64,000 bases of DNA from a bacterium (GTDB lineage: Bacteria; UBA8248), in the NCBI GenBank assembly GCA_965203325.1, contig OZ241875.1, positions 480,001 through 544,000 on the forward strand, given 5' to 3'. Position 1 is the first letter of the stretch. The number at the start of each line of letters is the position of its first letter. A program made the translations under genes and the position numbers. The notes below the pieces were generated by a model. The model saw nothing but the letters and a program-made list of their open reading frames with translations. It was not told the DNA's origin and searched no databases. Of the stretch, positions 1 to 64,000 are shown one piece after another.

Positions 1-719
1 ATGATGGTCATGCCAATATCTTGGAGGAATGCGGAGTCGATAGAAAGCTTGTCAGCCAGACCGCCCGTCCAACGTCCGTAGGAAACTCCGTTGCGAGTCC
101 CCAGAATCCGGACATCATCGCCGTCCTGAAGATTCGGGGCTATTGTATTTCTGCTGCGTCTTTCCGCCGCTGTTCGTGTCGTCTGAAGGTCGAAAGTGTC
201 GCTTCCGGATAGTAGGGGCGTGAGGGAAAGACCCTCCTTGATAGCCTGGCTCCGCCGATGCCCCCAGTGATCGAACAGGTCAGCGGCTTCTGGATTGTTG
301 CGTGGAAGATTGGATAGACGCCGGCCGCCAGACCTCGTTCCACTCGGGGTTGTGCCTCCGGTCAACAAGGAATCTTCCCGCACCGTGAGACGTTCGTCTG
401 AGACAGCGCCGGGGCCTGTATCCAGACCGTTCGTGGGAAGATTCGGGTTCGATTTTGCTTGTGTAGCTATTGGTATAGCGGAGTCGCTAGCTGGCTCCGG
501 CTCATCGCCATATTCAGAGAATCCATCCGACACGGTCGTTGTTGTGCTGTTAGTAGGACTATGACCAAATAACGGAAGTACCGCTGCTTGTGGAGGTATG
601 GCGTCTCCACTTGGCAACGCGGTATCGAGGCCGATGCCATTACCGCGGCAGCCGGAGGAGGCAATGGCCGCTGCCAAGAACACCGTGACGAGTAAAAAAT
701 GAAGCTTCTTTTCACTCAT
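1..719 (-). CDS. Putative surface lipoprotein, partial (runs off the left edge; absent from the ORF track)
   Basis: Manual translation from ATG 719: MSEKKLHFLLVTVFLAAAIASSG-CRGNG... (signal peptide II/lipobox), followed by a low-complexity S/T/P linker; no stop seen before position 1; AGGAGG RBS upstream. Confidence 0.75.
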   Translation of the reverse strand, partial: MSEKKLHFLLVTVFLAAAIASSGCRGNGIGLDTALPSGDAIPPQAAVLPLFGHSPTNSTTTTVSDGFSEYGDEPEPASDSAIPIATQAKSNPNLPTNGLDTGPGAVSDERLTVREDSLLTGGTTPSGTRSGGRRLSNLPRNNPEAADLFDHWGHRRSQAIKEGLSLTPLLSGSDTFDLQTTRTAAERRSRNTIAPNLQDGDDVRILGTRNGVSYGRWTGGLADKLSIDSAFLQDIGMTI

Positions 720-991
720 TATCGCCTCCTGCCTGTAGTCGTTTCTTCAAGGCTGAAGTGCGGCATGAAGACTTTGGTGAGCATCTCTTATTCGTTACTT
801 TCGAACAGAACAACAATCTGTCGAAATTTTATGGAACAATATTTCTCCCGCCCAAGTAAGAAGAACTAATGCAAAATCAGGTGTTTGTCCTTCTTGGATA
901 TGCAAAGTAAATATCCATGGCATTGTGGCTAAGAACTGCATTCTCATGGTTGATTAATAATTATGGTAAGTATTTTGACGCTTCTTTCGCG

Positions 992-1007
992 TCCCCAGAT
1001 TTGGGGA
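992..1007. promoter_or_regulatory. Palindromic operator TCCCCA-N4-TGGGGA (copy 1), candidate site for the adjacent LuxR-type regulator
   Basis: TCCCCAGATTTGGGGA upstream of the lipoprotein gene; homologous copy at 2617-2634. Confidence 0.6.
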
Positions 1008-1082
1008 GAAATTGCGAAATTTTTTGCTTTTTGGGTGAAATTTTCGGGAAAACGAATGACCTCACCGCCGCGTCAGGACGGC

Positions 1083-2240
1083 TTATACATTCAGTATCGA
1101 GACTCTCTGAGCACCGGGCAGCGACAGCACAAGCCGCACCAGATCCACCTGCCGCGAGAGGCCGAGCTTGGAGAAAATTTGCTTCACGTGCGAGCGGATC
1201 GTGCTTTCCTTTCGGCCGAACGCCGCGGCGATCTGAGCGACGCTCCTGCCTTCGGCCAACAGCACCGCCACCTGACTCTCCATTTTCGTGAGGCCGAGGA
1301 GCGCCCCGGCCATGGCCGGATCGACGTTGCGCCGACTCGCCGGGTCCACGACCAGCATGAGCGCCGCGACCGGCCAAGCACTGTAGTCCGTTTCCTGTCG
1401 ACCCACCGGGTTGACGTGCACCGCCAACGGCAGGGCCGATGCGCGCCTCACCACCATCGAGCCGCCGATGCCCTGAGTCCGGAACGGCGGCAACGCCTGA
1501 TTCAGTACTCCCTGGAGTTTGGCGTTGTCCTGTGGCGCACGGGCGAACAGGAAACCGCGCGCATCGAACAGACCGTCTCCTGTCCGCAGCAAATCCCGGG
1601 CGAGGTCGTTCATTTCCACGATGCGCCCGTGTCGGTCGAGTTGGATGATGCCCGCCCCGGTGGTATCGAGCATCTGCGTGAGGGACGCACCCAGCGCACC
1701 AGCGCTACCCAGCGCCTGCCGGACGCGCATGTACTGACGGATATGGGGCAGGAGACGCCGGATAGAGTTGAGCTGGGCTGTCGACCAAGCGTCACCTTCA
1801 ACCGAATCGTGTACAATCCAGACAATACTTGAGCCAATAGGACCGTCCAGACGAAAATTAATGCTGTTTTGGGCGTACAAACGGTTTAAAAAATCGTTGT
1901 ATACCAAGGAGTTCTTCAGCTCCTTCTCGGTGAAAAGATCTGAAATATGGACCGGTTGGCTGTCGGGTATTTGCGACGCGCGCGGGACCCGCTCGTCCAG
2001 GGGGTAGTAGACCTCGAAGTACTCGCGTTCCAATTCGAGGTGCCGTTGCGCATGAAAGAAAATACCCAAAAAGAAGAACTCGATGTCCTCCCCCGAGTGT
2101 AGGTCACAGACCACAAGGCTGTTGCCGTGCACGCCGAGGGCATCGTCGATCAGCGCAGAGGCGCTCGACCAGCGGGTATCATCCAGCGCCGCTTCGTGCA
2201 TCGATGCCAAGATGCGCTCGAACGCCTCCTGATTGATCAT
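1083..2240 (-). CDS. LuxR/CsgD-type HTH transcriptional regulator with GAF/PAS-like sensor region
   Basis: C-terminal LTKMESQVAVLLAEGRSVAQIA...STIRSHVKQIFSKLGLSRQVDLV LuxR HTH; PAS-like GIIQLDRHGRIVEMNDLA. Confidence 0.9.
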   Translation of the reverse strand: MINQEAFERILASMHEAALDDTRWSSASALIDDALGVHGNSLVVCDLHSGEDIEFFFLGIFFHAQRHLELEREYFEVYYPLDERVPRASQIPDSQPVHISDLFTEKELKNSLVYNDFLNRLYAQNSINFRLDGPIGSSIVWIVHDSVEGDAWSTAQLNSIRRLLPHIRQYMRVRQALGSAGALGASLTQMLDTTGAGIIQLDRHGRIVEMNDLARDLLRTGDGLFDARGFLFARAPQDNAKLQGVLNQALPPFRTQGIGGSMVVRRASALPLAVHVNPVGRQETDYSAWPVAALMLVVDPASRRNVDPAMAGALLGLTKMESQVAVLLAEGRSVAQIAAAFGRKESTIRSHVKQIFSKLGLSRQVDLVRLVLSLPGAQRVSILNV

Positions 2241-2616
2241 GACGGCTGCTCTGCCGGCGGACGCACGGTCGGCCCATATTCCATTATATCAAGAGGCGAG
2301 TACCCTCTTTGGTTGCCCATATGACCCCTCGTAGTCATGGACACCGACATCGTTATGGGTAAATCGAACTGTTTCAACCACTACCGGATGACATTGGCGG
2401 CGTGATGCGCGGGCTGCCGGGACAAGAGATTGGTGGTCGCTGCGCCAAAGCCGTATACCCGGCCCGGAGTCATTTGAACACATCCGGGATCGCATCCCAA
2501 ATCGACGGTGTTCCACTCCGCCAAGCCGACCGGTGCAGGAGTATCTATCTATTCCTGGTCTGCGTGTTCAGGCCAAATAACAAAATTAAAGTATAAGATG
2601 TCGCAAGCTTCTATTC

Positions 2617-2634
2617 CTCCCCAATATTGGGGAG
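2617..2634. promoter_or_regulatory. Palindromic operator CTCCCCAATATTGGGGAG (copy 2)
   Basis: Perfect 18-bp palindrome; the following ~45 bp also resemble 1008-1050. Confidence 0.6.
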
Positions 2635-2919
2635 AGATAGCGAATTATTTCCCATTTTAGAGGGAATCTTCGGGAAGGTGGGCGACGCCAGCGCCGGTCT
2701 GGTATTGCTATTTCCTTTAGCCTGGGGACTTCGGTGCGCCTCGAAAATTACTCCCCCCTTGGGAGTTTGTTGAAAAAGTTCCGATTTCAAGATTCTGAGT
2801 ATTTTGACGACCAACGAGTGAGGAGACACCACGCCCATCTTGAACAGCCGTAACGACAGGTCGCGACCTGCCCTTCACACCGGAAAACAAAATGCCTTCA
2901 CCTTCACGCAACGGCCGGG

Positions 2920-3861
2920 CTAGTCGCGCCTGGCTCCGAATGCGCCGGAAACATCATGAATATCTCCACCGACCCCCTCATTTTCAGCAGCAGACGCCCC
3001 GAAACTGAACAAGCCGCCCACTTCCTCATGGTTTTGGCCATAGAACCGGCCGGAAACGCCTCTCCTCGCCGGATGCCGGCTGGCATCCGCCTCACCTTCG
3101 CCCACAGGAGCGACTCCGAACGATCCGTCCTTGAGCGCCAGCCCTTCCCAGGAAACATCATCGAAACGGACACCCGTTCGTTCGTCTTTCATATTCGTGA
3201 ACTCGACATCGACCAGCAGATCAGGATTTCCTCCCGGACGGGAAACCGTTATTTCGGCATCGCCCCTGACGAAACCACCCGGCTCGGCGATACGGATACC
3301 AACCATAATCCCGGACCACGTCACGGCGCCGCCGACCAGAACATCCGGATTCGAATCTGCCGCGTTTCCTATCGAATAAGCGCCATAGTAATTTGCGGAA
3401 ACCCGGTTTTCTCCAGACGCCAAATCGATTCTGGGCGTCTTGATGAGGAAAAAACTATGGTCGATCCAGCCGGCCAGGGCGCGGTAGCTGGTCGCATCGC
3501 CCCCTCCTCTTGAAACGCCTGTCCTTTCCGCCAAAGACACGCCGCGACGGCGTTCGATGAAAAGAAAACCGGAAAAGTCAAACTCGCCGACCGCCCTGTA
3601 GTGAACCGGCCCGAGCCCTCCTTCACATCCTATGAGCAACGCCGCACAGGTAGCAGAGTCAGGAGGCGGAGGATCGGCGCCGAATCGAGCCAAGGCGGGA
3701 GATTTCGAATCGCTCCTCAAGTCGTTCAAAACGCCTTCGATTTCATTCGTCCCCGGAATCACGGACCCGGCTCCCTGACCGCCGCCTCCACAACCGGACA
3801 ACATCATCAGAAACGACACGACTGCTACAAGAAGTGAAAGCCGGTTCCTCCTGCTCCGCAT
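2920..3861 (-). CDS. Surface lipoprotein with transferrin-binding-protein-like (TbpB) C-terminal beta-barrel
   Basis: Lipobox LSG-C followed by a Gly run; C-terminal GRFYGQNHEEVGGLF...VSGAFGARR typical of TbpB/Slam-exported barrels. Confidence 0.75.
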   Translation of the reverse strand: MRSRRNRLSLLVAVVSFLMMLSGCGGGGQGAGSVIPGTNEIEGVLNDLRSDSKSPALARFGADPPPPDSATCAALLIGCEGGLGPVHYRAVGEFDFSGFLFIERRRGVSLAERTGVSRGGGDATSYRALAGWIDHSFFLIKTPRIDLASGENRVSANYYGAYSIGNAADSNPDVLVGGAVTWSGIMVGIRIAEPGGFVRGDAEITVSRPGGNPDLLVDVEFTNMKDERTGVRFDDVSWEGLALKDGSFGVAPVGEGEADASRHPARRGVSGRFYGQNHEEVGGLFSFGASAAENEGVGGDIHDVSGAFGARRD

Positions 3862-4075
3862 CCTGCGTCCCTCCGGTTGCTCCGGGTTTCAGGTGCACGA
3901 CTCCGCGCGCAGATTGCGCCAGGCTCAAAATGCGTTCCTCTCGGGGCACACTTGGTCTTGCTTTCGGCATTCCGCCTTTGGTTCGACGGGCCTCAAGCAG
4001 ACGGTTCTCCGGCAGGTTAGCCCAGGGCCGGACCCGGAACAATGGCGAGATGAAGACAGGCAAGCCGGCAAGCTC

Positions 4076-4099
4076 GGACAGGTCGCGACCTGTCCCTAC
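4076..4099. repeat. REP-like palindrome GGACAGGTCGCGACCTGTCC(CTAC)
   Basis: Perfect 20-bp palindrome; related copies at 2855-2873, 37573-37600 and variant at 31621-31646. Confidence 0.75.
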
Positions 4100-4223
4100 G
4101 GTTCGATGAAACATCCCGTAGGGCCGAACGCACAAGGGCGGACACATCGGTCCCCGGACAGGCGCAGGGGCCTGTCCGGCTACGGCGCCAAACCCGAGCG
4201 ATGCCGCGCCCGCTCGTGACCGA

Positions 4224-5540
4224 TCAGGCGCCCATCTTCTTGTCGAGGAACGAATCCTTGAGGTATTTCACGGCGCGCTCGAGCTGGGTGTCTTTCTGCT
4301 CCTCATCGGGGCTTTTCGCCGGGCCGGCTCGCGGGCCGCCCGGGGTGTCTTCTTTTTGTTCCCCGTTCTTCTCCGCCGCGCCAGGCAGATGACCGGGCAG
4401 GTCCTTCTCGCGCACCGCGCGCATGGGGCCCGAGCCTCTTTCCACCTCGCTCACGATGTCGGGTTCGATTCCCTCGCCCTGGATGCGCTTCCCCTTGGGC
4501 GTGAAATAGAGCGCTGTGGTCAACCGAAGCCCCGAGCCGTCGGAGAGCGGAACGACGGTCTGCACCGAGCCCTTGCCGAACGTCTTGACGCCGATGAGCT
4601 TGGCCCTTTCGAGGTCCTGAAGCGCGCCCGCCACGATCTCCGACGCGCTGGCGCTGCCCGCATTGACGAGCACCGCCATGGGAATCTCGCCGCCCGGCAC
4701 CTCATGCGTGGAAGTGAAGCGGTGCTCCTGGTCGGTCATGCGGCCCTTGGTGTAGACGATGAGGCTGCCCGCCTTCAGGAATATGTCGGACACCGAAACC
4801 GCCTGGGAGAGGAGTCCGCCCGGATTGTTCCTCAAGTCAAGCACCAGGGCTCTCGCGCCCTCATCCTTGAGCGAGGCGAGGGCGTCCTTGACTTCGCGGC
4901 CCGTGCCGTTCTGGAAGCTGCGAACCCGGATGTAGGCGATGTCCTCGGGCAGCATCCGGCTTCTCACGCTCTTGATGCGGATGATCCGGCGCGTGATGGT
5001 GAAGGGGAGCAATTCCTCCTCCCCTTCGCGCCTCACGGAGATCTTCACCTTCGTGCCGGGCTTGCCCCGAAGCTTCTTGACGACCTCCTGGAGCGAGAGG
5101 TCCTTCGTGGGTTCTTTCTCGATGAGGATGATTTGATCGCCCGCCTGCACGCCGACCTTGTACGCCGGGGTATCCTCGATGGGCGTCACCACGGTCAGCA
5201 CGCCGTCGCGGATTGAAATCTCCACGCCCAGGCCCCCGAAGCGGCCCGTGGTCTCCACCTGCATCTCCTTGAAGAATTCGGGATTCAGATAGGTCGTATG
5301 GGGGTCGAGCGTGCGGAGCATTCCCCGGATGGCGCCGCGGATGAGCTTCTTCGCGTCCACCTTGTTGACGTAGTTCTCCTCGACGAGGCTCAGGACCTCG
5401 CTGAAGGCTCTCAGTTCAGAATACGCGCCCGTCTCGCTCGCCGCCGGATTCACGACGGGGCTCGCCGCCATCCCCGCAACGAGCAGCGCCAGGGCGCCGG
5501 CCCAAATCATCCATCCCGACAAACGGTATTTCTTTGACAT
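4224..5540 (-). CDS. ctpA: Carboxyl-terminal processing protease, S41 family (PDZ + peptidase)
   Basis: LDPHT, GLGV PDZ, DLRNNPGGLL, SASASEIVAGALQD, TFGKGSVQ motifs; GAGGAG RBS before ATG 5540. Confidence 0.95.
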   Translation of the reverse strand: MSKKYRLSGWMIWAGALALLVAGMAASPVVNPAASETGAYSELRAFSEVLSLVEENYVNKVDAKKLIRGAIRGMLRTLDPHTTYLNPEFFKEMQVETTGRFGGLGVEISIRDGVLTVVTPIEDTPAYKVGVQAGDQIILIEKEPTKDLSLQEVVKKLRGKPGTKVKISVRREGEEELLPFTITRRIIRIKSVRSRMLPEDIAYIRVRSFQNGTGREVKDALASLKDEGARALVLDLRNNPGGLLSQAVSVSDIFLKAGSLIVYTKGRMTDQEHRFTSTHEVPGGEIPMAVLVNAGSASASEIVAGALQDLERAKLIGVKTFGKGSVQTVVPLSDGSGLRLTTALYFTPKGKRIQGEGIEPDIVSEVERGSGPMRAVREKDLPGHLPGAAEKNGEQKEDTPGGPRAGPAKSPDEEQKDTQLERAVKYLKDSFLDKKMGA

Positions 5541-5820
5541 CTCTCGCTCCTCTGACAATGCGGCACAAAGAGATAATTTTACTCCACGGGGCGCGAGAAC
5601 GCCACACGAAAGCGTCGGTTCGGGTCCAGGGGAAAATGCGGGCGGGTGCGAACGGGAAGCGTTTGAATTTCGATAAATTGAAATATCAAGCCATCCCGAT
5701 TATCCAGAATCTCTTCATGGTATTCCCTCCTTTATCGGCCGACTGAAGGCTGAATTATCTTGAATTCCTCAAACACGACCCCACCTGCGTAACCCCTGAA
5801 AACGAAATTCCTCCAGCGGG

Positions 5821-6669
5821 TCAGGCTGCCACCGTTATCCGCCGCTTGATGAATTCGTCAAACTTTTCAACCATCTGCGGCGTGTACTTGGCCCATTCCT
5901 CCGGCGGCGTGGCGTCAACGTCGAGAACCGGCATACCGAGATCGACCAGTTCGCTGCCGGGAATCAGCTTCTGGGTGTCGAACGAAGCCTCGCGCCGATG
6001 GTGGCGGTCATTCCCGCAGAACAACAGCGCGGGAACCTTTATATTTCTCAGGTCCTCCTCGCTCGCTCCGATCATCGGCTGGTTCGCGTCCGATATGAAG
6101 GAGACCATCCACCGCACCATGACTTCGATGAAATCTTCGGGATCCGTCGCCATCAGGATATCGCGGTTCCGCGGGTTTTCCCTGACCCGCTCGGAGAAGA
6201 ATTCCGTTTCGCAGACTGCCTCCATGCCGCCGAGGCCGGCCGCCTTGATATATTCGGTGTAATATCGAACGCCGAGATTCAGGGTGGCGTACGCGCCTCC
6301 GGATATTTTCCAGAGCAACAACCCGGAGACGGCTTCGGGGTGACGGATGGCGAAGGTGACCGAGGTCCGGCAGCCGGACGATCCGCCGCCGGCGACGCAG
6401 GGCTGCGCGCCGAGTTGTTTCGTCAACTCGAAAAGATCGTCGGCCCATTCGTCGAACTCGGAAGCACCGCCCGAGATACCGACATCCGACGCGCCGCAAT
6501 TGCGGCGATCAAAAATCAGGACGCGATAGCCCTTGCCGGCGAGCGACTCGGCCATCTCCTGAACCCCCGCCATCCCCACCCGCCCGCCAGGGGACAACGC
6601 GACCCAGGGACCCGTATCGCCGAGCACGTCGTAGTTCATCTGAATTCCGCGTATCTGAGCTACAGGCAT
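5821..6669 (-). CDS. Alpha/beta-fold hydrolase
   Basis: DRRNCGAS motif, nucleophile elbow GGSSG, C-terminal GNDRHH. Confidence 0.85.
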   Translation of the reverse strand: MPVAQIRGIQMNYDVLGDTGPWVALSPGGRVGMAGVQEMAESLAGKGYRVLIFDRRNCGASDVGISGGASEFDEWADDLFELTKQLGAQPCVAGGGSSGCRTSVTFAIRHPEAVSGLLLWKISGGAYATLNLGVRYYTEYIKAAGLGGMEAVCETEFFSERVRENPRNRDILMATDPEDFIEVMVRWMVSFISDANQPMIGASEEDLRNIKVPALLFCGNDRHHRREASFDTQKLIPGSELVDLGMPVLDVDATPPEEWAKYTPQMVEKFDEFIKRRITVAA

Positions 6670-6726
6670 TTTTGATTACCCCCTTGACGGCATAAACGTC
6701 TGATTTCAAAACTCCTGTGCCCGGCG

Positions 6727-7206
6727 TCAGCCGGTAATCTCGAGTTCTTTCCCGTTGATGACGACGGGGTCGGCGGCGAGAAGAACGAACGCGATAACAC
6801 AGGGCTCCGCACCGTTGTTGACCCAGTTGTGAATCGTGCCGCGCTGCACGCACACGTCGCCCTCCTTCAGATGCACGATGACGCCGTCATCGAGCGCCAT
6901 GTCTATCTCGCCCTTGAGGATCACCAGATAGTCGAGCGAATGAGTGCGGTGCATTCGGGACGCAACGCCGGGACCATATTGTGTGATCCTGATCTTCGAG
7001 GCCGTCGAACCCGGCGCCCCGGGTTCAATCGCCTTGCCGTCGGCGTCGGTATTCTGGTCGGCCGGATATACGTCGGTGGCCCATACGCCATGCCCCTCGT
7101 GTCCGGGCCTGATTGACCGGGGCTCGCTCATCAACTCGTCGATCTTGACGACCGCCTTGCCATTCTCATCATGCCCGGTCACGACCCGTCTTAGCGAAAA
7201 CGCCAC
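6727..7206 (-). CDS. Cupin-domain protein
   Basis: RRVVTGHDENGKAV start; MHRTHSLDY and QRGTIHNW cupin motifs. Confidence 0.9.
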   Translation of the reverse strand: MAFSLRRVVTGHDENGKAVVKIDELMSEPRSIRPGHEGHGVWATDVYPADQNTDADGKAIEPGAPGSTASKIRITQYGPGVASRMHRTHSLDYLVILKGEIDMALDDGVIVHLKEGDVCVQRGTIHNWVNNGAEPCVIAFVLLAADPVVINGKELEITG

Positions 7207-7238
7207 TTTGTACCTCCTCGTCCTTTATAAGCCTGTCA

Positions 7239-8168
7239 CTACCGCTTCCCTGTTTTTTCGACCTCATTGGAGCCATGCGCGCCATCCACGGAAAACAGCG
7301 ATTGATTCCTGGATGGCGGCATATATCTTTCCCTGAGATGCCTGAGGCCCGGGCCAAACGATTTCTCAAGCATTTCGCTATGCTTCCCGTAAATTTCAGC
7401 CAAATAGAACTCATGAAGGAAATATCCCTCGAGGACATAAACCATGGACTGATTGCGAGAATAGGAACCTCCCCATTCCTCTCCCGAAACAGCCACCAGC
7501 ATATCGGTGGAATCCACCGACATCGAAATTTTCGTATTGGACAAAGAGGTGACCTTGACCCCGGTGCTCTCGTGGGGAATTACGATCAACTCAGGATACC
7601 GTTCGATTTTTTCGGCGGCGTCGTTATAGAGAATCAGTATGATCTCTACTCCGCGGCCAGCCGCAGCCTTGAGATCTTCCAGATAAGAATCGACCGCTCC
7701 CTCGAACGCTTTTATCCAGACGTGGCGTTTCGCGCCTGCGATCAATTCTGAAATTTTATTCTGAATTTTCTTTTTTCCGGCCAGTGTCCAGATATACATC
7801 TGCTCATTCGAGTCGGATTTCTTCTTCAAGGCCGTGGAAAGTTCCTGGCAGATTTTCCGCGTATTATCGACGACTCCCGAGAGGTACTCTTCCGGATCGT
7901 GGGGAATATATCTCACGGGGTCTTCGCTGATGGGCTGAACGGCCCCTTTCGACTCCAGAGATTTCAAAACGTCATAGGCATTGCTTCGGGGAAGCCGGGC
8001 GGCCTTGCCTATCTCGTAGCCGGTCGCCGGATGGCACTCACAGATGGCCAGATAAACGCGGGATTCATGATCGGTAAAACCGAGTTGCCTGAGGCTGCCC
8101 AGAATCTCCTGCGAGGTTGGCGGGGTCTCAGCGACAACGTTTACCACCTTCCCATTCGACCGGACCAT
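7239..8168 (-). CDS. TrmB-family transcriptional regulator
   Basis: LGFTDHESRVYLAI...PRSNAYDVLKSLESKG wHTH followed by PLD-like effector domain (ELIAGAKRHVWI). Confidence 0.9.
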   Translation of the reverse strand: MVRSNGKVVNVVAETPPTSQEILGSLRQLGFTDHESRVYLAICECHPATGYEIGKAARLPRSNAYDVLKSLESKGAVQPISEDPVRYIPHDPEEYLSGVVDNTRKICQELSTALKKKSDSNEQMYIWTLAGKKKIQNKISELIAGAKRHVWIKAFEGAVDSYLEDLKAAAGRGVEIILILYNDAAEKIERYPELIVIPHESTGVKVTSLSNTKISMSVDSTDMLVAVSGEEWGGSYSRNQSMVYVLEGYFLHEFYLAEIYGKHSEMLEKSFGPGLRHLRERYMPPSRNQSLFSVDGAHGSNEVEKTGKR

Positions 8169-8761
8169 TCGGATTCTCCACTATCAATATGTTTCTTCCG
8201 CATCGCAATTCGTCTGAAACAGCAATCGCAAACTCAAACGCTTTCGATATTTCCCTGATATGGTCGAGCTGAAATTCCAGCATCCAAAATTCCGCATCCA
8301 GCGGATGCCTGGCCTCATCTCTCGAATTACACGCCAACGACTCACGGCCCGGCGGCTTTTCGTCTGGAATACATATAATCTAGTATATATTCGTAGTATT
8401 TACAACTACTATATGAACCGAATTGTTTCCTCTTTCGCCCGTTCAGAGGCGGAGAAGTGCTTTTGGCGGGCGGGCGCAGTCCGGTCAAGTTTCAGGGCGC
8501 GGAGGCGGCGCGGAACGAAGGATCCGGGTGGTCGCTCCGGCGAGGCGCAGAACCTGAAAAATGCAAAAAATAATATGTGAAAAATTCGAGAAATATCGAT
8601 AAATTAACGGGGTATTTCGATAAATTCACGAGGGTTTTCAATCTATTTTTGATTCATGCGGAGGCGCAATTAGCCCCCGCCCGAAACAACCGTGAGGATA
8701 CACGTCCATGGAGGGGTTTGCGCAGCGGCAAATGCGCGCATCTGCGGGCAAATGCGCGGGT

Positions 8762-8777
8762 CGTTTCACGTGAAACG
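8762..8777. promoter_or_regulatory. parS: parS centromere-like site (ParB binding)
   Basis: Perfect 16-bp palindrome CGTTTCACGTGAAACG matching the bacterial parS consensus GTTTCACGTGAAAC. Confidence 0.8.
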
Positions 8778-8779
8778 GT

Positions 8780-10816
8780 TCAGAGGAGGTCTTTCACGCG
8801 CGCGGCGACGTTCTCCGCCGTGAGGCCGAAATGCGAATATATTTCCTTGTACGGCGCGCTCGCCCCGAATCGGTCGATGCCAATCACGGCGCCATCATCC
8901 CCCACCCACTCACGCCAGCCCATGGTGGCGCCCGCCTCGATCGCCACCCTCGCCTTCACCTCCGGCGGAAGAACGGAATCCCGATAGGCGGGGGATTGCC
9001 CTCGGAAAAGCTCCCAACTCGGCATACTCACGACCCGGGCATCGATTCCACCTGCTGCCAATTCGCTTTGCGCTTCCATCGCGAGATGAACCTCCGAGCC
9101 TGTGGCGATCAATACAGCTTGGGGGGAATTCCCACTCTCCGCCGAGATGGCATAGGCCCCTCGCGACAGGGCATCCGCTTCGTTCTCCCCCGAACGCTTC
9201 AAGATGGGCAGGCCCTGGCGGGTCAACACGAGCATGGTCGGACCCTCGAGGCGCTCGATCGCCACCCGCCAAGCGACAGCGGTTTCGTTCGCGTCGCATG
9301 GGCGAATGATGGTGAGGCCCGGCATGGCGCGAAGCGATGCGAGGTGCTCGATCGGCTGGTGGGTGGGGCCGTCCTCGCCCAAGCCGATGGAATCGTGCGT
9401 CATCACGTAGATGACGGGCAATTCCATCAGTGCCGCGAGGCGTATGGCCGGGCGGGCGTAATCGGTGAATGTGAAGAAAGTGGCCGCATAAGGACGAACA
9501 CCTCCGTGCAGGGCCATACCCGAGCAGGCGGCTCCCATGGCGTGTTCCCTGATGCCCCAGTTGATGTTGCGATTGGAGAAATCCCCCCTGGCGAAATTTC
9601 CCGATGCCTTGATGAGCGAGTTGTTTGAAGCCGCCAAGTCCGCGCTTCCACCGATAAGCCAGGGCATGGCGGGGGCGATTTCATTCAGTACTTCCCCGGA
9701 TGCCGCCCGCGTAGCAAGCGCCCCACCGTCAGCCTGGAACCGGGGAATGCGGCTCTCCCAACCAGCCGGCAGTTCTCCTTGAATCGCCGCCTGAAACTTC
9801 GCAGCCAACTCCGGATTCTCCGCTTCATATTTCGCGAACCGGCGATTCCAGTCCTCTTCAAGCGCGGCGCCGCGGGAAACCGCCTCTCCCATGTGAGTGG
9901 AGACCTCATCCGGCACCAGGAACGTCTCACTCTCAGGCCAGCCATAGCTTCTTTTCGTAGCCTCGACTTCTTCATCCCCCAAGGGAGCGCCATGCGCGCG
10001 TGCGGTATCCTGATATCGAGGCGAGCCATATCCGATGTGCGAGCGAACGACGATCAAGGACGGACGTTCAGCCTCTGCCTTCGCCAGATTGAGCGCACCG
10101 GAAATCCCGGATAAATCCTCCGCGCTGTCACCCAGGTTTTGCACATGCCAGTTGTACCCCTCAAAGCGCTTCCCTACATCATCGGAATAACTGAGCGACG
10201 TCTCGCCATCGATGGTAATGCGGTTATCGTCATAGACACAAATCAATTTGCCGAGACCCAGATGTCCAGCGAGGGATGCCGCTTCATGGGAGGCGCCTTC
10301 CATGATATCGCCGTCGCTCATGAACACGTACGTACGGTGATCCACTATCGAGTGGCCCGGTCGATTGAAAACGCTCGCCAAATGCGCCTCCGCCATTGCC
10401 ATGCCCAGTGCATTCATGAATCCCTGTCCCAGAGGGCCTGTGGTCGTCTCAACACCCGGCGTAAGCCCGTATTCGGGATGCCCCGGCGTCTTGCTTCCCC
10501 ACTGACGAAAACGGACGATCTCATGGAGCGGAAGGTCATAACCACTCAGATGGAGAACCGCGTAAAGAAGCATGGAGGCATGACCGCAAGAGAGCACGAA
10601 GCGGTCCCGGTCAAACCAGTCGGGATTTCGGGGATTATAGCGCAGGTGGTTCATCCACAATTCATACGCCAGCGGCGCCAGAGCCATTGGCGTTCCCGGA
10701 TGGCCGCTGTTCGCCTCTTGCACCGCATCCATCGAAAGTGTGCGTATGGTGTGAATCGATTGTTCGGAGATGCTCATGCCGGAAAACCGCTCTTTCTCCG
10801 TCGAGAATTTCGTCAT
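8780..10816 (-). CDS. tkt: Transketolase
   Basis: [47 protein letters not shown] motifs. Confidence 0.97.
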
Positions 10817-10927
10817 GCCTGATATGCTCGCTTACAGGGGGAAGAAACTAAAAAAGCCGGTTCTATGCCACGCCCCGCCATCGGGGTCCGATATTTCATG
10901 CAATCCATTCAATGTGCGCGGATCAGG

Positions 10928-12097
10928 TCATGCGTTCGCCTTGCGCCGCTGCAACGTTTCGAGCCACCCTTCCAAAGTTTCCACAACTATCTGGTCAGCA
11001 AGAGGGAGAACCGGCGTCGTCCGGTCTTTATCCTCTTCCGCATCATTACGCAACAGGGATGCGGCCGATTCTTCCACTTTTCGCTCAAGCACCGATATTT
11101 TCCCCAATATCCAAGGGGCATCCTCTCCCAAGGCTTGCGCCTTTCGACACATATCCAGCGCTTGTGCATCGTTTTCCTCTTCGACGTAGAGTTCAACCAT
11201 CTTTCGGAGAATTGAGTCGACGGCTTTTTCCCCAATAACACCCTCTTCTCCTGGAGCGATACCAGACTCTCGCCCCTCATTCACGGTTTCAGCTACTTTA
11301 TCCGCAGGGCTCAAAGCATCACCCAAATCTTCAAATTCGGCGGCTGACGTATCGGCGTCCCCTTCAACTGCTTCCATATTTCCGGACGCGACATCATCCC
11401 CCTTCGCCTCACCTTTTACTTCTCCTGCTATCAAATCGAGATTTTCTCCCATTTCGGGGTATCCCGTGGACGCAGCAGCAGCAGCATCCTGCGAAATTTG
11501 CTCTCGGATAGCAGCCAACTTCTCATTCCATTCGACTTTAGCGGGGTCAGACTCCAAAAGACGCTCATAAACGTCCCGCGCCCTATCCAGATGGCCTTGA
11601 GCCATATAGAGTTCAGCAAGAGCCGGCGTGGCCACTGCGTCCAATTCTTCCTCGGGAACAACAGGTGAGGAGCTATCAACATCGGAATCGGTTATCGCGC
11701 TTTGGGGCGATACTTCATCGGCCTCGAACACCTCGGCCGCCCTTAAGGCAACTTGCGCGGCCTCTTCATCACCCTTTTTCCGCCAACACTTGGCCAAAAG
11801 ACGTTGACCCGAGATGTTCCAAGGAGCGATTTCCAGGGCTTTTGCGATAAAACGGGCTGCTTGTTCGTGTTCACCTTTCGAGAGGAGTATTCCTCCAAGC
11901 AGAACACCCGCGGCTGCGTAGTTGGGATAAGTTGCCAATCCACCTCTCAGGAGATTTTCGGCCTGGTCTACTTCACCTTTTTCCCATAAAAGGGATGCCA
12001 AAGGGAAAAAAGCAGCCGAGGCGGGGTATTGTTGCAAACGCCCTTCCAAAGCTTTGATTCGGGCTTCTGGATTACTCAAGCGACGTATCATTGACAC
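10928..12097 (-). CDS. Tetratricopeptide-repeat protein
   Basis: N-terminal TPRs; ATPALAELYMAQGHLDRARDVYERLL motif; acidic linkers. Confidence 0.8.
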   Translation of the reverse strand: MSMIRRLSNPEARIKALEGRLQQYPASAAFFPLASLLWEKGEVDQAENLLRGGLATYPNYAAAGVLLGGILLSKGEHEQAARFIAKALEIAPWNISGQRLLAKCWRKKGDEEAAQVALRAAEVFEADEVSPQSAITDSDVDSSSPVVPEEELDAVATPALAELYMAQGHLDRARDVYERLLESDPAKVEWNEKLAAIREQISQDAAAAASTGYPEMGENLDLIAGEVKGEAKGDDVASGNMEAVEGDADTSAAEFEDLGDALSPADKVAETVNEGRESGIAPGEEGVIGEKAVDSILRKMVELYVEEENDAQALDMCRKAQALGEDAPWILGKISVLERKVEESAASLLRNDAEEDKDRTTPVLPLADQIVVETLEGWLETLQRRKANA

Positions 12098-12240
12098 CTA
12101 ATTCTCGGCAGGGAATAAAGGGCACCTTCATGCGTATGAAGAAATGCTAGCAAAGGGCGCCCTGCCCTGACAAGAGCTTCGTATCTCCTGCAGTCATCCA
12201 AGTTCTCATGCCTGGAAGAGTTATAGATTCGGTTCTACCG

Positions 12241-12669
12241 TTATGAATCGACAACGGCCAAGGCATTCACCTCGATGAGACAACGTGGATCTGTAGCCAG
12301 TTGAACCACCTGAACGGTGGTAGTGGTTGGTTTGTTGTCTCCGAAATACTCCGCCCACACCTTGTTTAGGGAATCTTGACCCTCCATGTTGGTTACAAAT
12401 CGGTTGGCAGAAACGACATCGCCAAAATCAGCGTCCACCGCCTCAAGACTTTTTTTCAAGTTCTCCAACGCCGCTCGAGCCTGCCCTTCCATATCCCGGG
12501 GCATGGCATCAAATTCTTCCGGCTGATGCGGATGATGGTGATAGACGGGTGCTGCGGTTACTCCAGCCAGAAATACAAGGCTACCACCAGTTACTTTGAT
12601 AACCGGCGCATAAGGCATCCACAGATCAGGTGCATCCGGCCAATGGAGATGCTCTAGTTTCTTACCCAT
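12241..12669 (-). CDS. RidA/YjgF/UK114-family protein
   Basis: VFLAGVTA, QARAALENLKKSLEA, LIEVNALAV; start re-set to MGKKLEH after AAGGA RBS. Confidence 0.85.
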   Translation of the reverse strand: MGKKLEHLHWPDAPDLWMPYAPVIKVTGGSLVFLAGVTAAPVYHHHPHQPEEFDAMPRDMEGQARAALENLKKSLEAVDADFGDVVSANRFVTNMEGQDSLNKVWAEYFGDNKPTTTTVQVVQLATDPRCLIEVNALAVVDS

Positions 12670-12987
12670 TTCATTTCCTTTCATATATGTAACTGCCCAT
12701 ATTCCAGATATTTTCATCCGGCCTTGTAAACACTCTGCACTTTTGAGCAATTCAGATGAACGATTCGCTCGGAGAATCCTCCCGTCAACATTATCGCTTT
12801 CAGTTTCACCTCATATCACCAGACAACAAGTGTGAAGCCCGCACAACCTACTCGGACTTCTTCCTCAAAACCGCCGGTTTCCACGCCATGGTTAGAAACT
12901 ACGACACTTCAGATGTATTTACGCTCATCACATTCTATTCGATAATATTCATTCGTGCCCTTCTCCTGCATCACAAAAGGATATTCC

Positions 12988-13752
12988 ATGTCTATAAAAC
13001 CACTAGCGGATAAACGAGTCATCATCACAGGAGCATCAAGCGGTATCGGAGCCGCTATCGCTCACGAATACGCGAAAGCGGGAGCTCACATATGGAACGC
13101 AGGAGGCAGCGACCTTCAAGGCCTAGAAAGCACCATCGGTGCGTGTAAAAACCTTGGCGTAAACACCGGTGGAAAATGTTATAATTTATCTAAAGCGCAG
13201 CGTACGTCTCAACTGATTCGCGATGGCGTCGACTTTCTTGGTGGACTTGATATTTTAGTTATTTGCGCGGGCACAAGAGCCTTCAAACCCATTGTCGAAA
13301 TTACGGATGATGAAGTCGACCTTTTATTCGAAGTCAATACGAAAGCCGCCTACATCGCATCCCGAGAGGCGGCAAAGGTGATGATTCCTCAAAAAAGCGG
13401 CTCTATCCTGATGATTGGCTCAGCTGCCGGCCACCGTGGCAGAGCCGATACGAGTCTATACTCAGTGACTAAATCAGTGCTTCATCACCTTACGAAATGC
13501 TTGGCTATTGAATTAGGACCTCATGGGATTCGCGTAAACTGTCTGGCGCCGGGCCTGGTTGCAAGCCCGCGCGTAAAGGCAAGGCTCGATGCAAAACCTG
13601 AATATCTACAGTCCAGGCTAGAGGGCATACCACTCCACCAAATCGGAACGGTCGAAAACATGGCGGCCACCGCTCTGTTTATGGTCTCTCCTGGAAATGA
13701 ATTCATGAATGGCTCGATTGTGCTTTCGGATGGGGGCGTCACGGCAGGGTAG
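12988..13752 (+). CDS. Short-chain dehydrogenase/reductase
   Basis: TGASSGIG, YSVTK (YxxxK), IRVNCLAPG. Confidence 0.92.
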   Translation: MSIKPLADKRVIITGASSGIGAAIAHEYAKAGAHIWNAGGSDLQGLESTIGACKNLGVNTGGKCYNLSKAQRTSQLIRDGVDFLGGLDILVICAGTRAFKPIVEITDDEVDLLFEVNTKAAYIASREAAKVMIPQKSGSILMIGSAAGHRGRADTSLYSVTKSVLHHLTKCLAIELGPHGIRVNCLAPGLVASPRVKARLDAKPEYLQSRLEGIPLHQIGTVENMAATALFMVSPGNEFMNGSIVLSDGGVTAG

Positions 13753-13757
13753 AAAAC

Positions 13758-15113
13758 ATGCGCGATGCGATGATGAGAATTTCAAGAAAGAAATTTTCTC
13801 TTTTGATAGTTCTAGCCTGCTTCTTCACCTTCTATCCGTTTGAAAATATTGCTGCAGGAGAAACGACCCTAGATACCCACCAAACTCTCACCGCATTGGT
13901 TTCAAGCAGAACGAAGTGGTTATTGACAGCACCTGCCGAAAAGGGCTCCTCCAAGCCAAATGCTACTCTGCTGGCCTTTACAATGGATGGAGATTTTCAT
14001 CCGATTACCTTCAAGAAAACAGGCGGGGTATTTCGTGTAAATGTGCAAGACCACCCCACCCCTTCCGACCTGGCTGCTAGTGTCCCACCCACCCAGCTAC
14101 CAGATGGCAGTTTTGTCGGTGCAGGAAAAAGCGGAATGTTCATCAACGTCGACACTATCGAGCGACGTTGGTCATTCGTCTGGCCGAGCATCCGCCCTTC
14201 AATCCTATCGAAACCCGCTGTATTGGACAGAGGTAACGTGGCAATGGTCGGAGTCGATGGCTCCATACTTTTATTCCAAAAAAAAGAAGACAAATGGCTG
14301 CAAACCCAACTGATAAAAGCGAAAACAGCAAGGGTATTGCCAGATGCTGTTTTAACGACAGCCGACCTGGATGGCAATGGTCGAAAAGAACTTATCGTGC
14401 CTGCTGTACCATCCAAACTATACAGGCACGCCGTGCTCGGCGATGATATCGAACCCACGGAAATTCATGCGTATCGATTCAACCAAAATTCTCTCGAACT
14501 GATGGCTACATACACCGCAGGGAAGAACAGTGTTTTCGAAGCCATTGGCACCCTCGTCTCCGACTTGGACAAAGACGGGAAGCATGAAATTCTCGTTACA
14601 AAAAGCGATTTCGATAGTGGGGCAGCCCATCTCGTTTTGGGAATGAGGAACAAAAAACTCATGCTCAAGGCGCGAAGCGGTGCAATCGGGCCCGGAAATC
14701 GCTGGTCGCATCTGTTGGGCGCATTCAACATAGATGGCAGCGCTCCTAAAATTCTAGCCGTAGAAACACCCCACCTGTCAGGCCTTTTGCTAGCGCTGAG
14801 GCTAAGCGGCAATCGACTCCGCGAGCGAGCTCGCATGGCTGGTTTCACTACGCATTCGGTTGGTTCCAGAAACCTTTGGAAATTCGCCTTGCTAAGACGC
14901 CGCGGCGTTGTGGAAGCCGTGATGCAAGAAATCGGCCAGCAGTATTTGAGCGGTCTCGCGCTCTTCGGAAATCGCTGGCACTTCAGGTGGTCGCGTCCTA
15001 TTCCCTCACCCGTTCGATCCAATTTGCTTACCGCAGATTTCAACCAAGATGCGAAAGACGACATCGCTTTCGTCGATCAAGCCGGTCTCGTGCACATCTA
15101 TTTATCCAAATAA
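13758..15113 (+). CDS. Secreted FG-GAP/VCBS-repeat beta-propeller protein
   Basis: Signal peptide; ADLDGNGRKEL, DLDKDGKHEI, ADFNQDAKDDI repeats. Confidence 0.75.
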   Translation: MRDAMMRISRKKFSLLIVLACFFTFYPFENIAAGETTLDTHQTLTALVSSRTKWLLTAPAEKGSSKPNATLLAFTMDGDFHPITFKKTGGVFRVNVQDHPTPSDLAASVPPTQLPDGSFVGAGKSGMFINVDTIERRWSFVWPSIRPSILSKPAVLDRGNVAMVGVDGSILLFQKKEDKWLQTQLIKAKTARVLPDAVLTTADLDGNGRKELIVPAVPSKLYRHAVLGDDIEPTEIHAYRFNQNSLELMATYTAGKNSVFEAIGTLVSDLDKDGKHEILVTKSDFDSGAAHLVLGMRNKKLMLKARSGAIGPGNRWSHLLGAFNIDGSAPKILAVETPHLSGLLLALRLSGNRLRERARMAGFTTHSVGSRNLWKFALLRRRGVVEAVMQEIGQQYLSGLALFGNRWHFRWSRPIPSPVRSNLLTADFNQDAKDDIAFVDQAGLVHIYLSK

Positions 15114-15211
15114 ATTCTCATCGATTCAATTCAACTTCGTGAAACGAACCGAACCAAGAGATGTCCTCTAATCCCTGTAGACTAATGTCTTATAGCAGGG
15201 AACTCAGCTCT

Positions 15212-16522
<1,311 letters not shown>

Positions 16523-16695
16523 TTAAAACCACTCCCATCGCCTTGCGCTCCAAAGTCGCCTAGGGTAGCCCATCTTGAGCGAGGGATAAAAGACGGAAAA
16601 GAACTTTTATGCTCTTATAAATTGATCTTTGAAACGTCGAATGATATCGCAATAAACATTCTATTTATTTCCAGAATGAAAAGGAAAGTTATGAG

Positions 16696-17907
16696 ATGCC
16701 TCTGACAGGTGTACGTGTATTAGACCTAAGCCGCTTGCTGCCCGGCGGGCAATGCACATTGATGCTCGCCGATATGGGGGCAGATGTCATCAAAATAGAA
16801 GAACCGCTGCGCGGCGATTATATCCGCCTCGCATCTCCTTTTGATGAGCATGGCGTATCCCCCCTTCACCTCTGCTACAACCGCAACAAACGCTCCCTGG
16901 CTTTGGACCTTAAAAACGTAGATGGCGTATCCACACTCCTCAGATTGGTGAGAGATACAGACGTGCTCGTCGATAGCTTTCGGCCCGGGGTGATGGAGCG
17001 CCTTGGCACTGGCTATCAAATACTCAAAAAAGAGAACCCAGCCCTCGTCCATTGCTCTATCACCGGATATGGACAAGAGGGCCCTCTCGCCAGAACTCCG
17101 GGTCATGACTTGAACTTCCAGGCCCTCGGCGGTGTCGTAGAACTCACTGGCGACGCCGGCGGTCCTCCATATGTGCCCGGGGTGCTCATCGGGGATGTGG
17201 GCGCCGGCATGTGGGCGGCTTTCGCCATACTCGCAGCGTTGCGCCTCGCTGAGCGGACGGGCGCTGGACAATTTATCGACATGTCGATGCTCAATGCCGT
17301 GATGAGTTTCCTATCCATCCATGGGCAAACATATCTCTCGACGGGACTGAGCCCAGGACGCGAAGAGATGCGGCATAATGGCCGGAGACCATGTTATCGT
17401 CTCTATCCTACCAAAGACGGTCGGATGCTCTCCGTCGCCTGCTCGGAACCGAAGTTTTGGGTGAATTTGTGCGAGATGCTCGGGCATGAAGATTTTTATG
17501 ACGATTATGGCGCCAGAGGAACGCGACGCACAGAAGTGATTCAAGCACTCAATAAAACTTTTCAATCGAAGACACTCGAAGAGTGGGCTGCGTTTTTTGA
17601 TGGCGCAGAAGTATGTGTGAGCCCAGCTCTTGATATGCACGAAAGCTTCGGACACACACAGGTTCAATCGAGTGGACTCGTAAGGGAATATCAACATCCT
17701 GTCAAAGGGACTTATCCCGGCACGCGGCCAGCCCCAAAATTCTCGAACCTGCCTATTAGAGACTCTCTCCCGCCACCCCGCCTGGGAGAACATTCAATTA
17801 AAATTCTAAAGGAATATGGGTTTCAAGATGAAGAAATTGAGGGTTTGCTGGCATCCGGCACCTCTCACAATGGCACCGACCCGGTGGGTGAAACCATCAG
17901 CGAATGA
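16696..17907 (+). CDS. Family III CoA-transferase (CaiB/BaiF)
   Basis: PLTGVRVLDLSRLLPG, NRNKRSLALDLK, FRPGVMERLG, GHDLN, catalytic D in LIGDVGAG. Confidence 0.93.
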   Translation: MPLTGVRVLDLSRLLPGGQCTLMLADMGADVIKIEEPLRGDYIRLASPFDEHGVSPLHLCYNRNKRSLALDLKNVDGVSTLLRLVRDTDVLVDSFRPGVMERLGTGYQILKKENPALVHCSITGYGQEGPLARTPGHDLNFQALGGVVELTGDAGGPPYVPGVLIGDVGAGMWAAFAILAALRLAERTGAGQFIDMSMLNAVMSFLSIHGQTYLSTGLSPGREEMRHNGRRPCYRLYPTKDGRMLSVACSEPKFWVNLCEMLGHEDFYDDYGARGTRRTEVIQALNKTFQSKTLEEWAAFFDGAEVCVSPALDMHESFGHTQVQSSGLVREYQHPVKGTYPGTRPAPKFSNLPIRDSLPPPRLGEHSIKILKEYGFQDEEIEGLLASGTSHNGTDPVGETISE

Positions 17908-17921
17908 ATCTACTTCAATCT

Positions 17922-18386
17922 TTATCCGGTATGGCTGCGTTCTTCCAATTTTTCCAACTCAGCCTCGAAATCCTTGAGGGTCCCGAATGAGCGATAGACC
18001 GATGCGAAGCGAACGTAGGCCACCTCATCTACTTCCCTCAACTCATCCATCAATTTTTCACCTATTGCTTTTGTCGATATCTCTTTCTCGCCACTATCAA
18101 GGATATAGCGCTCTACCCGGTCGGCAATCGCTTCTTGATCCTCAGCGGATACAGGCCTTTTCTCCAATGCCTTTTTGATGCCTATGCTGATCTTGTCACG
18201 AAGATAATTCACCCTTGTGCCATCTTTTTTGACAATGAGCGGCCAGGAGACTTCTGCCCTCTCGTAAGTCGTAAATCGGTGCGCGCATTTTTCGCACTCT
18301 CGTCTTCTGCGAATCGAATTTCCTTCCTTGGTCGTACGGCTGTCGACCACTTTGCTTTCGGAATGACTACAAATCGGACATTTCAT
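17922..18386 (-). CDS. nrdR: Transcriptional repressor NrdR
   Basis: MKCPIC, IRRRRECEKC, ATP cone, VAYVRFASVY. Confidence 0.97.
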   Translation of the reverse strand: MKCPICSHSESKVVDSRTTKEGNSIRRRRECEKCAHRFTTYERAEVSWPLIVKKDGTRVNYLRDKISIGIKKALEKRPVSAEDQEAIADRVERYILDSGEKEISTKAIGEKLMDELREVDEVAYVRFASVYRSFGTLKDFEAELEKLEERSHTG

Positions 18387-18413
18387 AAGGATCCAGTCCG
18401 GGCAGTAGAATCA

Positions 18414-18872
18414 CTAAGACATCGGCTGAGGCGCATCTTCAATATCGGCAATCTTATCCAGACGACGAGCGTGACGCCCGCCTTCAAACTCCGTTTTCAA
18501 CCAAATGGTTACAATTCTCTTTGCTTCCTCAAGGCTCAGCACCCGGCCACCCAGAGCCAAGACGTTGGCATTGTTGTGCAGGCGGCTCATACGCGCGGCC
18601 CATTCATTGTGACAAGCGACAGCGCGAACACCCGGAAATTTATTCGCCACGATGACCATGCCCGCGGCTGACCCACAACAAAAAATTCCTCGCTCGGAAT
18701 TGCCTTCACTCACCGAACGAGCGGCGGGCCCGGCATAATCGGGATAATCACAAGATTCATCCGAGTTTGTCCCGAAATCATGGTATGGAATCGCTCTATC
18801 ATCAAGCAGTTGCTTCACTGCTTCTTTGAGTTCAAATCCCCCATGATCAGCTGCAAGAGCGATTTGATTCAT
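18414..18872 (-). CDS. rpiB: Ribose-5-phosphate isomerase B
   Basis: AADHGG, DYPDYA, CGS, ANKFPGVRA, HNNANVL, FEGGRH. Confidence 0.95.
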   Translation of the reverse strand: MNQIALAADHGGFELKEAVKQLLDDRAIPYHDFGTNSDESCDYPDYAGPAARSVSEGNSERGIFCCGSAAGMVIVANKFPGVRAVACHNEWAARMSRLHNNANVLALGGRVLSLEEAKRIVTIWLKTEFEGGRHARRLDKIADIEDAPQPMS

Positions 18873-19064
18873 CGGAATTCTCCGGGCGATGCGCGTTGGA
18901 GGGATACAGCCTTTCAAAACTAGGCCGTAGCAAATTATAAGTCAAGAAATCACTCATTCACACAGCCATACCAAATCTGTGTAATCCCACACTTAAATAA
19001 CGACCTTTATCATCAATGCCAATAACTATGCTCGTGCAAAAACATGATTCTTCAACACAAGGAT

Positions 19065-20342
19065 TCAATATGGTTTCAGCTCCGTTCCAGAAATTGCTTT
19101 GCCCAAAAGAATTCTTGATGCCTCCTGCGCTGTTTTTTTGAATTCATTCTCTGCTGCCAGCCTCTCGCCTTTTTCCTGCAAACATCGCGCCTCGATCAAA
19201 TGCAGTGCCAGACGCACCCAAGAATCCTGACCTTCTATCGACACGGCCATGGCAGATGCCTGCTCCAAGCTTTTATTGACTTTCTCGATTTGACCTGCTT
19301 CGAGCATCAACGCTGCGTGGAGCACGTGATGATGGATATCATTCTCTCTGCGCTTGCCCGCAGAATGAACATTTGCGGCAGCTTTTTTTATCGCATTATG
19401 TGACTCCAGAGGCCCGACCGACAACGCTAACCGTTGCAAAAACTCCAACCCACCCAAAGCCTGATAGCCATTTTCCCAAGTACGAAGAGCTCGCCTCTCA
19501 CGACCTGCCGCTAACTGCGCATCACCCAACAAAAGATATGCTTTTTTTTCTTTGGCCAGATAACGCAGAGCTTGTTCTAACAATGGAATGGCGGCCTCTG
19601 TATCCGAGTTGTTGAATTTCGTCTCACCTACCGCAAGATACACGCGGCCAGCGATTTGATTGTCTTCTTGTCGATCCAAATCCGAAACATTCAATGGCGA
19701 GAGTTTCTCGCAAATTTCGACAGCAGCTTCGAGACGGCCATTTTCCAGATACATATCCCGGAGTTTTCGCAAAACTGAGGGGCTCACGCCTCTCCCTCTA
19801 CTGTTTTGCGCAAGCAACTCAAGAGCTTTTTTCACCTGGCCGGAATGATCGAGAGTCTCCGACAATCGGATAATGGAATCAGGCGAGTTGTTCGTAACAG
19901 CACGAAGTCGCTCATTCCATTGAATAGCGTCATTGGGGTTGCCGGAATCTATCGCCAAATCCGCTGCTAACCTCAAGGCAGGAATAAAATGAGGGTCATC
20001 CTTGAGTGCACGCTTAAGTTCCCTTCGAGCGCGTCTTCTTTTTCCTTGGATTCCAAGGTTTTGAGCCCTGGCAAATCGCTCTTGAGCGCGATGCAAACGT
20101 TTTTGTTTCTTTGCCATTTTCTTCCGCGAAAACCAACCGAGCGCAGCCTCGCCCCACCCTAGTACAGAAGCCAGAAACGAACCAACGAGAGCCGCTCCGA
20201 TAACCACTAGAGCTAATGGAACTCGCACTGACCAGGCATCAGTGAGACGCAGGTCTATGATTTCTCGATTGTAGTGAAGAAAATAGACAGCAGCCGCAAC
20301 CGGAAATGCCAGAATGAGGAGAGTCCGAATTTTCATTCGCAA
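19065..20342 (-). CDS. LapA-like membrane anchor fused to TPR array (LapB-like, no rubredoxin domain)
   Basis: Two N-terminal TM segments (VPLALVVIGAALVG) followed by multiple TPRs. Confidence 0.7.
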   Translation of the reverse strand: MRMKIRTLLILAFPVAAAVYFLHYNREIIDLRLTDAWSVRVPLALVVIGAALVGSFLASVLGWGEAALGWFSRKKMAKKQKRLHRAQERFARAQNLGIQGKRRRARRELKRALKDDPHFIPALRLAADLAIDSGNPNDAIQWNERLRAVTNNSPDSIIRLSETLDHSGQVKKALELLAQNSRGRGVSPSVLRKLRDMYLENGRLEAAVEICEKLSPLNVSDLDRQEDNQIAGRVYLAVGETKFNNSDTEAAIPLLEQALRYLAKEKKAYLLLGDAQLAAGRERRALRTWENGYQALGGLEFLQRLALSVGPLESHNAIKKAAANVHSAGKRRENDIHHHVLHAALMLEAGQIEKVNKSLEQASAMAVSIEGQDSWVRLALHLIEARCLQEKGERLAAENEFKKTAQEASRILLGKAISGTELKPY

Positions 20343-20357
20343 CTCATCGCTCGATAC

Positions 20358-20735
20358 CTAACTACCGCCGCGCCTTTCAATTGCATTTTGAGCCGCCACT
20401 GTATAACGCGCATAGGGGATCGCTTCCAGGCGGGAATAGGGAATCGGCTCATCCGACTCCTCACATATACCATAAAGTCCATCTTCGATCCTCTGGAATG
20501 CCGCCTCCACTTCCCGCAAACGCTCCCGCTCCCTTTCTCCCAAATCCATTAAAACTTGGCGAGAATACGTGTCGGCAGCCATATCAGCTATATCTTGAGT
20601 CCCATCATCACCAATTTCTTTGGTGTGTATCTTACTTTTCTCCACATCCCCAAGTATTTCACGGCGAACTTCATTCAATCTTTCCTCTAAATCTCGCAAC
20701 TGTTTTTTAGTCAAATGCTTCACTTTGAACCTCAA
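20358..20735 (-). CDS. DksA/TraR-family RNA polymerase-binding factor (single-Cys variant)
   Basis: DIADMA coiled-coil tip; YGICEESDEPIPYSRLEAIPYARYT. Confidence 0.9.
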   Translation of the reverse strand: MRFKVKHLTKKQLRDLEERLNEVRREILGDVEKSKIHTKEIGDDGTQDIADMAADTYSRQVLMDLGERERERLREVEAAFQRIEDGLYGICEESDEPIPYSRLEAIPYARYTVAAQNAIERRGGS

Positions 20736-20751
20736 CTTTCATTCTGATGAC

Positions 20752-21108
20752 CTAAGCACTAGGTGCCATTGGCTTGATGACGGATGCGTGTGACCATAAA
20801 TCTTCCAATCGATAAAAATCTCGACTCTTTTCGTTGAATATATGGACAAGGAAATCACCACAATCCATCAGCACCCAATTTCCCTCTGCTAAACCTTCCG
20901 TTAAAAATACAGTATCACCTATGTTCTTAAGTTGTTCTCTTGTTGCCTCACAAAGCGCTTTCACATGTCGAAGGCTCGTTCCGTGACAAATCAAAAAAGC
21001 ATCCACCTCGACGGATAAAGGCCGAAGGTCCAAGAGCACTACGTCCATCGCTTTCTTCGCTTCCAATGACTCCTGGAGTGCATGAAGCCGATTCTCTAGT
21101 TTCTTAAT
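20752..21108 (-). CDS. rsfS: Ribosome silencing factor (start probably ATT 21108; ORF track uses TTG 21066)
   Basis: KKAMDVVLLDL, EG...WVLMDCGDFLVHIF...RDFYRLEDLW; follows nadD. Confidence 0.9.
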   Translation of the reverse strand: MKKLENRLHALQESLEAKKAMDVVLLDLRPLSVEVDAFLICHGTSLRHVKALCEATREQLKNIGDTVFLTEGLAEGNWVLMDCGDFLVHIFNEKSRDFYRLEDLWSHASVIKPMAPSA

Positions 21109-21130
21109 GGGTCTTCATCCCCCACAATAT

Positions 21131-21805
21131 TTAGCCAACATTTCCCGAATGGCCATATAACCGGCGGCGAATTATAAAGAGTTCGACCTCGCGTGGCAAT
21201 AAATGCTGTATGGAGGAAGACGTCTTGATGCACTGTCTGATCCGGGTGGCCGAAATGTCGACTTCAGGTATCGAAATGAATTTTATGATCCGCTCATTGT
21301 CTGCAAATTTGATTTCTTGTAAGGACTCATCCAGGCAATAAGCCGGCTCGATTTCTCGAATTACACGGAGAAGCGCCTCGAAATACTCTGTCGTATTTTG
21401 ATTTCCTCTCAAGGTAACAGCAAAATCGACGGCGTGTAACACCTCTTTTGGTTTGTGCCATGTGTTCAACTCAAGAAACGCATCCGCACCGATGACGAAA
21501 AACAAGTCATTTTCATCAGGTAACCGTCTCGCTAATTCTTCCAAGGTATCAAGAGTATAAGATGCCCCTCCCCGCTCTACTTCAACGGGGTCACATACAT
21601 ATGCGGGGTAATCCTCCAAAGCAATCCGAACCATTTCCAATCTATCAGCAGCCGAGGCGACTTCATCATGCGGCTTATGAGGAGGAAAAGCAGAGGGAAT
21701 GAACCTCATTTCATCAAGCATGAGCGCTTTGTGCACCTCTCCGGCAGACCGGAGGTGCCCATAGTGAATCGGGTTAAATGTCCCGCCTACAATCCCGATG
21801 CGCAA
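21131..21805 (-). CDS. nadD: Nicotinate-nucleotide adenylyltransferase
   Basis: GGTFNPIHYGH, PPHK, SYTLDT, IGADAF, ISATRIR. Confidence 0.96.
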   Translation of the reverse strand: MRIGIVGGTFNPIHYGHLRSAGEVHKALMLDEMRFIPSAFPPHKPHDEVASAADRLEMVRIALEDYPAYVCDPVEVERGGASYTLDTLEELARRLPDENDLFFVIGADAFLELNTWHKPKEVLHAVDFAVTLRGNQNTTEYFEALLRVIREIEPAYCLDESLQEIKFADNERIIKFISIPEVDISATRIRQCIKTSSSIQHLLPREVELFIIRRRLYGHSGNVG

Positions 21806-21826
21806 GCGCTCTCCTTGGTTTTTCTG

Positions 21827-22975
21827 TTATTCCTCAATCAAAACGAAATTGTTTCGGTGAATTATCTCATCGTAGTCCTTGCTTCCAAGAATCGAGGCGA
21901 TTTCCCTGGTTTGTTTCCCGGCGATTCGGGCAGCATCCTCACTTGAATAATTCGCCAGTCCGCGCCCAAAAGCCATGCCTTGCACATCTTGTATCTCCAC
22001 CACGTCACCAAACCGAAAATTTCCCCCAACAGATACGACACCACTGGGCAATAGGCTTTTCCCTCTCTTCAACATCGCGTTTACGGCACCGCTATCGAGC
22101 TTGAGCCACCCGCGAGGTTTAGCCGTTGTTCCTATCCAGCCCTTTTTCCCCTTTAAGCGCGCGCCATTCGGCACAAAAAGCGTCCCCAACTGTTCCCCCA
22201 TCACCACCCGTTCAATGACATTAGGGTCCCTGCCTTTCACGATAAGTGTGCTTATGCCCACTTTATTGAGGATGTTAACGGCCTCAACCTTCGTGCGCAT
22301 TCCCCCATGGGCAAGTGGGTTCGGACTGGTGCCTGCGACCGACGCGATTTCCTTAGGTAGACCTTCAACACGATAAATCAAACGCGCCGCTCTTGATTGC
22401 CGGGGATCTTCATCATATAAGCCCGCCACATCTGACAAGATAATGACGAGACCTGCTTGAACCATTTGTGCCGTCTGGGCGGCTAGTGTGTCGTTGTCCC
22501 CAAAACGGATTTCCTCAATGGAAACCGTATCGTTTTCGTTCACAATCGGGAGTACGCCTTTACTAACCAATGCCTCAAAGGTATTACAGGCGTTCAAGAA
22601 TCGGCTTCTCTCATCTAAATCTGAATGGATGAGCAAAACTTGCGCCGTCTCGATTCCCCTTTGTTTGAATGCACGGCCATATGCTTCCATCAAGATGGGT
22701 TGGCCAACGGCAGCGGCGGCTTGACGCTCAGGGACTGCTTTAGGAATTTCTTTAAGCCCCAGCCTTTTTACACCAGCCGCAATAGCTCCAGATGAAACAA
22801 CAACGACTTGCCGCCCCTCTTCTCGGAGTTTCGCGACTTGGGAGGCGATACGCCCCAAAACCCTTCGGTTGACACCTAGTTCATCAGATGCCGTCAAAAC
22901 CGAACTTCCCACCTTGACCACAATGCGTCGGCTTTGGAGAACAGGGTCGTCTCTTTTAATCATCGTTTCACTCAT
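21827..22975 (-). CDS. proB: Glutamate 5-kinase with PUA domain
   Basis: VVKVGSS, VSSGAI, INEND-like VNEND, FGDNDTL, GGMRTK. Confidence 0.97.
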   Translation of the reverse strand: MSETMIKRDDPVLQSRRIVVKVGSSVLTASDELGVNRRVLGRIASQVAKLREEGRQVVVVSSGAIAAGVKRLGLKEIPKAVPERQAAAAVGQPILMEAYGRAFKQRGIETAQVLLIHSDLDERSRFLNACNTFEALVSKGVLPIVNENDTVSIEEIRFGDNDTLAAQTAQMVQAGLVIILSDVAGLYDEDPRQSRAARLIYRVEGLPKEIASVAGTSPNPLAHGGMRTKVEAVNILNKVGISTLIVKGRDPNVIERVVMGEQLGTLFVPNGARLKGKKGWIGTTAKPRGWLKLDSGAVNAMLKRGKSLLPSGVVSVGGNFRFGDVVEIQDVQGMAFGRGLANYSSEDAARIAGKQTREIASILGSKDYDEIIHRNNFVLIEE

Positions 22976-22986
22976 TAGCTCTTTGT

Positions 22987-24301
<1,315 letters not shown>

Positions 24302-24313
24302 TTCCTAATCCTT

Positions 24314-24631
24314 TCATCCTGATCTGAGGATGTCTGTCACTTCTATTTGAGTATAAGGCTGCCTATGCCCTCGTTTGGTGCGGACTTTCTTGCGGCGTTT
24401 GAATCGAAAAGCAATAACTTTTTTCCCCCGCCCGTGCTCACGAATCACCGCTCTTACTTTGGCACTATCCAACGCCTCTTTTTCTGCAACAACATCTTCC
24501 CCATCTACGATAAGTCGGACATCCTCAAACTCGACACTTTCTCCAACATTCCCAAGCAAGCGCTCGACCAAGATTTGATCTCCTGTTTCGATGCGCATCT
24601 GTTTACCACCAGTTTCCACTACAGCATACAT
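24314..24631 (-). CDS. rplU: 50S ribosomal protein L21
   Basis: MYAVVETGGKQ...KRGHRQPYT. Confidence 0.98.
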   Translation of the reverse strand: MYAVVETGGKQMRIETGDQILVERLLGNVGESVEFEDVRLIVDGEDVVAEKEALDSAKVRAVIREHGRGKKVIAFRFKRRKKVRTKRGHRQPYTQIEVTDILRSG

Positions 24632-24780
24632 TCAAACATTCTCCTTGACGCCCAAATTATGCTTTGGTCTTAAAAATCAACTATTTCCCTAACTTCTGAC
24701 CAACGTGGAGGATATCTATCAATCCAGCCCCCAAAAGTCAATTCAAAGTCTGAACAAAATGACTATGTTTTTCATTGTTT

Positions 24781-25152
24781 TTATTCTCTTTTCTTCTTGA
24801 TCAAGCTAAACGTCACCCGTTCGGCCCGATACGATATGGTACGCCTGACAGGCAAATATCCGTTTTTTTGCACAGATACGGTAAAACCCTTAAAGACATC
24901 TGTTATGCCCACCTTGAATTTTAGGCGCAAAGGTGTTTTGCCTTGAAAAACATCATTAATGAAAACATCAGCCTGCGGTGGATTCGAGGTGATGATAAGT
25001 TGACGATCCTTGAATCCTTTAACCGGGTTTTCAACATTTCTCTCCCACCATTTACCCATTTGCTTCCTGGTTTTGGCGCAACCCGACATACTTGGAAGAA
25101 ACAAAAGGAGAATACACAAACCCAGAATAAACCTTGATGAAGTTTTACTCAT
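24781..25152 (-). CDS. PEGA-domain lipoprotein
   Basis: Lipobox MSG-C; ITSNPPQADVFINDVFQGKTP...KNGY PEGA signature. Confidence 0.75.
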   Translation of the reverse strand: MSKTSSRFILGLCILLLFLPSMSGCAKTRKQMGKWWERNVENPVKGFKDRQLIITSNPPQADVFINDVFQGKTPLRLKFKVGITDVFKGFTVSVQKNGYLPVRRTISYRAERVTFSLIKKKRE

Positions 25153-25311
25153 ATCCCATTGATTCCATTTTCGGAACATGATTCCAAACCCTATGAAAAT
25201 CGCCCGACGTGAAAATGCCAAAAGCTATTCAAAACATCAGTTTAACCTGAAAACATCATGAGGAAAAACACCTCAAAATTCAGCTGCCCCCGATTTTATT
25301 GCGGCCTCTTG

Positions 25312-26235
25312 CTACGCGGGTGGTTCGCCCACCTCCTGCCCCGACCATTCCTCAAACATTTGCAGCAATTCCGTCTGGTCTGAATCCGGCCCGTATTTTT
25401 GTAAACCAAGACCATATATCTGCCGGGCATGATTGAGATAAAACGCCGCCACACCGTTTTCGCGTGCCAAATCGCTCCCCATCGAGAGGTCCTTGTGCAT
25501 CAATCCCGTTGAAAAGCCACAGGTAAAGTCCCTGGGTAGAAGAAAGCGGGGCCATTTGTCTTTGGTAGCACTATTCATGCCTGAGCCACCATTGAATACC
25601 TGAAGTGCCTTTTCGGAGTCTAAACCTAACTTCGATGCTAAAACCATGGCCTCCATAGATGCGAGCAGACTCGTGGCCGATAGAAAGTTATTTACGCATT
25701 TCATTGCATGTCCGGATTCTGGTGCTTCATTGATATGAACAATGGTTTTGCCCAATGTCTCGAAAATAGGCATCGCGGCTGCAACAATCTCTTTGGGACC
25801 GCCTGGCATGATCGCCAGAGTGGCGGCTTCTGCACCTACGACACCACCCGAAACCGGTGCACCGATAAGGTGTAGACCCTTGGCTTCCAGACGTGACGCA
25901 AGAACGCTCGTCCTCGTGGGATAGGAGGAACTCATATCGATTATCAATTTTTCCTTATCCAGATGCGTGGATATCCCATCCGGTCCATCGACCACTGCAT
26001 CCACGACATCGCTATCAGGCAACATTGTGATGACGACATCGACCCGCCTGGCGAGGTCGGCCAAGCTTTCTGCTCCTTGCACGCCATCATCCCTCAAGGC
26101 CGCGACATTGTCCGGCCTCGTGTCATAGGCCACGACCGCGTAGTCACCACGCCTCAAATTTTTCGACATAGGCGTTCCCATCTTACCGATTCCGACAAAA
26201 CCGATAGTAACGCTTCCTGGTTCTAGAGTTTTCAT
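25312..26235 (-). CDS. NAD(P)-dependent oxidoreductase, 3-hydroxyisobutyrate dehydrogenase family
   Basis: IGFVGIGKMG, DMSS, APVSGG, MKCVNN, LMHKDL. Confidence 0.92.
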   Translation of the reverse strand: MKTLEPGSVTIGFVGIGKMGTPMSKNLRRGDYAVVAYDTRPDNVAALRDDGVQGAESLADLARRVDVVITMLPDSDVVDAVVDGPDGISTHLDKEKLIIDMSSSYPTRTSVLASRLEAKGLHLIGAPVSGGVVGAEAATLAIMPGGPKEIVAAAMPIFETLGKTIVHINEAPESGHAMKCVNNFLSATSLLASMEAMVLASKLGLDSEKALQVFNGGSGMNSATKDKWPRFLLPRDFTCGFSTGLMHKDLSMGSDLARENGVAAFYLNHARQIYGLGLQKYGPDSDQTELLQMFEEWSGQEVGEPPA

Positions 26236-26411
26236 AATTACCTCGCTGTCTGGATGAAATTTTTTATTGAAGACACCGCCATGCGTGAGGATGTTTTCAT
26301 TCGCTCGAAGGTTTTTGTCAATCCCCGGATGGAGTGGTAAGCTTTTCAGGAATTTCAAGCTTTTCTCATCAATCCGCCCCTTTTTCCATATGCCGCGCAA
26401 GGAGAACCAAA

Positions 26412-27137
26412 ATGGCGCCGATTTCGGCGGACGAGGTAGTATGTTATCTGGAAGAGAATCCTGGTTTTTTCATCGAACATCCGGATTCGCTTCGCCAAAG
26501 CGGCCTGCTGACACAAGACAGCACTTCAGCCAGGGTCCTGAACTTGCGAGCCAAACTTTTTGACCGCCTAAAAGGCGAAAGAGAGGATTTGATACGTCTT
26601 CTCGATGAAACGATAGAAATCGTTCGCCAAAATGAACAAATCGAAAAGGACTTCATCGCAATTGAACAACTTCTCTTTGAGCAAGCACCTTCATTGGCCA
26701 GCCTTACGGAAATCGTAAAGAACATCGAATCGCGCTTTGGAATTGAATACGCGGGCTTTTTACTTCTGGAACCTATCGATGGCATTCCGGTTATCGCGGC
26801 AAAATCTGACGAATCATCCCGCATCCGCCCATTAGGCAAAATAGAAGAAGAACTCGTCCCCATAAAAGGGGGCGTTGCGCTGAAAGGCAAATTGGAGGGA
26901 GGCGGGGGACCCTTGTTCCCAAGTGCATTGAGCGAAAGAATACAATCGTCCGCTATTGTGCCTTTAGAAATCCATGAGAAAAAAATTGGTTTTCTCATAT
27001 TGGGTTCAAAAGACCCCGAGCGATATCAGGAAGGGATGGCGACCCACCTCCTCCGGCGCCTTGCAATGCGTTTGGCTTTGGGTATTTCCATCTTTCAGCG
27101 ATTCAACAATGGAAAAACAGCACAATCGACTCTTTGA
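26412..27137 (+). CDS. DUF484-family GAF-like protein
   Basis: EVVCYLEENPGFF start; LGSKDPERYQEGMATHLL end; GGAG RBS. Confidence 0.85.
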   Translation: MAPISADEVVCYLEENPGFFIEHPDSLRQSGLLTQDSTSARVLNLRAKLFDRLKGEREDLIRLLDETIEIVRQNEQIEKDFIAIEQLLFEQAPSLASLTEIVKNIESRFGIEYAGFLLLEPIDGIPVIAAKSDESSRIRPLGKIEEELVPIKGGVALKGKLEGGGGPLFPSALSERIQSSAIVPLEIHEKKIGFLILGSKDPERYQEGMATHLLRRLAMRLALGISIFQRFNNGKTAQSTL

Positions 27138-27184
27138 ATCAAAGCGCTCGATTCGCCATGTTCTCCTTTCCCACTAATAAATCA

Positions 27185-28606
27185 TCAGGCTGGAACCCCC
27201 TGCGTTTTGGACGCAAGTTCCATGACCTCGGAGATACTGCTCAGATTTTCCAGGTTCCTGACCCGATCGATGAGCAAATCACCCGTTTCCTTTTCGAGCA
27301 CAGGGGCCGTCATCACGCGGAATCTTTCGATTAACTCATCCCACGTCAACGGATTGCGTGAATCCCCCTTGGGATAATCCTGATGCGCTTCGAAAACGCC
27401 GCGATCAGTCTCGATTTCGACACGCGCTTGCCATTTGTCCGGAAATTCCTTTTCCATTTCCGCATCGCCGTAGCATTCAATTTTCTTGATAATGGAGGAG
27501 TAGACCTGAGAACGAAGGAAATCGTCGGCATACTCATCCAGCCCCGCAGCGCGCCTGAGAATCGCTACCGCCACGGCGTATTGAAGGCTGAACTGCGCAT
27601 CAACGATGTTTTGCGGATTCGTTTTCATATCATAGGGTTCGATGACCACCATGACGCTCGTCTCCGGAACCCGGACTTTCACCCGTCTGATTTCCTCAGG
27701 CTGAATATCATGTGCTCTGCAAACTTCGATTGTCGCGTCAATGGAAGCGTGGTTATAGCGACAACAAGCGTAGGGCTTTATGGCACTCTCGCAGATTTCC
27801 CAGTACTCACCAAAGTGCTCCACAACATACTCGGGCGTATAGTCATCACTATGGCCATGCAAAAATCCCGTTTTCCCGCCCAGAATATCTTCCGGCCCCG
27901 TATAACCCTCCTGGGCCAGATAGGCGGCGATGATACCGCTATGCGCCGCCCATCCCGGGTGAAACCTCTTCGTCCAGGCGCCGTTATCGAGATATTGCAT
28001 CGATCCCGCCGCCTGGCTGCCCGAGATGCCCATGGCATTGGAGGTGGCCTCGACCGAGAACCCCAGAAGCTTCGATGCCGTGATCGCGGAGGCGAAAGTG
28101 CCGCATGTGCCCGTGGGATGGAACCCGCGCTCATAGTGGCTCGTCGGGTTCACGGCATTTCCGATGCGATTGGTGACTTCATAACCCGCCACGATAGCGG
28201 CGATTACCCGCTTCGGATCAGGCTGATGCGCCTCGGCAACGGCTAACGTACTGGGCATGACGCTGACGGCAGGATGCAGGCTCGAGCGCGTAGTCACATC
28301 ATCCATTTCGGTAGCGTGGCTGACGCCGCCGTTCACCAGCGCGGCATGAGGGGCATCCGTTTTCAAAGCCGAACCGATAATCGTGCACGGCCCGCCCCGG
28401 GGAGCGCGCTTTTGGGCGAAATTATGAAATACCCGCGAACTGGCCGCTTCCACAGCTCTCAACGTAACGCCGAGGTGATCGAGCAGGAAATACTTTGCGC
28501 GCTCTCTGGCCTCATCGGGCAGAGAATCGTATGTAATGGCGTGAACGTGCTCGACGAGCATTCGGCTGATATTCATTCGAACATCTCCTTCAGTAGAAGC
28601 CGGCAA
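27185..28606 (-). CDS. MmgE/PrpD-family protein (paralog 1)
   Basis: ALVNGGVSHATEMDD, LHP, GFHPTG, KRFHPG, KPYACCRYNH, PKGD. Confidence 0.93.
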   Translation of the reverse strand: MPASTEGDVRMNISRMLVEHVHAITYDSLPDEARERAKYFLLDHLGVTLRAVEAASSRVFHNFAQKRAPRGGPCTIIGSALKTDAPHAALVNGGVSHATEMDDVTTRSSLHPAVSVMPSTLAVAEAHQPDPKRVIAAIVAGYEVTNRIGNAVNPTSHYERGFHPTGTCGTFASAITASKLLGFSVEATSNAMGISGSQAAGSMQYLDNGAWTKRFHPGWAAHSGIIAAYLAQEGYTGPEDILGGKTGFLHGHSDDYTPEYVVEHFGEYWEICESAIKPYACCRYNHASIDATIEVCRAHDIQPEEIRRVKVRVPETSVMVVIEPYDMKTNPQNIVDAQFSLQYAVAVAILRRAAGLDEYADDFLRSQVYSSIIKKIECYGDAEMEKEFPDKWQARVEIETDRGVFEAHQDYPKGDSRNPLTWDELIERFRVMTAPVLEKETGDLLIDRVRNLENLSSISEVMELASKTQGVPA

Positions 28607-28810
28607 GTAGTTTTGAGTCGTAAGCCCGCGGCTGCGCAGGCATTTTTCTCTATCCGGAAATCATACCAGAACTGGCTATATCCTGCCTCAACGCAAGAGC
28701 GGGAAATACGACTCATCCCCCCTCGGGCCACGGATGCGTTTGTCACAGGACATGGCTTGCGGATAGAATTTCCATCACTTCTGCATTCTCATCCATCCTG
28801 GAGGCATGAC

Positions 28811-29155
28811 ATGCAATCCTGCGTCTTTTGCAAAATCGTAGCCGGCGAGATCCCCTGCAAAAAAGTGTATGAAGACGACGCATTGTTTGCATTTGAAGAC
28901 GCCAACCCTGCGGCGCCCACACATATTCTGATCATCCCCAAAAGACACATGGAGACGCTCCACGAAATACAGGATGCGGACAAGGAGTTGATCGGCTCGA
29001 TTTTCGTCGTTGCGAACGAAATCGCCCGGAAACGCGGAATCGCGCAAGATGGTTTTCGAATCGTCGCGAATTGCGGAGAAAACGGGGGCCAAACGGTCTT
29101 TCACATCCACTTTCACCTCCTGGGCGGGCGCCGCATGGAATGGCCGCCGGGCTAG
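28811..29155 (+). CDS. Histidine-triad nucleotide-binding protein (HinT-like)
   Basis: CVFCKI start, GQTVFHIHFHLLGGR HIT motif, WPPG end; GGAGG RBS. Confidence 0.95.
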   Translation: MQSCVFCKIVAGEIPCKKVYEDDALFAFEDANPAAPTHILIIPKRHMETLHEIQDADKELIGSIFVVANEIARKRGIAQDGFRIVANCGENGGQTVFHIHFHLLGGRRMEWPPG

Positions 29156-29264
29156 CAGTCGCATCGCGCGTGAAGTCGTGCAACGGAATGGCGCAGCCGG
29201 TGAACCCGCCGAGCCGCAAGGCGCCTGATGCAAAATCGCCGGAATGCCGGCGCCCTCATGGAAC

Positions 29265-29894
29265 CTACATGACGCGAAACCGCCGCTCCATGGCCCGGCT
29301 CCATTTGCTCGCGTGGTCACCGTCGAACAAAATATCCGGATCCGCAGGCGCCGTATACCAGTCTCCGCGCCTCATCTCGCTCTCCAACTGTCCGCCCCCC
29401 CAGCCGGCATAGCCGACCACGATGACGATTTTCTCGGGCCGCCTGCCCCGGGCCATGGCCCGGAGCAGCGAATCCACCGGGCTTACCGCTACATTCTCTC
29501 CCACTTTATGCGCCACACCGAGTTCTCGCTCCCTCGTATGGAGCACGAAACCGGTATCGGGCGATATCGGCCCGCCGTAGTGAATATCCACGCGGCCCAT
29601 GTCCCCCCGAGGCGCCTCGATACCGAAGCTCCTGAATAGCGCGGAGAGGGGCATTTTCTGCGCGACGCGGTTCAAGATCAGCCCGAAAGCCCCCCTTTCG
29701 CTGTGCTCCACCAAAAGAATGACGCTCCGGCGAAACCGGCCGTCCGGCATGCCGGGGCGGGCGACCAGGAGTTTCCCCTCGTGATACCCCAGGAGCGGGA
29801 GAAACGCCCCCTCCGGGTTCTTGTCCTGTTCCTGGGCGGAGGCGGACATGGTGAAAAACAACACCACCATCGCAGCGAGAAGGATTCGCTTCAC
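29265..29894 (-). CDS. YqgE/AlgH (UPF0301) family protein with N-terminal signal peptide
   Basis: GKLLVARPGMPDGRFRRSVI, GLILN, GGP, GYAGWGGGQLESE. Confidence 0.88.
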   Translation of the reverse strand: MKRILLAAMVVLFFTMSASAQEQDKNPEGAFLPLLGYHEGKLLVARPGMPDGRFRRSVILLVEHSERGAFGLILNRVAQKMPLSALFRSFGIEAPRGDMGRVDIHYGGPISPDTGFVLHTRERELGVAHKVGENVAVSPVDSLLRAMARGRRPEKIVIVVGYAGWGGGQLESEMRRGDWYTAPADPDILFDGDHASKWSRAMERRFRVM

Positions 29895-29895
29895 C

Positions 29896-30969
29896 CTAGG
29901 CCACCCAGCCCCCGCCGTAGAGCACGTCGCCGGCGTAGAAAACGGCCGCCTGCCCCGGCGCCACGGCGCCCAGGTATGCGGGGTCATGGGGCCTGACCTC
30001 GACGGTTCCATCCCCTTTGGGCTTGACGGCGCAGGCGGCGGCGCGGCCCCGGTGCCGCACCTGCACCTGCAAATCCGCGGACTCGGGGGGAATCGACCAG
30101 CGCACGTCCCGGGCCCGGAATACCTCGCGCGCGAGGGCTTCCCGTTCGCCCACCACGACGGTCGCCGAACCCGCTTCCAGTTCCACCACGTAGCGCGGGG
30201 GGCCGCCCCCCAAATCGAGGCCCCGCCTTTGCCCCACGGTGAAGTTGGTCACGCCCCCGTGCCTGCCGAGCACGTTTCCCGCGAGATCCACGATGTCGCC
30301 CGGCCTGTCGATGCCGGGTTTTTCAGATCTCAAGAAAGCGCGGTAATCATCCTTCGGCACGAAGCAAATCTCCTGGCTTTCGGGCTTCTCCGCGGTGGGG
30401 AGACCCAGTTTCCGGGCGTATTCCCTCGTTTGCTCCTTCGTGAACTCGCCCAGGGGGAACGCGGTGCGCGCGAGTTGTTCCTGCGTCATGCCGAAGAGGA
30501 AATAGGTCTGGTCCTTCTCCGCATCGAAACTCCTGGCGACGCTCAGGCGCCCGTCGACCTCCACCCTTCTCGCGTAATGGCCCGTAACGAGCACCTCCGC
30601 GCCGAACGCCACCGCGCGCTCGGCCAGGTAGTCGAACTTCACGGCCTGGTTGCACTTGACGCAGGGCACGGGCGTTCTGCCGCTCTCGTATTCTGAGATG
30701 AAGTCTGCGATCACGCTCTCGCGGAAGGATTCGCGCACGTCCATCACGTAGAAGGGGATGTCGAGCCGGGCCGCCACGGCGCGGGCATCGGCCAGGTCGC
30801 GCGGCGCGCAGCAGCCCCTGTGGAAGGACTCCTGCGCGGGCCTGTCGGCGAGGCGCAGCCCCACGCCGATGGTCTCATGGCCCGCCTCCACCATGAGGGC
30901 CGCGGCCACGGAAGAGTCCACACCGCCGCTCATCGCCACCACCACGCGCTCCGCCATCACCGCCTCCAT
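29896..30969 (-). CDS. mnmA: tRNA 2-thiouridylase
   Basis: AMSGGVDSS, PCVKCN, TGHY, KDQTYFL, ESQEICF, TVGQRRG, PGQAAVFY. Confidence 0.97.
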   Translation of the reverse strand: MEAVMAERVVVAMSGGVDSSVAAALMVEAGHETIGVGLRLADRPAQESFHRGCCAPRDLADARAVAARLDIPFYVMDVRESFRESVIADFISEYESGRTPVPCVKCNQAVKFDYLAERAVAFGAEVLVTGHYARRVEVDGRLSVARSFDAEKDQTYFLFGMTQEQLARTAFPLGEFTKEQTREYARKLGLPTAEKPESQEICFVPKDDYRAFLRSEKPGIDRPGDIVDLAGNVLGRHGGVTNFTVGQRRGLDLGGGPPRYVVELEAGSATVVVGEREALAREVFRARDVRWSIPPESADLQVQVRHRGRAAACAVKPKGDGTVEVRPHDPAYLGAVAPGQAAVFYAGDVLYGGGWVA

Positions 30970-31309
30970 GGTTCACCATCCAATGCCAGGGCACGTTATA
31001 CACCACTCGCTTCCATGGAGGCCAGAAGGCCCGCCCGGCTGGCGCCGCTGCGGGCAAATGCGGGCAATTGCGCGGTCCGGAAAAACTTTTTTAATTCGAT
31101 AAATTTCGATAAAAATATAATACTTTAAATCAGGTTTACATTGTAACTTATTGAATAATTGCTGATTTCCATGTTGATTCGATCCTCGAACAATTTCAGG
31201 AATTTATCCATATTTATCGAATTTTACGGGAAATATCATTACTTTCATTTCCGCCTCGTTCTCGAACACATACGAGCCGTCCCTGGTGAGAAAAAGCCCC
31301 CCTGGGGAG

Positions 31310-31390
31310 GTCGAACGCGTGTGAGGAAAGCGTGTCGAACGCGACTGATGAAGGAGTGTCGAACGCGACTGATGAGGGAGCGTTCGAAGA
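31310..31390. repeat. Short tandem repeat, about 3.5 units of 24 bp (GTCGAACGCGACTGATGAAGGAGT)
   Basis: Units begin at 31310, 31334 and 31358. Confidence 0.75.
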
Positions 31391-31643
31391 CTCTTCATAA
31401 AGGTCCGCCGCCCTCGCCCTCGCCCCGTCACCGCATCCCATGAGAAAGCCTCCGCGCCTTTGCGTTCCGTTCCGGCCCATGCGGGAGATACCGCTCCCCC
31501 GCGCCGCGCGCACGATACCGGATTCCGGGATTGCGGGGATAACGGTAATTGCGGGGAAATGCGGGGTCAAAGCCGATTGATGAATGAGGCTTTGCTCGCT
31601 TATACAGGTGTGGAGCCTTCGTAGGGGCGGCTCGCGAGCCGCC

Positions 31644-31730
31644 CGTGCGGAACAGCATTCCCCGGGCCTGCTGCGCTTCGTTCTTCACCGCCACGAACTT
31701 CATGCTCGGGCGGGAGGCCGCCTCGTAGAT
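31644..31730 (-). pseudogene. IS110-family transposase remnant
   Basis: IYEAASRPSMKFVAVKNEAQQARGMLFRT resembles the conserved IS110 segment after the DEDD domain (EAxxRPxMRFVxVKxxxQQ). Confidence 0.65.
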
Positions 31731-31891
31731 CGTCTGCCTGTGCGCGGGGTTGTCCTTGGCTGGAAACATGATGTGGTTAAAACGTAGCGGGTGCCGCCGC
31801 GGACCGTTCCGGGGCCCATTCGCCGAACCGACCGGCGAACGTAAGCCCAAAGAACATCGCAACTTGAATTAGATACAAAGAGGACCGAGAT

Positions 31892-32794
31892 ATGGATAGC
31901 ACATTTGATGCCGCTGAATTCGTAAAGGACATAGGGGTTCTTCTGGTGCATGCCTATGACGGGGCGCGAAAGGCGACGACACCGGGATTGGTGGGGAGTG
32001 CAATCGAAAAACCAGTGCGCAGGCTGCTGTCAAGCGTGTTGCCGAGAGGCTTATCCGTAGGAACAGGTTGTGTGGTGGACAGCTACGGTAAGACCAGCCG
32101 CCAGATGGACATCGTGTTGTACGAACGGGACATTTGTCCCGTCTACTGCGTAAACGATACACCTGAGGCGACTTACTTCCCCTGTGAGGGTGTTGTGGCG
32201 GTCGGGGAAGTCAAAGCAGCGATTAACGGCCCGAAACTTGACGACTCCTTCGACAAGATCGAGTCGGTCAAGGCGCTGAGGAGACACTGGGACGAGTTCC
32301 AACCGACTGTGCCTCGGGAAAAGAATTACCGGAACTATGGTATTGGGGCGACCATTGCAGGAATTAAATCAGCGAACGAAAACGAGGAGCGGGAGCAAAA
32401 TGAAATATTCGGGTTCGTGCTCACTGGCACATCGAAGCTGACGCCAGAAAGCCTCGTCAAAAGGTATGAGAACCGGGCTAAAACGAACGGAGCCTGGTCA
32501 TGCCCGAACGTGCTGGCAACGATGGACGGCACGTATGTGCGTCCGTTCGTCGCGGATGGAGAGGAACGTGCAATCTCCAAACGATCATTCCATACAGGCG
32601 ACCGTGTCGGGTGCTATGAAGGAACGGCGAGTTTCAACTATTTAATTGACGAGCTCTACGAAGCTTACCGGTACGGACATACAGCCCCACTGACAGCCTT
32701 TCGGCGGTATTTGGTAACACGAGAAGATAGCCAGCCAAGGACCATGCGAGCGCATGGAGTCATGCGAAGCCCCCTAGAAGGAGAACATGGGTGA
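31892..32794 (+). CDS. DUF6602-like protein (putative PD-(D/E)XK nuclease)
   Basis: G..E..VR..L...LP, GCVVDSYGKTSRQMDIVLYE, FPCEGVVAVGEVKA. Confidence 0.75.
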   Translation: MDSTFDAAEFVKDIGVLLVHAYDGARKATTPGLVGSAIEKPVRRLLSSVLPRGLSVGTGCVVDSYGKTSRQMDIVLYERDICPVYCVNDTPEATYFPCEGVVAVGEVKAAINGPKLDDSFDKIESVKALRRHWDEFQPTVPREKNYRNYGIGATIAGIKSANENEEREQNEIFGFVLTGTSKLTPESLVKRYENRAKTNGAWSCPNVLATMDGTYVRPFVADGEERAISKRSFHTGDRVGCYEGTASFNYLIDELYEAYRYGHTAPLTAFRRYLVTREDSQPRTMRAHGVMRSPLEGEHG

Positions 32795-33049
32795 GCCGCC
32801 AGCGTGATACGGAATGGCTTGATTGTGCGGAAATCTGTGATACCGAAAGGCGTTGAGCACAAGGAACGCAGCGGTCCGATTTGATCGAGGAACCCGGAAC
32901 GAAGCCCCACGAAATCCCATTTGACCCGCACCGAGTGTAAAACGATGAAGAGCCGTTGCGCATTGTCATATTCAAGGATGAACAGCACGTCGTCCACCGG
33001 CGCCGCAACCGCTCAGCCAGCCGGACAGGCCGACACAGGGCCGTCGGTT

Positions 33050-34600
33050 TCAGTTTCCGGCTTCTGCGAACGCCTCGCGGTAAATCGTTTCGATTCGCGT
33101 CGCCTCGTCATCGGTCAGCGCGGCGAATTCCTTTTCCCGGCCCCGGCGGGAAAGGCTGCCGCCGTTGCGCCGCAGGAACCGGAACAGAAGGTCGGACAGC
33201 CTCTCCGGCATGTCGACCACCAGGTTCAGTTCCCTGCGAAATTCGTCGTAGCGCTCCAGGAAAGAGACTTCTTCCGGCAGGTCGTGCTCGACGGTCCGCT
33301 GCACGCATCCATACAGGAACTCGGTCTGCGGCGTCGCATCGAAGAACCGGTAGAAATCGTCCGTATCGTTCAAGACTTGGACGTTGCCGCTGTCCGTCGG
33401 CTCCCAGTCCACTGCCGGCAGCAGCCGCTGCGAATAGTCTTCGAGCGCGAGGCGGTAGTCGTCGACCCGCTCCAGAATGGCCGCCGATACGGGAAAGACG
33501 ACGCCGGGCGGGTTGAAACCGCGCCGGGCCAGCACATGGTGTACCAGATAGCGGTGGAGACGGCCGTTTCCGTCCTCGAAAGGGTGGATGTAGACGAAGC
33601 CGAACGCGAGGACCGACGCCGCCACGACCGGATCGAGCTGTTGGGCGGCCCCCCGGGCGAAATCGATCATGCCCTCCACGAGCCGGGCCAGACGGTCCGG
33701 CCGGGCGCTGATGTGGACCGGTATCGGCACCCCCGATTCGCGGTCCCGTTCGCCGACGAAACCGCCCTCGGCCCGCAGACCGAGGCGGACGAACCGGGCA
33801 TCGCCGATCACGATGCTTTGTAAGCGCAGCAGTTCGTCAAGATCGATCGCTTGCCCGCCGGCCTGGCCGATGGCGCGGCCCCACCGCTGGATGCGGTCGT
33901 GAGGCGGATGCTCGCCCTCGATGGCGAAGCTGGACCTGGAATCTTTCAGCAACAGGAAGGCCGCCGTGCGCGCCAGCAGATCGCGCGGGACCGCCGCAAC
34001 GGCATCCCCCGCGCGCGCGCCCAGGTCCATGGCGATGAAGCGCTCCAGCGCCTCGGTGCGGAACACCAGCGGACAGAATTCCGGCGTGCCGGGCAGGTTG
34101 TTCTTTACCCGGTGGCGCGGCGAGGTTTCCGCCTGGACGGCATATTGCAGATCCGGATCGACGACTTGCGCATAGGCACCGCGATCGGCGTTCGGCAGAT
34201 CGAGCCGCGTCCCACTCAGCCACTCATAGAGGAACCAGATACGCCTGGCGTAGGCGCCCGTCGGCTTGGCCTTGACGATGTTTTCGACGGGCGCGGGGCC
34301 GCTCGCGGCGAACAGGCGTTTCAGCACTGAGAGATGAAGCCCCTCGTGCTTCAGCGCGAAGGTGAGGTGGGCTCCTAAGCTCGCATCCGGCGCATAGCGG
34401 GGCGAGTAGATACGCCAGCCGCCATCCTCGATGCGCCTGTGTCGCTCGCCCGTGGCGCTCAATACGCGCGGCAGCGGCACGCGCAGCCCGTAGGCTTTGA
34501 TGAGCGCGGCGTATCCGGCCGGCGTGGCCCTCTCCGGGAGCCGCCGTTCCTGAAAAACGGTAACCGGGCCTGAAAAACGATTCTTTTCGGGGACGTTCAT
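33050..34600 (-). CDS. Fic-family AMPylase with N-terminal inhibitory motif (class II)
   Basis: HPFEDGNGRLHR catalytic motif; SSFAIEG alpha-inh motif. Confidence 0.92.
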   Translation of the reverse strand: MNVPEKNRFSGPVTVFQERRLPERATPAGYAALIKAYGLRVPLPRVLSATGERHRRIEDGGWRIYSPRYAPDASLGAHLTFALKHEGLHLSVLKRLFAASGPAPVENIVKAKPTGAYARRIWFLYEWLSGTRLDLPNADRGAYAQVVDPDLQYAVQAETSPRHRVKNNLPGTPEFCPLVFRTEALERFIAMDLGARAGDAVAAVPRDLLARTAAFLLLKDSRSSFAIEGEHPPHDRIQRWGRAIGQAGGQAIDLDELLRLQSIVIGDARFVRLGLRAEGGFVGERDRESGVPIPVHISARPDRLARLVEGMIDFARGAAQQLDPVVAASVLAFGFVYIHPFEDGNGRLHRYLVHHVLARRGFNPPGVVFPVSAAILERVDDYRLALEDYSQRLLPAVDWEPTDSGNVQVLNDTDDFYRFFDATPQTEFLYGCVQRTVEHDLPEEVSFLERYDEFRRELNLVVDMPERLSDLLFRFLRRNGGSLSRRGREKEFAALTDDEATRIETIYREAFAEAGN

Positions 34601-34933
34601 CTTAAAACGGTTCCTTGTCCGTGAAAAACGGTATTCTTCTATGAATATTGATAACACATACGGACTAAAATGAAAAACTATTATTTCTTGTGGTGAAATC
34701 ACACAGATATGTTCTGCTTGTATCGTCGCACCCCGGAAGACCCTGTCGCGCCTTGGCGACGGGCCGGGGTTCCTATCGTCCGGGATGTTTACCGATATGG
34801 TTTTGACGAGCGGTCGAGAACGGGGGTTCCGTCCGCACCAATGCGGCGCGGCGGATTGGAACCGTGCCGGGAAAAATGATAAGATAAAAATCTACGCGAG
34901 ATTCTATTTCCAGACCCACAAGGAAAACGGACG

Positions 34934-35380
34934 ATGCAAAGCGTCGAGAAACTCGCGCCGCCGGTTCTTGTTTTAGTGTCAATCGGGTTTTTATTTCTTT
35001 TCGGGTACAATGCAACGCAGCGTCCGCTGACGAACATGGAAGCGTACGTTTTCCAAATCTTCGCGCTCCTGGCGGGACTTGGAGGTTCATACGTTTTCGG
35101 TCGCCGAGCGGCCATCACCGGGCCGCATGCGCGCTCCGCATTCAGGCGGCTCGCTTCCCTGTATGGCGGCATGGGCCGCGTGGCGGACATCATCGCCGAG
35201 GGAAAGCCCGAAGACGACGCGACGAAGATGAAGATCATCGAAGCAATCGTCATGGAGCAGATAACCACGCTGGACGATGCGCTGTCGGATTGGCAGGATG
35301 TCGTTCCGGAATCGGTGGAGGAACTGCGGCAAGAACTAAGAGGGACGATTCAGGAGTCGGGAGGGCGGACGAATGGATGA
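34934..35380 (+). CDS. Hypothetical 2-TM membrane protein with coiled-coil C-terminus
   Basis: Two hydrophobic segments; AAGGA RBS; overlaps the start of the next gene. Confidence 0.7.
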   Translation: MQSVEKLAPPVLVLVSIGFLFLFGYNATQRPLTNMEAYVFQIFALLAGLGGSYVFGRRAAITGPHARSAFRRLASLYGGMGRVADIIAEGKPEDDATKMKIIEAIVMEQITTLDDALSDWQDVVPESVEELRQELRGTIQESGGRTNG

Positions 35381-35801
35381 TCCGATTCGAGGGAAAGTCG
35401 CCAAGATTCTCAACGCGCGCGAAGTCGCCATCAACCTGGGCAGCGCGCAAGGGGTGCGCCCCGGCATGTATTTCGACGTCGTAGCACGGTATGAGGACAT
35501 CGTGGACCCCGATACGAGGGAATCCCTGGGCGCCATCGAGCGCCCGAAAACCAGGGTGAAAATCACCTGGGTGCAGGAAAAGCTGTCCCTGGCTTCCACC
35601 TATAAAAGCCGGGAAGTCGCCGTCGGCGGGATGCCCCTGGGGGAATTCTCCAGAGCGCTGATGCCGCCCAAGTGGTTGAAAAAATACGAGACCCTCACGG
35701 CGGAGGAAACCGCCGAGCCTCTCGATGAGAAGGAAAGCCTCGTGAAGGTGGGCGACGCCGTCGTCCAGGTCGTCCCGGTCGCCGCAGAAGAGCGCGTATA
35801 A
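35373..35801 (+). CDS. Hypothetical protein resembling the FlgT C-terminal beta domain
   Basis: GKVAKI...VAINLGSAQGVRPGM.F.V....IVDPDTRESLG...VKITWVQEKLS...VGDAV. Confidence 0.65.
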   Translation: MDDPIRGKVAKILNAREVAINLGSAQGVRPGMYFDVVARYEDIVDPDTRESLGAIERPKTRVKITWVQEKLSLASTYKSREVAVGGMPLGEFSRALMPPKWLKKYETLTAEETAEPLDEKESLVKVGDAVVQVVPVAAEERV

Positions 35802-35862
35802 CCGAGGCGAACGAGGTGTCGGGCCGGGAGTGCGGCCCCTCCGGGTCAAACCCTCCCGAAAA

Positions 35863-36069
35863 GGAGTTGTTGCAAAAGCCCCTTCGCCCCGAGCAGCGGC
35901 CCCGCTCGCCTCCTCGCCTTGAAAACCAACCCCCCCTACCCCCCCTTGTCAGGGGGGCAAGAAAAAACAAAAGCCCCTCTGCCGGCGGCGGGCGCCGCCT
36001 TTTCATACCCCCCTGACAAGGGGGGGTAGGGGGGGTTGCTCCTTTGACAAAGGCTTTTTCAACAACCTC
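35863..36069. mobile_element. MITE-like element, subfamily B (IS-like outer ends plus C7-TA-C7-TTGTCAGGGG palindromic arms)
   Basis: Outer GAGTTGTTGCAAAAGCC ... GGCTTTTTCAACAACCTC; inner inverted arms about 35927-36038. Confidence 0.65.
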
Positions 36070-36076
36070 TTGAGGC

Positions 36077-37381
36077 CTAGTCGACCGCGTCCTCGCCCCG
36101 GGCGTGGGCCAGTTCGCGCGCGCTCGGGTTGACCGACGGGCGGAAGGGGACCTCGCAGACCTCCGCGCGGTCGGGCCGGCCCGGCTCGCCGGCGTACTCG
36201 TCCGGCAGCCAGACCAAAAGCTCGGTCCCGACCGCCGACTTGCCGATCGGCACGTAGCCCAGCGCGATGTTGCACCCCAGTTCCGGGGCGTGCCACGGCG
36301 AAGTCAGGTAGCCGATAGGGTCACCTCCATCGGCGTCCGAGACCAGCCAGAAGTCGGGCGCGTAGTCGTCGATCGGCTTGCCGCCCAGCTTCACCCCCAC
36401 CATCACCATCGAGAACGGCGGACGCCCCGCTTCGATCTCGGCCCGCATCCGCTCAAGCGCCGCCCGGCCGATGTAGTCGCCCCGCTTTTTGCGCGGCACC
36501 TGGTAGGCCAGGTTGCACTGAAAGGGCACCGTCTCGTGGTCGATGTCCTGCCCCCAGGAGAGGATGCCGGCCTGGATGCGGCGCTGGTGGCCGGGGGCGG
36601 TGACCATGAGCCGGTGCGGCTCGCCCGCCTCAATCACCGCGCGCCAGAGCTTCTCGGCGTGCAGGGTGGCGTCGCGCAGGTAGATCTCATAACCCTTCTC
36701 TCCCGAGAAGCCGGATTGGGTGACGACCACCGGGCAGCCCCCGACCTCGGCTTCCAGGACCCCGTAGTAGGGGATGTCCCGGACGCCTTCGCCCACCAGA
36801 TCGACCATCAGCGCGAGCGACTTCGGGCCCTGGATCTGCAGCGGGCAGACGTCGATCTCGTTGATCTCCACGTCCATCCGCTTCCCGACGTTGACGCCCT
36901 GGAGCCAGTAGAGCAGGTCGGAGTCCGCCAGCGAGAACCAGAATTCCTCCCCGGCCAGGCGCAGCAGGACCGGGTCGTTCAGAATCCCGCCCTTCTCGTT
37001 GCAGAGGATGACGTACTTCGCCTGCATCGGCCGGATGCGGGTCGCGTCGCGCGTGATGACGTAGTCGACGAACCGCTCCGCGTCCGGCCCCTTCACTTGA
37101 ATCTGCCGCTCGACCGCGACGTTCCAAACCGTCACGTGGCTCGTCAGCGCCTCGTGCTCGACGGCGGCGCCGCCGTCTTCGGGCCTGACGTAGCCGCGCG
37201 GATGATAGACGCGGTTGTAGACCGTGGCCCGCCAGCAGCCCGCCTCGTGGGACAGGTGCCAGTAGGGCGACTTCCGCACCCGCGTGGAGATGAGCATTTC
37301 CACGGGCGTCCGGCCGCTCTGGCGCAGGTTGACGGGAACGATGCGGTCGGACTGGTCGACACTTTGCGGCTGGCCGTTCAT
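36077..37381 (-). CDS. GcvT-fold THF-dependent demethylase, DmdA-like subfamily
   Basis: RVRKSPY..TVYN, VWNVAVERQI, ILNDPVLLRL...FWFSLADSD, IQGPKS; GGAGGAG RBS. Confidence 0.85.
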   Translation of the reverse strand: MNGQPQSVDQSDRIVPVNLRQSGRTPVEMLISTRVRKSPYWHLSHEAGCWRATVYNRVYHPRGYVRPEDGGAAVEHEALTSHVTVWNVAVERQIQVKGPDAERFVDYVITRDATRIRPMQAKYVILCNEKGGILNDPVLLRLAGEEFWFSLADSDLLYWLQGVNVGKRMDVEINEIDVCPLQIQGPKSLALMVDLVGEGVRDIPYYGVLEAEVGGCPVVVTQSGFSGEKGYEIYLRDATLHAEKLWRAVIEAGEPHRLMVTAPGHQRRIQAGILSWGQDIDHETVPFQCNLAYQVPRKKRGDYIGRAALERMRAEIEAGRPPFSMVMVGVKLGGKPIDDYAPDFWLVSDADGGDPIGYLTSPWHAPELGCNIALGYVPIGKSAVGTELLVWLPDEYAGEPGRPDRAEVCEVPFRPSVNPSARELAHARGEDAVD

Positions 37382-37514
37382 GGCTCCTCCTGCTCCGCCG
37401 CGCTTCACGGCTTCCCGGCGCGGCTGCGGTGCGCGAGCGCCTCTGAATGCCCAAGTGGCGGCTGTTGAAATAGCTCCGTGGAGCGATTTTGGTTGAGCGC
37501 ACGCTTTTGAAATT

Positions 37515-37805
37515 CACTCCCCCCTTGAGGGGGTTGTTGAAAAAGTCCCGATGAACGAGGGTTGCAGGTTTTGTAGGGATAGGTCGCGACCTGTCCCTAC
37601 TACGGATACCTCGCTCCAAAACCAACCCCCCATACCCCCCCCTTGTCAGGGGGGTATGAAGAGGCGCCGCCCGCTGCCGGTAGAGGGGCTTTTGTTTTTC
37701 TTGCCCCCTGACAAGGGGGTCTTTCTTTTTTTACCCCCCTGACAAGGGGGGGTAGGGGGGGTTGCCTTTATCCCCTGAGGAGGGACGGCTCTTTCAAAAG
37801 CCCCT
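37515..37805. mobile_element. Composite MITE-like element, subfamily B in inverted orientation, containing a REP-like hairpin
   Basis: GGGTTGTTGAAAAAGTCC end, GTAGGGATAGGTCGCGACCTGTCCCTAC, inverted arms about 37624-37763. Confidence 0.65.
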
Positions 37806-37997
37806 CCTGGCTCGCGAAACTTGTAAACAGGGCGAATTATATGCCATATATGCCATGATTCAAGGCTGACCTTCCGGTCGGGGCGTGATGCGGACGCCGA
37901 CCCCGCTCACGGGGGCGAGACCGGAAACCGGCGCTCCCGGCTCCGGGGCCGGGCGCCTCGCGGGCCGTGACCGCCATGCATACCTGGGAGATCCATC

Positions 37998-40550
37998 CTG
38001 AAAGACGCCATCACCAATCCAGCCGAGAGCGCTTCGCCGACGCCTGCGCGGGCGACGATTGCCGTGATCGGCGCCGGCATCGTCGGGAACTGCCTGGTGG
38101 GGCATCTGGCGGAGCTGGGGTGGGACGACCTGGTGCTGATCGAAAAGGGGCCCCTGCCCAACCCCGGCGGTTCGACCGGCCACGCCTCGAACTTCATCTT
38201 CCCCACCGATCACGACCGCGAAATCACGCTGCTGACGCTGGAGAGCCAGCGCCAGTACGCCGCGCTCGGCGTCAACACCACGTGCGGCGGCATCGAAGTG
38301 GCTCGCACGGAAGCGCGCATGGAAGAGTTGCGCCGGCGGATGACCTCGGCGCTGTGCCGGGGCATCGAGGCCGAGCTGCTCGATCCCGCCGGGGTGGTCG
38401 CCAGGGTGCCGTTCGTGAACGGCGACGTGATCCTGGGCGGCTTCTACACGCCGAGCGTATCGGTGGTCGACCCGGTCCGGGCGGGCGCCATCATGCGCGA
38501 GCGGGCGCAGGCCAAAGGAGCCCTGACCGTGCTGGATAACACCGAGGTCACCGGGCTTGAGGTGTCGCGCCCGGCGTTCGGCCGTCCGCGGGTCCGGGCC
38601 GTGGCGACGACGCGCGGGGAGATAGAGGTGGAGCAGGTGGTGATCGCGTGCGGCGTCTGGAGCCCGCGGGTCGCCGCGCTCGCCGGAGCGACCATCCCGC
38701 TTACCCCGGCGGTGCACCAGATGGTCGACATGGGCTCGATCGACCTGCTGCAAAAAACGGGAAACGAGATCGCCTACCCGATCATCCGCGACATGGACAC
38801 CTTCATGTACGAGCGGCAGAGTCACGAGGCGATGGAGATCGGCTCGTACGCCCATCGCCCCATCCTGGTGCGGCCCGACGACATCCCATCCAATACCGAG
38901 GCGGAGCGGACGCCCACCGAGCTGCCCTTCACCGGCGACGACTTCGCTCCGCAGCTCGAGCACGCCCGGGCGATCATGGGCGAATTGCTCGCCGGTTCCG
39001 AGATGCAGTATTCGGTGAACGGACTGCTCTCGCTGACCCCGGATGCGCGGCAGGTGCTGGGCGAGACCGCCGAGGTGGAGAAGCTCTGGTCGGCGGCCGC
39101 CGTCTGGATCAAGGAGGGCCCCGGCACCGCGCGCCTGATCGCCGAGTGGATCACCCACGGCTATCCGCGCCTGTGCGATCCGCACGGCTCGGACATCACG
39201 CGGTTCTACCCGCACGAGCGGACCGAGCAGCACATCCGGCAGCGATGCCGCGAGCACTTCAACAAGACGTACGGAATCGTGCATCCGCGCGAGCAGTGGG
39301 AGTCCGAGCGCGGGGTGCACCGGGCGCCGTTCCACGACCGCACAGCGGACCTGGGCGCCGAATTCTTCGAAGCGCACGGCTGGGAGCGGCCCCAGTGGTA
39401 CGCGTCGAACGAGGATTTGGTCGCCCGCTACGGCGTTTCGGACCGCCCGCACGAATGGGACCGCCGCTGGTGGTCGCCGATCATCAACGCGGAGCACCTC
39501 CACATGCGGGAGAAGGCCGGGATCGTGGACTTGAGCGCCTTCCAGATCTTCGACGTCACAGGGCTCGGCGTCGTGCCCTACCTGGAGCGGCTGACGGTCA
39601 ACCCCTGCGACCGCCCGGTGGGTTCTTCGATCTACACCCCGCTGCTGACGCCGGAGGGCGGGATTCGCGCCGACCTCACCATACAGAGGCTGGCGCACGA
39701 CCGGTTCCGGGTCGTGACCGGCGTCTTCGACGGCGCGCGCGACGAGGTCTGGTTCCGCCGCCATCTGCCCGGGGACGGCTCGGTCCAGTTCGAGAACCTC
39801 TCCTCAGCGCTCTGCACCATCGGGGTTTGGGGACCGGACGCCCGCGCGCTGCTCTCAGATATTGCCGACGCCCCGCTGACACAGGAGGCGTTTCCCTACG
39901 GGACGACGCAGGAGGTGATCATCGACGGCGTTCCGGCGACGATGCTGCGCATTTCCTACGTGGGCGAGAGCGGATGGGAGATCTACGCGCGGGCATCGCA
40001 CGGCGCGCGCCTGTGGGACGCGATCCGGGAGGCGGGCCGCGCCTTCGACGCCCGGCCCGTCGGCATCGGCGTCTACGGCGCCACGGGACGCCTCGAGAAG
40101 GGATACGCGCTCATGGGCGCCGATCTCACGTCGGAGTACTCGCCGGTGGAGGCGGGCCTGGCGCGGCCCCGCGTGAAGGCCGCGGAATTCATCGGGAAAG
40201 AAGCCTACCTGAAAGCGCGCGACAATGGTCCGGCGGCGAAGCTGTGTACGCTGACGGTGGACAACCACGTCGGCGAATCCGGGATGCTGCGTTTCCCCGC
40301 CGGCAGCAGCGAACCGATCCTGACGCTTGAGGGCGAGCGCCTCGTCGACGCCAAAGGAAGAGAGTCCTTCGTCACCTCGGCCGGCGCGGGACCCTCCCTC
40401 GGCAAATACCTCCTGCTCGCCTATCTGCCGATCGAACAGACGGCACCCGGCAACAAGCTGCAGGTGCAATACATGAACGAGCGCTTCCCGGTGAGCGTGG
40501 CTCCGCACTCGGCGATGTTCGACCCCGAGAACGCCCGCATGAAAGCATAG
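37998..40550 (+). CDS. Dimethylglycine dehydrogenase/oxidase-like flavoprotein (DAO + GcvT domains); probable CTG start
   Basis: ATIAVIGAGIVG Rossmann, GGSTGHA flavinylation His, GWERPQWY, DLS, C-terminal FDPENARMK; GGGAG RBS 7 nt before CTG 37998. Confidence 0.9.
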   Translation: MKDAITNPAESASPTPARATIAVIGAGIVGNCLVGHLAELGWDDLVLIEKGPLPNPGGSTGHASNFIFPTDHDREITLLTLESQRQYAALGVNTTCGGIEVARTEARMEELRRRMTSALCRGIEAELLDPAGVVARVPFVNGDVILGGFYTPSVSVVDPVRAGAIMRERAQAKGALTVLDNTEVTGLEVSRPAFGRPRVRAVATTRGEIEVEQVVIACGVWSPRVAALAGATIPLTPAVHQMVDMGSIDLLQKTGNEIAYPIIRDMDTFMYERQSHEAMEIGSYAHRPILVRPDDIPSNTEAERTPTELPFTGDDFAPQLEHARAIMGELLAGSEMQYSVNGLLSLTPDARQVLGETAEVEKLWSAAAVWIKEGPGTARLIAEWITHGYPRLCDPHGSDITRFYPHERTEQHIRQRCREHFNKTYGIVHPREQWESERGVHRAPFHDRTADLGAEFFEAHGWERPQWYASNEDLVARYGVSDRPHEWDRRWWSPIINAEHLHMREKAGIVDLSAFQIFDVTGLGVVPYLERLTVNPCDRPVGSSIYTPLLTPEGGIRADLTIQRLAHDRFRVVTGVFDGARDEVWFRRHLPGDGSVQFENLSSALCTIGVWGPDARALLSDIADAPLTQEAFPYGTTQEVIIDGVPATMLRISYVGESGWEIYARASHGARLWDAIREAGRAFDARPVGIGVYGATGRLEKGYALMGADLTSEYSPVEAGLARPRVKAAEFIGKEAYLKARDNGPAAKLCTLTVDNHVGESGMLRFPAGSSEPILTLEGERLVDAKGRESFVTSAGAGPSLGKYLLLAYLPIEQTAPGNKLQVQYMNERFPVSVAPHSAMFDPENARMKA

Positions 40551-40587
40551 CCGGGGGAAATACCGGACGGCCGGGCTATTGCATTGA

Positions 40588-40630
40588 CCTCATCCTGAGT
40601 AGGCGCGCAAGCGCCGTATCGAAGGATGGG
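40588..40630. repeat. Palindromic intergenic repeat (CCTCATCCTGAGTAGGCGC...GTATCGAAGGATG)
   Basis: Related paired copy at 58092-58182. Confidence 0.6.
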
Positions 40631-40642
40631 AAACGCAAACGC

Positions 40643-41995
40643 TCATTCATCAGTCGCATTTGCCTCCCCCACCGCATTGTCGAACACCACCACCGGATCA
40701 AAGTCCGCGATATCCACCCGGGGCAATGAAACGCCCGCGTAGGCACCCGCCGCAAGGAACTTCTCGAGCAGGTCCGCATCGCTCAGCGGCCTCTCCGGCA
40801 TCCCGCGCGCCACCCCGCAAAAGCCGGTTGCGGAGCGGCCGTCGCCGAGCGTCAGCGTGAGGCGAATGCACTCGGGGTATTTCGCGCGCATGGCGTCGGT
40901 GGAAAGGTCTGGGGCGCGCTTCATACTCACCCGCGCCATGAGGGCGGACTTCTCGGGGCCGATGGCGTCGGGCACCAGATCCTCGAAGCGCACCCGCCCG
41001 TGGACCGCGGCGCAGGCCAGGGCGTAAGGCAGGCTGAACTGCATCTCCTGCGGCGTGGCCGGGTCTGGAAAGACGAGACTCTCATAAACGAGCTTCGGCA
41101 CTTCGGCATGAACACCTGCGACCTCGTTCACGCTTGCGCCGAGTTCGGCCATGAGCGCGTTCATCTGCTCGATGGCCGCGAGCGCCGCCGAGCAGACAGG
41201 GCTTGTCTTGAACAAAAGGCCCGGCTCGCACAGGCGCCAGCGCTTTCCGATGGTTTCGAGTTCGGCTTCGAGGACCTCACCCCGGTTCAGCAGCTTCAGG
41301 TAGCCTCGCTCATTCTCGAACGCGTCTTCCGGCCCGGTAAGCCCGGCCCCGGCCGCCCGGGCGAACGTAACGGCCCGCCGCGCGGCCTCGCCGACCAGGA
41401 GGGGCTTGGCGTCCGTGCCGAGCACCGCCTTCCCACCGCCTGAAGCGGCTGCCGCCAGGCCGATAGCGCTCGTCATCGCGTCCTCATCGAGCCCGAGCAG
41501 GCATCCTGCGGCAACTGTCGCGCCCGTGAGGCCGAAAGTGGCCGTGCTCCACCAGCCGTCGAAATAGTGCGCATGCGTGCATATATCGGCGAGAACGTAC
41601 GCCACCTCCGAACCCGCGACGAAGGCGCGGCGAAGCGCGTCGGCATCAGAACCTGCTTCCTGCGCCAGGGCCATGGCGGCGGGCAGCACCACCGCCGAGC
41701 CGTGCATGATGCCCGTGTAGGAGGTATCGTCGAAGTCCCAGACGTGCGCCGCCGTTCCGTTCACCAGCGCAGCGGCTTCGGCGTCCGCCCGCCCGCCCGT
41801 CGCGAGCGTCGCCTTCCCCTCCCCGCGCAAAGTGGCCTGAGCCAGAGCGCGCACCGATGGATGTGCGCCCCCCGCGAGCATGACGCCCATGGTGTCGAGA
41901 ATGGCCCTGTCCGCAACTTTATTGACGTCTGAGTCGATGCGTTCCAGACCACAGGCGAACGCCGCGAATTGTCTGGCGATTGTCTGTGTACTCAT
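40643..41995 (-). CDS. MmgE/PrpD-family protein (paralog 2, divergent active-site loop)
   Basis: AALVNGTAAHVWDFDDT, MHGS, QFSLPYALA. Confidence 0.9.
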   Translation of the reverse strand: MSTQTIARQFAAFACGLERIDSDVNKVADRAILDTMGVMLAGGAHPSVRALAQATLRGEGKATLATGGRADAEAAALVNGTAAHVWDFDDTSYTGIMHGSAVVLPAAMALAQEAGSDADALRRAFVAGSEVAYVLADICTHAHYFDGWWSTATFGLTGATVAAGCLLGLDEDAMTSAIGLAAAASGGGKAVLGTDAKPLLVGEAARRAVTFARAAGAGLTGPEDAFENERGYLKLLNRGEVLEAELETIGKRWRLCEPGLLFKTSPVCSAALAAIEQMNALMAELGASVNEVAGVHAEVPKLVYESLVFPDPATPQEMQFSLPYALACAAVHGRVRFEDLVPDAIGPEKSALMARVSMKRAPDLSTDAMRAKYPECIRLTLTLGDGRSATGFCGVARGMPERPLSDADLLEKFLAAGAYAGVSLPRVDIADFDPVVVFDNAVGEANATDE

Positions 41996-42044
41996 GTGGC
42001 GGCGGCGCTGTTCCGGGGCGGGGGCAGATGCCCCTTCAACCACC

Positions 42045-42455
42045 CTACGGAGCGGGTGGCGCGGACGTGCGGCGGATGAGTTCCCTGAGCGACTCGCTCT
42101 GGACTTTGATCGCCTCCATGTTTTCCCGGTGTCGGCTTTCTATGGCCTCCATCGTTTCCCGGTGCTGGTCGCTTTGCGCCTCTTGCTGACGATTAAGCAC
42201 CGCCATGGTTTCTTGATGTTGCGCCATGGCTGCTTGATGTCGGCTGTCCAGCGCCTTCATGGTCTCTCGATGCTGCGCCATGTTTTCCCGGTGCTGGGCG
42301 TCGCGCTGACGCGATGCCTGGCGCATGATGTAGAGACCATACGCGATCAGGCTGCATTGCGCGGCGCCGACGAGAGCGGCGACCCATACGGCGGCTTGTT
42401 GCGCCGCGAGAGCGGCTTCTTGCAAGGCGAGGCTTGCGGTTTCGTATTCCGTCAT
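42045..42455 (-). CDS. Hypothetical single-TM coiled-coil protein with (Q/R)H(R/Q)E(N/T)M repeats
   Basis: Hydrophobic N-terminal helix followed by repeated QHRENM/QHRETM/RHRENM; GGAGAG RBS. Confidence 0.7.
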   Translation of the reverse strand: MTEYETASLALQEAALAAQQAAVWVAALVGAAQCSLIAYGLYIMRQASRQRDAQHRENMAQHRETMKALDSRHQAAMAQHQETMAVLNRQQEAQSDQHRETMEAIESRHRENMEAIKVQSESLRELIRRTSAPPAP

Positions 42456-42632
42456 TCTGTTCTCTCCATTATTTTCTCGTGGAGATAGCAAGCCAAGCCA
42501 GTTTCACCCAGAGCGCGAAAGATGTCAAAGCGAAGGTGCGTCGGCATTCCGCCCGTTCTGTTCACAGGAAAGTCATTCTTGGATGCAGACGCAACGAACC
42601 TGTGCAAGACGGTGAGGCGTGGTGATTTCCCC

Positions 42633-43949
42633 TTAATACTCGAACACTGTGGGGCCGTCCACTTTTTCGCAGAGCGCGGCGACGGCGGCGCGGGCGGCGC
42701 CGAGACGCCATTCGCGCTCGGCCTCGGGCGTCCGGGAGGGGTCGCCGAATGGATGATGGAAGTGGCCGGCGCGGTTGTTGACGATGCGGTTGACCCCGAT
42801 GTCGCGCGCCACATCGGGCAGACAGGTGACGATGACGGTGGGGATGCCCTCCCGCTCCAGGGCTCTCGCCAGCGCAGCCCCGCTGCGCGTGCCGGTGCCT
42901 CACGTGGCGGGGAGCACGACGCCCTCCACCCCGGTCTTTTTGAGCTCGGCGGCCCAGGCGCGGCCGATGCCGTCCATCTCGACGAAGGCGCCGCCGTTCC
43001 CGCAGGTGCTCAGGAAATCATCGTGGAGTTCGGCGATCTCGCCCTCGTCCGCAAGACGCCGGAAGGCGTCCACGGCGAGCATGCGGTCGGGCTCCTCGTT
43101 CACGAACACGGTGTTGAAGCCCCCGTGGATCGAGATGAACGTGCCGCCCGGAAGCGCGTCTTTCCCCTCGAATGAGTAGGTGGCCCAGTTCCCGTTCCTC
43201 GATCCGGAGAAGCGATCCGGGTTGCCGGGGGGGACCATGCCGCCTTCCGATACGATGGCGATGCGGGCTTTCTTGAGGTCGGCGACGGGTTCGGGGGGCG
43301 CTATCTCTTCGAGCGTCGGGACGTCGAGTTCGGTCCGGTAGGGTTCCCCCTTGATTTTCCTCAAAATCATGTCGACGGCGCGGCGTGAGGTCGGGAGTTC
43401 TGCGATTTCGTTGTAGCGGACCCCCCGAGGGAGGTAGCCCTCCTCGGCGGCGCTTCCAATCTTATCCCCACGGGCGAGCTTGCGTCCGAGCCGTGCGGCG
43501 GCTTCCAGGGCCTCCTCCATGCCGACGGCGGAATCGGCGGCGGGGACGGTGTGGACGCCGGTTCCGGCGGCGGGAAAACCCGGATTCTCGGGGTGCATGG
43601 CGGTGACGACGGGAATCCCGGCTTCCTCCACTGCGCGGCAGACGGCGGCGCAGGCGAGCCCGTAGCGCCCGGCGTTGAAGGCGGGTCCTGCAATAAGGAG
43701 ATCGGGCGCGTATTCCTTGATGAGCGAAAGCGCTTCTGCGGAGCATGTCTCTTCGTTTTCAGCGAAAAGGCCGTCCCCCGCGAAGACGGTACCGACGACT
43801 TCTGCGTCCTCACCCAGGATTTTATCGAGCAGTACACCGGGGCCGACGGGACCAGGCCGGGCGGACACGGGATGACCGCTCCTCTCCTCGCCCCCGACGC
43901 CCGCGAAGAACTGGTTCAAGTAGTGAACGACCCGAAGTGTAGCGCTCAT
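42633..43949 (-). CDS. grdB: Glycine/sarcosine/betaine reductase selenoprotein B family (Sec at UGA 42900-42902), 438 aa
   Basis: VVHYLNQFFAGVGGEE, AGPAFNAGRYG, IHGGF; homology continues past UGA: PAT-U-GTGTRSGAALARALEREGIPTV...GVNRIV...HPFGDP...VFEY*. Confidence 0.9.
42872..42888 (-). promoter_or_regulatory. SECIS-like hairpin of grdB
   Basis: mRNA GCGCAGC-GGG-GCUGCGC beginning 11 nt after the UGA, with G-rich apical loop. Confidence 0.65.
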
Positions 43950-44028
43950 GACTTGGCCTCCTGATATGGATTCATTCAAAACCCATTTTAGCACGCGCGG
44001 CGAACACCTGGTTGAACGACTCCCGCCC

Positions 44029-45312
44029 TCAATAATCCTTGCCCACCATGTTGTTGATGTCCTTCGCCCACTCGTTGGCGTAGTAGTCGCTGTCGATCAG
44101 GGTGAAGGCCTCGCGGGTGTTGACGCGCTTGCCGTTGTAGAACTCGACGACTTCCGAACCGATGACCCGCTCCACCGCGGGGGCGTCGATGCGCTCGCCC
44201 TGCATGCCCTTGGAGATGACGGCGTCGGCTTCGGGCACATGAAAGACGAGCGGGAACTCGCCCGAGCCCGGCCGGCCCACCTCGTAGATGATCGGAACGG
44301 CGCGCACGCCCATCTGTTCGAGCGCCTGGACGGTGAGCCAGTAATCCACCGTGGAGTTGCCGCCGCCCTCGAAGGCGAGGACCGCGCCATCCGCCTTCAA
44401 GAGGTTGGCGAGCTTGGCGACGTATTGCGCCGAGCGCTCCTTGAGCGCCTGGTTGTCGTGGTGGCCGCGCGTGATGATCACCCCTGCGAAATTGAGGTCC
44501 ACCCCGTGTCGGCGGTAGAGCTCGTAGATGAGCGGCATGTTGCAGTGCAGGTAGGTCGGCGCCTTCTGCTGCGTCTTGTAGTTCGCCCCCACCACCGCGC
44601 CGTCGAGCATCTCGTTGGGGTGAATGAGCGTGGGAAGCGAATCCCCCAGGTTCCTGCCGTACATGAACGTCTGCACCATGGACGCCTGGTGCATGACCTG
44701 ATCGACGAAGACGACCCGGGGGAGAGCGGGGTCGACCTCGCCGAGTTCGAAGGTTTCCAGGCGAACGGGTTCGAGTTCCGCCGTGCGCTCGGCCAGCCGG
44801 GACGCGATTTTCAGCGTCGCCAGGCGAACGGCGTCGTCGTGCGCTTCGTTCGATGCGCCCTCCAAAGGCTCGTAGCAGGCGACGAGGTTCGCGGTCTCTG
44901 AATTCGTGCAGTGCACGGTCCCCGGGCCGGACATGTCGATGATCCCTTCCCGGAAAGTCATGATGCCCGTCATGGGACCCAGGAAATAAGTGGAGCTGAT
45001 GACGCACATCCCGGCGAGCTTGTGGGTGCGGCCCTCTCCCGCTGTCTTCGCCGGGCCGAGAAATCCCGGAAATGCGCATGAGCGCCCGTTTACCTTGTAG
45101 ATAGGCTCGACCGCATCGAGGACGTTCGTGATGCGCACCGACTCGCCCGGTATGGCCGCGTGAAAGCTCACGTCCTTGAGACCGCCGTCTTCGAGCGCCA
45201 GTTCGCGGAGTTCATCGGCATCCACGGTGAGCGTTTCGTCTTTGTACGCGAAGCGCTTCCCGATGATGATTCTGGAAACGGGAAATATACCCATCTCGAG
45301 TCGCATGGACAT
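44029..45312 (-). CDS. Glycine/sarcosine/betaine reductase component B partner subunit (GrdE/GrdG/GrdI family)
   Basis: MRLEMG, PGESVRITNVLDAVEP, GEGRTHKL, IIDMSGPG, HPNEMLDGAVV, PTYLH, EGGGN. Confidence 0.9.
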   Translation of the reverse strand: MSMRLEMGIFPVSRIIIGKRFAYKDETLTVDADELRELALEDGGLKDVSFHAAIPGESVRITNVLDAVEPIYKVNGRSCAFPGFLGPAKTAGEGRTHKLAGMCVISSTYFLGPMTGIMTFREGIIDMSGPGTVHCTNSETANLVACYEPLEGASNEAHDDAVRLATLKIASRLAERTAELEPVRLETFELGEVDPALPRVVFVDQVMHQASMVQTFMYGRNLGDSLPTLIHPNEMLDGAVVGANYKTQQKAPTYLHCNMPLIYELYRRHGVDLNFAGVIITRGHHDNQALKERSAQYVAKLANLLKADGAVLAFEGGGNSTVDYWLTVQALEQMGVRAVPIIYEVGRPGSGEFPLVFHVPEADAVISKGMQGERIDAPAVERVIGSEVVEFYNGKRVNTREAFTLIDSDYYANEWAKDINNMVGKDY

Positions 45313-45321
45313 CGTTGCCCC

Positions 45322-45774
45322 CTACCCTGCCGCGCGCATATCGGCGAGATCGCTTTCTATCTGCTCCAGATCGAGCACCATCTCCATCATGAGAAGTTTA
45401 TCGGCATAAACGTCCTCGGGAACCTGTGCCCGCACAGTTTCTTCCAGGATATGGAAAACGGGGAGTCCCAACGGGACTCCCGCCAGGGGCCCGGCCCAGC
45501 TCGGGTCCCCGGTGGTCAGCGTTTCGACAGCGAGCCGAAGGCCTTCACCGGGCATTCCCAACACCACCATCAGGTTCTCCGGGCCGATTTCATCCGCTAT
45601 CGACTTGATGGCGGCCTGGTTCTCCAGGTCCATGGCGCCCGCGGAGGTTCAGACGAAACACTCCGTCTTCTGAAATACGACCTCCGCCCCCGCCGCTTCG
45701 AGGCACTCGGCGATCAGCGGGCCGGGAACACCGTCGCGCTCGCCCAGCGCGATCACCTTCTTTCCATCGAACAT
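45322..45774 (-). CDS. grdA: Glycine/sarcosine/betaine reductase selenoprotein A (Sec at UGA 45649-45651), 150 aa
   Basis: [36 protein letters not shown]...[21 protein letters not shown]; the ORF track shows only the post-UGA part. Confidence 0.93.
45608..45633 (-). promoter_or_regulatory. SECIS-like hairpin of grdA
   Basis: mRNA AUGG-A-CCUGG-AGAA-CCAGG-CCG-CCAU downstream of the UGA. Confidence 0.55.
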
Positions 45775-45806
45775 GAATACCCTCCACTCCCCAAAAAACG
45801 AACGAA

Positions 45807-47225
45807 TCACGCCTCTATCAGCACCGAAGCCCCGTCGGCCTGCCGGGACATCCGGCCCAGAAACAAGCTTCCTTTGGCGAGGATCATTGTACTCTCAAGG
45901 CGGCCCGCCCGCATCCTCTCGAGAGCGTGTCCGAGAAAGGGAATCCCAGCGGGAATGTGTCCCTGCGTGGGCGCGAAACCGGGCATACCGTGCGTTTCGA
46001 TGAAACCCGGTATCTCCTCGCGGGCGATCTCCCCACCCATGACCGCCAGGGCGGCCAGCATCCTGTAATTCGCAGCCGCCACGTCTCCCGCTCCCGACGG
46101 CAGCATGATCTCCGGATTGTGCAGTTCGACGGCGTACTTATCGACGCTGGTCAGCCTGCGCCCGGCGCGGGCCAGCGGGTCGCGCACGAGCGCTTCGGCC
46201 AATCCTTGCGGGGTGGAGGGCCTGCCCGCCGCGTGGCGTCCGGCGATCTCGAGATTCACACGGGGGCCATCGTCCGGATTTTTCGTGAGAAAAAACGCTA
46301 CTCCGCCCAACACGTCTTCCAGGACGGGCACCCCCTTTCCCAGATGGAAATACGCCTTCATCCCGAGCTTCGCCATCGAACCGCCGCCCACGACGACGGC
46401 GTTGCCGACGACGCCCGCCTCTATCAGGGCCGCCGCGTGCACGAGCGCATAGACCGGCGCCGCGCAGAAGGACTTCACGTCGACGCCGGCGGCATTCACA
46501 CAGCCCGCCATCTCGGCAATCGTCTTTGCGAGATTGCCGCCGCCTCGATTGTAGCGATCCCCGACCGCCTCTTCCGAGCAGCTGATGACGTACTCGATCG
46601 CTTCGGGAGCGATGTTCTCCTGTACGAGAAGGCGGCTGAGCGCGTATGCGCCGCTGGCCTTGGCCGAGAGGTTTTCGAGAAGAATGCGGGCGTCCAGGGA
46701 CTCATCCGTTTCATGATCGCGACGGGCGCACCCGATGAGTCCTCCATCCTGAGATAGCGGCAGGGCCTCGCCTCCCTCGATGCGCCGGGAAATGTCTTCT
46801 TTTCCGTATTCCTTTGAGGGTTTTTCTTTCGTGAGAAGAGCGGAGGCGGCCTCTGAATCCACTGCGCCCGGAACACGGCGCTCCTTATCGAGCAGTATCA
46901 ACCCGAACTGATCCGCAGCTTCGAGTAAGGAATAGAAAGCATCCTGCGGGAGGATTTCCCCAAAATGGCCCTCAGGCGAAGCGCCTGCGAGTGGATTCTC
47001 GTACCACGGAGCCGGGATTTCCCCTAAATTCTCCGGCGGCAGGTTGCCGATGAACACCTGATTCGGCGGGTAGCCGACCATTTCGTCAAAAGTGCGCAGG
47101 CTGGCGAATACGTCGCCCGGTGTTTGTCCCCTCCCTAAAGCCTTGCGCCAGGGCTTCGAGCCGTAGCGAACCAGATCGGGAACGTGAACGAGAACGTTCG
47201 CCGCCGCGCGCAGATACGCCGTCAT
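45807..47225 (-). CDS. grdC: Glycine/sarcosine/betaine reductase component C beta subunit
   Basis: [86 protein letters not shown]. Confidence 0.93.
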
Positions 47226-47279
47226 ATCGCCCGCCCGAAAAGGAGGAAGGGAAGTTTACGGGCGGTCGCCGTCACCGCC

Positions 47280-48065
47280 CTATCCCGCGGTGTAGCCGCC
47301 GTCGGCATAGAGAATGTGGCCGGTGTAGAAGTCGGACGCGCGCGATGCGAGGAACAGGAGCGGCCCGGCCAGATCCTCGGGTTCGCCCAACCGCCCTTTC
47401 GGGACCCGGCTCACGATGTTCTCGCGGGTCTTCACCGCCTTGGGCGCGTCGGTGAACATCCAGTCCGTGAGCACCGAGCGGAAGACGGTCGGTCCGACCG
47501 CGTTGACGGTGATCCCCGTCGGCCCCAGTTCGCAGGCGAGCGCCTTCGTGATCCCGTCGACCGCCGCTTTCGACGCGCAATAGGCGGTGTAGCCCGCCGG
47601 GTGGCCGAGAATCCCGCGCGTAGAGGAGACGAGGACGATCTTGCCGCCGTCTCCCTGCGCCTTCATCCGCCGCGTCGCGGCGCGCGCCAGAAGCCACGAC
47701 TGCGTGACGTTGGCGTCCATGACGTCGGCGAACGCATCGGGCGCCATCTCCTCGATCATCCCTACCCTGTTGATCCCCGACGCCACGACCAGTATGTCCA
47801 GGCGGCCATAGGCCTCGACGGCCTTCTCCACCATGGCGTCGGCGATAGCTTCGGTTTCGGGGCGCGCGTTCACCACTTCGACCGACGCTCCCAGCTCCCG
47901 GCACTCGCCCGCAACGGCTTCGAGCACGTCGGAAGTGCCGGCGGTCAGCGTGAGGCGGCACCCGGCCCCGGCCAGCGTCCGCGCGGCGACCGCCCCGAAA
48001 GCGCCCGAAGCGCCGGTGATGAGCGCGGATTTTCCGCTTACGTCAAAAAGTTCAGAGGGTTTCAT
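47280..48065 (-). CDS. Short-chain dehydrogenase/reductase (gluconate 5-dehydrogenase-like)
   Basis: LFDVSGKSALITGASGAFG, YCASK, TGHILYADGG. Confidence 0.9.
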   Translation of the reverse strand: MKPSELFDVSGKSALITGASGAFGAVAARTLAGAGCRLTLTAGTSDVLEAVAGECRELGASVEVVNARPETEAIADAMVEKAVEAYGRLDILVVASGINRVGMIEEMAPDAFADVMDANVTQSWLLARAATRRMKAQGDGGKIVLVSSTRGILGHPAGYTAYCASKAAVDGITKALACELGPTGITVNAVGPTVFRSVLTDWMFTDAPKAVKTRENIVSRVPKGRLGEPEDLAGPLLFLASRASDFYTGHILYADGGYTAG

Positions 48066-48251
48066 AATATGGCGTCCGAATGGGGGATCACGACGGGCGT
48101 CCCGCAGGCGTGAGAGAAGATTCCGTATGCCCCATGCTAGGTATCGAGAGGGCGGTATGTCAAGAATGCGGGGGCAAACTCGATCGATGAGGGGCTGTTG
48201 AAAAAGTCCTCTTTTCAGGGGGTGGAGGGGCATCCCTCTCGACTGAAAAGC

Positions 48252-48393
48252 ACCCCCCCTACCCCCCCTTGTCAGGGGTCAAACGCGAGTGATGAACGAG
48301 CGTTTGCATAAGCCATTGACGAGAAACACATCGTCTTGCAAAACCTCCCTCTTCGGTCGGTTTTGACCCCTGACAAGGGGGGGTAGGGGGGGT
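48252..48393 (+). mobile_element. ~140-bp MITE-like element, subfamily A, copy 1
   Basis: About 30-bp terminal inverted repeats; near-identical to 50033-50178, 58329-58477 and 61935-62068. Confidence 0.8.
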
Positions 48394-48554
48394 TGGTTTT
48401 ATGGGATTTCCCTTTCAAGGGGGGTTGTCATTACCCTCTCAGGGGATTTTTCAAAAAGCCCACTTACGGCTGTTTCGAGTAGGGATTCGGGGGTGGTGGC
48501 GATCTGGAATAACCAGCGAGAACACGGGAGAGCCGCCATTCTCGTTTCCTCGCC

Positions 48555-49430
48555 CTACCTCCTCTCCCCCGTCACGAGCCATACCCCCGTCGCCGTAAGC
48601 GCCGCGCCGACCAGCAGATGCCAGCCCAGCTGCTCGCCCAAGTAGAGCGCGCTTCCCACGACTCCGACGATGGGCGTCATGAAGAAGAACACCGATATCT
48701 TGGCGGGCGAGTAGCGGAGCAGCAGATGGCCCCAGTAGGCCAGCAGCAGCGCGCTCGCTATGACGCCCATGTAGATGACCGCGAAAATCTGCGGGCCGCC
48801 GATATGGGTGACCCCGAAATCGGGCTGGGAGGAAGAGAGGAGGAAATAGGTCGGCGCGCCGATGAGCATGGACCATCTGGCGATCGAGGTGACGTCGGAT
48901 TTGCCGAGATACCGGCGGTAGTGGATCGTCTGCGTCGCCCAGCCGGCGGCGGCGATGAGGATGTAGAAATCGGCCTGCATGGAGCCGCCCGCGTCGAGGC
49001 TGTTCGAGAAGACAGTGACGGTGCCCGCCATCGCCGTCGCGAAACCCAGTGCCCGCACGAGGGTGATGCGCTCGCCCGTGAGAAAGAGGGCGCTCAGCAG
49101 CATCACCCAGACGGGCTGCGTGTAGAGCAGCACCGAGGCGCGCGCGGCGGCGGTTCCGAACATCCCCTGGTAGAGGAACCAGACGTAGGCGTTGTGCATG
49201 CAGGCGTTCAGGATGCGGTGGCCCTTCTCCCGCCAAGGGTCGTGATAGGTCACGCTCTCGGGGATGCGCATCAGAAGCCTGTAGAGCGTGAGGGTCAGCA
49301 CCCCCGCGGCGCAGCGCAGCCACAAGAGTCCGAAGGGCGTCAGGCCCGCGTAGGCGCCCTTGATGACGGGCTGCGCCATGCCCCACACCGTCGTGAGGAG
49401 CAAGGAACCCAGCACCAGTTCGAGCGTCAT
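48555..49430 (-). CDS. EamA/DMT-family transporter
   Basis: About 10 TM segments; WG, ASVLLYTQPVWV..LFLTGER, LGEQL motifs. Confidence 0.9.
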   Translation of the reverse strand: MTLELVLGSLLLTTVWGMAQPVIKGAYAGLTPFGLLWLRCAAGVLTLTLYRLLMRIPESVTYHDPWREKGHRILNACMHNAYVWFLYQGMFGTAAARASVLLYTQPVWVMLLSALFLTGERITLVRALGFATAMAGTVTVFSNSLDAGGSMQADFYILIAAAGWATQTIHYRRYLGKSDVTSIARWSMLIGAPTYFLLSSSQPDFGVTHIGGPQIFAVIYMGVIASALLLAYWGHLLLRYSPAKISVFFFMTPIVGVVGSALYLGEQLGWHLLVGAALTATGVWLVTGERR

Positions 49431-49471
49431 GCCCGCGCCGGCGGATGATTTCGGTGAGACCGGGCGGCTGG

Positions 49472-49882
49472 TCAATCGCTCTCCCCGGACACACGGGGCC
49501 GCTCGCATATCTCGATGCGGATGTTCTCGGGGCCCTTGATGAAGGCGATCATTCGCCCGCCCACGCCTGCAGGCAAGGGCGCCATGTCGACCTCCGCCCC
49601 GCGCTCCACGAGGCGGGCGACCGCCGCCTCCACGTCGTCCACAGCGACGCCGAGATGGTCGAGGCCGTGCGTCAGCATGGGCGCCACGGCGTCCGGCTTA
49701 TCGCCGGGGCGGTATCCCCGGATGCGCACGTCCCCGTCGCCCAGTTTCAATATGGCGTAGGGCGCGCTCTTGAAGTTTTCCTCGTAGGAGATCATTTCCA
49801 GTTCGAAGACGTTCTCGAAGAAATCCGCCAGCGCGCGCACGTCGTGTGTCAGAAAATGCACGTGGTCGTATCGGTATTCCAC
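49472..49882 (-). CDS. VOC (glyoxalase-like) family protein
   Basis: YDHVHF, GLDHLGVAVDD, FIKGPENIRIE; AAAGGAG RBS. Confidence 0.9.
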   Translation of the reverse strand: MEYRYDHVHFLTHDVRALADFFENVFELEMISYEENFKSAPYAILKLGDGDVRIRGYRPGDKPDAVAPMLTHGLDHLGVAVDDVEAAVARLVERGAEVDMAPLPAGVGGRMIAFIKGPENIRIEICERPRVSGESD

Positions 49883-50032
49883 AAAAACTCCTTTCGTGAT
49901 TGTTCATATTCGCGCGGTCATATTACGCTGAACCGAGAATCCCACAGGAAGCGCCGTTTGCACAAACGATTTTCGCATTGACGGGAAAACTCCTTGGGAG
50001 CAACCCCCGGCCGCCTTGTCAGGGGATAAAGG

Positions 50033-50178
50033 CAACCCCCCCTACCCCCCCTTGTCAGGGGTCAAACGCGAGTGATGAACGAGCGTTTGCATGAGCCATT
50101 GACGAGAAATACATCGTCTTGCAAAACCTCCCTCTTCGGTCGGTTTTGACCCCTGACAAGGGGGGGTAGGGGGGGTTG
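50033..50178 (+). mobile_element. ~140-bp MITE-like element, subfamily A, copy 2
   Basis: Same TIRs and core as copy 1. Confidence 0.8.
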
Positions 50179-50252
50179 ATTCTGACGAGGGAGAGAGGTT
50201 TAGCTCACGCCGCACGGGATTTTTCAATAACTCACATTCAGAAAGGATACCC

Positions 50253-51164
50253 ATGCCGAAGATAAAAATCACCGGCGAGGAACACCATGCGCATCACGAC
50301 GGCGCCGAACTGTTCCTGTGGAGGAAGCGAAACGAGGGCCCCGAAAAACCGGGGGACGCGGTGCTCCTCGTGCACGGCTCGTCCATGGCCTCCACGCCCA
50401 CGTTCGACCTCCAGGTGAAATCGCGGCCCGGATACTCCCTGATGGACCATCTCGCCGGGCGCGGCTACGACGTCTGGTGCGTGGACTGCGAGGGCTACGG
50501 GAGGTCCACCAAATCGAGGCGGGTCTCCTGCGGCATCGAGCGCGGCGCCAGGGACGTTCTGGCGGCGGCGAACGTGATCCGGCGCGTCAGCAGAAAGAGC
50601 GCGCTTCACCTCTACGGCATCTCCTCCGGCGCCCTGCGCGCCGCCCTGTTCGCGCAGAAAAACCCCCGGCGCGTGAAGCGGCTCATCCTCGACGCCTTCG
50701 TCTGGACGGGCGAAGGAAGCCCGACCTTGAAAGAAAGGAGCAAGCGATTCCGTGGCGTGGTCTCCACGTCGAGAAGGCCCGTGAACGCGGCGTTCATCGA
50801 GAGCATCTTCACGCGCGATCATCCCGGCACGGCCTACCGTGACGTCATCCGTGAATACGCGAAGGCCATCTGCGCGCTCGACGACACGATCCCGAACGGC
50901 ACCTACATCGACATGTGCGAACGGCTGCCGCTCGTGAACCCCAAAAAAATCACCGCGCCCGTGATGATCGCGCGCGGCGAGTTCGACGGCATCGCCCATC
51001 TCGACGATCTGGTGGAATTCTTCCGGCTGCTGCCGAATCCGGACAAGCAGTTCGTGATGATGCCCGGCATCGCCCACGCGAGCCTGCAGGAGAAAAACCA
51101 CGGCATCGCCTTTCATCTCATCGAGCGCTTCTTCAGCCAGCCCGCGCCCGTTTACAGGGGCTGA
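50253..51164 (+). CDS. Alpha/beta-fold hydrolase
   Basis: LLVHGS, GYGRS, YGISSG, GEFDGIA, GIAH. Confidence 0.88.
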   Translation: MPKIKITGEEHHAHHDGAELFLWRKRNEGPEKPGDAVLLVHGSSMASTPTFDLQVKSRPGYSLMDHLAGRGYDVWCVDCEGYGRSTKSRRVSCGIERGARDVLAAANVIRRVSRKSALHLYGISSGALRAALFAQKNPRRVKRLILDAFVWTGEGSPTLKERSKRFRGVVSTSRRPVNAAFIESIFTRDHPGTAYRDVIREYAKAICALDDTIPNGTYIDMCERLPLVNPKKITAPVMIARGEFDGIAHLDDLVEFFRLLPNPDKQFVMMPGIAHASLQEKNHGIAFHLIERFFSQPAPVYRG

Positions 51165-51333
51165 AGCCGCCCGGCGGGGGGGACGCCGGGGGTAGCCTCA
51201 TTCCGCCCCCGCTTGATTCGCGCGGGGCAATGGGGCTAGATTAGGGCCATCGATTCGTACAAATGGTAGGGGCGAGAACGTCCTGTATCCGAAAGCGAAT
51301 AAATTCTTATCCCTCAAGCAGAAAGGCGCATCC

Positions 51334-52155
51334 ATGGAAACCCAGGACTGGTATTCCGTCAACAATTTCGCACCGGGCAGCTATCAAATCACCGAGGGCG
51401 GCAGGTTCAACATGCTCCTCCTCGAAGGAGACGAGAAGGCGGTCGCCATCGACGGCGGCATCGGGGTCGCGAATTTGCGGAAACTCTACGAGAGCATCAC
51501 GGACAAGCCCATCGACTTCGTCCTCACCCACACGCACTGGGACCACCTGGGCGCGGCATCGCAGTGGGACAGCGTAGGCGTGCACCCCGTCGGCAAGGAC
51601 CTTCTGGCGAATGATTTCTCGAAACTCGAGCAGGCCTTCGTGAACATGTGGAAGAACAACGGGAACACCTTCCCCGACTGGTTCGACGAGGAGGCCTACG
51701 GCATCAAGCCCGCCACGTTCGGCTGGACGCTCGAAGAGGGCGACACCTTCGACTTGGGGAACAGGAAGTTCCACGTCTACGAGACGCCCGGCCATTCGCC
51801 CTGCAGCATCTCGCTCTATGACGAGCGCGAGAAGATTCTCGTCTCGGGCGACCTGATCCGCTGCGAGGAATACCTCTTCCTGCAGGTGCCCACGGCGGTG
51901 CTCTCCGACTATGCGCCCTCGCTGCGCAAGCTCGAGAAGGTCGCCGCAGAGAACGAGGTGCGCTGGATCACCTCGGGCCACACCGACCCCTACCCGGACC
52001 CCTCCATCATCGGTGAGCTGGCGCAGAACATGGAGGAACTCGAGGCCGGCGCGCACGATCCGCCCGCCAAGGTGGACGGCGGCGCGTGGGGCGAAGTGGA
52101 CGAGTACGTGTTCCCCCGCGTCAAGGTGTGGATTCAGGATCACGCGAGAAAGTAA
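51334..52155 (+). CDS. MBL-fold metallo-hydrolase (paralog 1)
   Basis: THTHWDHLG, TPGHSP, SGD, SGH. Confidence 0.92.
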   Translation: METQDWYSVNNFAPGSYQITEGGRFNMLLLEGDEKAVAIDGGIGVANLRKLYESITDKPIDFVLTHTHWDHLGAASQWDSVGVHPVGKDLLANDFSKLEQAFVNMWKNNGNTFPDWFDEEAYGIKPATFGWTLEEGDTFDLGNRKFHVYETPGHSPCSISLYDEREKILVSGDLIRCEEYLFLQVPTAVLSDYAPSLRKLEKVAAENEVRWITSGHTDPYPDPSIIGELAQNMEELEAGAHDPPAKVDGGAWGEVDEYVFPRVKVWIQDHARK

Positions 52156-52170
52156 TCCGGGAAAAACGCC

Positions 52171-52986
52171 ATGGACACGCAAGACTGGTATGAGGTCATC
52201 GAGTTCGCACCGGGCACCTATCAGATATCGGAAGCCGGGCGGTGGAACATGTTCCTCCTCGTGGGCGAGGAGAAGGCCCTCTCGCTCGACGGCGGGATCG
52301 GTGTGGGCAGCGTGCGCAGGTTGTGTGAGTCGATAACCGACCTGCCCGTGGAACACGTCCTGACCCACACGCACTGGGATCACGTGGGCGCGATCCACGA
52401 ATGGGAGTCGGTGGGCGTTCATCCCAACGGAAAAGACAAGCTGGCGAACGACTACTCGGCGGGCTGCCGTGATTTCGTCCAGACTTGGGACGGAATACCC
52501 TTTCCCGAGGGGTTTGAGCCTGAGACCTTCACCATACCGCCCGGAAAGTTCGGCTGGGCGGTGCAGGAAGGCGACGTCATCGACCTCGGCGGCAGGAAAA
52601 TCCACGTATACGACACGCCGGGGCATTCGCCGTGCAGCATCTCGCTCTATGACGAGAAAGAGCGCGTCCTGATCTCGGGCGATCTGGTGAAGCCCGGCCA
52701 GCCGCTCTTCATCCAGGTGCCCACGGCCGTCCTGTCCGAATACGGGTCCTCGATGCGCAGGCTCCAGAGGATCGCAGAAGATAACGACGCCCGGTTCGTC
52801 TGCTCGGGCCATACCGACCCGTGCGAGGACATCGCCGTCATCGGGCGGATGGCGCAGTTCGTGGAGGAGGTGGCCGCAGGCGCGCATGAGCCGCCCGCCA
52901 AGGTGGAAGCCGGGAAATGGGGCGTGGTCGATGAATACGCCTCCGGCGACATGAAGGTCTGGACGAACGACAACGCGAGAAAATAG
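52171..52986 (+). CDS. MBL-fold metallo-hydrolase (paralog 2)
   Basis: THTHWDHVG, TPGHSP, SGD, SGH; colinear with paralog 1. Confidence 0.92.
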   Translation: MDTQDWYEVIEFAPGTYQISEAGRWNMFLLVGEEKALSLDGGIGVGSVRRLCESITDLPVEHVLTHTHWDHVGAIHEWESVGVHPNGKDKLANDYSAGCRDFVQTWDGIPFPEGFEPETFTIPPGKFGWAVQEGDVIDLGGRKIHVYDTPGHSPCSISLYDEKERVLISGDLVKPGQPLFIQVPTAVLSEYGSSMRRLQRIAEDNDARFVCSGHTDPCEDIAVIGRMAQFVEEVAAGAHEPPAKVEAGKWGVVDEYASGDMKVWTNDNARK

Positions 52987-52996
52987 CGGAGGATAT

Positions 52997-54949
52997 TTGC
53001 AAGTGAACGCTTCTGACATCATTTGGCGGCCGGATGAGGATTTTCTGACGAACAGCCATGTCGCCAGGCTGATGAAAAAGATCGGCATCTCCGATTACCG
53101 CGAATTCCTCAAGTGGTCTATCGAGGACATCCGGCGCTTCTGGGAGGTCGTTTTAGATGACATGGGGCTTGCATGGTACCGGCCCTACGACGAATTGCTC
53201 GACCTGAGCGGCGGCTTCCCGTGGGCGAAGTGGTTCATCGGCGGCGAGACGAACCTCGTCCTGAACTGCATCGACCGCCACGTAGAGGGCGGGCGCCGCG
53301 ATCAGACCGCCCTCGTATGGGAGAGCGACGGGGGCGAGGTGCGGAAGTTCACCTACGCCGAATTCTCGGCGGAAGTGTCGCGTCTTGCGAACGCCATGCG
53401 CGGGATGGGTCTCAAGCCGGGCGACGTGGCGGGCGTGTTCCTCCCCATGGTGCCAGAAGCCGCCATCGTCATGTACGCGTGCTTCAAGACGGGGGTGGCC
53501 GTGCTGCCCGTCTTCTCGGGCTTCGGCCCCGAGGGTCTGGCAGAGCGCCTCATCCACGCGGAAGCACGCATCCTCTTCACAGTGGACGGCGCCGTCCGCA
53601 GGGGCAAGAAGGTGCCGCTCAAGGGCACGGCGGACGCGGCTTTAGAGCGCGGCACGAAGGTGGAAAAGGTGGTCGTCCTCACGCGCTCGGGCGATGAAGT
53701 TCCCATGAAGGCAGGGCGCGACGTCACCTGGGATGATTTCGTAGCGGGGCAATCGACGGAAGCCGAGACGGAGCGCCTCCCCGCCGACGCCGTCTCGATG
53801 ATCATGTACACCTCGGGCACGACCGGAAAGCCCAAGGGCACCGTCTACACCCACGCGGGGCTGATGAGCGGCCCGGGGCGCGAACTCAAGTATTGCCTCG
53901 ACATGCGCGACGGCGATACGGTCTTCTGGGTGACGGACTTCGGCTGGGTCATGGCGCCTTACGAACTCGTGGGCTCTCACTTCAACGGCCACGCTTGCCA
54001 GCTCTATGAGAGCGTGCCGAACCACCCGGCGCCCGATCGCTTATGGCAAATCATCGCGAGGAACGGGGTCACCCACCTGGGGCTGTCCCCCACGGCGGTG
54101 CGCGTACTGATCAGCGCGGGCGATGAGTGGGTGGAGAAACACGATCTCTCCTGCCTGCGCGTGCTCGCCTCCACCGGCGAACCCTGGGACCCGGAATCCT
54201 ACATGTGGTATTTCGAAAAGGTGGGCGGCGGCAGGTGCCCCATCATGAACATATCGGGCGGCACCGAGATCGGCGCCTGCCTCCTGCAACCCCTGCCCGT
54301 CATGGACCTCTCCCCCTGCACGCTGGGCGCGCCCGCCATGGGCACTGACGCCGACGTGTTCGGCGAGGACGCCAGGCCGATCCGCGGCGAGGTGGGCCAC
54401 CTCGTGCTCAAACAGCCCATCCCCTCCCTCACCAACGGTTTCTGGAAGGAGCCGGACCGCTACCTCGAGACCTATTTCTCGCGCTGGGAGGGCGTGTGGT
54501 ACCACGGCGACTGGGCCAAGGTGGACGAGCAGGGGCTCTGGTATCTCTACGGGCGCTCGGACGACACCATCAAGGTATCGGGCAAGCGCGTGGGGCCGAA
54601 CGAAATCGAGTCCGAACTCATCAAGCACCCCGGCGTCATCGAGGCCGCCGTCGTGGGCACGCCCCACCCGGTGAAGGGGGAAGGCCTCACCTGCTTCGTC
54701 GTCATGCACGAAACTTATGAGCCTACCGACGCCCTGCGCGAGGAGCTGAAAGATCAGGCGGTGGAGTATCTCGGAAAGAGCCTGCGGCCCGATGAGGTCC
54801 GCTTCGTCAAGGCCCTGCCCAAGACGCGCTCGGCGAAAATCGTGCGGGGCGCCATCAAGAAGGTCTACCTGGGCGAACAGGTGGACCACATGGACCTGAA
54901 CTCGCTCGAAAACCCCGCGCACCTCGACGCCATCCGGGAAGCGGTGTGA
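52997..54949 (+). CDS. AMP-forming acyl-CoA synthetase (acetate/acetoacetate-CoA ligase-like), paralog 1
   Basis: YTSGTTGKPKG, STGEPW, SGGTE, WYHGD, GRSDD, LPKTRSAK. Confidence 0.92.
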   Translation: MQVNASDIIWRPDEDFLTNSHVARLMKKIGISDYREFLKWSIEDIRRFWEVVLDDMGLAWYRPYDELLDLSGGFPWAKWFIGGETNLVLNCIDRHVEGGRRDQTALVWESDGGEVRKFTYAEFSAEVSRLANAMRGMGLKPGDVAGVFLPMVPEAAIVMYACFKTGVAVLPVFSGFGPEGLAERLIHAEARILFTVDGAVRRGKKVPLKGTADAALERGTKVEKVVVLTRSGDEVPMKAGRDVTWDDFVAGQSTEAETERLPADAVSMIMYTSGTTGKPKGTVYTHAGLMSGPGRELKYCLDMRDGDTVFWVTDFGWVMAPYELVGSHFNGHACQLYESVPNHPAPDRLWQIIARNGVTHLGLSPTAVRVLISAGDEWVEKHDLSCLRVLASTGEPWDPESYMWYFEKVGGGRCPIMNISGGTEIGACLLQPLPVMDLSPCTLGAPAMGTDADVFGEDARPIRGEVGHLVLKQPIPSLTNGFWKEPDRYLETYFSRWEGVWYHGDWAKVDEQGLWYLYGRSDDTIKVSGKRVGPNEIESELIKHPGVIEAAVVGTPHPVKGEGLTCFVVMHETYEPTDALREELKDQAVEYLGKSLRPDEVRFVKALPKTRSAKIVRGAIKKVYLGEQVDHMDLNSLENPAHLDAIREAV

Positions 54950-54986
54950 GGAAAGGGACAATAGACATCCCTAAGGAGACGGTTCA

Positions 54987-55847
54987 GTGCAATACGTGAA
55001 ACCAGAAAGAATTTGGCTGAAGAATCCTCATACCGAACTGAACGAAAAATGGGTGCAGGATAGAATCTCCGAAGACCCATCCATATTAGGGCTGGGCGAT
55101 CTTGTTTTGATGGATACGGAGCGAAAACAGCCCAGTGCAGGCCGTTTAGACCTACTGCTTCAAGATTCGAAAACAGACCACAGATACGAAGTCGAAATCC
55201 AGCTTGGGGCAACCGACGAATCGCACATCATCCGCACCATCGAGTATTGGGACATTGAGCGGAAGCGTTATCCGCAATACGAGCATTCCGCGGTTCTGGT
55301 CGCTGAGGACGTCACTAGTCGTTTCTTGAATGTCGTTTCACTGTTCAACGGCGCGATTCCCCTGATCGCGATTCAGTTTCAAGCCTTGAAGATCGGCGAT
55401 TACATTTCATTGGTTTTTACTACTGTAATGGATGTACTAGTGCGAGGAGACGAGGACGAAGAACCTCAAACACCCGCAGATCGTACATATTGGGAGCAGC
55501 GAGGTTCTAAAGCCACTGTTTCACTTGCCGATCAACTAATAGGAATGATTAGAGGGTTCGCTCCAGATGTGGAACCAAAATACAACAAGTATTACATTGG
55601 CCTCTCCCAAAATGGTCGAGTAAACAACTTTATTGCCCTCATCCCCCAGAAAAATCGCCTCCGCCTCAGGATTTTCTGGGAGAGAACACAAGAAACCGAC
55701 GAACGACTCGAACAACAAACAGATATTGCCTTTGCATATAACAGACACAGACGTGCTTATGATATTGATCTCAATAAGGACGATATCGAAAAACGAGGCG
55801 ATGCATTAAAAGAACTCATACACCTGGCTTATAAGCGCAAAACGTAA
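54987..55847 (+). CDS. NucS/PD-(D/E)XK-like nuclease domain with DUF5655-like C-terminus
   Basis: EKWVQD, GRLDLLL, YEVEIQLGATDESHIIRTIEYW; KYNKYYIG C-terminal domain; lower GC than neighbours. Confidence 0.75.
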   Translation: MQYVKPERIWLKNPHTELNEKWVQDRISEDPSILGLGDLVLMDTERKQPSAGRLDLLLQDSKTDHRYEVEIQLGATDESHIIRTIEYWDIERKRYPQYEHSAVLVAEDVTSRFLNVVSLFNGAIPLIAIQFQALKIGDYISLVFTTVMDVLVRGDEDEEPQTPADRTYWEQRGSKATVSLADQLIGMIRGFAPDVEPKYNKYYIGLSQNGRVNNFIALIPQKNRLRLRIFWERTQETDERLEQQTDIAFAYNRHRRAYDIDLNKDDIEKRGDALKELIHLAYKRKT

Positions 55848-55867
55848 TAACCACCCGAGGAAAAGCC

Positions 55868-57814
55868 GTGAGCAATTCCGAAATCATCTGGCGGCCGAAC
55901 GAGGATTTTCTGGAAAACTCGAACGTCGCCCGCTTCATGAAGAGACAGGGTCTCGCGAGCTATGAGGCGCTGATCGATTTCTTCCGGGAAGACGTCGGCC
56001 GCTTCTGGTCGGCCATCGAAAAGGACATGGGCGTCTCCTGGTACAGGCCGTATGACGAGATCATGGACGCATCGGGCGGCCTGCCCTGGACGAAGTGGTT
56101 CCTGGGAGGCGAGCTAAACATCGTCCACAACTGCATCGACAGGCACTTGGAAACCTCCAGGCGCGACAGGACGGCCCTCATCTGGGAGGGGGACGGCGGC
56201 GAGGTGCGCCGCTACACCTACGCCGAGATGAACGCCCACGTCTGCCGCCTGGCGAACGCCATGCGCGGGATGGGGATGCGGCCCGGCGACAGCGCCGGCA
56301 TCTTCATGCCCATGCTGCCCGAGACGGTCTTCGCCATGTTCGCGTGCCTCAAGATCGGCGTCGTCGCGATCCCCATCTTCTCGGGCTTCGGCCCCGAAGC
56401 CGTCGCCGAGCGTCTCGAGCACGCCGACGCGCGGCTCGTCTTCACGTCGAACGGCGGGATGCGCCGGGGCAAGGAAATCGGCGTGAAGGCCCTGATGGAC
56501 AAGGCCCTGACCCTCGGAACCCGGGTCGAGAAGGTCGTAGTCTTCAGAAGAACCGAATCGGACGTCCCCATGCAGGCCGGACGGGACGTCGATTGGGACG
56601 ATTTCATCGACGGCCACCCCGAAGAAGCCGAGACCGAGCGCCTGCCCGCCGAGGCCCTCTCCCTCATCATCTACACCTCGGGCACGACGGGAAAGCCGAA
56701 AGGCTCGGTGCACACCCACGCGGGCTGCATGCTCAACGTGGCCAAGGAGATACGCTACTGCATGGATTTGCGCGATTCGGACACCCTCTTCTGGGTGACG
56801 GACATCGGCTGGATGATGGGTCCCTGGAAGATGATAGGCGTCCAGTTCGGGGGCGGCACGTATCTGATTTACGAGGGCGCGCCCAACTGGCCCGAACCCG
56901 ACAGGCTCTGGAAGATGCTGAGCGATCATAAGGTCTCCATCTTCGGGGTCTCGCCCACCGCCGTGCGGCTGCTCATCAGCGCGGGCGACGAGTGGGTGGA
57001 AAAACACGACCTCTCCTCCCTGCGCGTGCTGGGCTCCACGGGCGAGCCCTGGGACCCCGAATCCTATATGTGGTATTTCGAAAAGGTGGGCGGCGGGCGG
57101 TGCCCCGTCATGAACATATCGGGCGGCACCGAGCTTTGCGGCTGCATCCTCCAGCCCTACCCCATCGTTCCGCTCACGCCGTGCTCCCTGGGCGGCCCGG
57201 CTTTGGGTTCGGACGCCGACGTGTTCAACGAGGAGGGGCAGCCCGTGCGCGGGGAGATCGGCCACCTCGTGCTCAAACAACCCGTCCCCTCGATGACCAA
57301 GGGTTTCCTGAAAGACGATGCGCGCTTCCTGGAAACCTATTTCTCGCGCTGGCCGGACGTCTGGTACCACGGCGACTGGGCGCGCCTGGACGAAGACGGG
57401 CAGTGGTATCTCTTCGGGCGGTCTGACGACACCATCAACGTCGCGGGCAAGCGCGTGGGGCCCGCCGAGGTGGAGGCCGCCCTCATCCGGCACCCCGCCG
57501 TGGTGGAGGCCGCCGTCATCGGCGCGCCGCACCCCATCAAGGGCGAGGGTCTTTGCTGTTTCGTGGTGCTGGTCGGGGGCCATGCGCCGAGCGACGCGCT
57601 CCGCGACGACCTCAAGGAAGAGACCGTGAAATATCTGGGAAAAAGCCTGCGCCCCGATGAGGTCAAGTTCGTCGAGGCGCTGCCCAAGACGCGCTCGGCC
57701 AAGATCGTGCGCGCCGCCATCAAGAAGGTCTATATGGGCGAGGACCCGGCGAACATCGACACCTCCTCCATCGAGGCGCCGGAGTTTTTACGCGCCATCA
57801 CAGAGGCGCGATGA
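55868..57814 (+). CDS. AMP-forming acyl-CoA synthetase, paralog 2
   Basis: Same motif set as paralog 1. Confidence 0.92.
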   Translation: MSNSEIIWRPNEDFLENSNVARFMKRQGLASYEALIDFFREDVGRFWSAIEKDMGVSWYRPYDEIMDASGGLPWTKWFLGGELNIVHNCIDRHLETSRRDRTALIWEGDGGEVRRYTYAEMNAHVCRLANAMRGMGMRPGDSAGIFMPMLPETVFAMFACLKIGVVAIPIFSGFGPEAVAERLEHADARLVFTSNGGMRRGKEIGVKALMDKALTLGTRVEKVVVFRRTESDVPMQAGRDVDWDDFIDGHPEEAETERLPAEALSLIIYTSGTTGKPKGSVHTHAGCMLNVAKEIRYCMDLRDSDTLFWVTDIGWMMGPWKMIGVQFGGGTYLIYEGAPNWPEPDRLWKMLSDHKVSIFGVSPTAVRLLISAGDEWVEKHDLSSLRVLGSTGEPWDPESYMWYFEKVGGGRCPVMNISGGTELCGCILQPYPIVPLTPCSLGGPALGSDADVFNEEGQPVRGEIGHLVLKQPVPSMTKGFLKDDARFLETYFSRWPDVWYHGDWARLDEDGQWYLFGRSDDTINVAGKRVGPAEVEAALIRHPAVVEAAVIGAPHPIKGEGLCCFVVLVGGHAPSDALRDDLKEETVKYLGKSLRPDEVKFVEALPKTRSAKIVRAAIKKVYMGEDPANIDTSSIEAPEFLRAITEAR

Positions 57815-57815
57815 G

Positions 57816-58073
57816 GTGTCGCTCCTCAACTGCCCTGAATGCGGGGGGCTCCTGAGCACCGAAGCCAGGACATGCCCGCACTGCGGCTATCCCTTGCGAA
57901 AAGGCGGAATCGGGAGCGTCTTCCAAGCCATCGCCCAGATACCGTGCTTCGTCGCCGGCCTGGTCCTCATCTTCATCGCGCTCTTCTTCGGCTTGGTGCT
58001 CCTCGACGTCTACTACTTCCACGGCCTGATCCCCAGATTGTTCGGGATCGAGGGCGGCGTCACCACGTTCTAG
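57816..58073 (+). CDS. Zinc-ribbon small membrane protein
   Basis: CPECG...CPHCGYP followed by a TM helix; GTG start right after the acs stop. Confidence 0.75.
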   Translation: MSLLNCPECGGLLSTEARTCPHCGYPLRKGGIGSVFQAIAQIPCFVAGLVLIFIALFFGLVLLDVYYFHGLIPRLFGIEGGVTTF

Positions 58074-58091
58074 GGCGGCCGCCGTATGACG

Positions 58092-58281
58092 CCTCATCCC
58101 GAGTAGGCGCGCTTGCGCGCCGTATCGAGGGACGGAGGCGCACCCTTCGATACGCCGCCTTCGGCGGCTACTCAGGGTGAGGGATGTGGGGGCCCTGAGC
58201 TTGTCCAGGGGCCGCTGCGCAGCGCGTGGTCGATTTCGTCGGCGGATAAAAATGGATTCCGGCTTTCGCCGGAATGACGGG
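58092..58281. repeat. Cluster of palindromic intergenic repeats, including GGATTCCGGCTTTCGCCGGAATGAC
   Basis: Inverted pair 58092-58182 related to 40588-40630; hairpin at 58254-58281. Confidence 0.6.
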
Positions 58282-58328
58282 CAAAAGCGTGTTCGGATCG
58301 CCCTGATTGCCCTCCTCACCCTGAAAAT

Positions 58329-58477
58329 CAACCCCCCCTACCCCCCCCTTGACAGGGGTCAAAACCGACCGAAGAGGGAGGTTTTGCAAGACGATGTATT
58401 TCTCGTCAATGGCTCATGCAAACGCTCGTTCATCACTCGCGTTTGACCCCTGACAAGGGGGGGGGTAGGGGGGGTTG
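58329..58477 (-). mobile_element. ~140-bp MITE-like element, subfamily A, copy 3 (inverted)
   Basis: Reverse complement of copy 2. Confidence 0.8.
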
Positions 58478-58563
58478 CCTTTATCCCCTGACAAGGGGGC
58501 TTGGGGGTCGAATGCGACCGGGGAGGGAGCGTTCGCCAACAACCGCGCAAACCAACCCCCGCC

Positions 58564-59865
58564 TCAGTTCATCACCATGCGCGGGAGCCAGAGCACGAGT
58601 TCGGGGAAGACGATCGTCAGGGCGACGACGATGAGCGAGAGCAGAATGTAGGGGATCGCCAGGACGGCCAGCCGCTCGAAGGGCAGTTCCGTGACCGGGA
58701 TGAGTGCGTAGAGCACCATGCCGACGGGCGGCGTCAGCAGGCCGATCGTGAGAGCGACCGTCATGACCACCCCGAAATGGATGGGGTCGATGCCGAATTT
58801 CTCCGCCGTGGGCAGCAGAATCGGCGTCAGGATCAGGATGGCGGGCGTCTCCGCCATGAAGCAGCCGACGATCATCCACAATATCGTGAACAGGAACAGC
58901 AGCACCGTCGGGTCGCTGGATATCTGCGTGATCAGGGCGGCCAGGGCGTCGGGCACCTGCCCGCGGATCATCACGACGCCGAACGCCGAGGTGAAGGCGA
59001 TGACCAGCATGATGACGGCCGTGTCGATCATCGTGCCCTTGATCTCGCGCATCAGGTGACGCCAGCCGTATTCCCTGTAGAAGAGAAGCCCCAGCACCAT
59101 CGCGTAGAACGCCGCGACGGCGGCCGCCTCGGTCGGGGTGAAGATGCCCCCGTAAATGCCGCCGATGATGATGACGGGCGTCATCAGCGGCAGGAAGGCG
59201 TTCCGGAAGGAGACGAGGAGTTCGCGGATTCCCGCCATGGACCCCGAGGGATAATTGCCCCTGCGGGCGCGGTAGCTCACGTAGATGATGAAGGCGATGG
59301 CCATCAGCGTGCCGGGGATGACGCCGCCCAGGAACAGCGAGCCGATGGATTCCTCCGCGATGACGCCGTAGGCCACGAGCGGGATGCTCGGCGGGATGAT
59401 GGGGCCGATGAGGGAAGACGCCGCCGTGATGCCTGAGCTGAATTCGCGGTCGTAGCCCTCCTGCAGCATGGCGCGCATCTCCACCGTGCCGAGCCCCACG
59501 GCGTCCGCCGTCGCAGCACCCGACATGCCCGCGAAGATCATGCTCGCCAGCACGTTCGCGTGCCCGAGGCCCCCCTTCAGGGGACGCGACACGACGCTCA
59601 CGAAGCCGAAGAGCCGCTCGGTGATTCCGCCCACGTTCATGAGCCGGCCCGTGAGGAGGAAGAACGGGATGGCCAGCAGGAGAAAGTTGTTGATCTTGGC
59701 GAACGCGAGGCGGGCGATCATCGAAGAGGTGCGCGGGTCCAGGAAATCGCCGAAGAAATAGCCCGCCCCTATCATGGAGACGGTGCCCGCGCCGAAACCC
59801 ACCGGAAAGCCCAGCATGATCAGGACCACGAGAGCGAATGCCAGAAAGGCGTAGGCGGCCATCAC
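58564..59865 (-). CDS. dctM: TRAP transporter large permease
   Basis: LLAIPFF, FAGMSGAATAD, IIPPSIP, FTPTEAA, GLLTPPVG. Confidence 0.95.
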   Translation of the reverse strand: MMAAYAFLAFALVVLIMLGFPVGFGAGTVSMIGAGYFFGDFLDPRTSSMIARLAFAKINNFLLLAIPFFLLTGRLMNVGGITERLFGFVSVVSRPLKGGLGHANVLASMIFAGMSGAATADAVGLGTVEMRAMLQEGYDREFSSGITAASSLIGPIIPPSIPLVAYGVIAEESIGSLFLGGVIPGTLMAIAFIIYVSYRARRGNYPSGSMAGIRELLVSFRNAFLPLMTPVIIIGGIYGGIFTPTEAAAVAAFYAMVLGLLFYREYGWRHLMREIKGTMIDTAVIMLVIAFTSAFGVVMIRGQVPDALAALITQISSDPTVLLFLFTILWMIVGCFMAETPAILILTPILLPTAEKFGIDPIHFGVVMTVALTIGLLTPPVGMVLYALIPVTELPFERLAVLAIPYILLSLIVVALTIVFPELVLWLPRMVMN

Positions 59866-60377
59866 TCGGCGCTCTTTTCAGCGTCGCCGGAACCAGACAG
59901 AAAAGCCTGAAAGCTCTCTACGAATCCGTAGAGAACGTACAGGATGGTCAGCACGATGGCGACGCATTCGATGAAGTAGAGATATCCGGTGCGCAGCCAG
60001 GAGATGGCTATCATGTAGGATTCCCAGGTGACGGAAACCATCGCCGCAGCGCCCCGCAGCAGAAAGATCAGGAAAACGAGGATGACGGCGCTGAACAGCA
60101 TCCCGACCAGCGCGCGGAGGCGCGGCGGAAGGCGGTTCAGGAGAAAATCCACGACGATGTGGCGTTTTTCGGCGACGGCGATGGCGATACCCAGAAAAAC
60201 GCTCGTGATGAAGAGGATTCTCGCCAACTCTTCAGTCCAGTCGACCGATATGGCGAGCTTTCGGAAGAGAATCTGCGCCCATGTCGAGAGGAGCATGCCG
60301 CAAAAACCGACGAGGGCGACGCCCGTGACGAGATAGGTCACGTTCCGCAGCAATGCCCTGGGCGACCTGGAAGTCAC
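59862..60377 (-). CDS. dctQ: TRAP transporter small permease
   Basis: QILFR, WTEELAR, HIVVD; 4 TM; start re-set to GTG 60377. Confidence 0.9.
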   Translation of the reverse strand: MTSRSPRALLRNVTYLVTGVALVGFCGMLLSTWAQILFRKLAISVDWTEELARILFITSVFLGIAIAVAEKRHIVVDFLLNRLPPRLRALVGMLFSAVILVFLIFLLRGAAAMVSVTWESYMIAISWLRTGYLYFIECVAIVLTILYVLYGFVESFQAFLSGSGDAEKSAE

Positions 60378-60491
60378 GAACCCCGAACCCCCCGCATGGA
60401 TAGAATGAGGAGAAAGCCCTCGAGAACCCCCCGGCGCCCCGCGAAACCACTCACCAGAGGGCTGTTGAAAAATCCCCGAGGAGAGAGGAGC

Positions 60492-60641
60492 CACTCCCCC
60501 CTTGAGGGGGAGTCGAAGAGGCCGAGCCTTGGCGAAGGCCGATTCGGTGGGGGGACATGCCACAGAAAAAAACTCCCCCCACCGGTTCGGTTTCGGGCAA
60601 AATCCCCCTCCCCTCACCGACTCCCCCTCAAGGGGGGAGTG
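60492..60641. repeat. 150-bp palindromic element with CACTCCCCCCTTGAGGGGGAGTCG terminal inverted repeats
   Basis: 24-bp TIRs; related copy at 63913-64000 and partial arms near 37515 and 2750. Confidence 0.75.
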
Positions 60642-60770
60642 GATGTTGAGCGCTCTTCAAAGGGGAAAGTTTCGCCTCCTCCCTCCCCGGTTGACTCCAT
60701 ACACACAATCACGAAATCAGTACATTCTCAAAACCCCACGAGTTGCCGGAGGAATTGAGCGGAAAAGCGG

Positions 60771-61757
60771 CTACATCCCCTGTTTGGCGATGTCCTCGAG
60801 CAGTCCGGGCCGGCACCTTTCCTTCGCGAACTTCTGGACGATCGGCTCGGCGATCTTCTTGAAGGCCGCGACGTTGGGCTTCACAACCGTCATCCCCTTG
60901 GCCTTGAGCTTGGCCTCGACATCGGCGAAGGACTTCCAGACGGCGTCCGTCATCCAGTCGATGGCCTTCTTCGCTTCCTCGTCGAAGATTTTCTTGTGGC
61001 CGGCGCTCAGACCCTTGTAGAACCCGTTGTTCCCGGACACGACGAAGTAGCTCCAGACGTGGCCGGTGAGGTTCAGGTATTTCTGCACTTCAAAGAAGTT
61101 CGACCCGTAGATGGTGCCGAGCGGGTTTTCCTGCGCCTCGACCGTTCCGGTCTGGAGCGCGCCGTAGAGCTCCTTGAACGACATCGGCACGGGGTTCGCC
61201 CCGAAGGCCTTGAACACGCGCTGGCGCAGCTTGTTGGTGATGCGCACCTTGATGCCCTTCATGTCAGACGGATTCTTGACCGGCACTTTCGAGGTGAGGT
61301 TCCGCGCGCCGCGGTGCCCGACGCCGACGATCCGGATGTTGTGCTTCTTCTGGAGGACGCCGCTCACCTCTTTCCCGAGCGGCCCGTTCCACACCTTGAG
61401 CCCGTGGTTGCCGTCCTTGTAGACGAACTCGGCCTCCATGCACTGGTATTCCTTCACGAGGTGGTGGACCACGACGGGCCCCGCCACGTGCAGCTGAATC
61501 TCGTTCGTCCCCAGCTGCTGGAGCAGCTGCTTGTCGCCGCCCAGGGCACCGCCCGCGATGATCTGCATGTCGAGTTCGCCGTTGGAGCGCGCCCGCATGG
61601 CGTCGGCCCAGCGCTGCATGGCCTGCACGCTGAACTCCTTGGTGCTGTTCGTCGTGCCGAGCGTGAACTTCACCTTCGCGGCCTCGGCGGCGGTCGCGAG
61701 GAGCATCACCCCGACCAAGAGCGCAACGATCGCAAAACCGGTTCTCAACGATTTCAT
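60771..61757 (-). CDS. dctP: TRAP transporter substrate-binding protein
   Basis: Signal peptide; GARN, DMKGIKVR, ELYGALQTGTVEAQEN, EVQKY...H. Confidence 0.95.
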   Translation of the reverse strand: MKSLRTGFAIVALLVGVMLLATAAEAAKVKFTLGTTNSTKEFSVQAMQRWADAMRARSNGELDMQIIAGGALGGDKQLLQQLGTNEIQLHVAGPVVVHHLVKEYQCMEAEFVYKDGNHGLKVWNGPLGKEVSGVLQKKHNIRIVGVGHRGARNLTSKVPVKNPSDMKGIKVRITNKLRQRVFKAFGANPVPMSFKELYGALQTGTVEAQENPLGTIYGSNFFEVQKYLNLTGHVWSYFVVSGNNGFYKGLSAGHKKIFDEEAKKAIDWMTDAVWKSFADVEAKLKAKGMTVVKPNVAAFKKIAEPIVQKFAKERCRPGLLEDIAKQGM

Positions 61758-61934
61758 CGAACACCTCCTCCTGAATGACGAGTCATCAGCCCATCCTCCC
61801 CCGAGGGTCCCCGAAACGATCGGGGGGGGGAGGAAACCATTGTCATACGCCGGATATCGGAATTATCGCCATAATACGCCGAAAGAGCAAATCCGGCCGC
61901 TTCGGTCGGCACCGCACCACCTCGCCTTGAAAAC

Positions 61935-62068
61935 CAACCCCCCCTACCCCCCCTTGTCAGGGGTCAAAACCGACCGAAGAGGGAGGTTTTGCAAGACGAT
62001 GTATTTCTCGTCAATGGCTCATGCAAACGCTCGTTCATCACTCGCGTTTGACCCCTGACAAGGGGGGT
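61935..62068 (-). mobile_element. ~140-bp MITE-like element, subfamily A, copy 4 (inverted, one arm truncated)
   Basis: Same core as copy 3. Confidence 0.75.
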
Positions 62069-62214
62069 GGGCGTCGAACCCGAACGGAGAGGGAGCGTTC
62101 GCTCCCTTGACAAAGGCTTACTCAACAACCGCGCGAACCCGCCCGGCGCTTGTTCCCGGCCCCCCGAATCGCTAAGCTGGCGCTACTTTTCGTCAAAGGC
62201 TTGCAGGGGACGTT

Positions 62215-62961
62215 TTGGACTACACGGCGCATCAACTTCTCGCATTCGGGATCACCGCCTTTTTCGTCGGCTTTCTGAAAACCACCTTCAGTTCCGGTAT
62301 CGGCATCCTTCTCGTTCCGATCATGATCATGTTCTGGCCCACGCGGTTCATCATCGGAATCGTGGCCGTCATCATGTGGGTGACGGATTTCTTCGCCATC
62401 CCCATGTTCTGGAAACAGTGGGAGAGCCGCTTCCTGCGCTACCTGGTGCCCGGCTTCTACATCGGCATCATCATCGGCGTCTACTGGCTGGTGACCCTGC
62501 CCGATTTCTGGCTGAGAAAGGGCATCGGCTTGACCTGCGTCCTCTTCGCCGTGCTGCTCTTCTGGCGCGAGGCGCGCGGCGAGATGAAGCCCCCGCCCAT
62601 CAGCCTCCCGGCGGGGGTGGGCATCGGGATAGGCGGCGGCATCATCAGCGCCATGTTCCACTCGGGCGGCCTCGTGCTGAGCCTCTTCTTCGTCAGCCAG
62701 GGCATGTCCAAGACGGCGATAGTGGCGAGCATCCTCGTCGTCTGGTTCTGTGTGAACCCCTTCAAGGTCGCTTCGCTGTGGTACGGGGGCGTCGTGCAGA
62801 CGCCCATGCTCGTGGCGGGCGCGCTCGCCTTCCCCCTCGCCTGGGCCGGAAGCTGGTGCGGCAAGCAGGCGCTCCATAAAATCCCCCAGAAAGGATTCAC
62901 TTACATCCTCCTGCTCCTGTCCCTCATCACCGCCCTGCGCCTCCTGCTGGAGACGGGCTAG
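62215..62961 (+). CDS. TauE/SafE-family membrane protein (paralog 1)
   Basis: VGFLKTTFSSGIG, GIISAMFHSGG, NPFK; about 8 TM. Confidence 0.85.
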   Translation: MDYTAHQLLAFGITAFFVGFLKTTFSSGIGILLVPIMIMFWPTRFIIGIVAVIMWVTDFFAIPMFWKQWESRFLRYLVPGFYIGIIIGVYWLVTLPDFWLRKGIGLTCVLFAVLLFWREARGEMKPPPISLPAGVGIGIGGGIISAMFHSGGLVLSLFFVSQGMSKTAIVASILVVWFCVNPFKVASLWYGGVVQTPMLVAGALAFPLAWAGSWCGKQALHKIPQKGFTYILLLLSLITALRLLLETG

Positions 62962-62963
62962 CA

Positions 62964-63710
62964 ATGCCGGATTTCACCTGGGTCGAGTGGGGCTTCGTGC
63001 TGGCGGCGGCGTTTTGCAACGGCTTTCTGGTGCGCACGTTCGGGGCGGGCGTGGGACTGGTGATCACGCCCTTCCTCATCTTAGCGTTCTCGCCCTCTTT
63101 TTCGCTCGGCCTCATCGCGATGTTCAGCTGCTGGTCGGGCCTGGGGTCGGCGCCCCATTTCTGGGGAAAATGGAACCTGCGCTACGTGTTCCTCTTAGCA
63201 CCCGGCATCGTGGTCGGGCTCGGCCTGGGCGTCTGGCTGCTCACCTGGCTCCCGGGCGCGGGACTGAAAATGCTGATCGGCGCCATCTGCTTCTCCCTCG
63301 CCGCCTACCAGGCGCTCGTGGAAATCAGGGGCAGACCCTTCGATATCCCTCCCCTGCCGATGTGGCAGGGCGGGGGCTTCGGCGTCATGAGCGGGCTCTG
63401 CTCCGCGCTCGCCAACAGCGGGGCGATCTTCCTCACCCCCGTCCTCATCAGCCAGAGACTCGAAAAACTCACCCTGGTGAGCACGATATGGATGCTCTAC
63501 GCGGTGTTCAACCCCATCAAGGTGGTCGCCTTCTGGCAGGTATCCGTCGTCACCTGGGACACCATCTGGGCGACCGTTGTCGGCCTGCCCGTGCTGTGGC
63601 TGGGCATCAAGGCCGGCGCATGGGTGCAGGAGAGGCTCAGCGGGCGCACGTTCAACCTGTGCGTGCTGAGCATCGCGCTGGGAGGCTCGATACGGCTGCT
63701 GCTCGTCTGA
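62964..63710 (+). CDS. TauE/SafE-family membrane protein (paralog 2)
   Basis: GFLVRTFGAGVG, SGLCSALANSG, NPIK; about 8 TM. Confidence 0.85.
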   Translation: MPDFTWVEWGFVLAAAFCNGFLVRTFGAGVGLVITPFLILAFSPSFSLGLIAMFSCWSGLGSAPHFWGKWNLRYVFLLAPGIVVGLGLGVWLLTWLPGAGLKMLIGAICFSLAAYQALVEIRGRPFDIPPLPMWQGGGFGVMSGLCSALANSGAIFLTPVLISQRLEKLTLVSTIWMLYAVFNPIKVVAFWQVSVVTWDTIWATVVGLPVLWLGIKAGAWVQERLSGRTFNLCVLSIALGGSIRLLLV

Positions 63711-63790
63711 ATCCCCTCCCCCGCGCTTCCGCGACAATATGCGAAAAACGGGAATTCATGCCTGATTGGCCATGCTCTCCATGAGTAAAG

Positions 63791-64000
63791 GCAACCCCCC
63801 CTACCCCCCCTTGACAGGGGGGTAAAGGCGATATCTCCCGACGAGGGGCTGTTCAAAAACTTGGTGTACGTTGCCTACGGAGATTTTCCTCCACCAAAAG
63901 AATTTGAAATCAACTCCCCCCTTGAGGGGGAGTCGATGAGGTGAGGGTGTAAACCCGAAACCGAATCGGTGGGGGGACATGCCACTGAAAAAACTCCCCC
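63791..64000. repeat. Repeat cluster: single C7-TA-C7 arm, IS-like end and truncated CCCCCCTTGAGGGGG element
   Basis: Shares modules with 50033-50178 and 60492-60641; runs off the window edge. Confidence 0.65.

Follow-up and report, generated by a model that had tools for sequence, protein, structure and literature searches.

The 64-kb stretch of DNA analyzed here (the window) comes from a Nitrospinota-affiliated bacterium and holds a grdC-grdA-grdE′-grdB′ cluster. Its GrdB-like product is a conserved selenoprotein that retains selenocysteine (Sec), has lost both cysteines of the UxxCxxC motif and is paired with a GrdE-like partner predicted to lack the pyruvoyl group. The novelty is this combination in a phylum that is not associated with such chemistry; the combination itself is not unprecedented, FarEB being the closest published case. 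We favor, at a probability of about 0.65, the reading that the gene yields, by Sec decoding, a working B subunit of a glycine-reductase-type complex that operates without pyruvoyl, its selenolate directly attacking a substrate that carries a leaving group.

Table 1. Features of the grd-type cluster and its flanks (positions are those of the window)
Feature	Position	Strand	Details
GrdB-family selenoprotein B-like CDS	43949..42633	minus	438 codons + TAA; one UGA read through (predicted)
Cys316 in T-x-G-N loop (S-T-C-G-N-G-G)	43004..43002	minus	candidate relocated thiol
Sec codon 350, in-frame TGA	42902..42900	minus	
Codons 351-356, G-T-G-T-R-S	42899..42882	minus	Gly353 (42893-42891) and Ser356 (42884-42882) in place of the UxxCxxC cysteines
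SECIS-type hairpin	42888..42872	minus	7-bp stem + GGG loop; starts 11 nt past the UGA
GrdE-like partner	45312..44029	minus	427 aa; Pfam Gly_reductase, 355.4 bits
GrdA selenoprotein A	45774..45322	minus	own in-frame TGA 45651-45649; C-F-V-U motif
GrdC, component C beta subunit	47225..45807	minus	NCBIfam NF040746, 564.1 bits (cutoff 450)
Short-chain dehydrogenase, upstream of grdC	48233..47280	minus	Pfam adh_short; also at L001 and L003
148-aa protein, directly downstream	42491..42045	minus	homologs at L001 and L002
MmgE/PrpD-family protein, last same-strand gene of the cluster	42043..40643	minus	Pfam; also at L001 and L003

The GrdB-like gene occupies the coordinates given in the earlier note but on the minus strand; reading them on the plus strand yields no sensible protein. 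Its coding sequence starts with ATG, 8 nt downstream of an AGGAGG, and with the TGA translated as U its product begins M-S-A-T-L-R-V-V-H-Y. The residues around Sec350 read L-P-A-T-U-G-T-G-T-R-S-G-A, and the frame stays open for 88 sense codons (351-438) past the TGA. Residues 5-349 match Pfam GRDB (PF07355; 400.8 bits, cutoff 22). NCBIfam TIGR01918, whose scope is the glycine/betaine/sarcosine/D-proline reductase selenoprotein B subfamily, spans the TGA and covers residues 6-437 (415.4 bits, cutoff 65.45), which makes the full-length protein a member of that subfamily. TGA is a normal stop in 17 of the 31 Pfam-supported ORFs of the window, so the recoding is site-specific and not the mark of an altered genetic code. 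The TGA and the open frame are retained in all 77 related rows drawn from the best 80 of 595 relatives. The database proteins nearest to the GrdB-like protein are from Nitrospinae/Nitrospinota metagenome-assembled genomes, and most are called only to residue 349; the 99%-coverage matches that were fetched (15 of the best 120) are canonical GrdB proteins in which the UGA is read as W or G. Residues 345-438 as a protein query gave zero matches at E ≤ 0.001 among 3844 candidates. The earlier note had proposed looking for Cys-for-Sec orthologs, and the database protein searches returned none, nor any full-length or read-through copy of the window clade. The sequence evidence identifies a real Sec-containing GrdB relative in which UGA350 is predicted to be decoded as Sec with the aid of a conserved hairpin.

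A scan of species-representative genomes yielded 595 confirmed relatives, the best 80 of which were listed and serve as the sample for the counts of motifs given below. Five of these loci (L001-L005) encode proteins that are 79-95% identical to the window protein when aligned over all 438 residues, and none of the five departs from the window in the TGA, the reading frame, the U-G-T-G-T-R-S motif or where translation stops; the stop codon position is thus shared by the six sequences of the clade. Within the clade, Nei-Gojobori dN/dS over the 15 pairs is 0.10-0.27 ahead of the UGA (codons 1-349) and 0.03-0.18 behind it (codons 351-438). The whole 438-residue protein is under purifying selection, the part past the UGA included. 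The claim of the earlier note that the UGA is read through into 88 GrdB-homologous codons is borne out by the extent of the TIGR01918 match and by the five close relatives, and its worry that the segment past the UGA might not be under purifying selection is removed by the dN/dS values.

The stem of the hairpin that follows the UGA is perfect, with GCGCAGC at 42888-42882, GGG at 42881-42879 and GCTGCGC at 42878-42872. Its folding energy of −22.8 kcal/mol is close to the mean of −22.0 kcal/mol for dinucleotide shuffles (z = −0.29), and 64 of the 200 shuffles fold equally well, so the single-sequence hairpin is weak evidence by itself. Five of the 12 third positions of codons 351-362 are variable, an ordinary level of conservation, since 25% of 12-codon windows are as low or lower. 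Within the 17 nt of the hairpin one of six third positions varies versus 57% gene-wide, an indecisive difference (binomial estimate ~0.06). The hairpin is present in all six clade sequences, and L003 carries a single C-to-U change that yields a G-U pair. The 54 nt that begin with the TGA align without gaps in 78 sequences (loci from the best 80 of 595 relatives). One set of seven column pairs is base-paired as a helix in 91.5% of cells (76 distinct rows), compared with 19-69% in slid controls, and helix covariation was 0.152, a value reached by 0 of 500 shuffles (0.053 in shuffles). At pair 19-27, 70 rows have U-A, and the six with A-U are precisely the window clade. The second-Cys codon UGC has become Ser AGC and the opposite Ala codon GCA has become GCU; the Cys-to-Ser change is matched on the opposite strand, which shows that the SECIS stem stayed intact when the cysteine was replaced. 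This compensatory change is supportive and not proof, since it is a single evolutionary event in a coding region. The alignment places the window hairpin in the register of a putative family-wide SECIS stem, and the perfect hairpin described in the earlier note thereby gains covariation across the family. Rfam models gave no match in the whole window at the gathering threshold; two matches on 42500-46000 at E ≤ 10 were both judged to be chance.

The UxxCxxC motif is described for GrdB, GrdF and GrdH in passages of PMC6778437 (citing Wagner 1999), where the proposed role of the cysteines is to shield Sec from oxidation, in agreement with the guard function attributed to them in the earlier note; a section of the review PMC13188914 repeats the motif. 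Three of the 80 loci do not cover the motif site. In the remaining 77 rows, from the best 80 of 595 relatives, the motif is UxxCxxC in 67, UxxGxxC in four (L007, L010, L025 and L059), UxxDxxC in one (L042) and UxxGxxS in five. The canonical T-S-T-U-G-T-C-T-R-C context is present among the retrieved loci. L013, with UxxCxxC, passes the glycine-reductase GrdB equivalog (751.6 bits, cutoff 602.2), and L074_b, also with UxxCxxC, just misses the GrdH model with a partial match (748.8 bits, cutoff 775). The first cysteine is not universal, being replaced by Gly in four rows and by Asp in one. The five UxxGxxS rows are L001-L005, the near kin of the window, and no row among the 77 that resembles a characterized GrdB, GrdF or GrdH carries this motif. 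The replacement of both motif cysteines with retention of Sec is fixed in the window and its five close relatives.

A quick IQ-TREE search (LG+G4, 78 rows, with long-branch warnings) united the six UxxGxxS rows as a single clade (SH-aLRT 100) on a long stem of 0.86. All UxxCxxC rows and L042 fall in a 68-row clade (SH-aLRT 98), and the UxxGxxS clade lies outside it. L059 is sister to the UxxGxxS clade (SH-aLRT 98, with a long-branch warning), and the remaining UxxGxxC rows branch off close to the base, outside the 68-row clade. The occurrence of UxxGxxC in several deep lineages indicates that the first cysteine is dispensable there. These four uncharacterized proteins resemble the window protein in carrying Gly for the first cysteine and in lying outside the canonical clade, but they keep the second cysteine and are only 44-48% identical to it. 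Loss of the second cysteine is specific to the window clade among the matches listed in this sample. A passage in the genome paper PMC6778437 labels a B component without UxxCxxC as a likely pseudogene. Selection has kept both the doubly Cys-less copy and its SECIS, which makes such a rule unsafe.

The partner subunit differs from canonical GrdE at the site of self-cleavage. As described in parts of PMC10838667, which cites Bednarski 2001 for the processing cysteine, the proprotein cuts itself at Asn-Cys to generate the pyruvoyl group. Partners from 76 loci (best 80 of 595 relatives) were compared at this site. The canonical partners read D-G-A-I-x-S-G-N-C-V-S-A-C-D-K-N, whereas the partners of the window and L001-L005 read D-G-A-V-V-G-A-N-Y-K-T-Q-Q-K and have lost the second cysteine too. 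Asn244-Tyr245 (Tyr codon 44580-44578) thus occupies the canonical Asn-Cys position in the window protein. Asn-Tyr in place of Asn-Cys implies that the pyruvoyl group, and with it Schiff-base chemistry, would be absent, a prediction drawn from one alignment column. Another carbonyl cofactor in place of pyruvoyl is possible, and formylglycine is raised as speculation in a passage of PMC10838667. Tyr also occupies the cleavage site in the partners of the UxxGxxC loci L007, L025 and L059, the contig of L010 being too short; the partner of L042 (UxxDxxC) retains N-C. At the GrdH-like locus L074_b the partner carries Phe in this position, as would fit GrdI, the unprocessed subunit of betaine reductase. 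The earlier note had read the motif change as a different strategy of redox protection or a different mechanism; the change in the partner, which lies beyond the coordinates that it covered, is the more informative of the two. Loss of the cysteines with Sec kept stands, and protection as the sole difference does not: a partner without the Asn-Cys site places the difference in substrate activation, not only in selenol protection.

The window partner was used as the query in a HMMER search of 1.84 billion cluster representatives, which returned 1089 relatives. In the best 150 of the 1089 50%-identity clusters, the cleavage-site residue is Cys in eight (N-C in six) and another residue in 142; it is aromatic in 95 (Tyr 67, Phe 15, His 10, Trp 3). 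These 150 clusters are the nearest to the query, which biases the counts toward its own branch. Even so, the uncharacterized pyruvoyl-less branch spans many diverse 50%-identity clusters, and the 142 clusters without Cys place the window pair within it. The same count suggests that the enzymes characterized for glycine, sarcosine and betaine may represent a minor part of a much larger family.

The window contains both GrdA, with its C-x-x-U motif, and GrdC, the pair that marks a glycine reductase complex. The part of GrdA past its own TGA matches Pfam GRDA and NCBIfam reduct_selen_A. A tblastn search of the 64-kb window with GrdD and TrxB of L013 found neither, and there is no thioredoxin or thioredoxin reductase among the 38 window ORFs scanned. 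The best 80 of 595 relatives comprise 70 loci not flagged as non-canonical, 48 of which have GrdD within 6 kb, and 10 non-canonical loci, which all lack it there; TrxB is near only L007 and L042 of the latter. The lack of GrdD and thioredoxin genes in the window leaves the downstream half of the pathway locally incomplete, and it may differ from the known one.

Direct selenolate attack is the accepted route for betaine reductase (GrdH/GrdI), in which Sec attacks a substrate that brings its own leaving group. The same type of attack is proposed for the putative fluoroacetate reductase FarEB in sections of PMC10838667, which also state that reduction of glycine or sarcosine needs the pyruvoyl carbonyl to polarize the C-N bond through a Schiff base. 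If the carbonyl is absent, an amine substrate could not be held as a Schiff base, which points to direct attack by the selenolate. In the favored reading, the selenolate would attack the α-carbon of an X-CH2-COO(−) type substrate and expel a good leaving group; the resulting carboxymethyl-selenoether would be handed to Sec in the C-x-x-U motif of GrdA and from there to GrdC. Speculatively, the leaving group may be touched by the aromatic residue that stands in for the lost Cys, which is Tyr here and Phe in the GrdI-like row. Loss of the CxxC cysteines would belong to a coordinated remodeling of the active site along a deep, non-canonical lineage of the family and would not be an isolated change in selenol protection. 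GrdH keeps UxxCxxC although GrdI lacks the cysteine, so pyruvoyl loss alone does not explain the loss of CxxC.

FarB and FarE are the proposed B component of fluoroacetate reductase in Cloacibacillus porcorum MFA1. According to passages of PMC10838667, the GrdB homolog of this pair contains Sec but lacks the CxxC cysteines, its GrdE homolog lacks the processing cysteines, and the two feed GrdA and GrdC. With this double signature already published, the idea of the earlier note is less new than it assumed. The window pair is not an ortholog, since its partner scores 140 bits on the FarE equivalog (cutoff 675); it also scores 258 bits on the GrdG model (cutoff 780). The FarEB operon has the antiporter gene farA and the radical-SAM gene farC, whereas no radical-SAM or oxalate/formate-antiporter family was matched among the 38 window ORFs scanned. 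The window instead has grdC and grdA within the cluster, and the phylum differs. A literature search found no paper on glycine reductase or GrdB in Nitrospinota or Nitrospina, and for proteins like the GrdB-like and GrdE-like pair it found only the FarEB work and one unrelated preprint. Portions of PMC9321204 and PMC5537630 mention grdH homologues from marine metagenomes and do not discuss their motifs there.

Every member of the window clade carries Cys at position 316, where canonical rows carry V or T, and Cys316 is present in 67 of the 120 nearest N-terminal homologs of the GrdB-like protein. The flanking T315 and G317 are invariant in the GrdB alignment (A2). Loops that end neighboring parallel strands of a β-α-β unit usually share one edge of the sheet. 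An AF2 model of the protein (pLDDT 91.5, pTM 0.58, 62-row alignment) places Cys316 two residues past strand 307-314 and Sec350 three residues past the next strand, 343-347, where Sec350 caps the following helix; Cys375 ends the strand after that. This β-loop-α pattern suggests that Cys316 lies near Sec350. No solved structure of a GrdB-like relative was found in the PDB by sequence search or Foldseek. The sequence search gave two spurious immunoglobulin matches near E 0.01, and with the AF2 model as query Foldseek returned nothing beyond generic similarities to two-domain folds of the Rossmann/periplasmic-binding-protein-like kind (TM ≤ 0.20).

Glycine or sarcosine reductase chemistry, with the selenol unprotected or protected by a relocated Cys316 or Cys375, is an unlikely alternative to pyruvoyl-less direct attack. 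The window pair shares with GrdB/GrdE and GrdF/GrdG the two-subunit architecture, the Sec position, the SECIS register and the GrdA and GrdC partners, and the sarcosine reductase GrdF (NF040794; 422 bits) and glycine reductase GrdB (TIGR01917; 396.6 bits) models give its best scores among the named enzymes. These scores nevertheless miss the cutoffs of 800 and 602.2 bits widely, as does every other named-enzyme score, and the pair lacks both motif cysteines, the partner Asn-Cys and an adjacent grdD or trx. Moreover, the chemistry would have to proceed with a partner devoid of the pyruvoyl site, against the requirement given in the cited parts of PMC10838667. A relocated thiol is suggested by the retention of Cys316 throughout the clade and in more than half of the nearest N-terminal homologs, and by the likely position of the Cys316 and Sec350 loops on the same sheet edge in the model; such a thiol could equally accompany direct attack without pyruvoyl. 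A divergent GrdH/GrdI-type betaine reductase, with glycine betaine or a closely similar onium compound as its substrate, is less probable again. In its favor, the window partner, predicted to be unprocessed, resembles the GrdI-like partner of L074_b in having an aromatic residue where the Cys was, and dimethylglycine-dehydrogenase-like and DmdA/GcvT-like genes lie within 6 kb in the window and at L001. However, these methyl-amine genes are missing from the flanks of L002-L005, the GrdH score (NF040795) of 352.3 bits falls far below the cutoff of 775 and below the GrdF and GrdB scores, and GrdH keeps UxxCxxC in the account given in part of PMC6778437. L074_b, which is near GrdH, likewise keeps UxxCxxC and groups with the canonical clade and not with the window.

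It is very improbable that the gene is decaying or that the TGA is a true stop giving a 349-residue protein. Most of the closest database proteins are indeed called only as far as residue 349, the hairpin taken singly folds no better than shuffled sequence, and the pseudogene label in the passage of PMC6778437 would apply to a B component of this kind. Against this, the codons past the UGA evolve at low dN/dS and stop at the same position in all six sequences, GrdB homology runs to residue 437, and the SECIS stem carries a compensatory change. There is also no start codon close behind the TGA, the first downstream ORF beginning at 42812.

A broader extension of the pyruvoyl-less reading, which we hold tentatively and with some doubt, makes the window clade the Nitrospinota part of a very large and so far barely described radiation of pyruvoyl-less Grd-type selenoenzymes that acts on a new substrate class and uses Sec without a motif thiol. 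Cys316 may substitute for that thiol, and the complex may work with GrdC and apparently without adjacent GrdD or thioredoxin genes. If true, this radiation would represent new reductive carboxymethyl chemistry beyond the classical amino-acid-fermenting anaerobes. The wider family would consist of selenium-dependent reductases, some of them in lineages, Nitrospinota among them, for which Stickland-type metabolism is not known, and the window clade is a natural experiment on the role of the two motif cysteines.

The genes around the cluster (the methyl-amine, short-chain dehydrogenase and MmgE/PrpD genes) are weak hints to the substrate. The 148-residue neighbor has zero matches in Pfam or NCBIfam, and its best Atlas score of 0.82 is uninformative. 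A PrpD-like domain is also encoded near the non-canonical locus L025, and an EamA transporter gene lies upstream of the window cluster.

The canonical glycine-reductase GrdB locus (L013) supplied GrdD and TrxB as queries for a tblastn search, and homologs of neither protein were detected within the 64-kb window. The 80 related loci represent the best of 595 grdB-type relatives, and 48 of them have GrdD no more than 6 kb from grdB. Ten of these loci were treated as non-canonical, namely the close relatives of the window (L001-L005), four UxxGxxC loci (L007, L010, L025, and L059) and one UxxDxxC locus (L042), and GrdD is near grdB in none of them, the GrdC-bearing ones included.

The spacing between the grdE-like and grdB-like genes varies among the close relatives. 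L001, the closest relative among the loci listed, carries a 1.8-kb insert at 4197-6000 between the two genes that contains two ORFs. The window has neither ORF, and its two genes are only ~80 bp apart. The gap is also longer than that of the window in L003 and L004.

Cys316, the candidate relocated thiol of the window protein, has a counterpart in a second GrdB-like group (~49-51% identity; a subset of P0076-P0122, for example P0107 and P0114) whose records name Candidatus Hydrogenedentes/Rokubacteria MAGs. The cysteine occurs there in the context V-T-C-G-N-H-G. Canonical GrdB is present at full length in public protein sets with W or G at the Sec codon (P0053-P0074 and P0119) because the gene calls used another genetic code. 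The high-GC relatives, including the window clade, are represented by 349-aa truncations only among the matches listed.

MmgE/PrpD-family genes are recurrent, with two in the window and a PrpD-like domain near L025, an unrelated non-canonical locus. The downstream neighbourhood described here covers window positions 50253-57814 and 58564-63710. The ~16-kb block at 12000-28000 has a G+C content of 47-52% compared to 60-68% in the remainder of the window, and confident ORFs are scarce within it. This block may be acquired DNA, and Fic-domain and DUF6602 genes are located just past it.

Positions of genes and ORFs in the window and at related loci
Feature	Locus	Position	Remark
Insert ORF 1	L001	4535-5278	247 aa; back-to-back with ORF 2
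Insert ORF 2	L001	5281-5760	159 aa; back-to-back with ORF 1
PrpD-like domain fused to fumarate-reductase-type flavoprotein	L025	6762-8654	
MmgE/PrpD-family gene	window	40643-42043	ends grd-like cluster
MmgE/PrpD-family gene, second	window	27185-28606	13 kb from first
DUF6602 gene	window	31892-32794	
Fic-domain gene	window	33050-34891	
Acetyl-CoA-synthetase-like genes	window	52955-54949 and 55868-57814	tandem pair
Alpha/beta hydrolase gene	window	50253-57814 / 58564-63710	one; downstream neighbourhood
Metallo-beta-lactamase-fold genes	window	50253-57814 / 58564-63710	two; downstream neighbourhood
TRAP transporter (DctPQM)	window	50253-57814 / 58564-63710	downstream neighbourhood
TauE/SafE exporters	window	50253-57814 / 58564-63710	two; downstream neighbourhood
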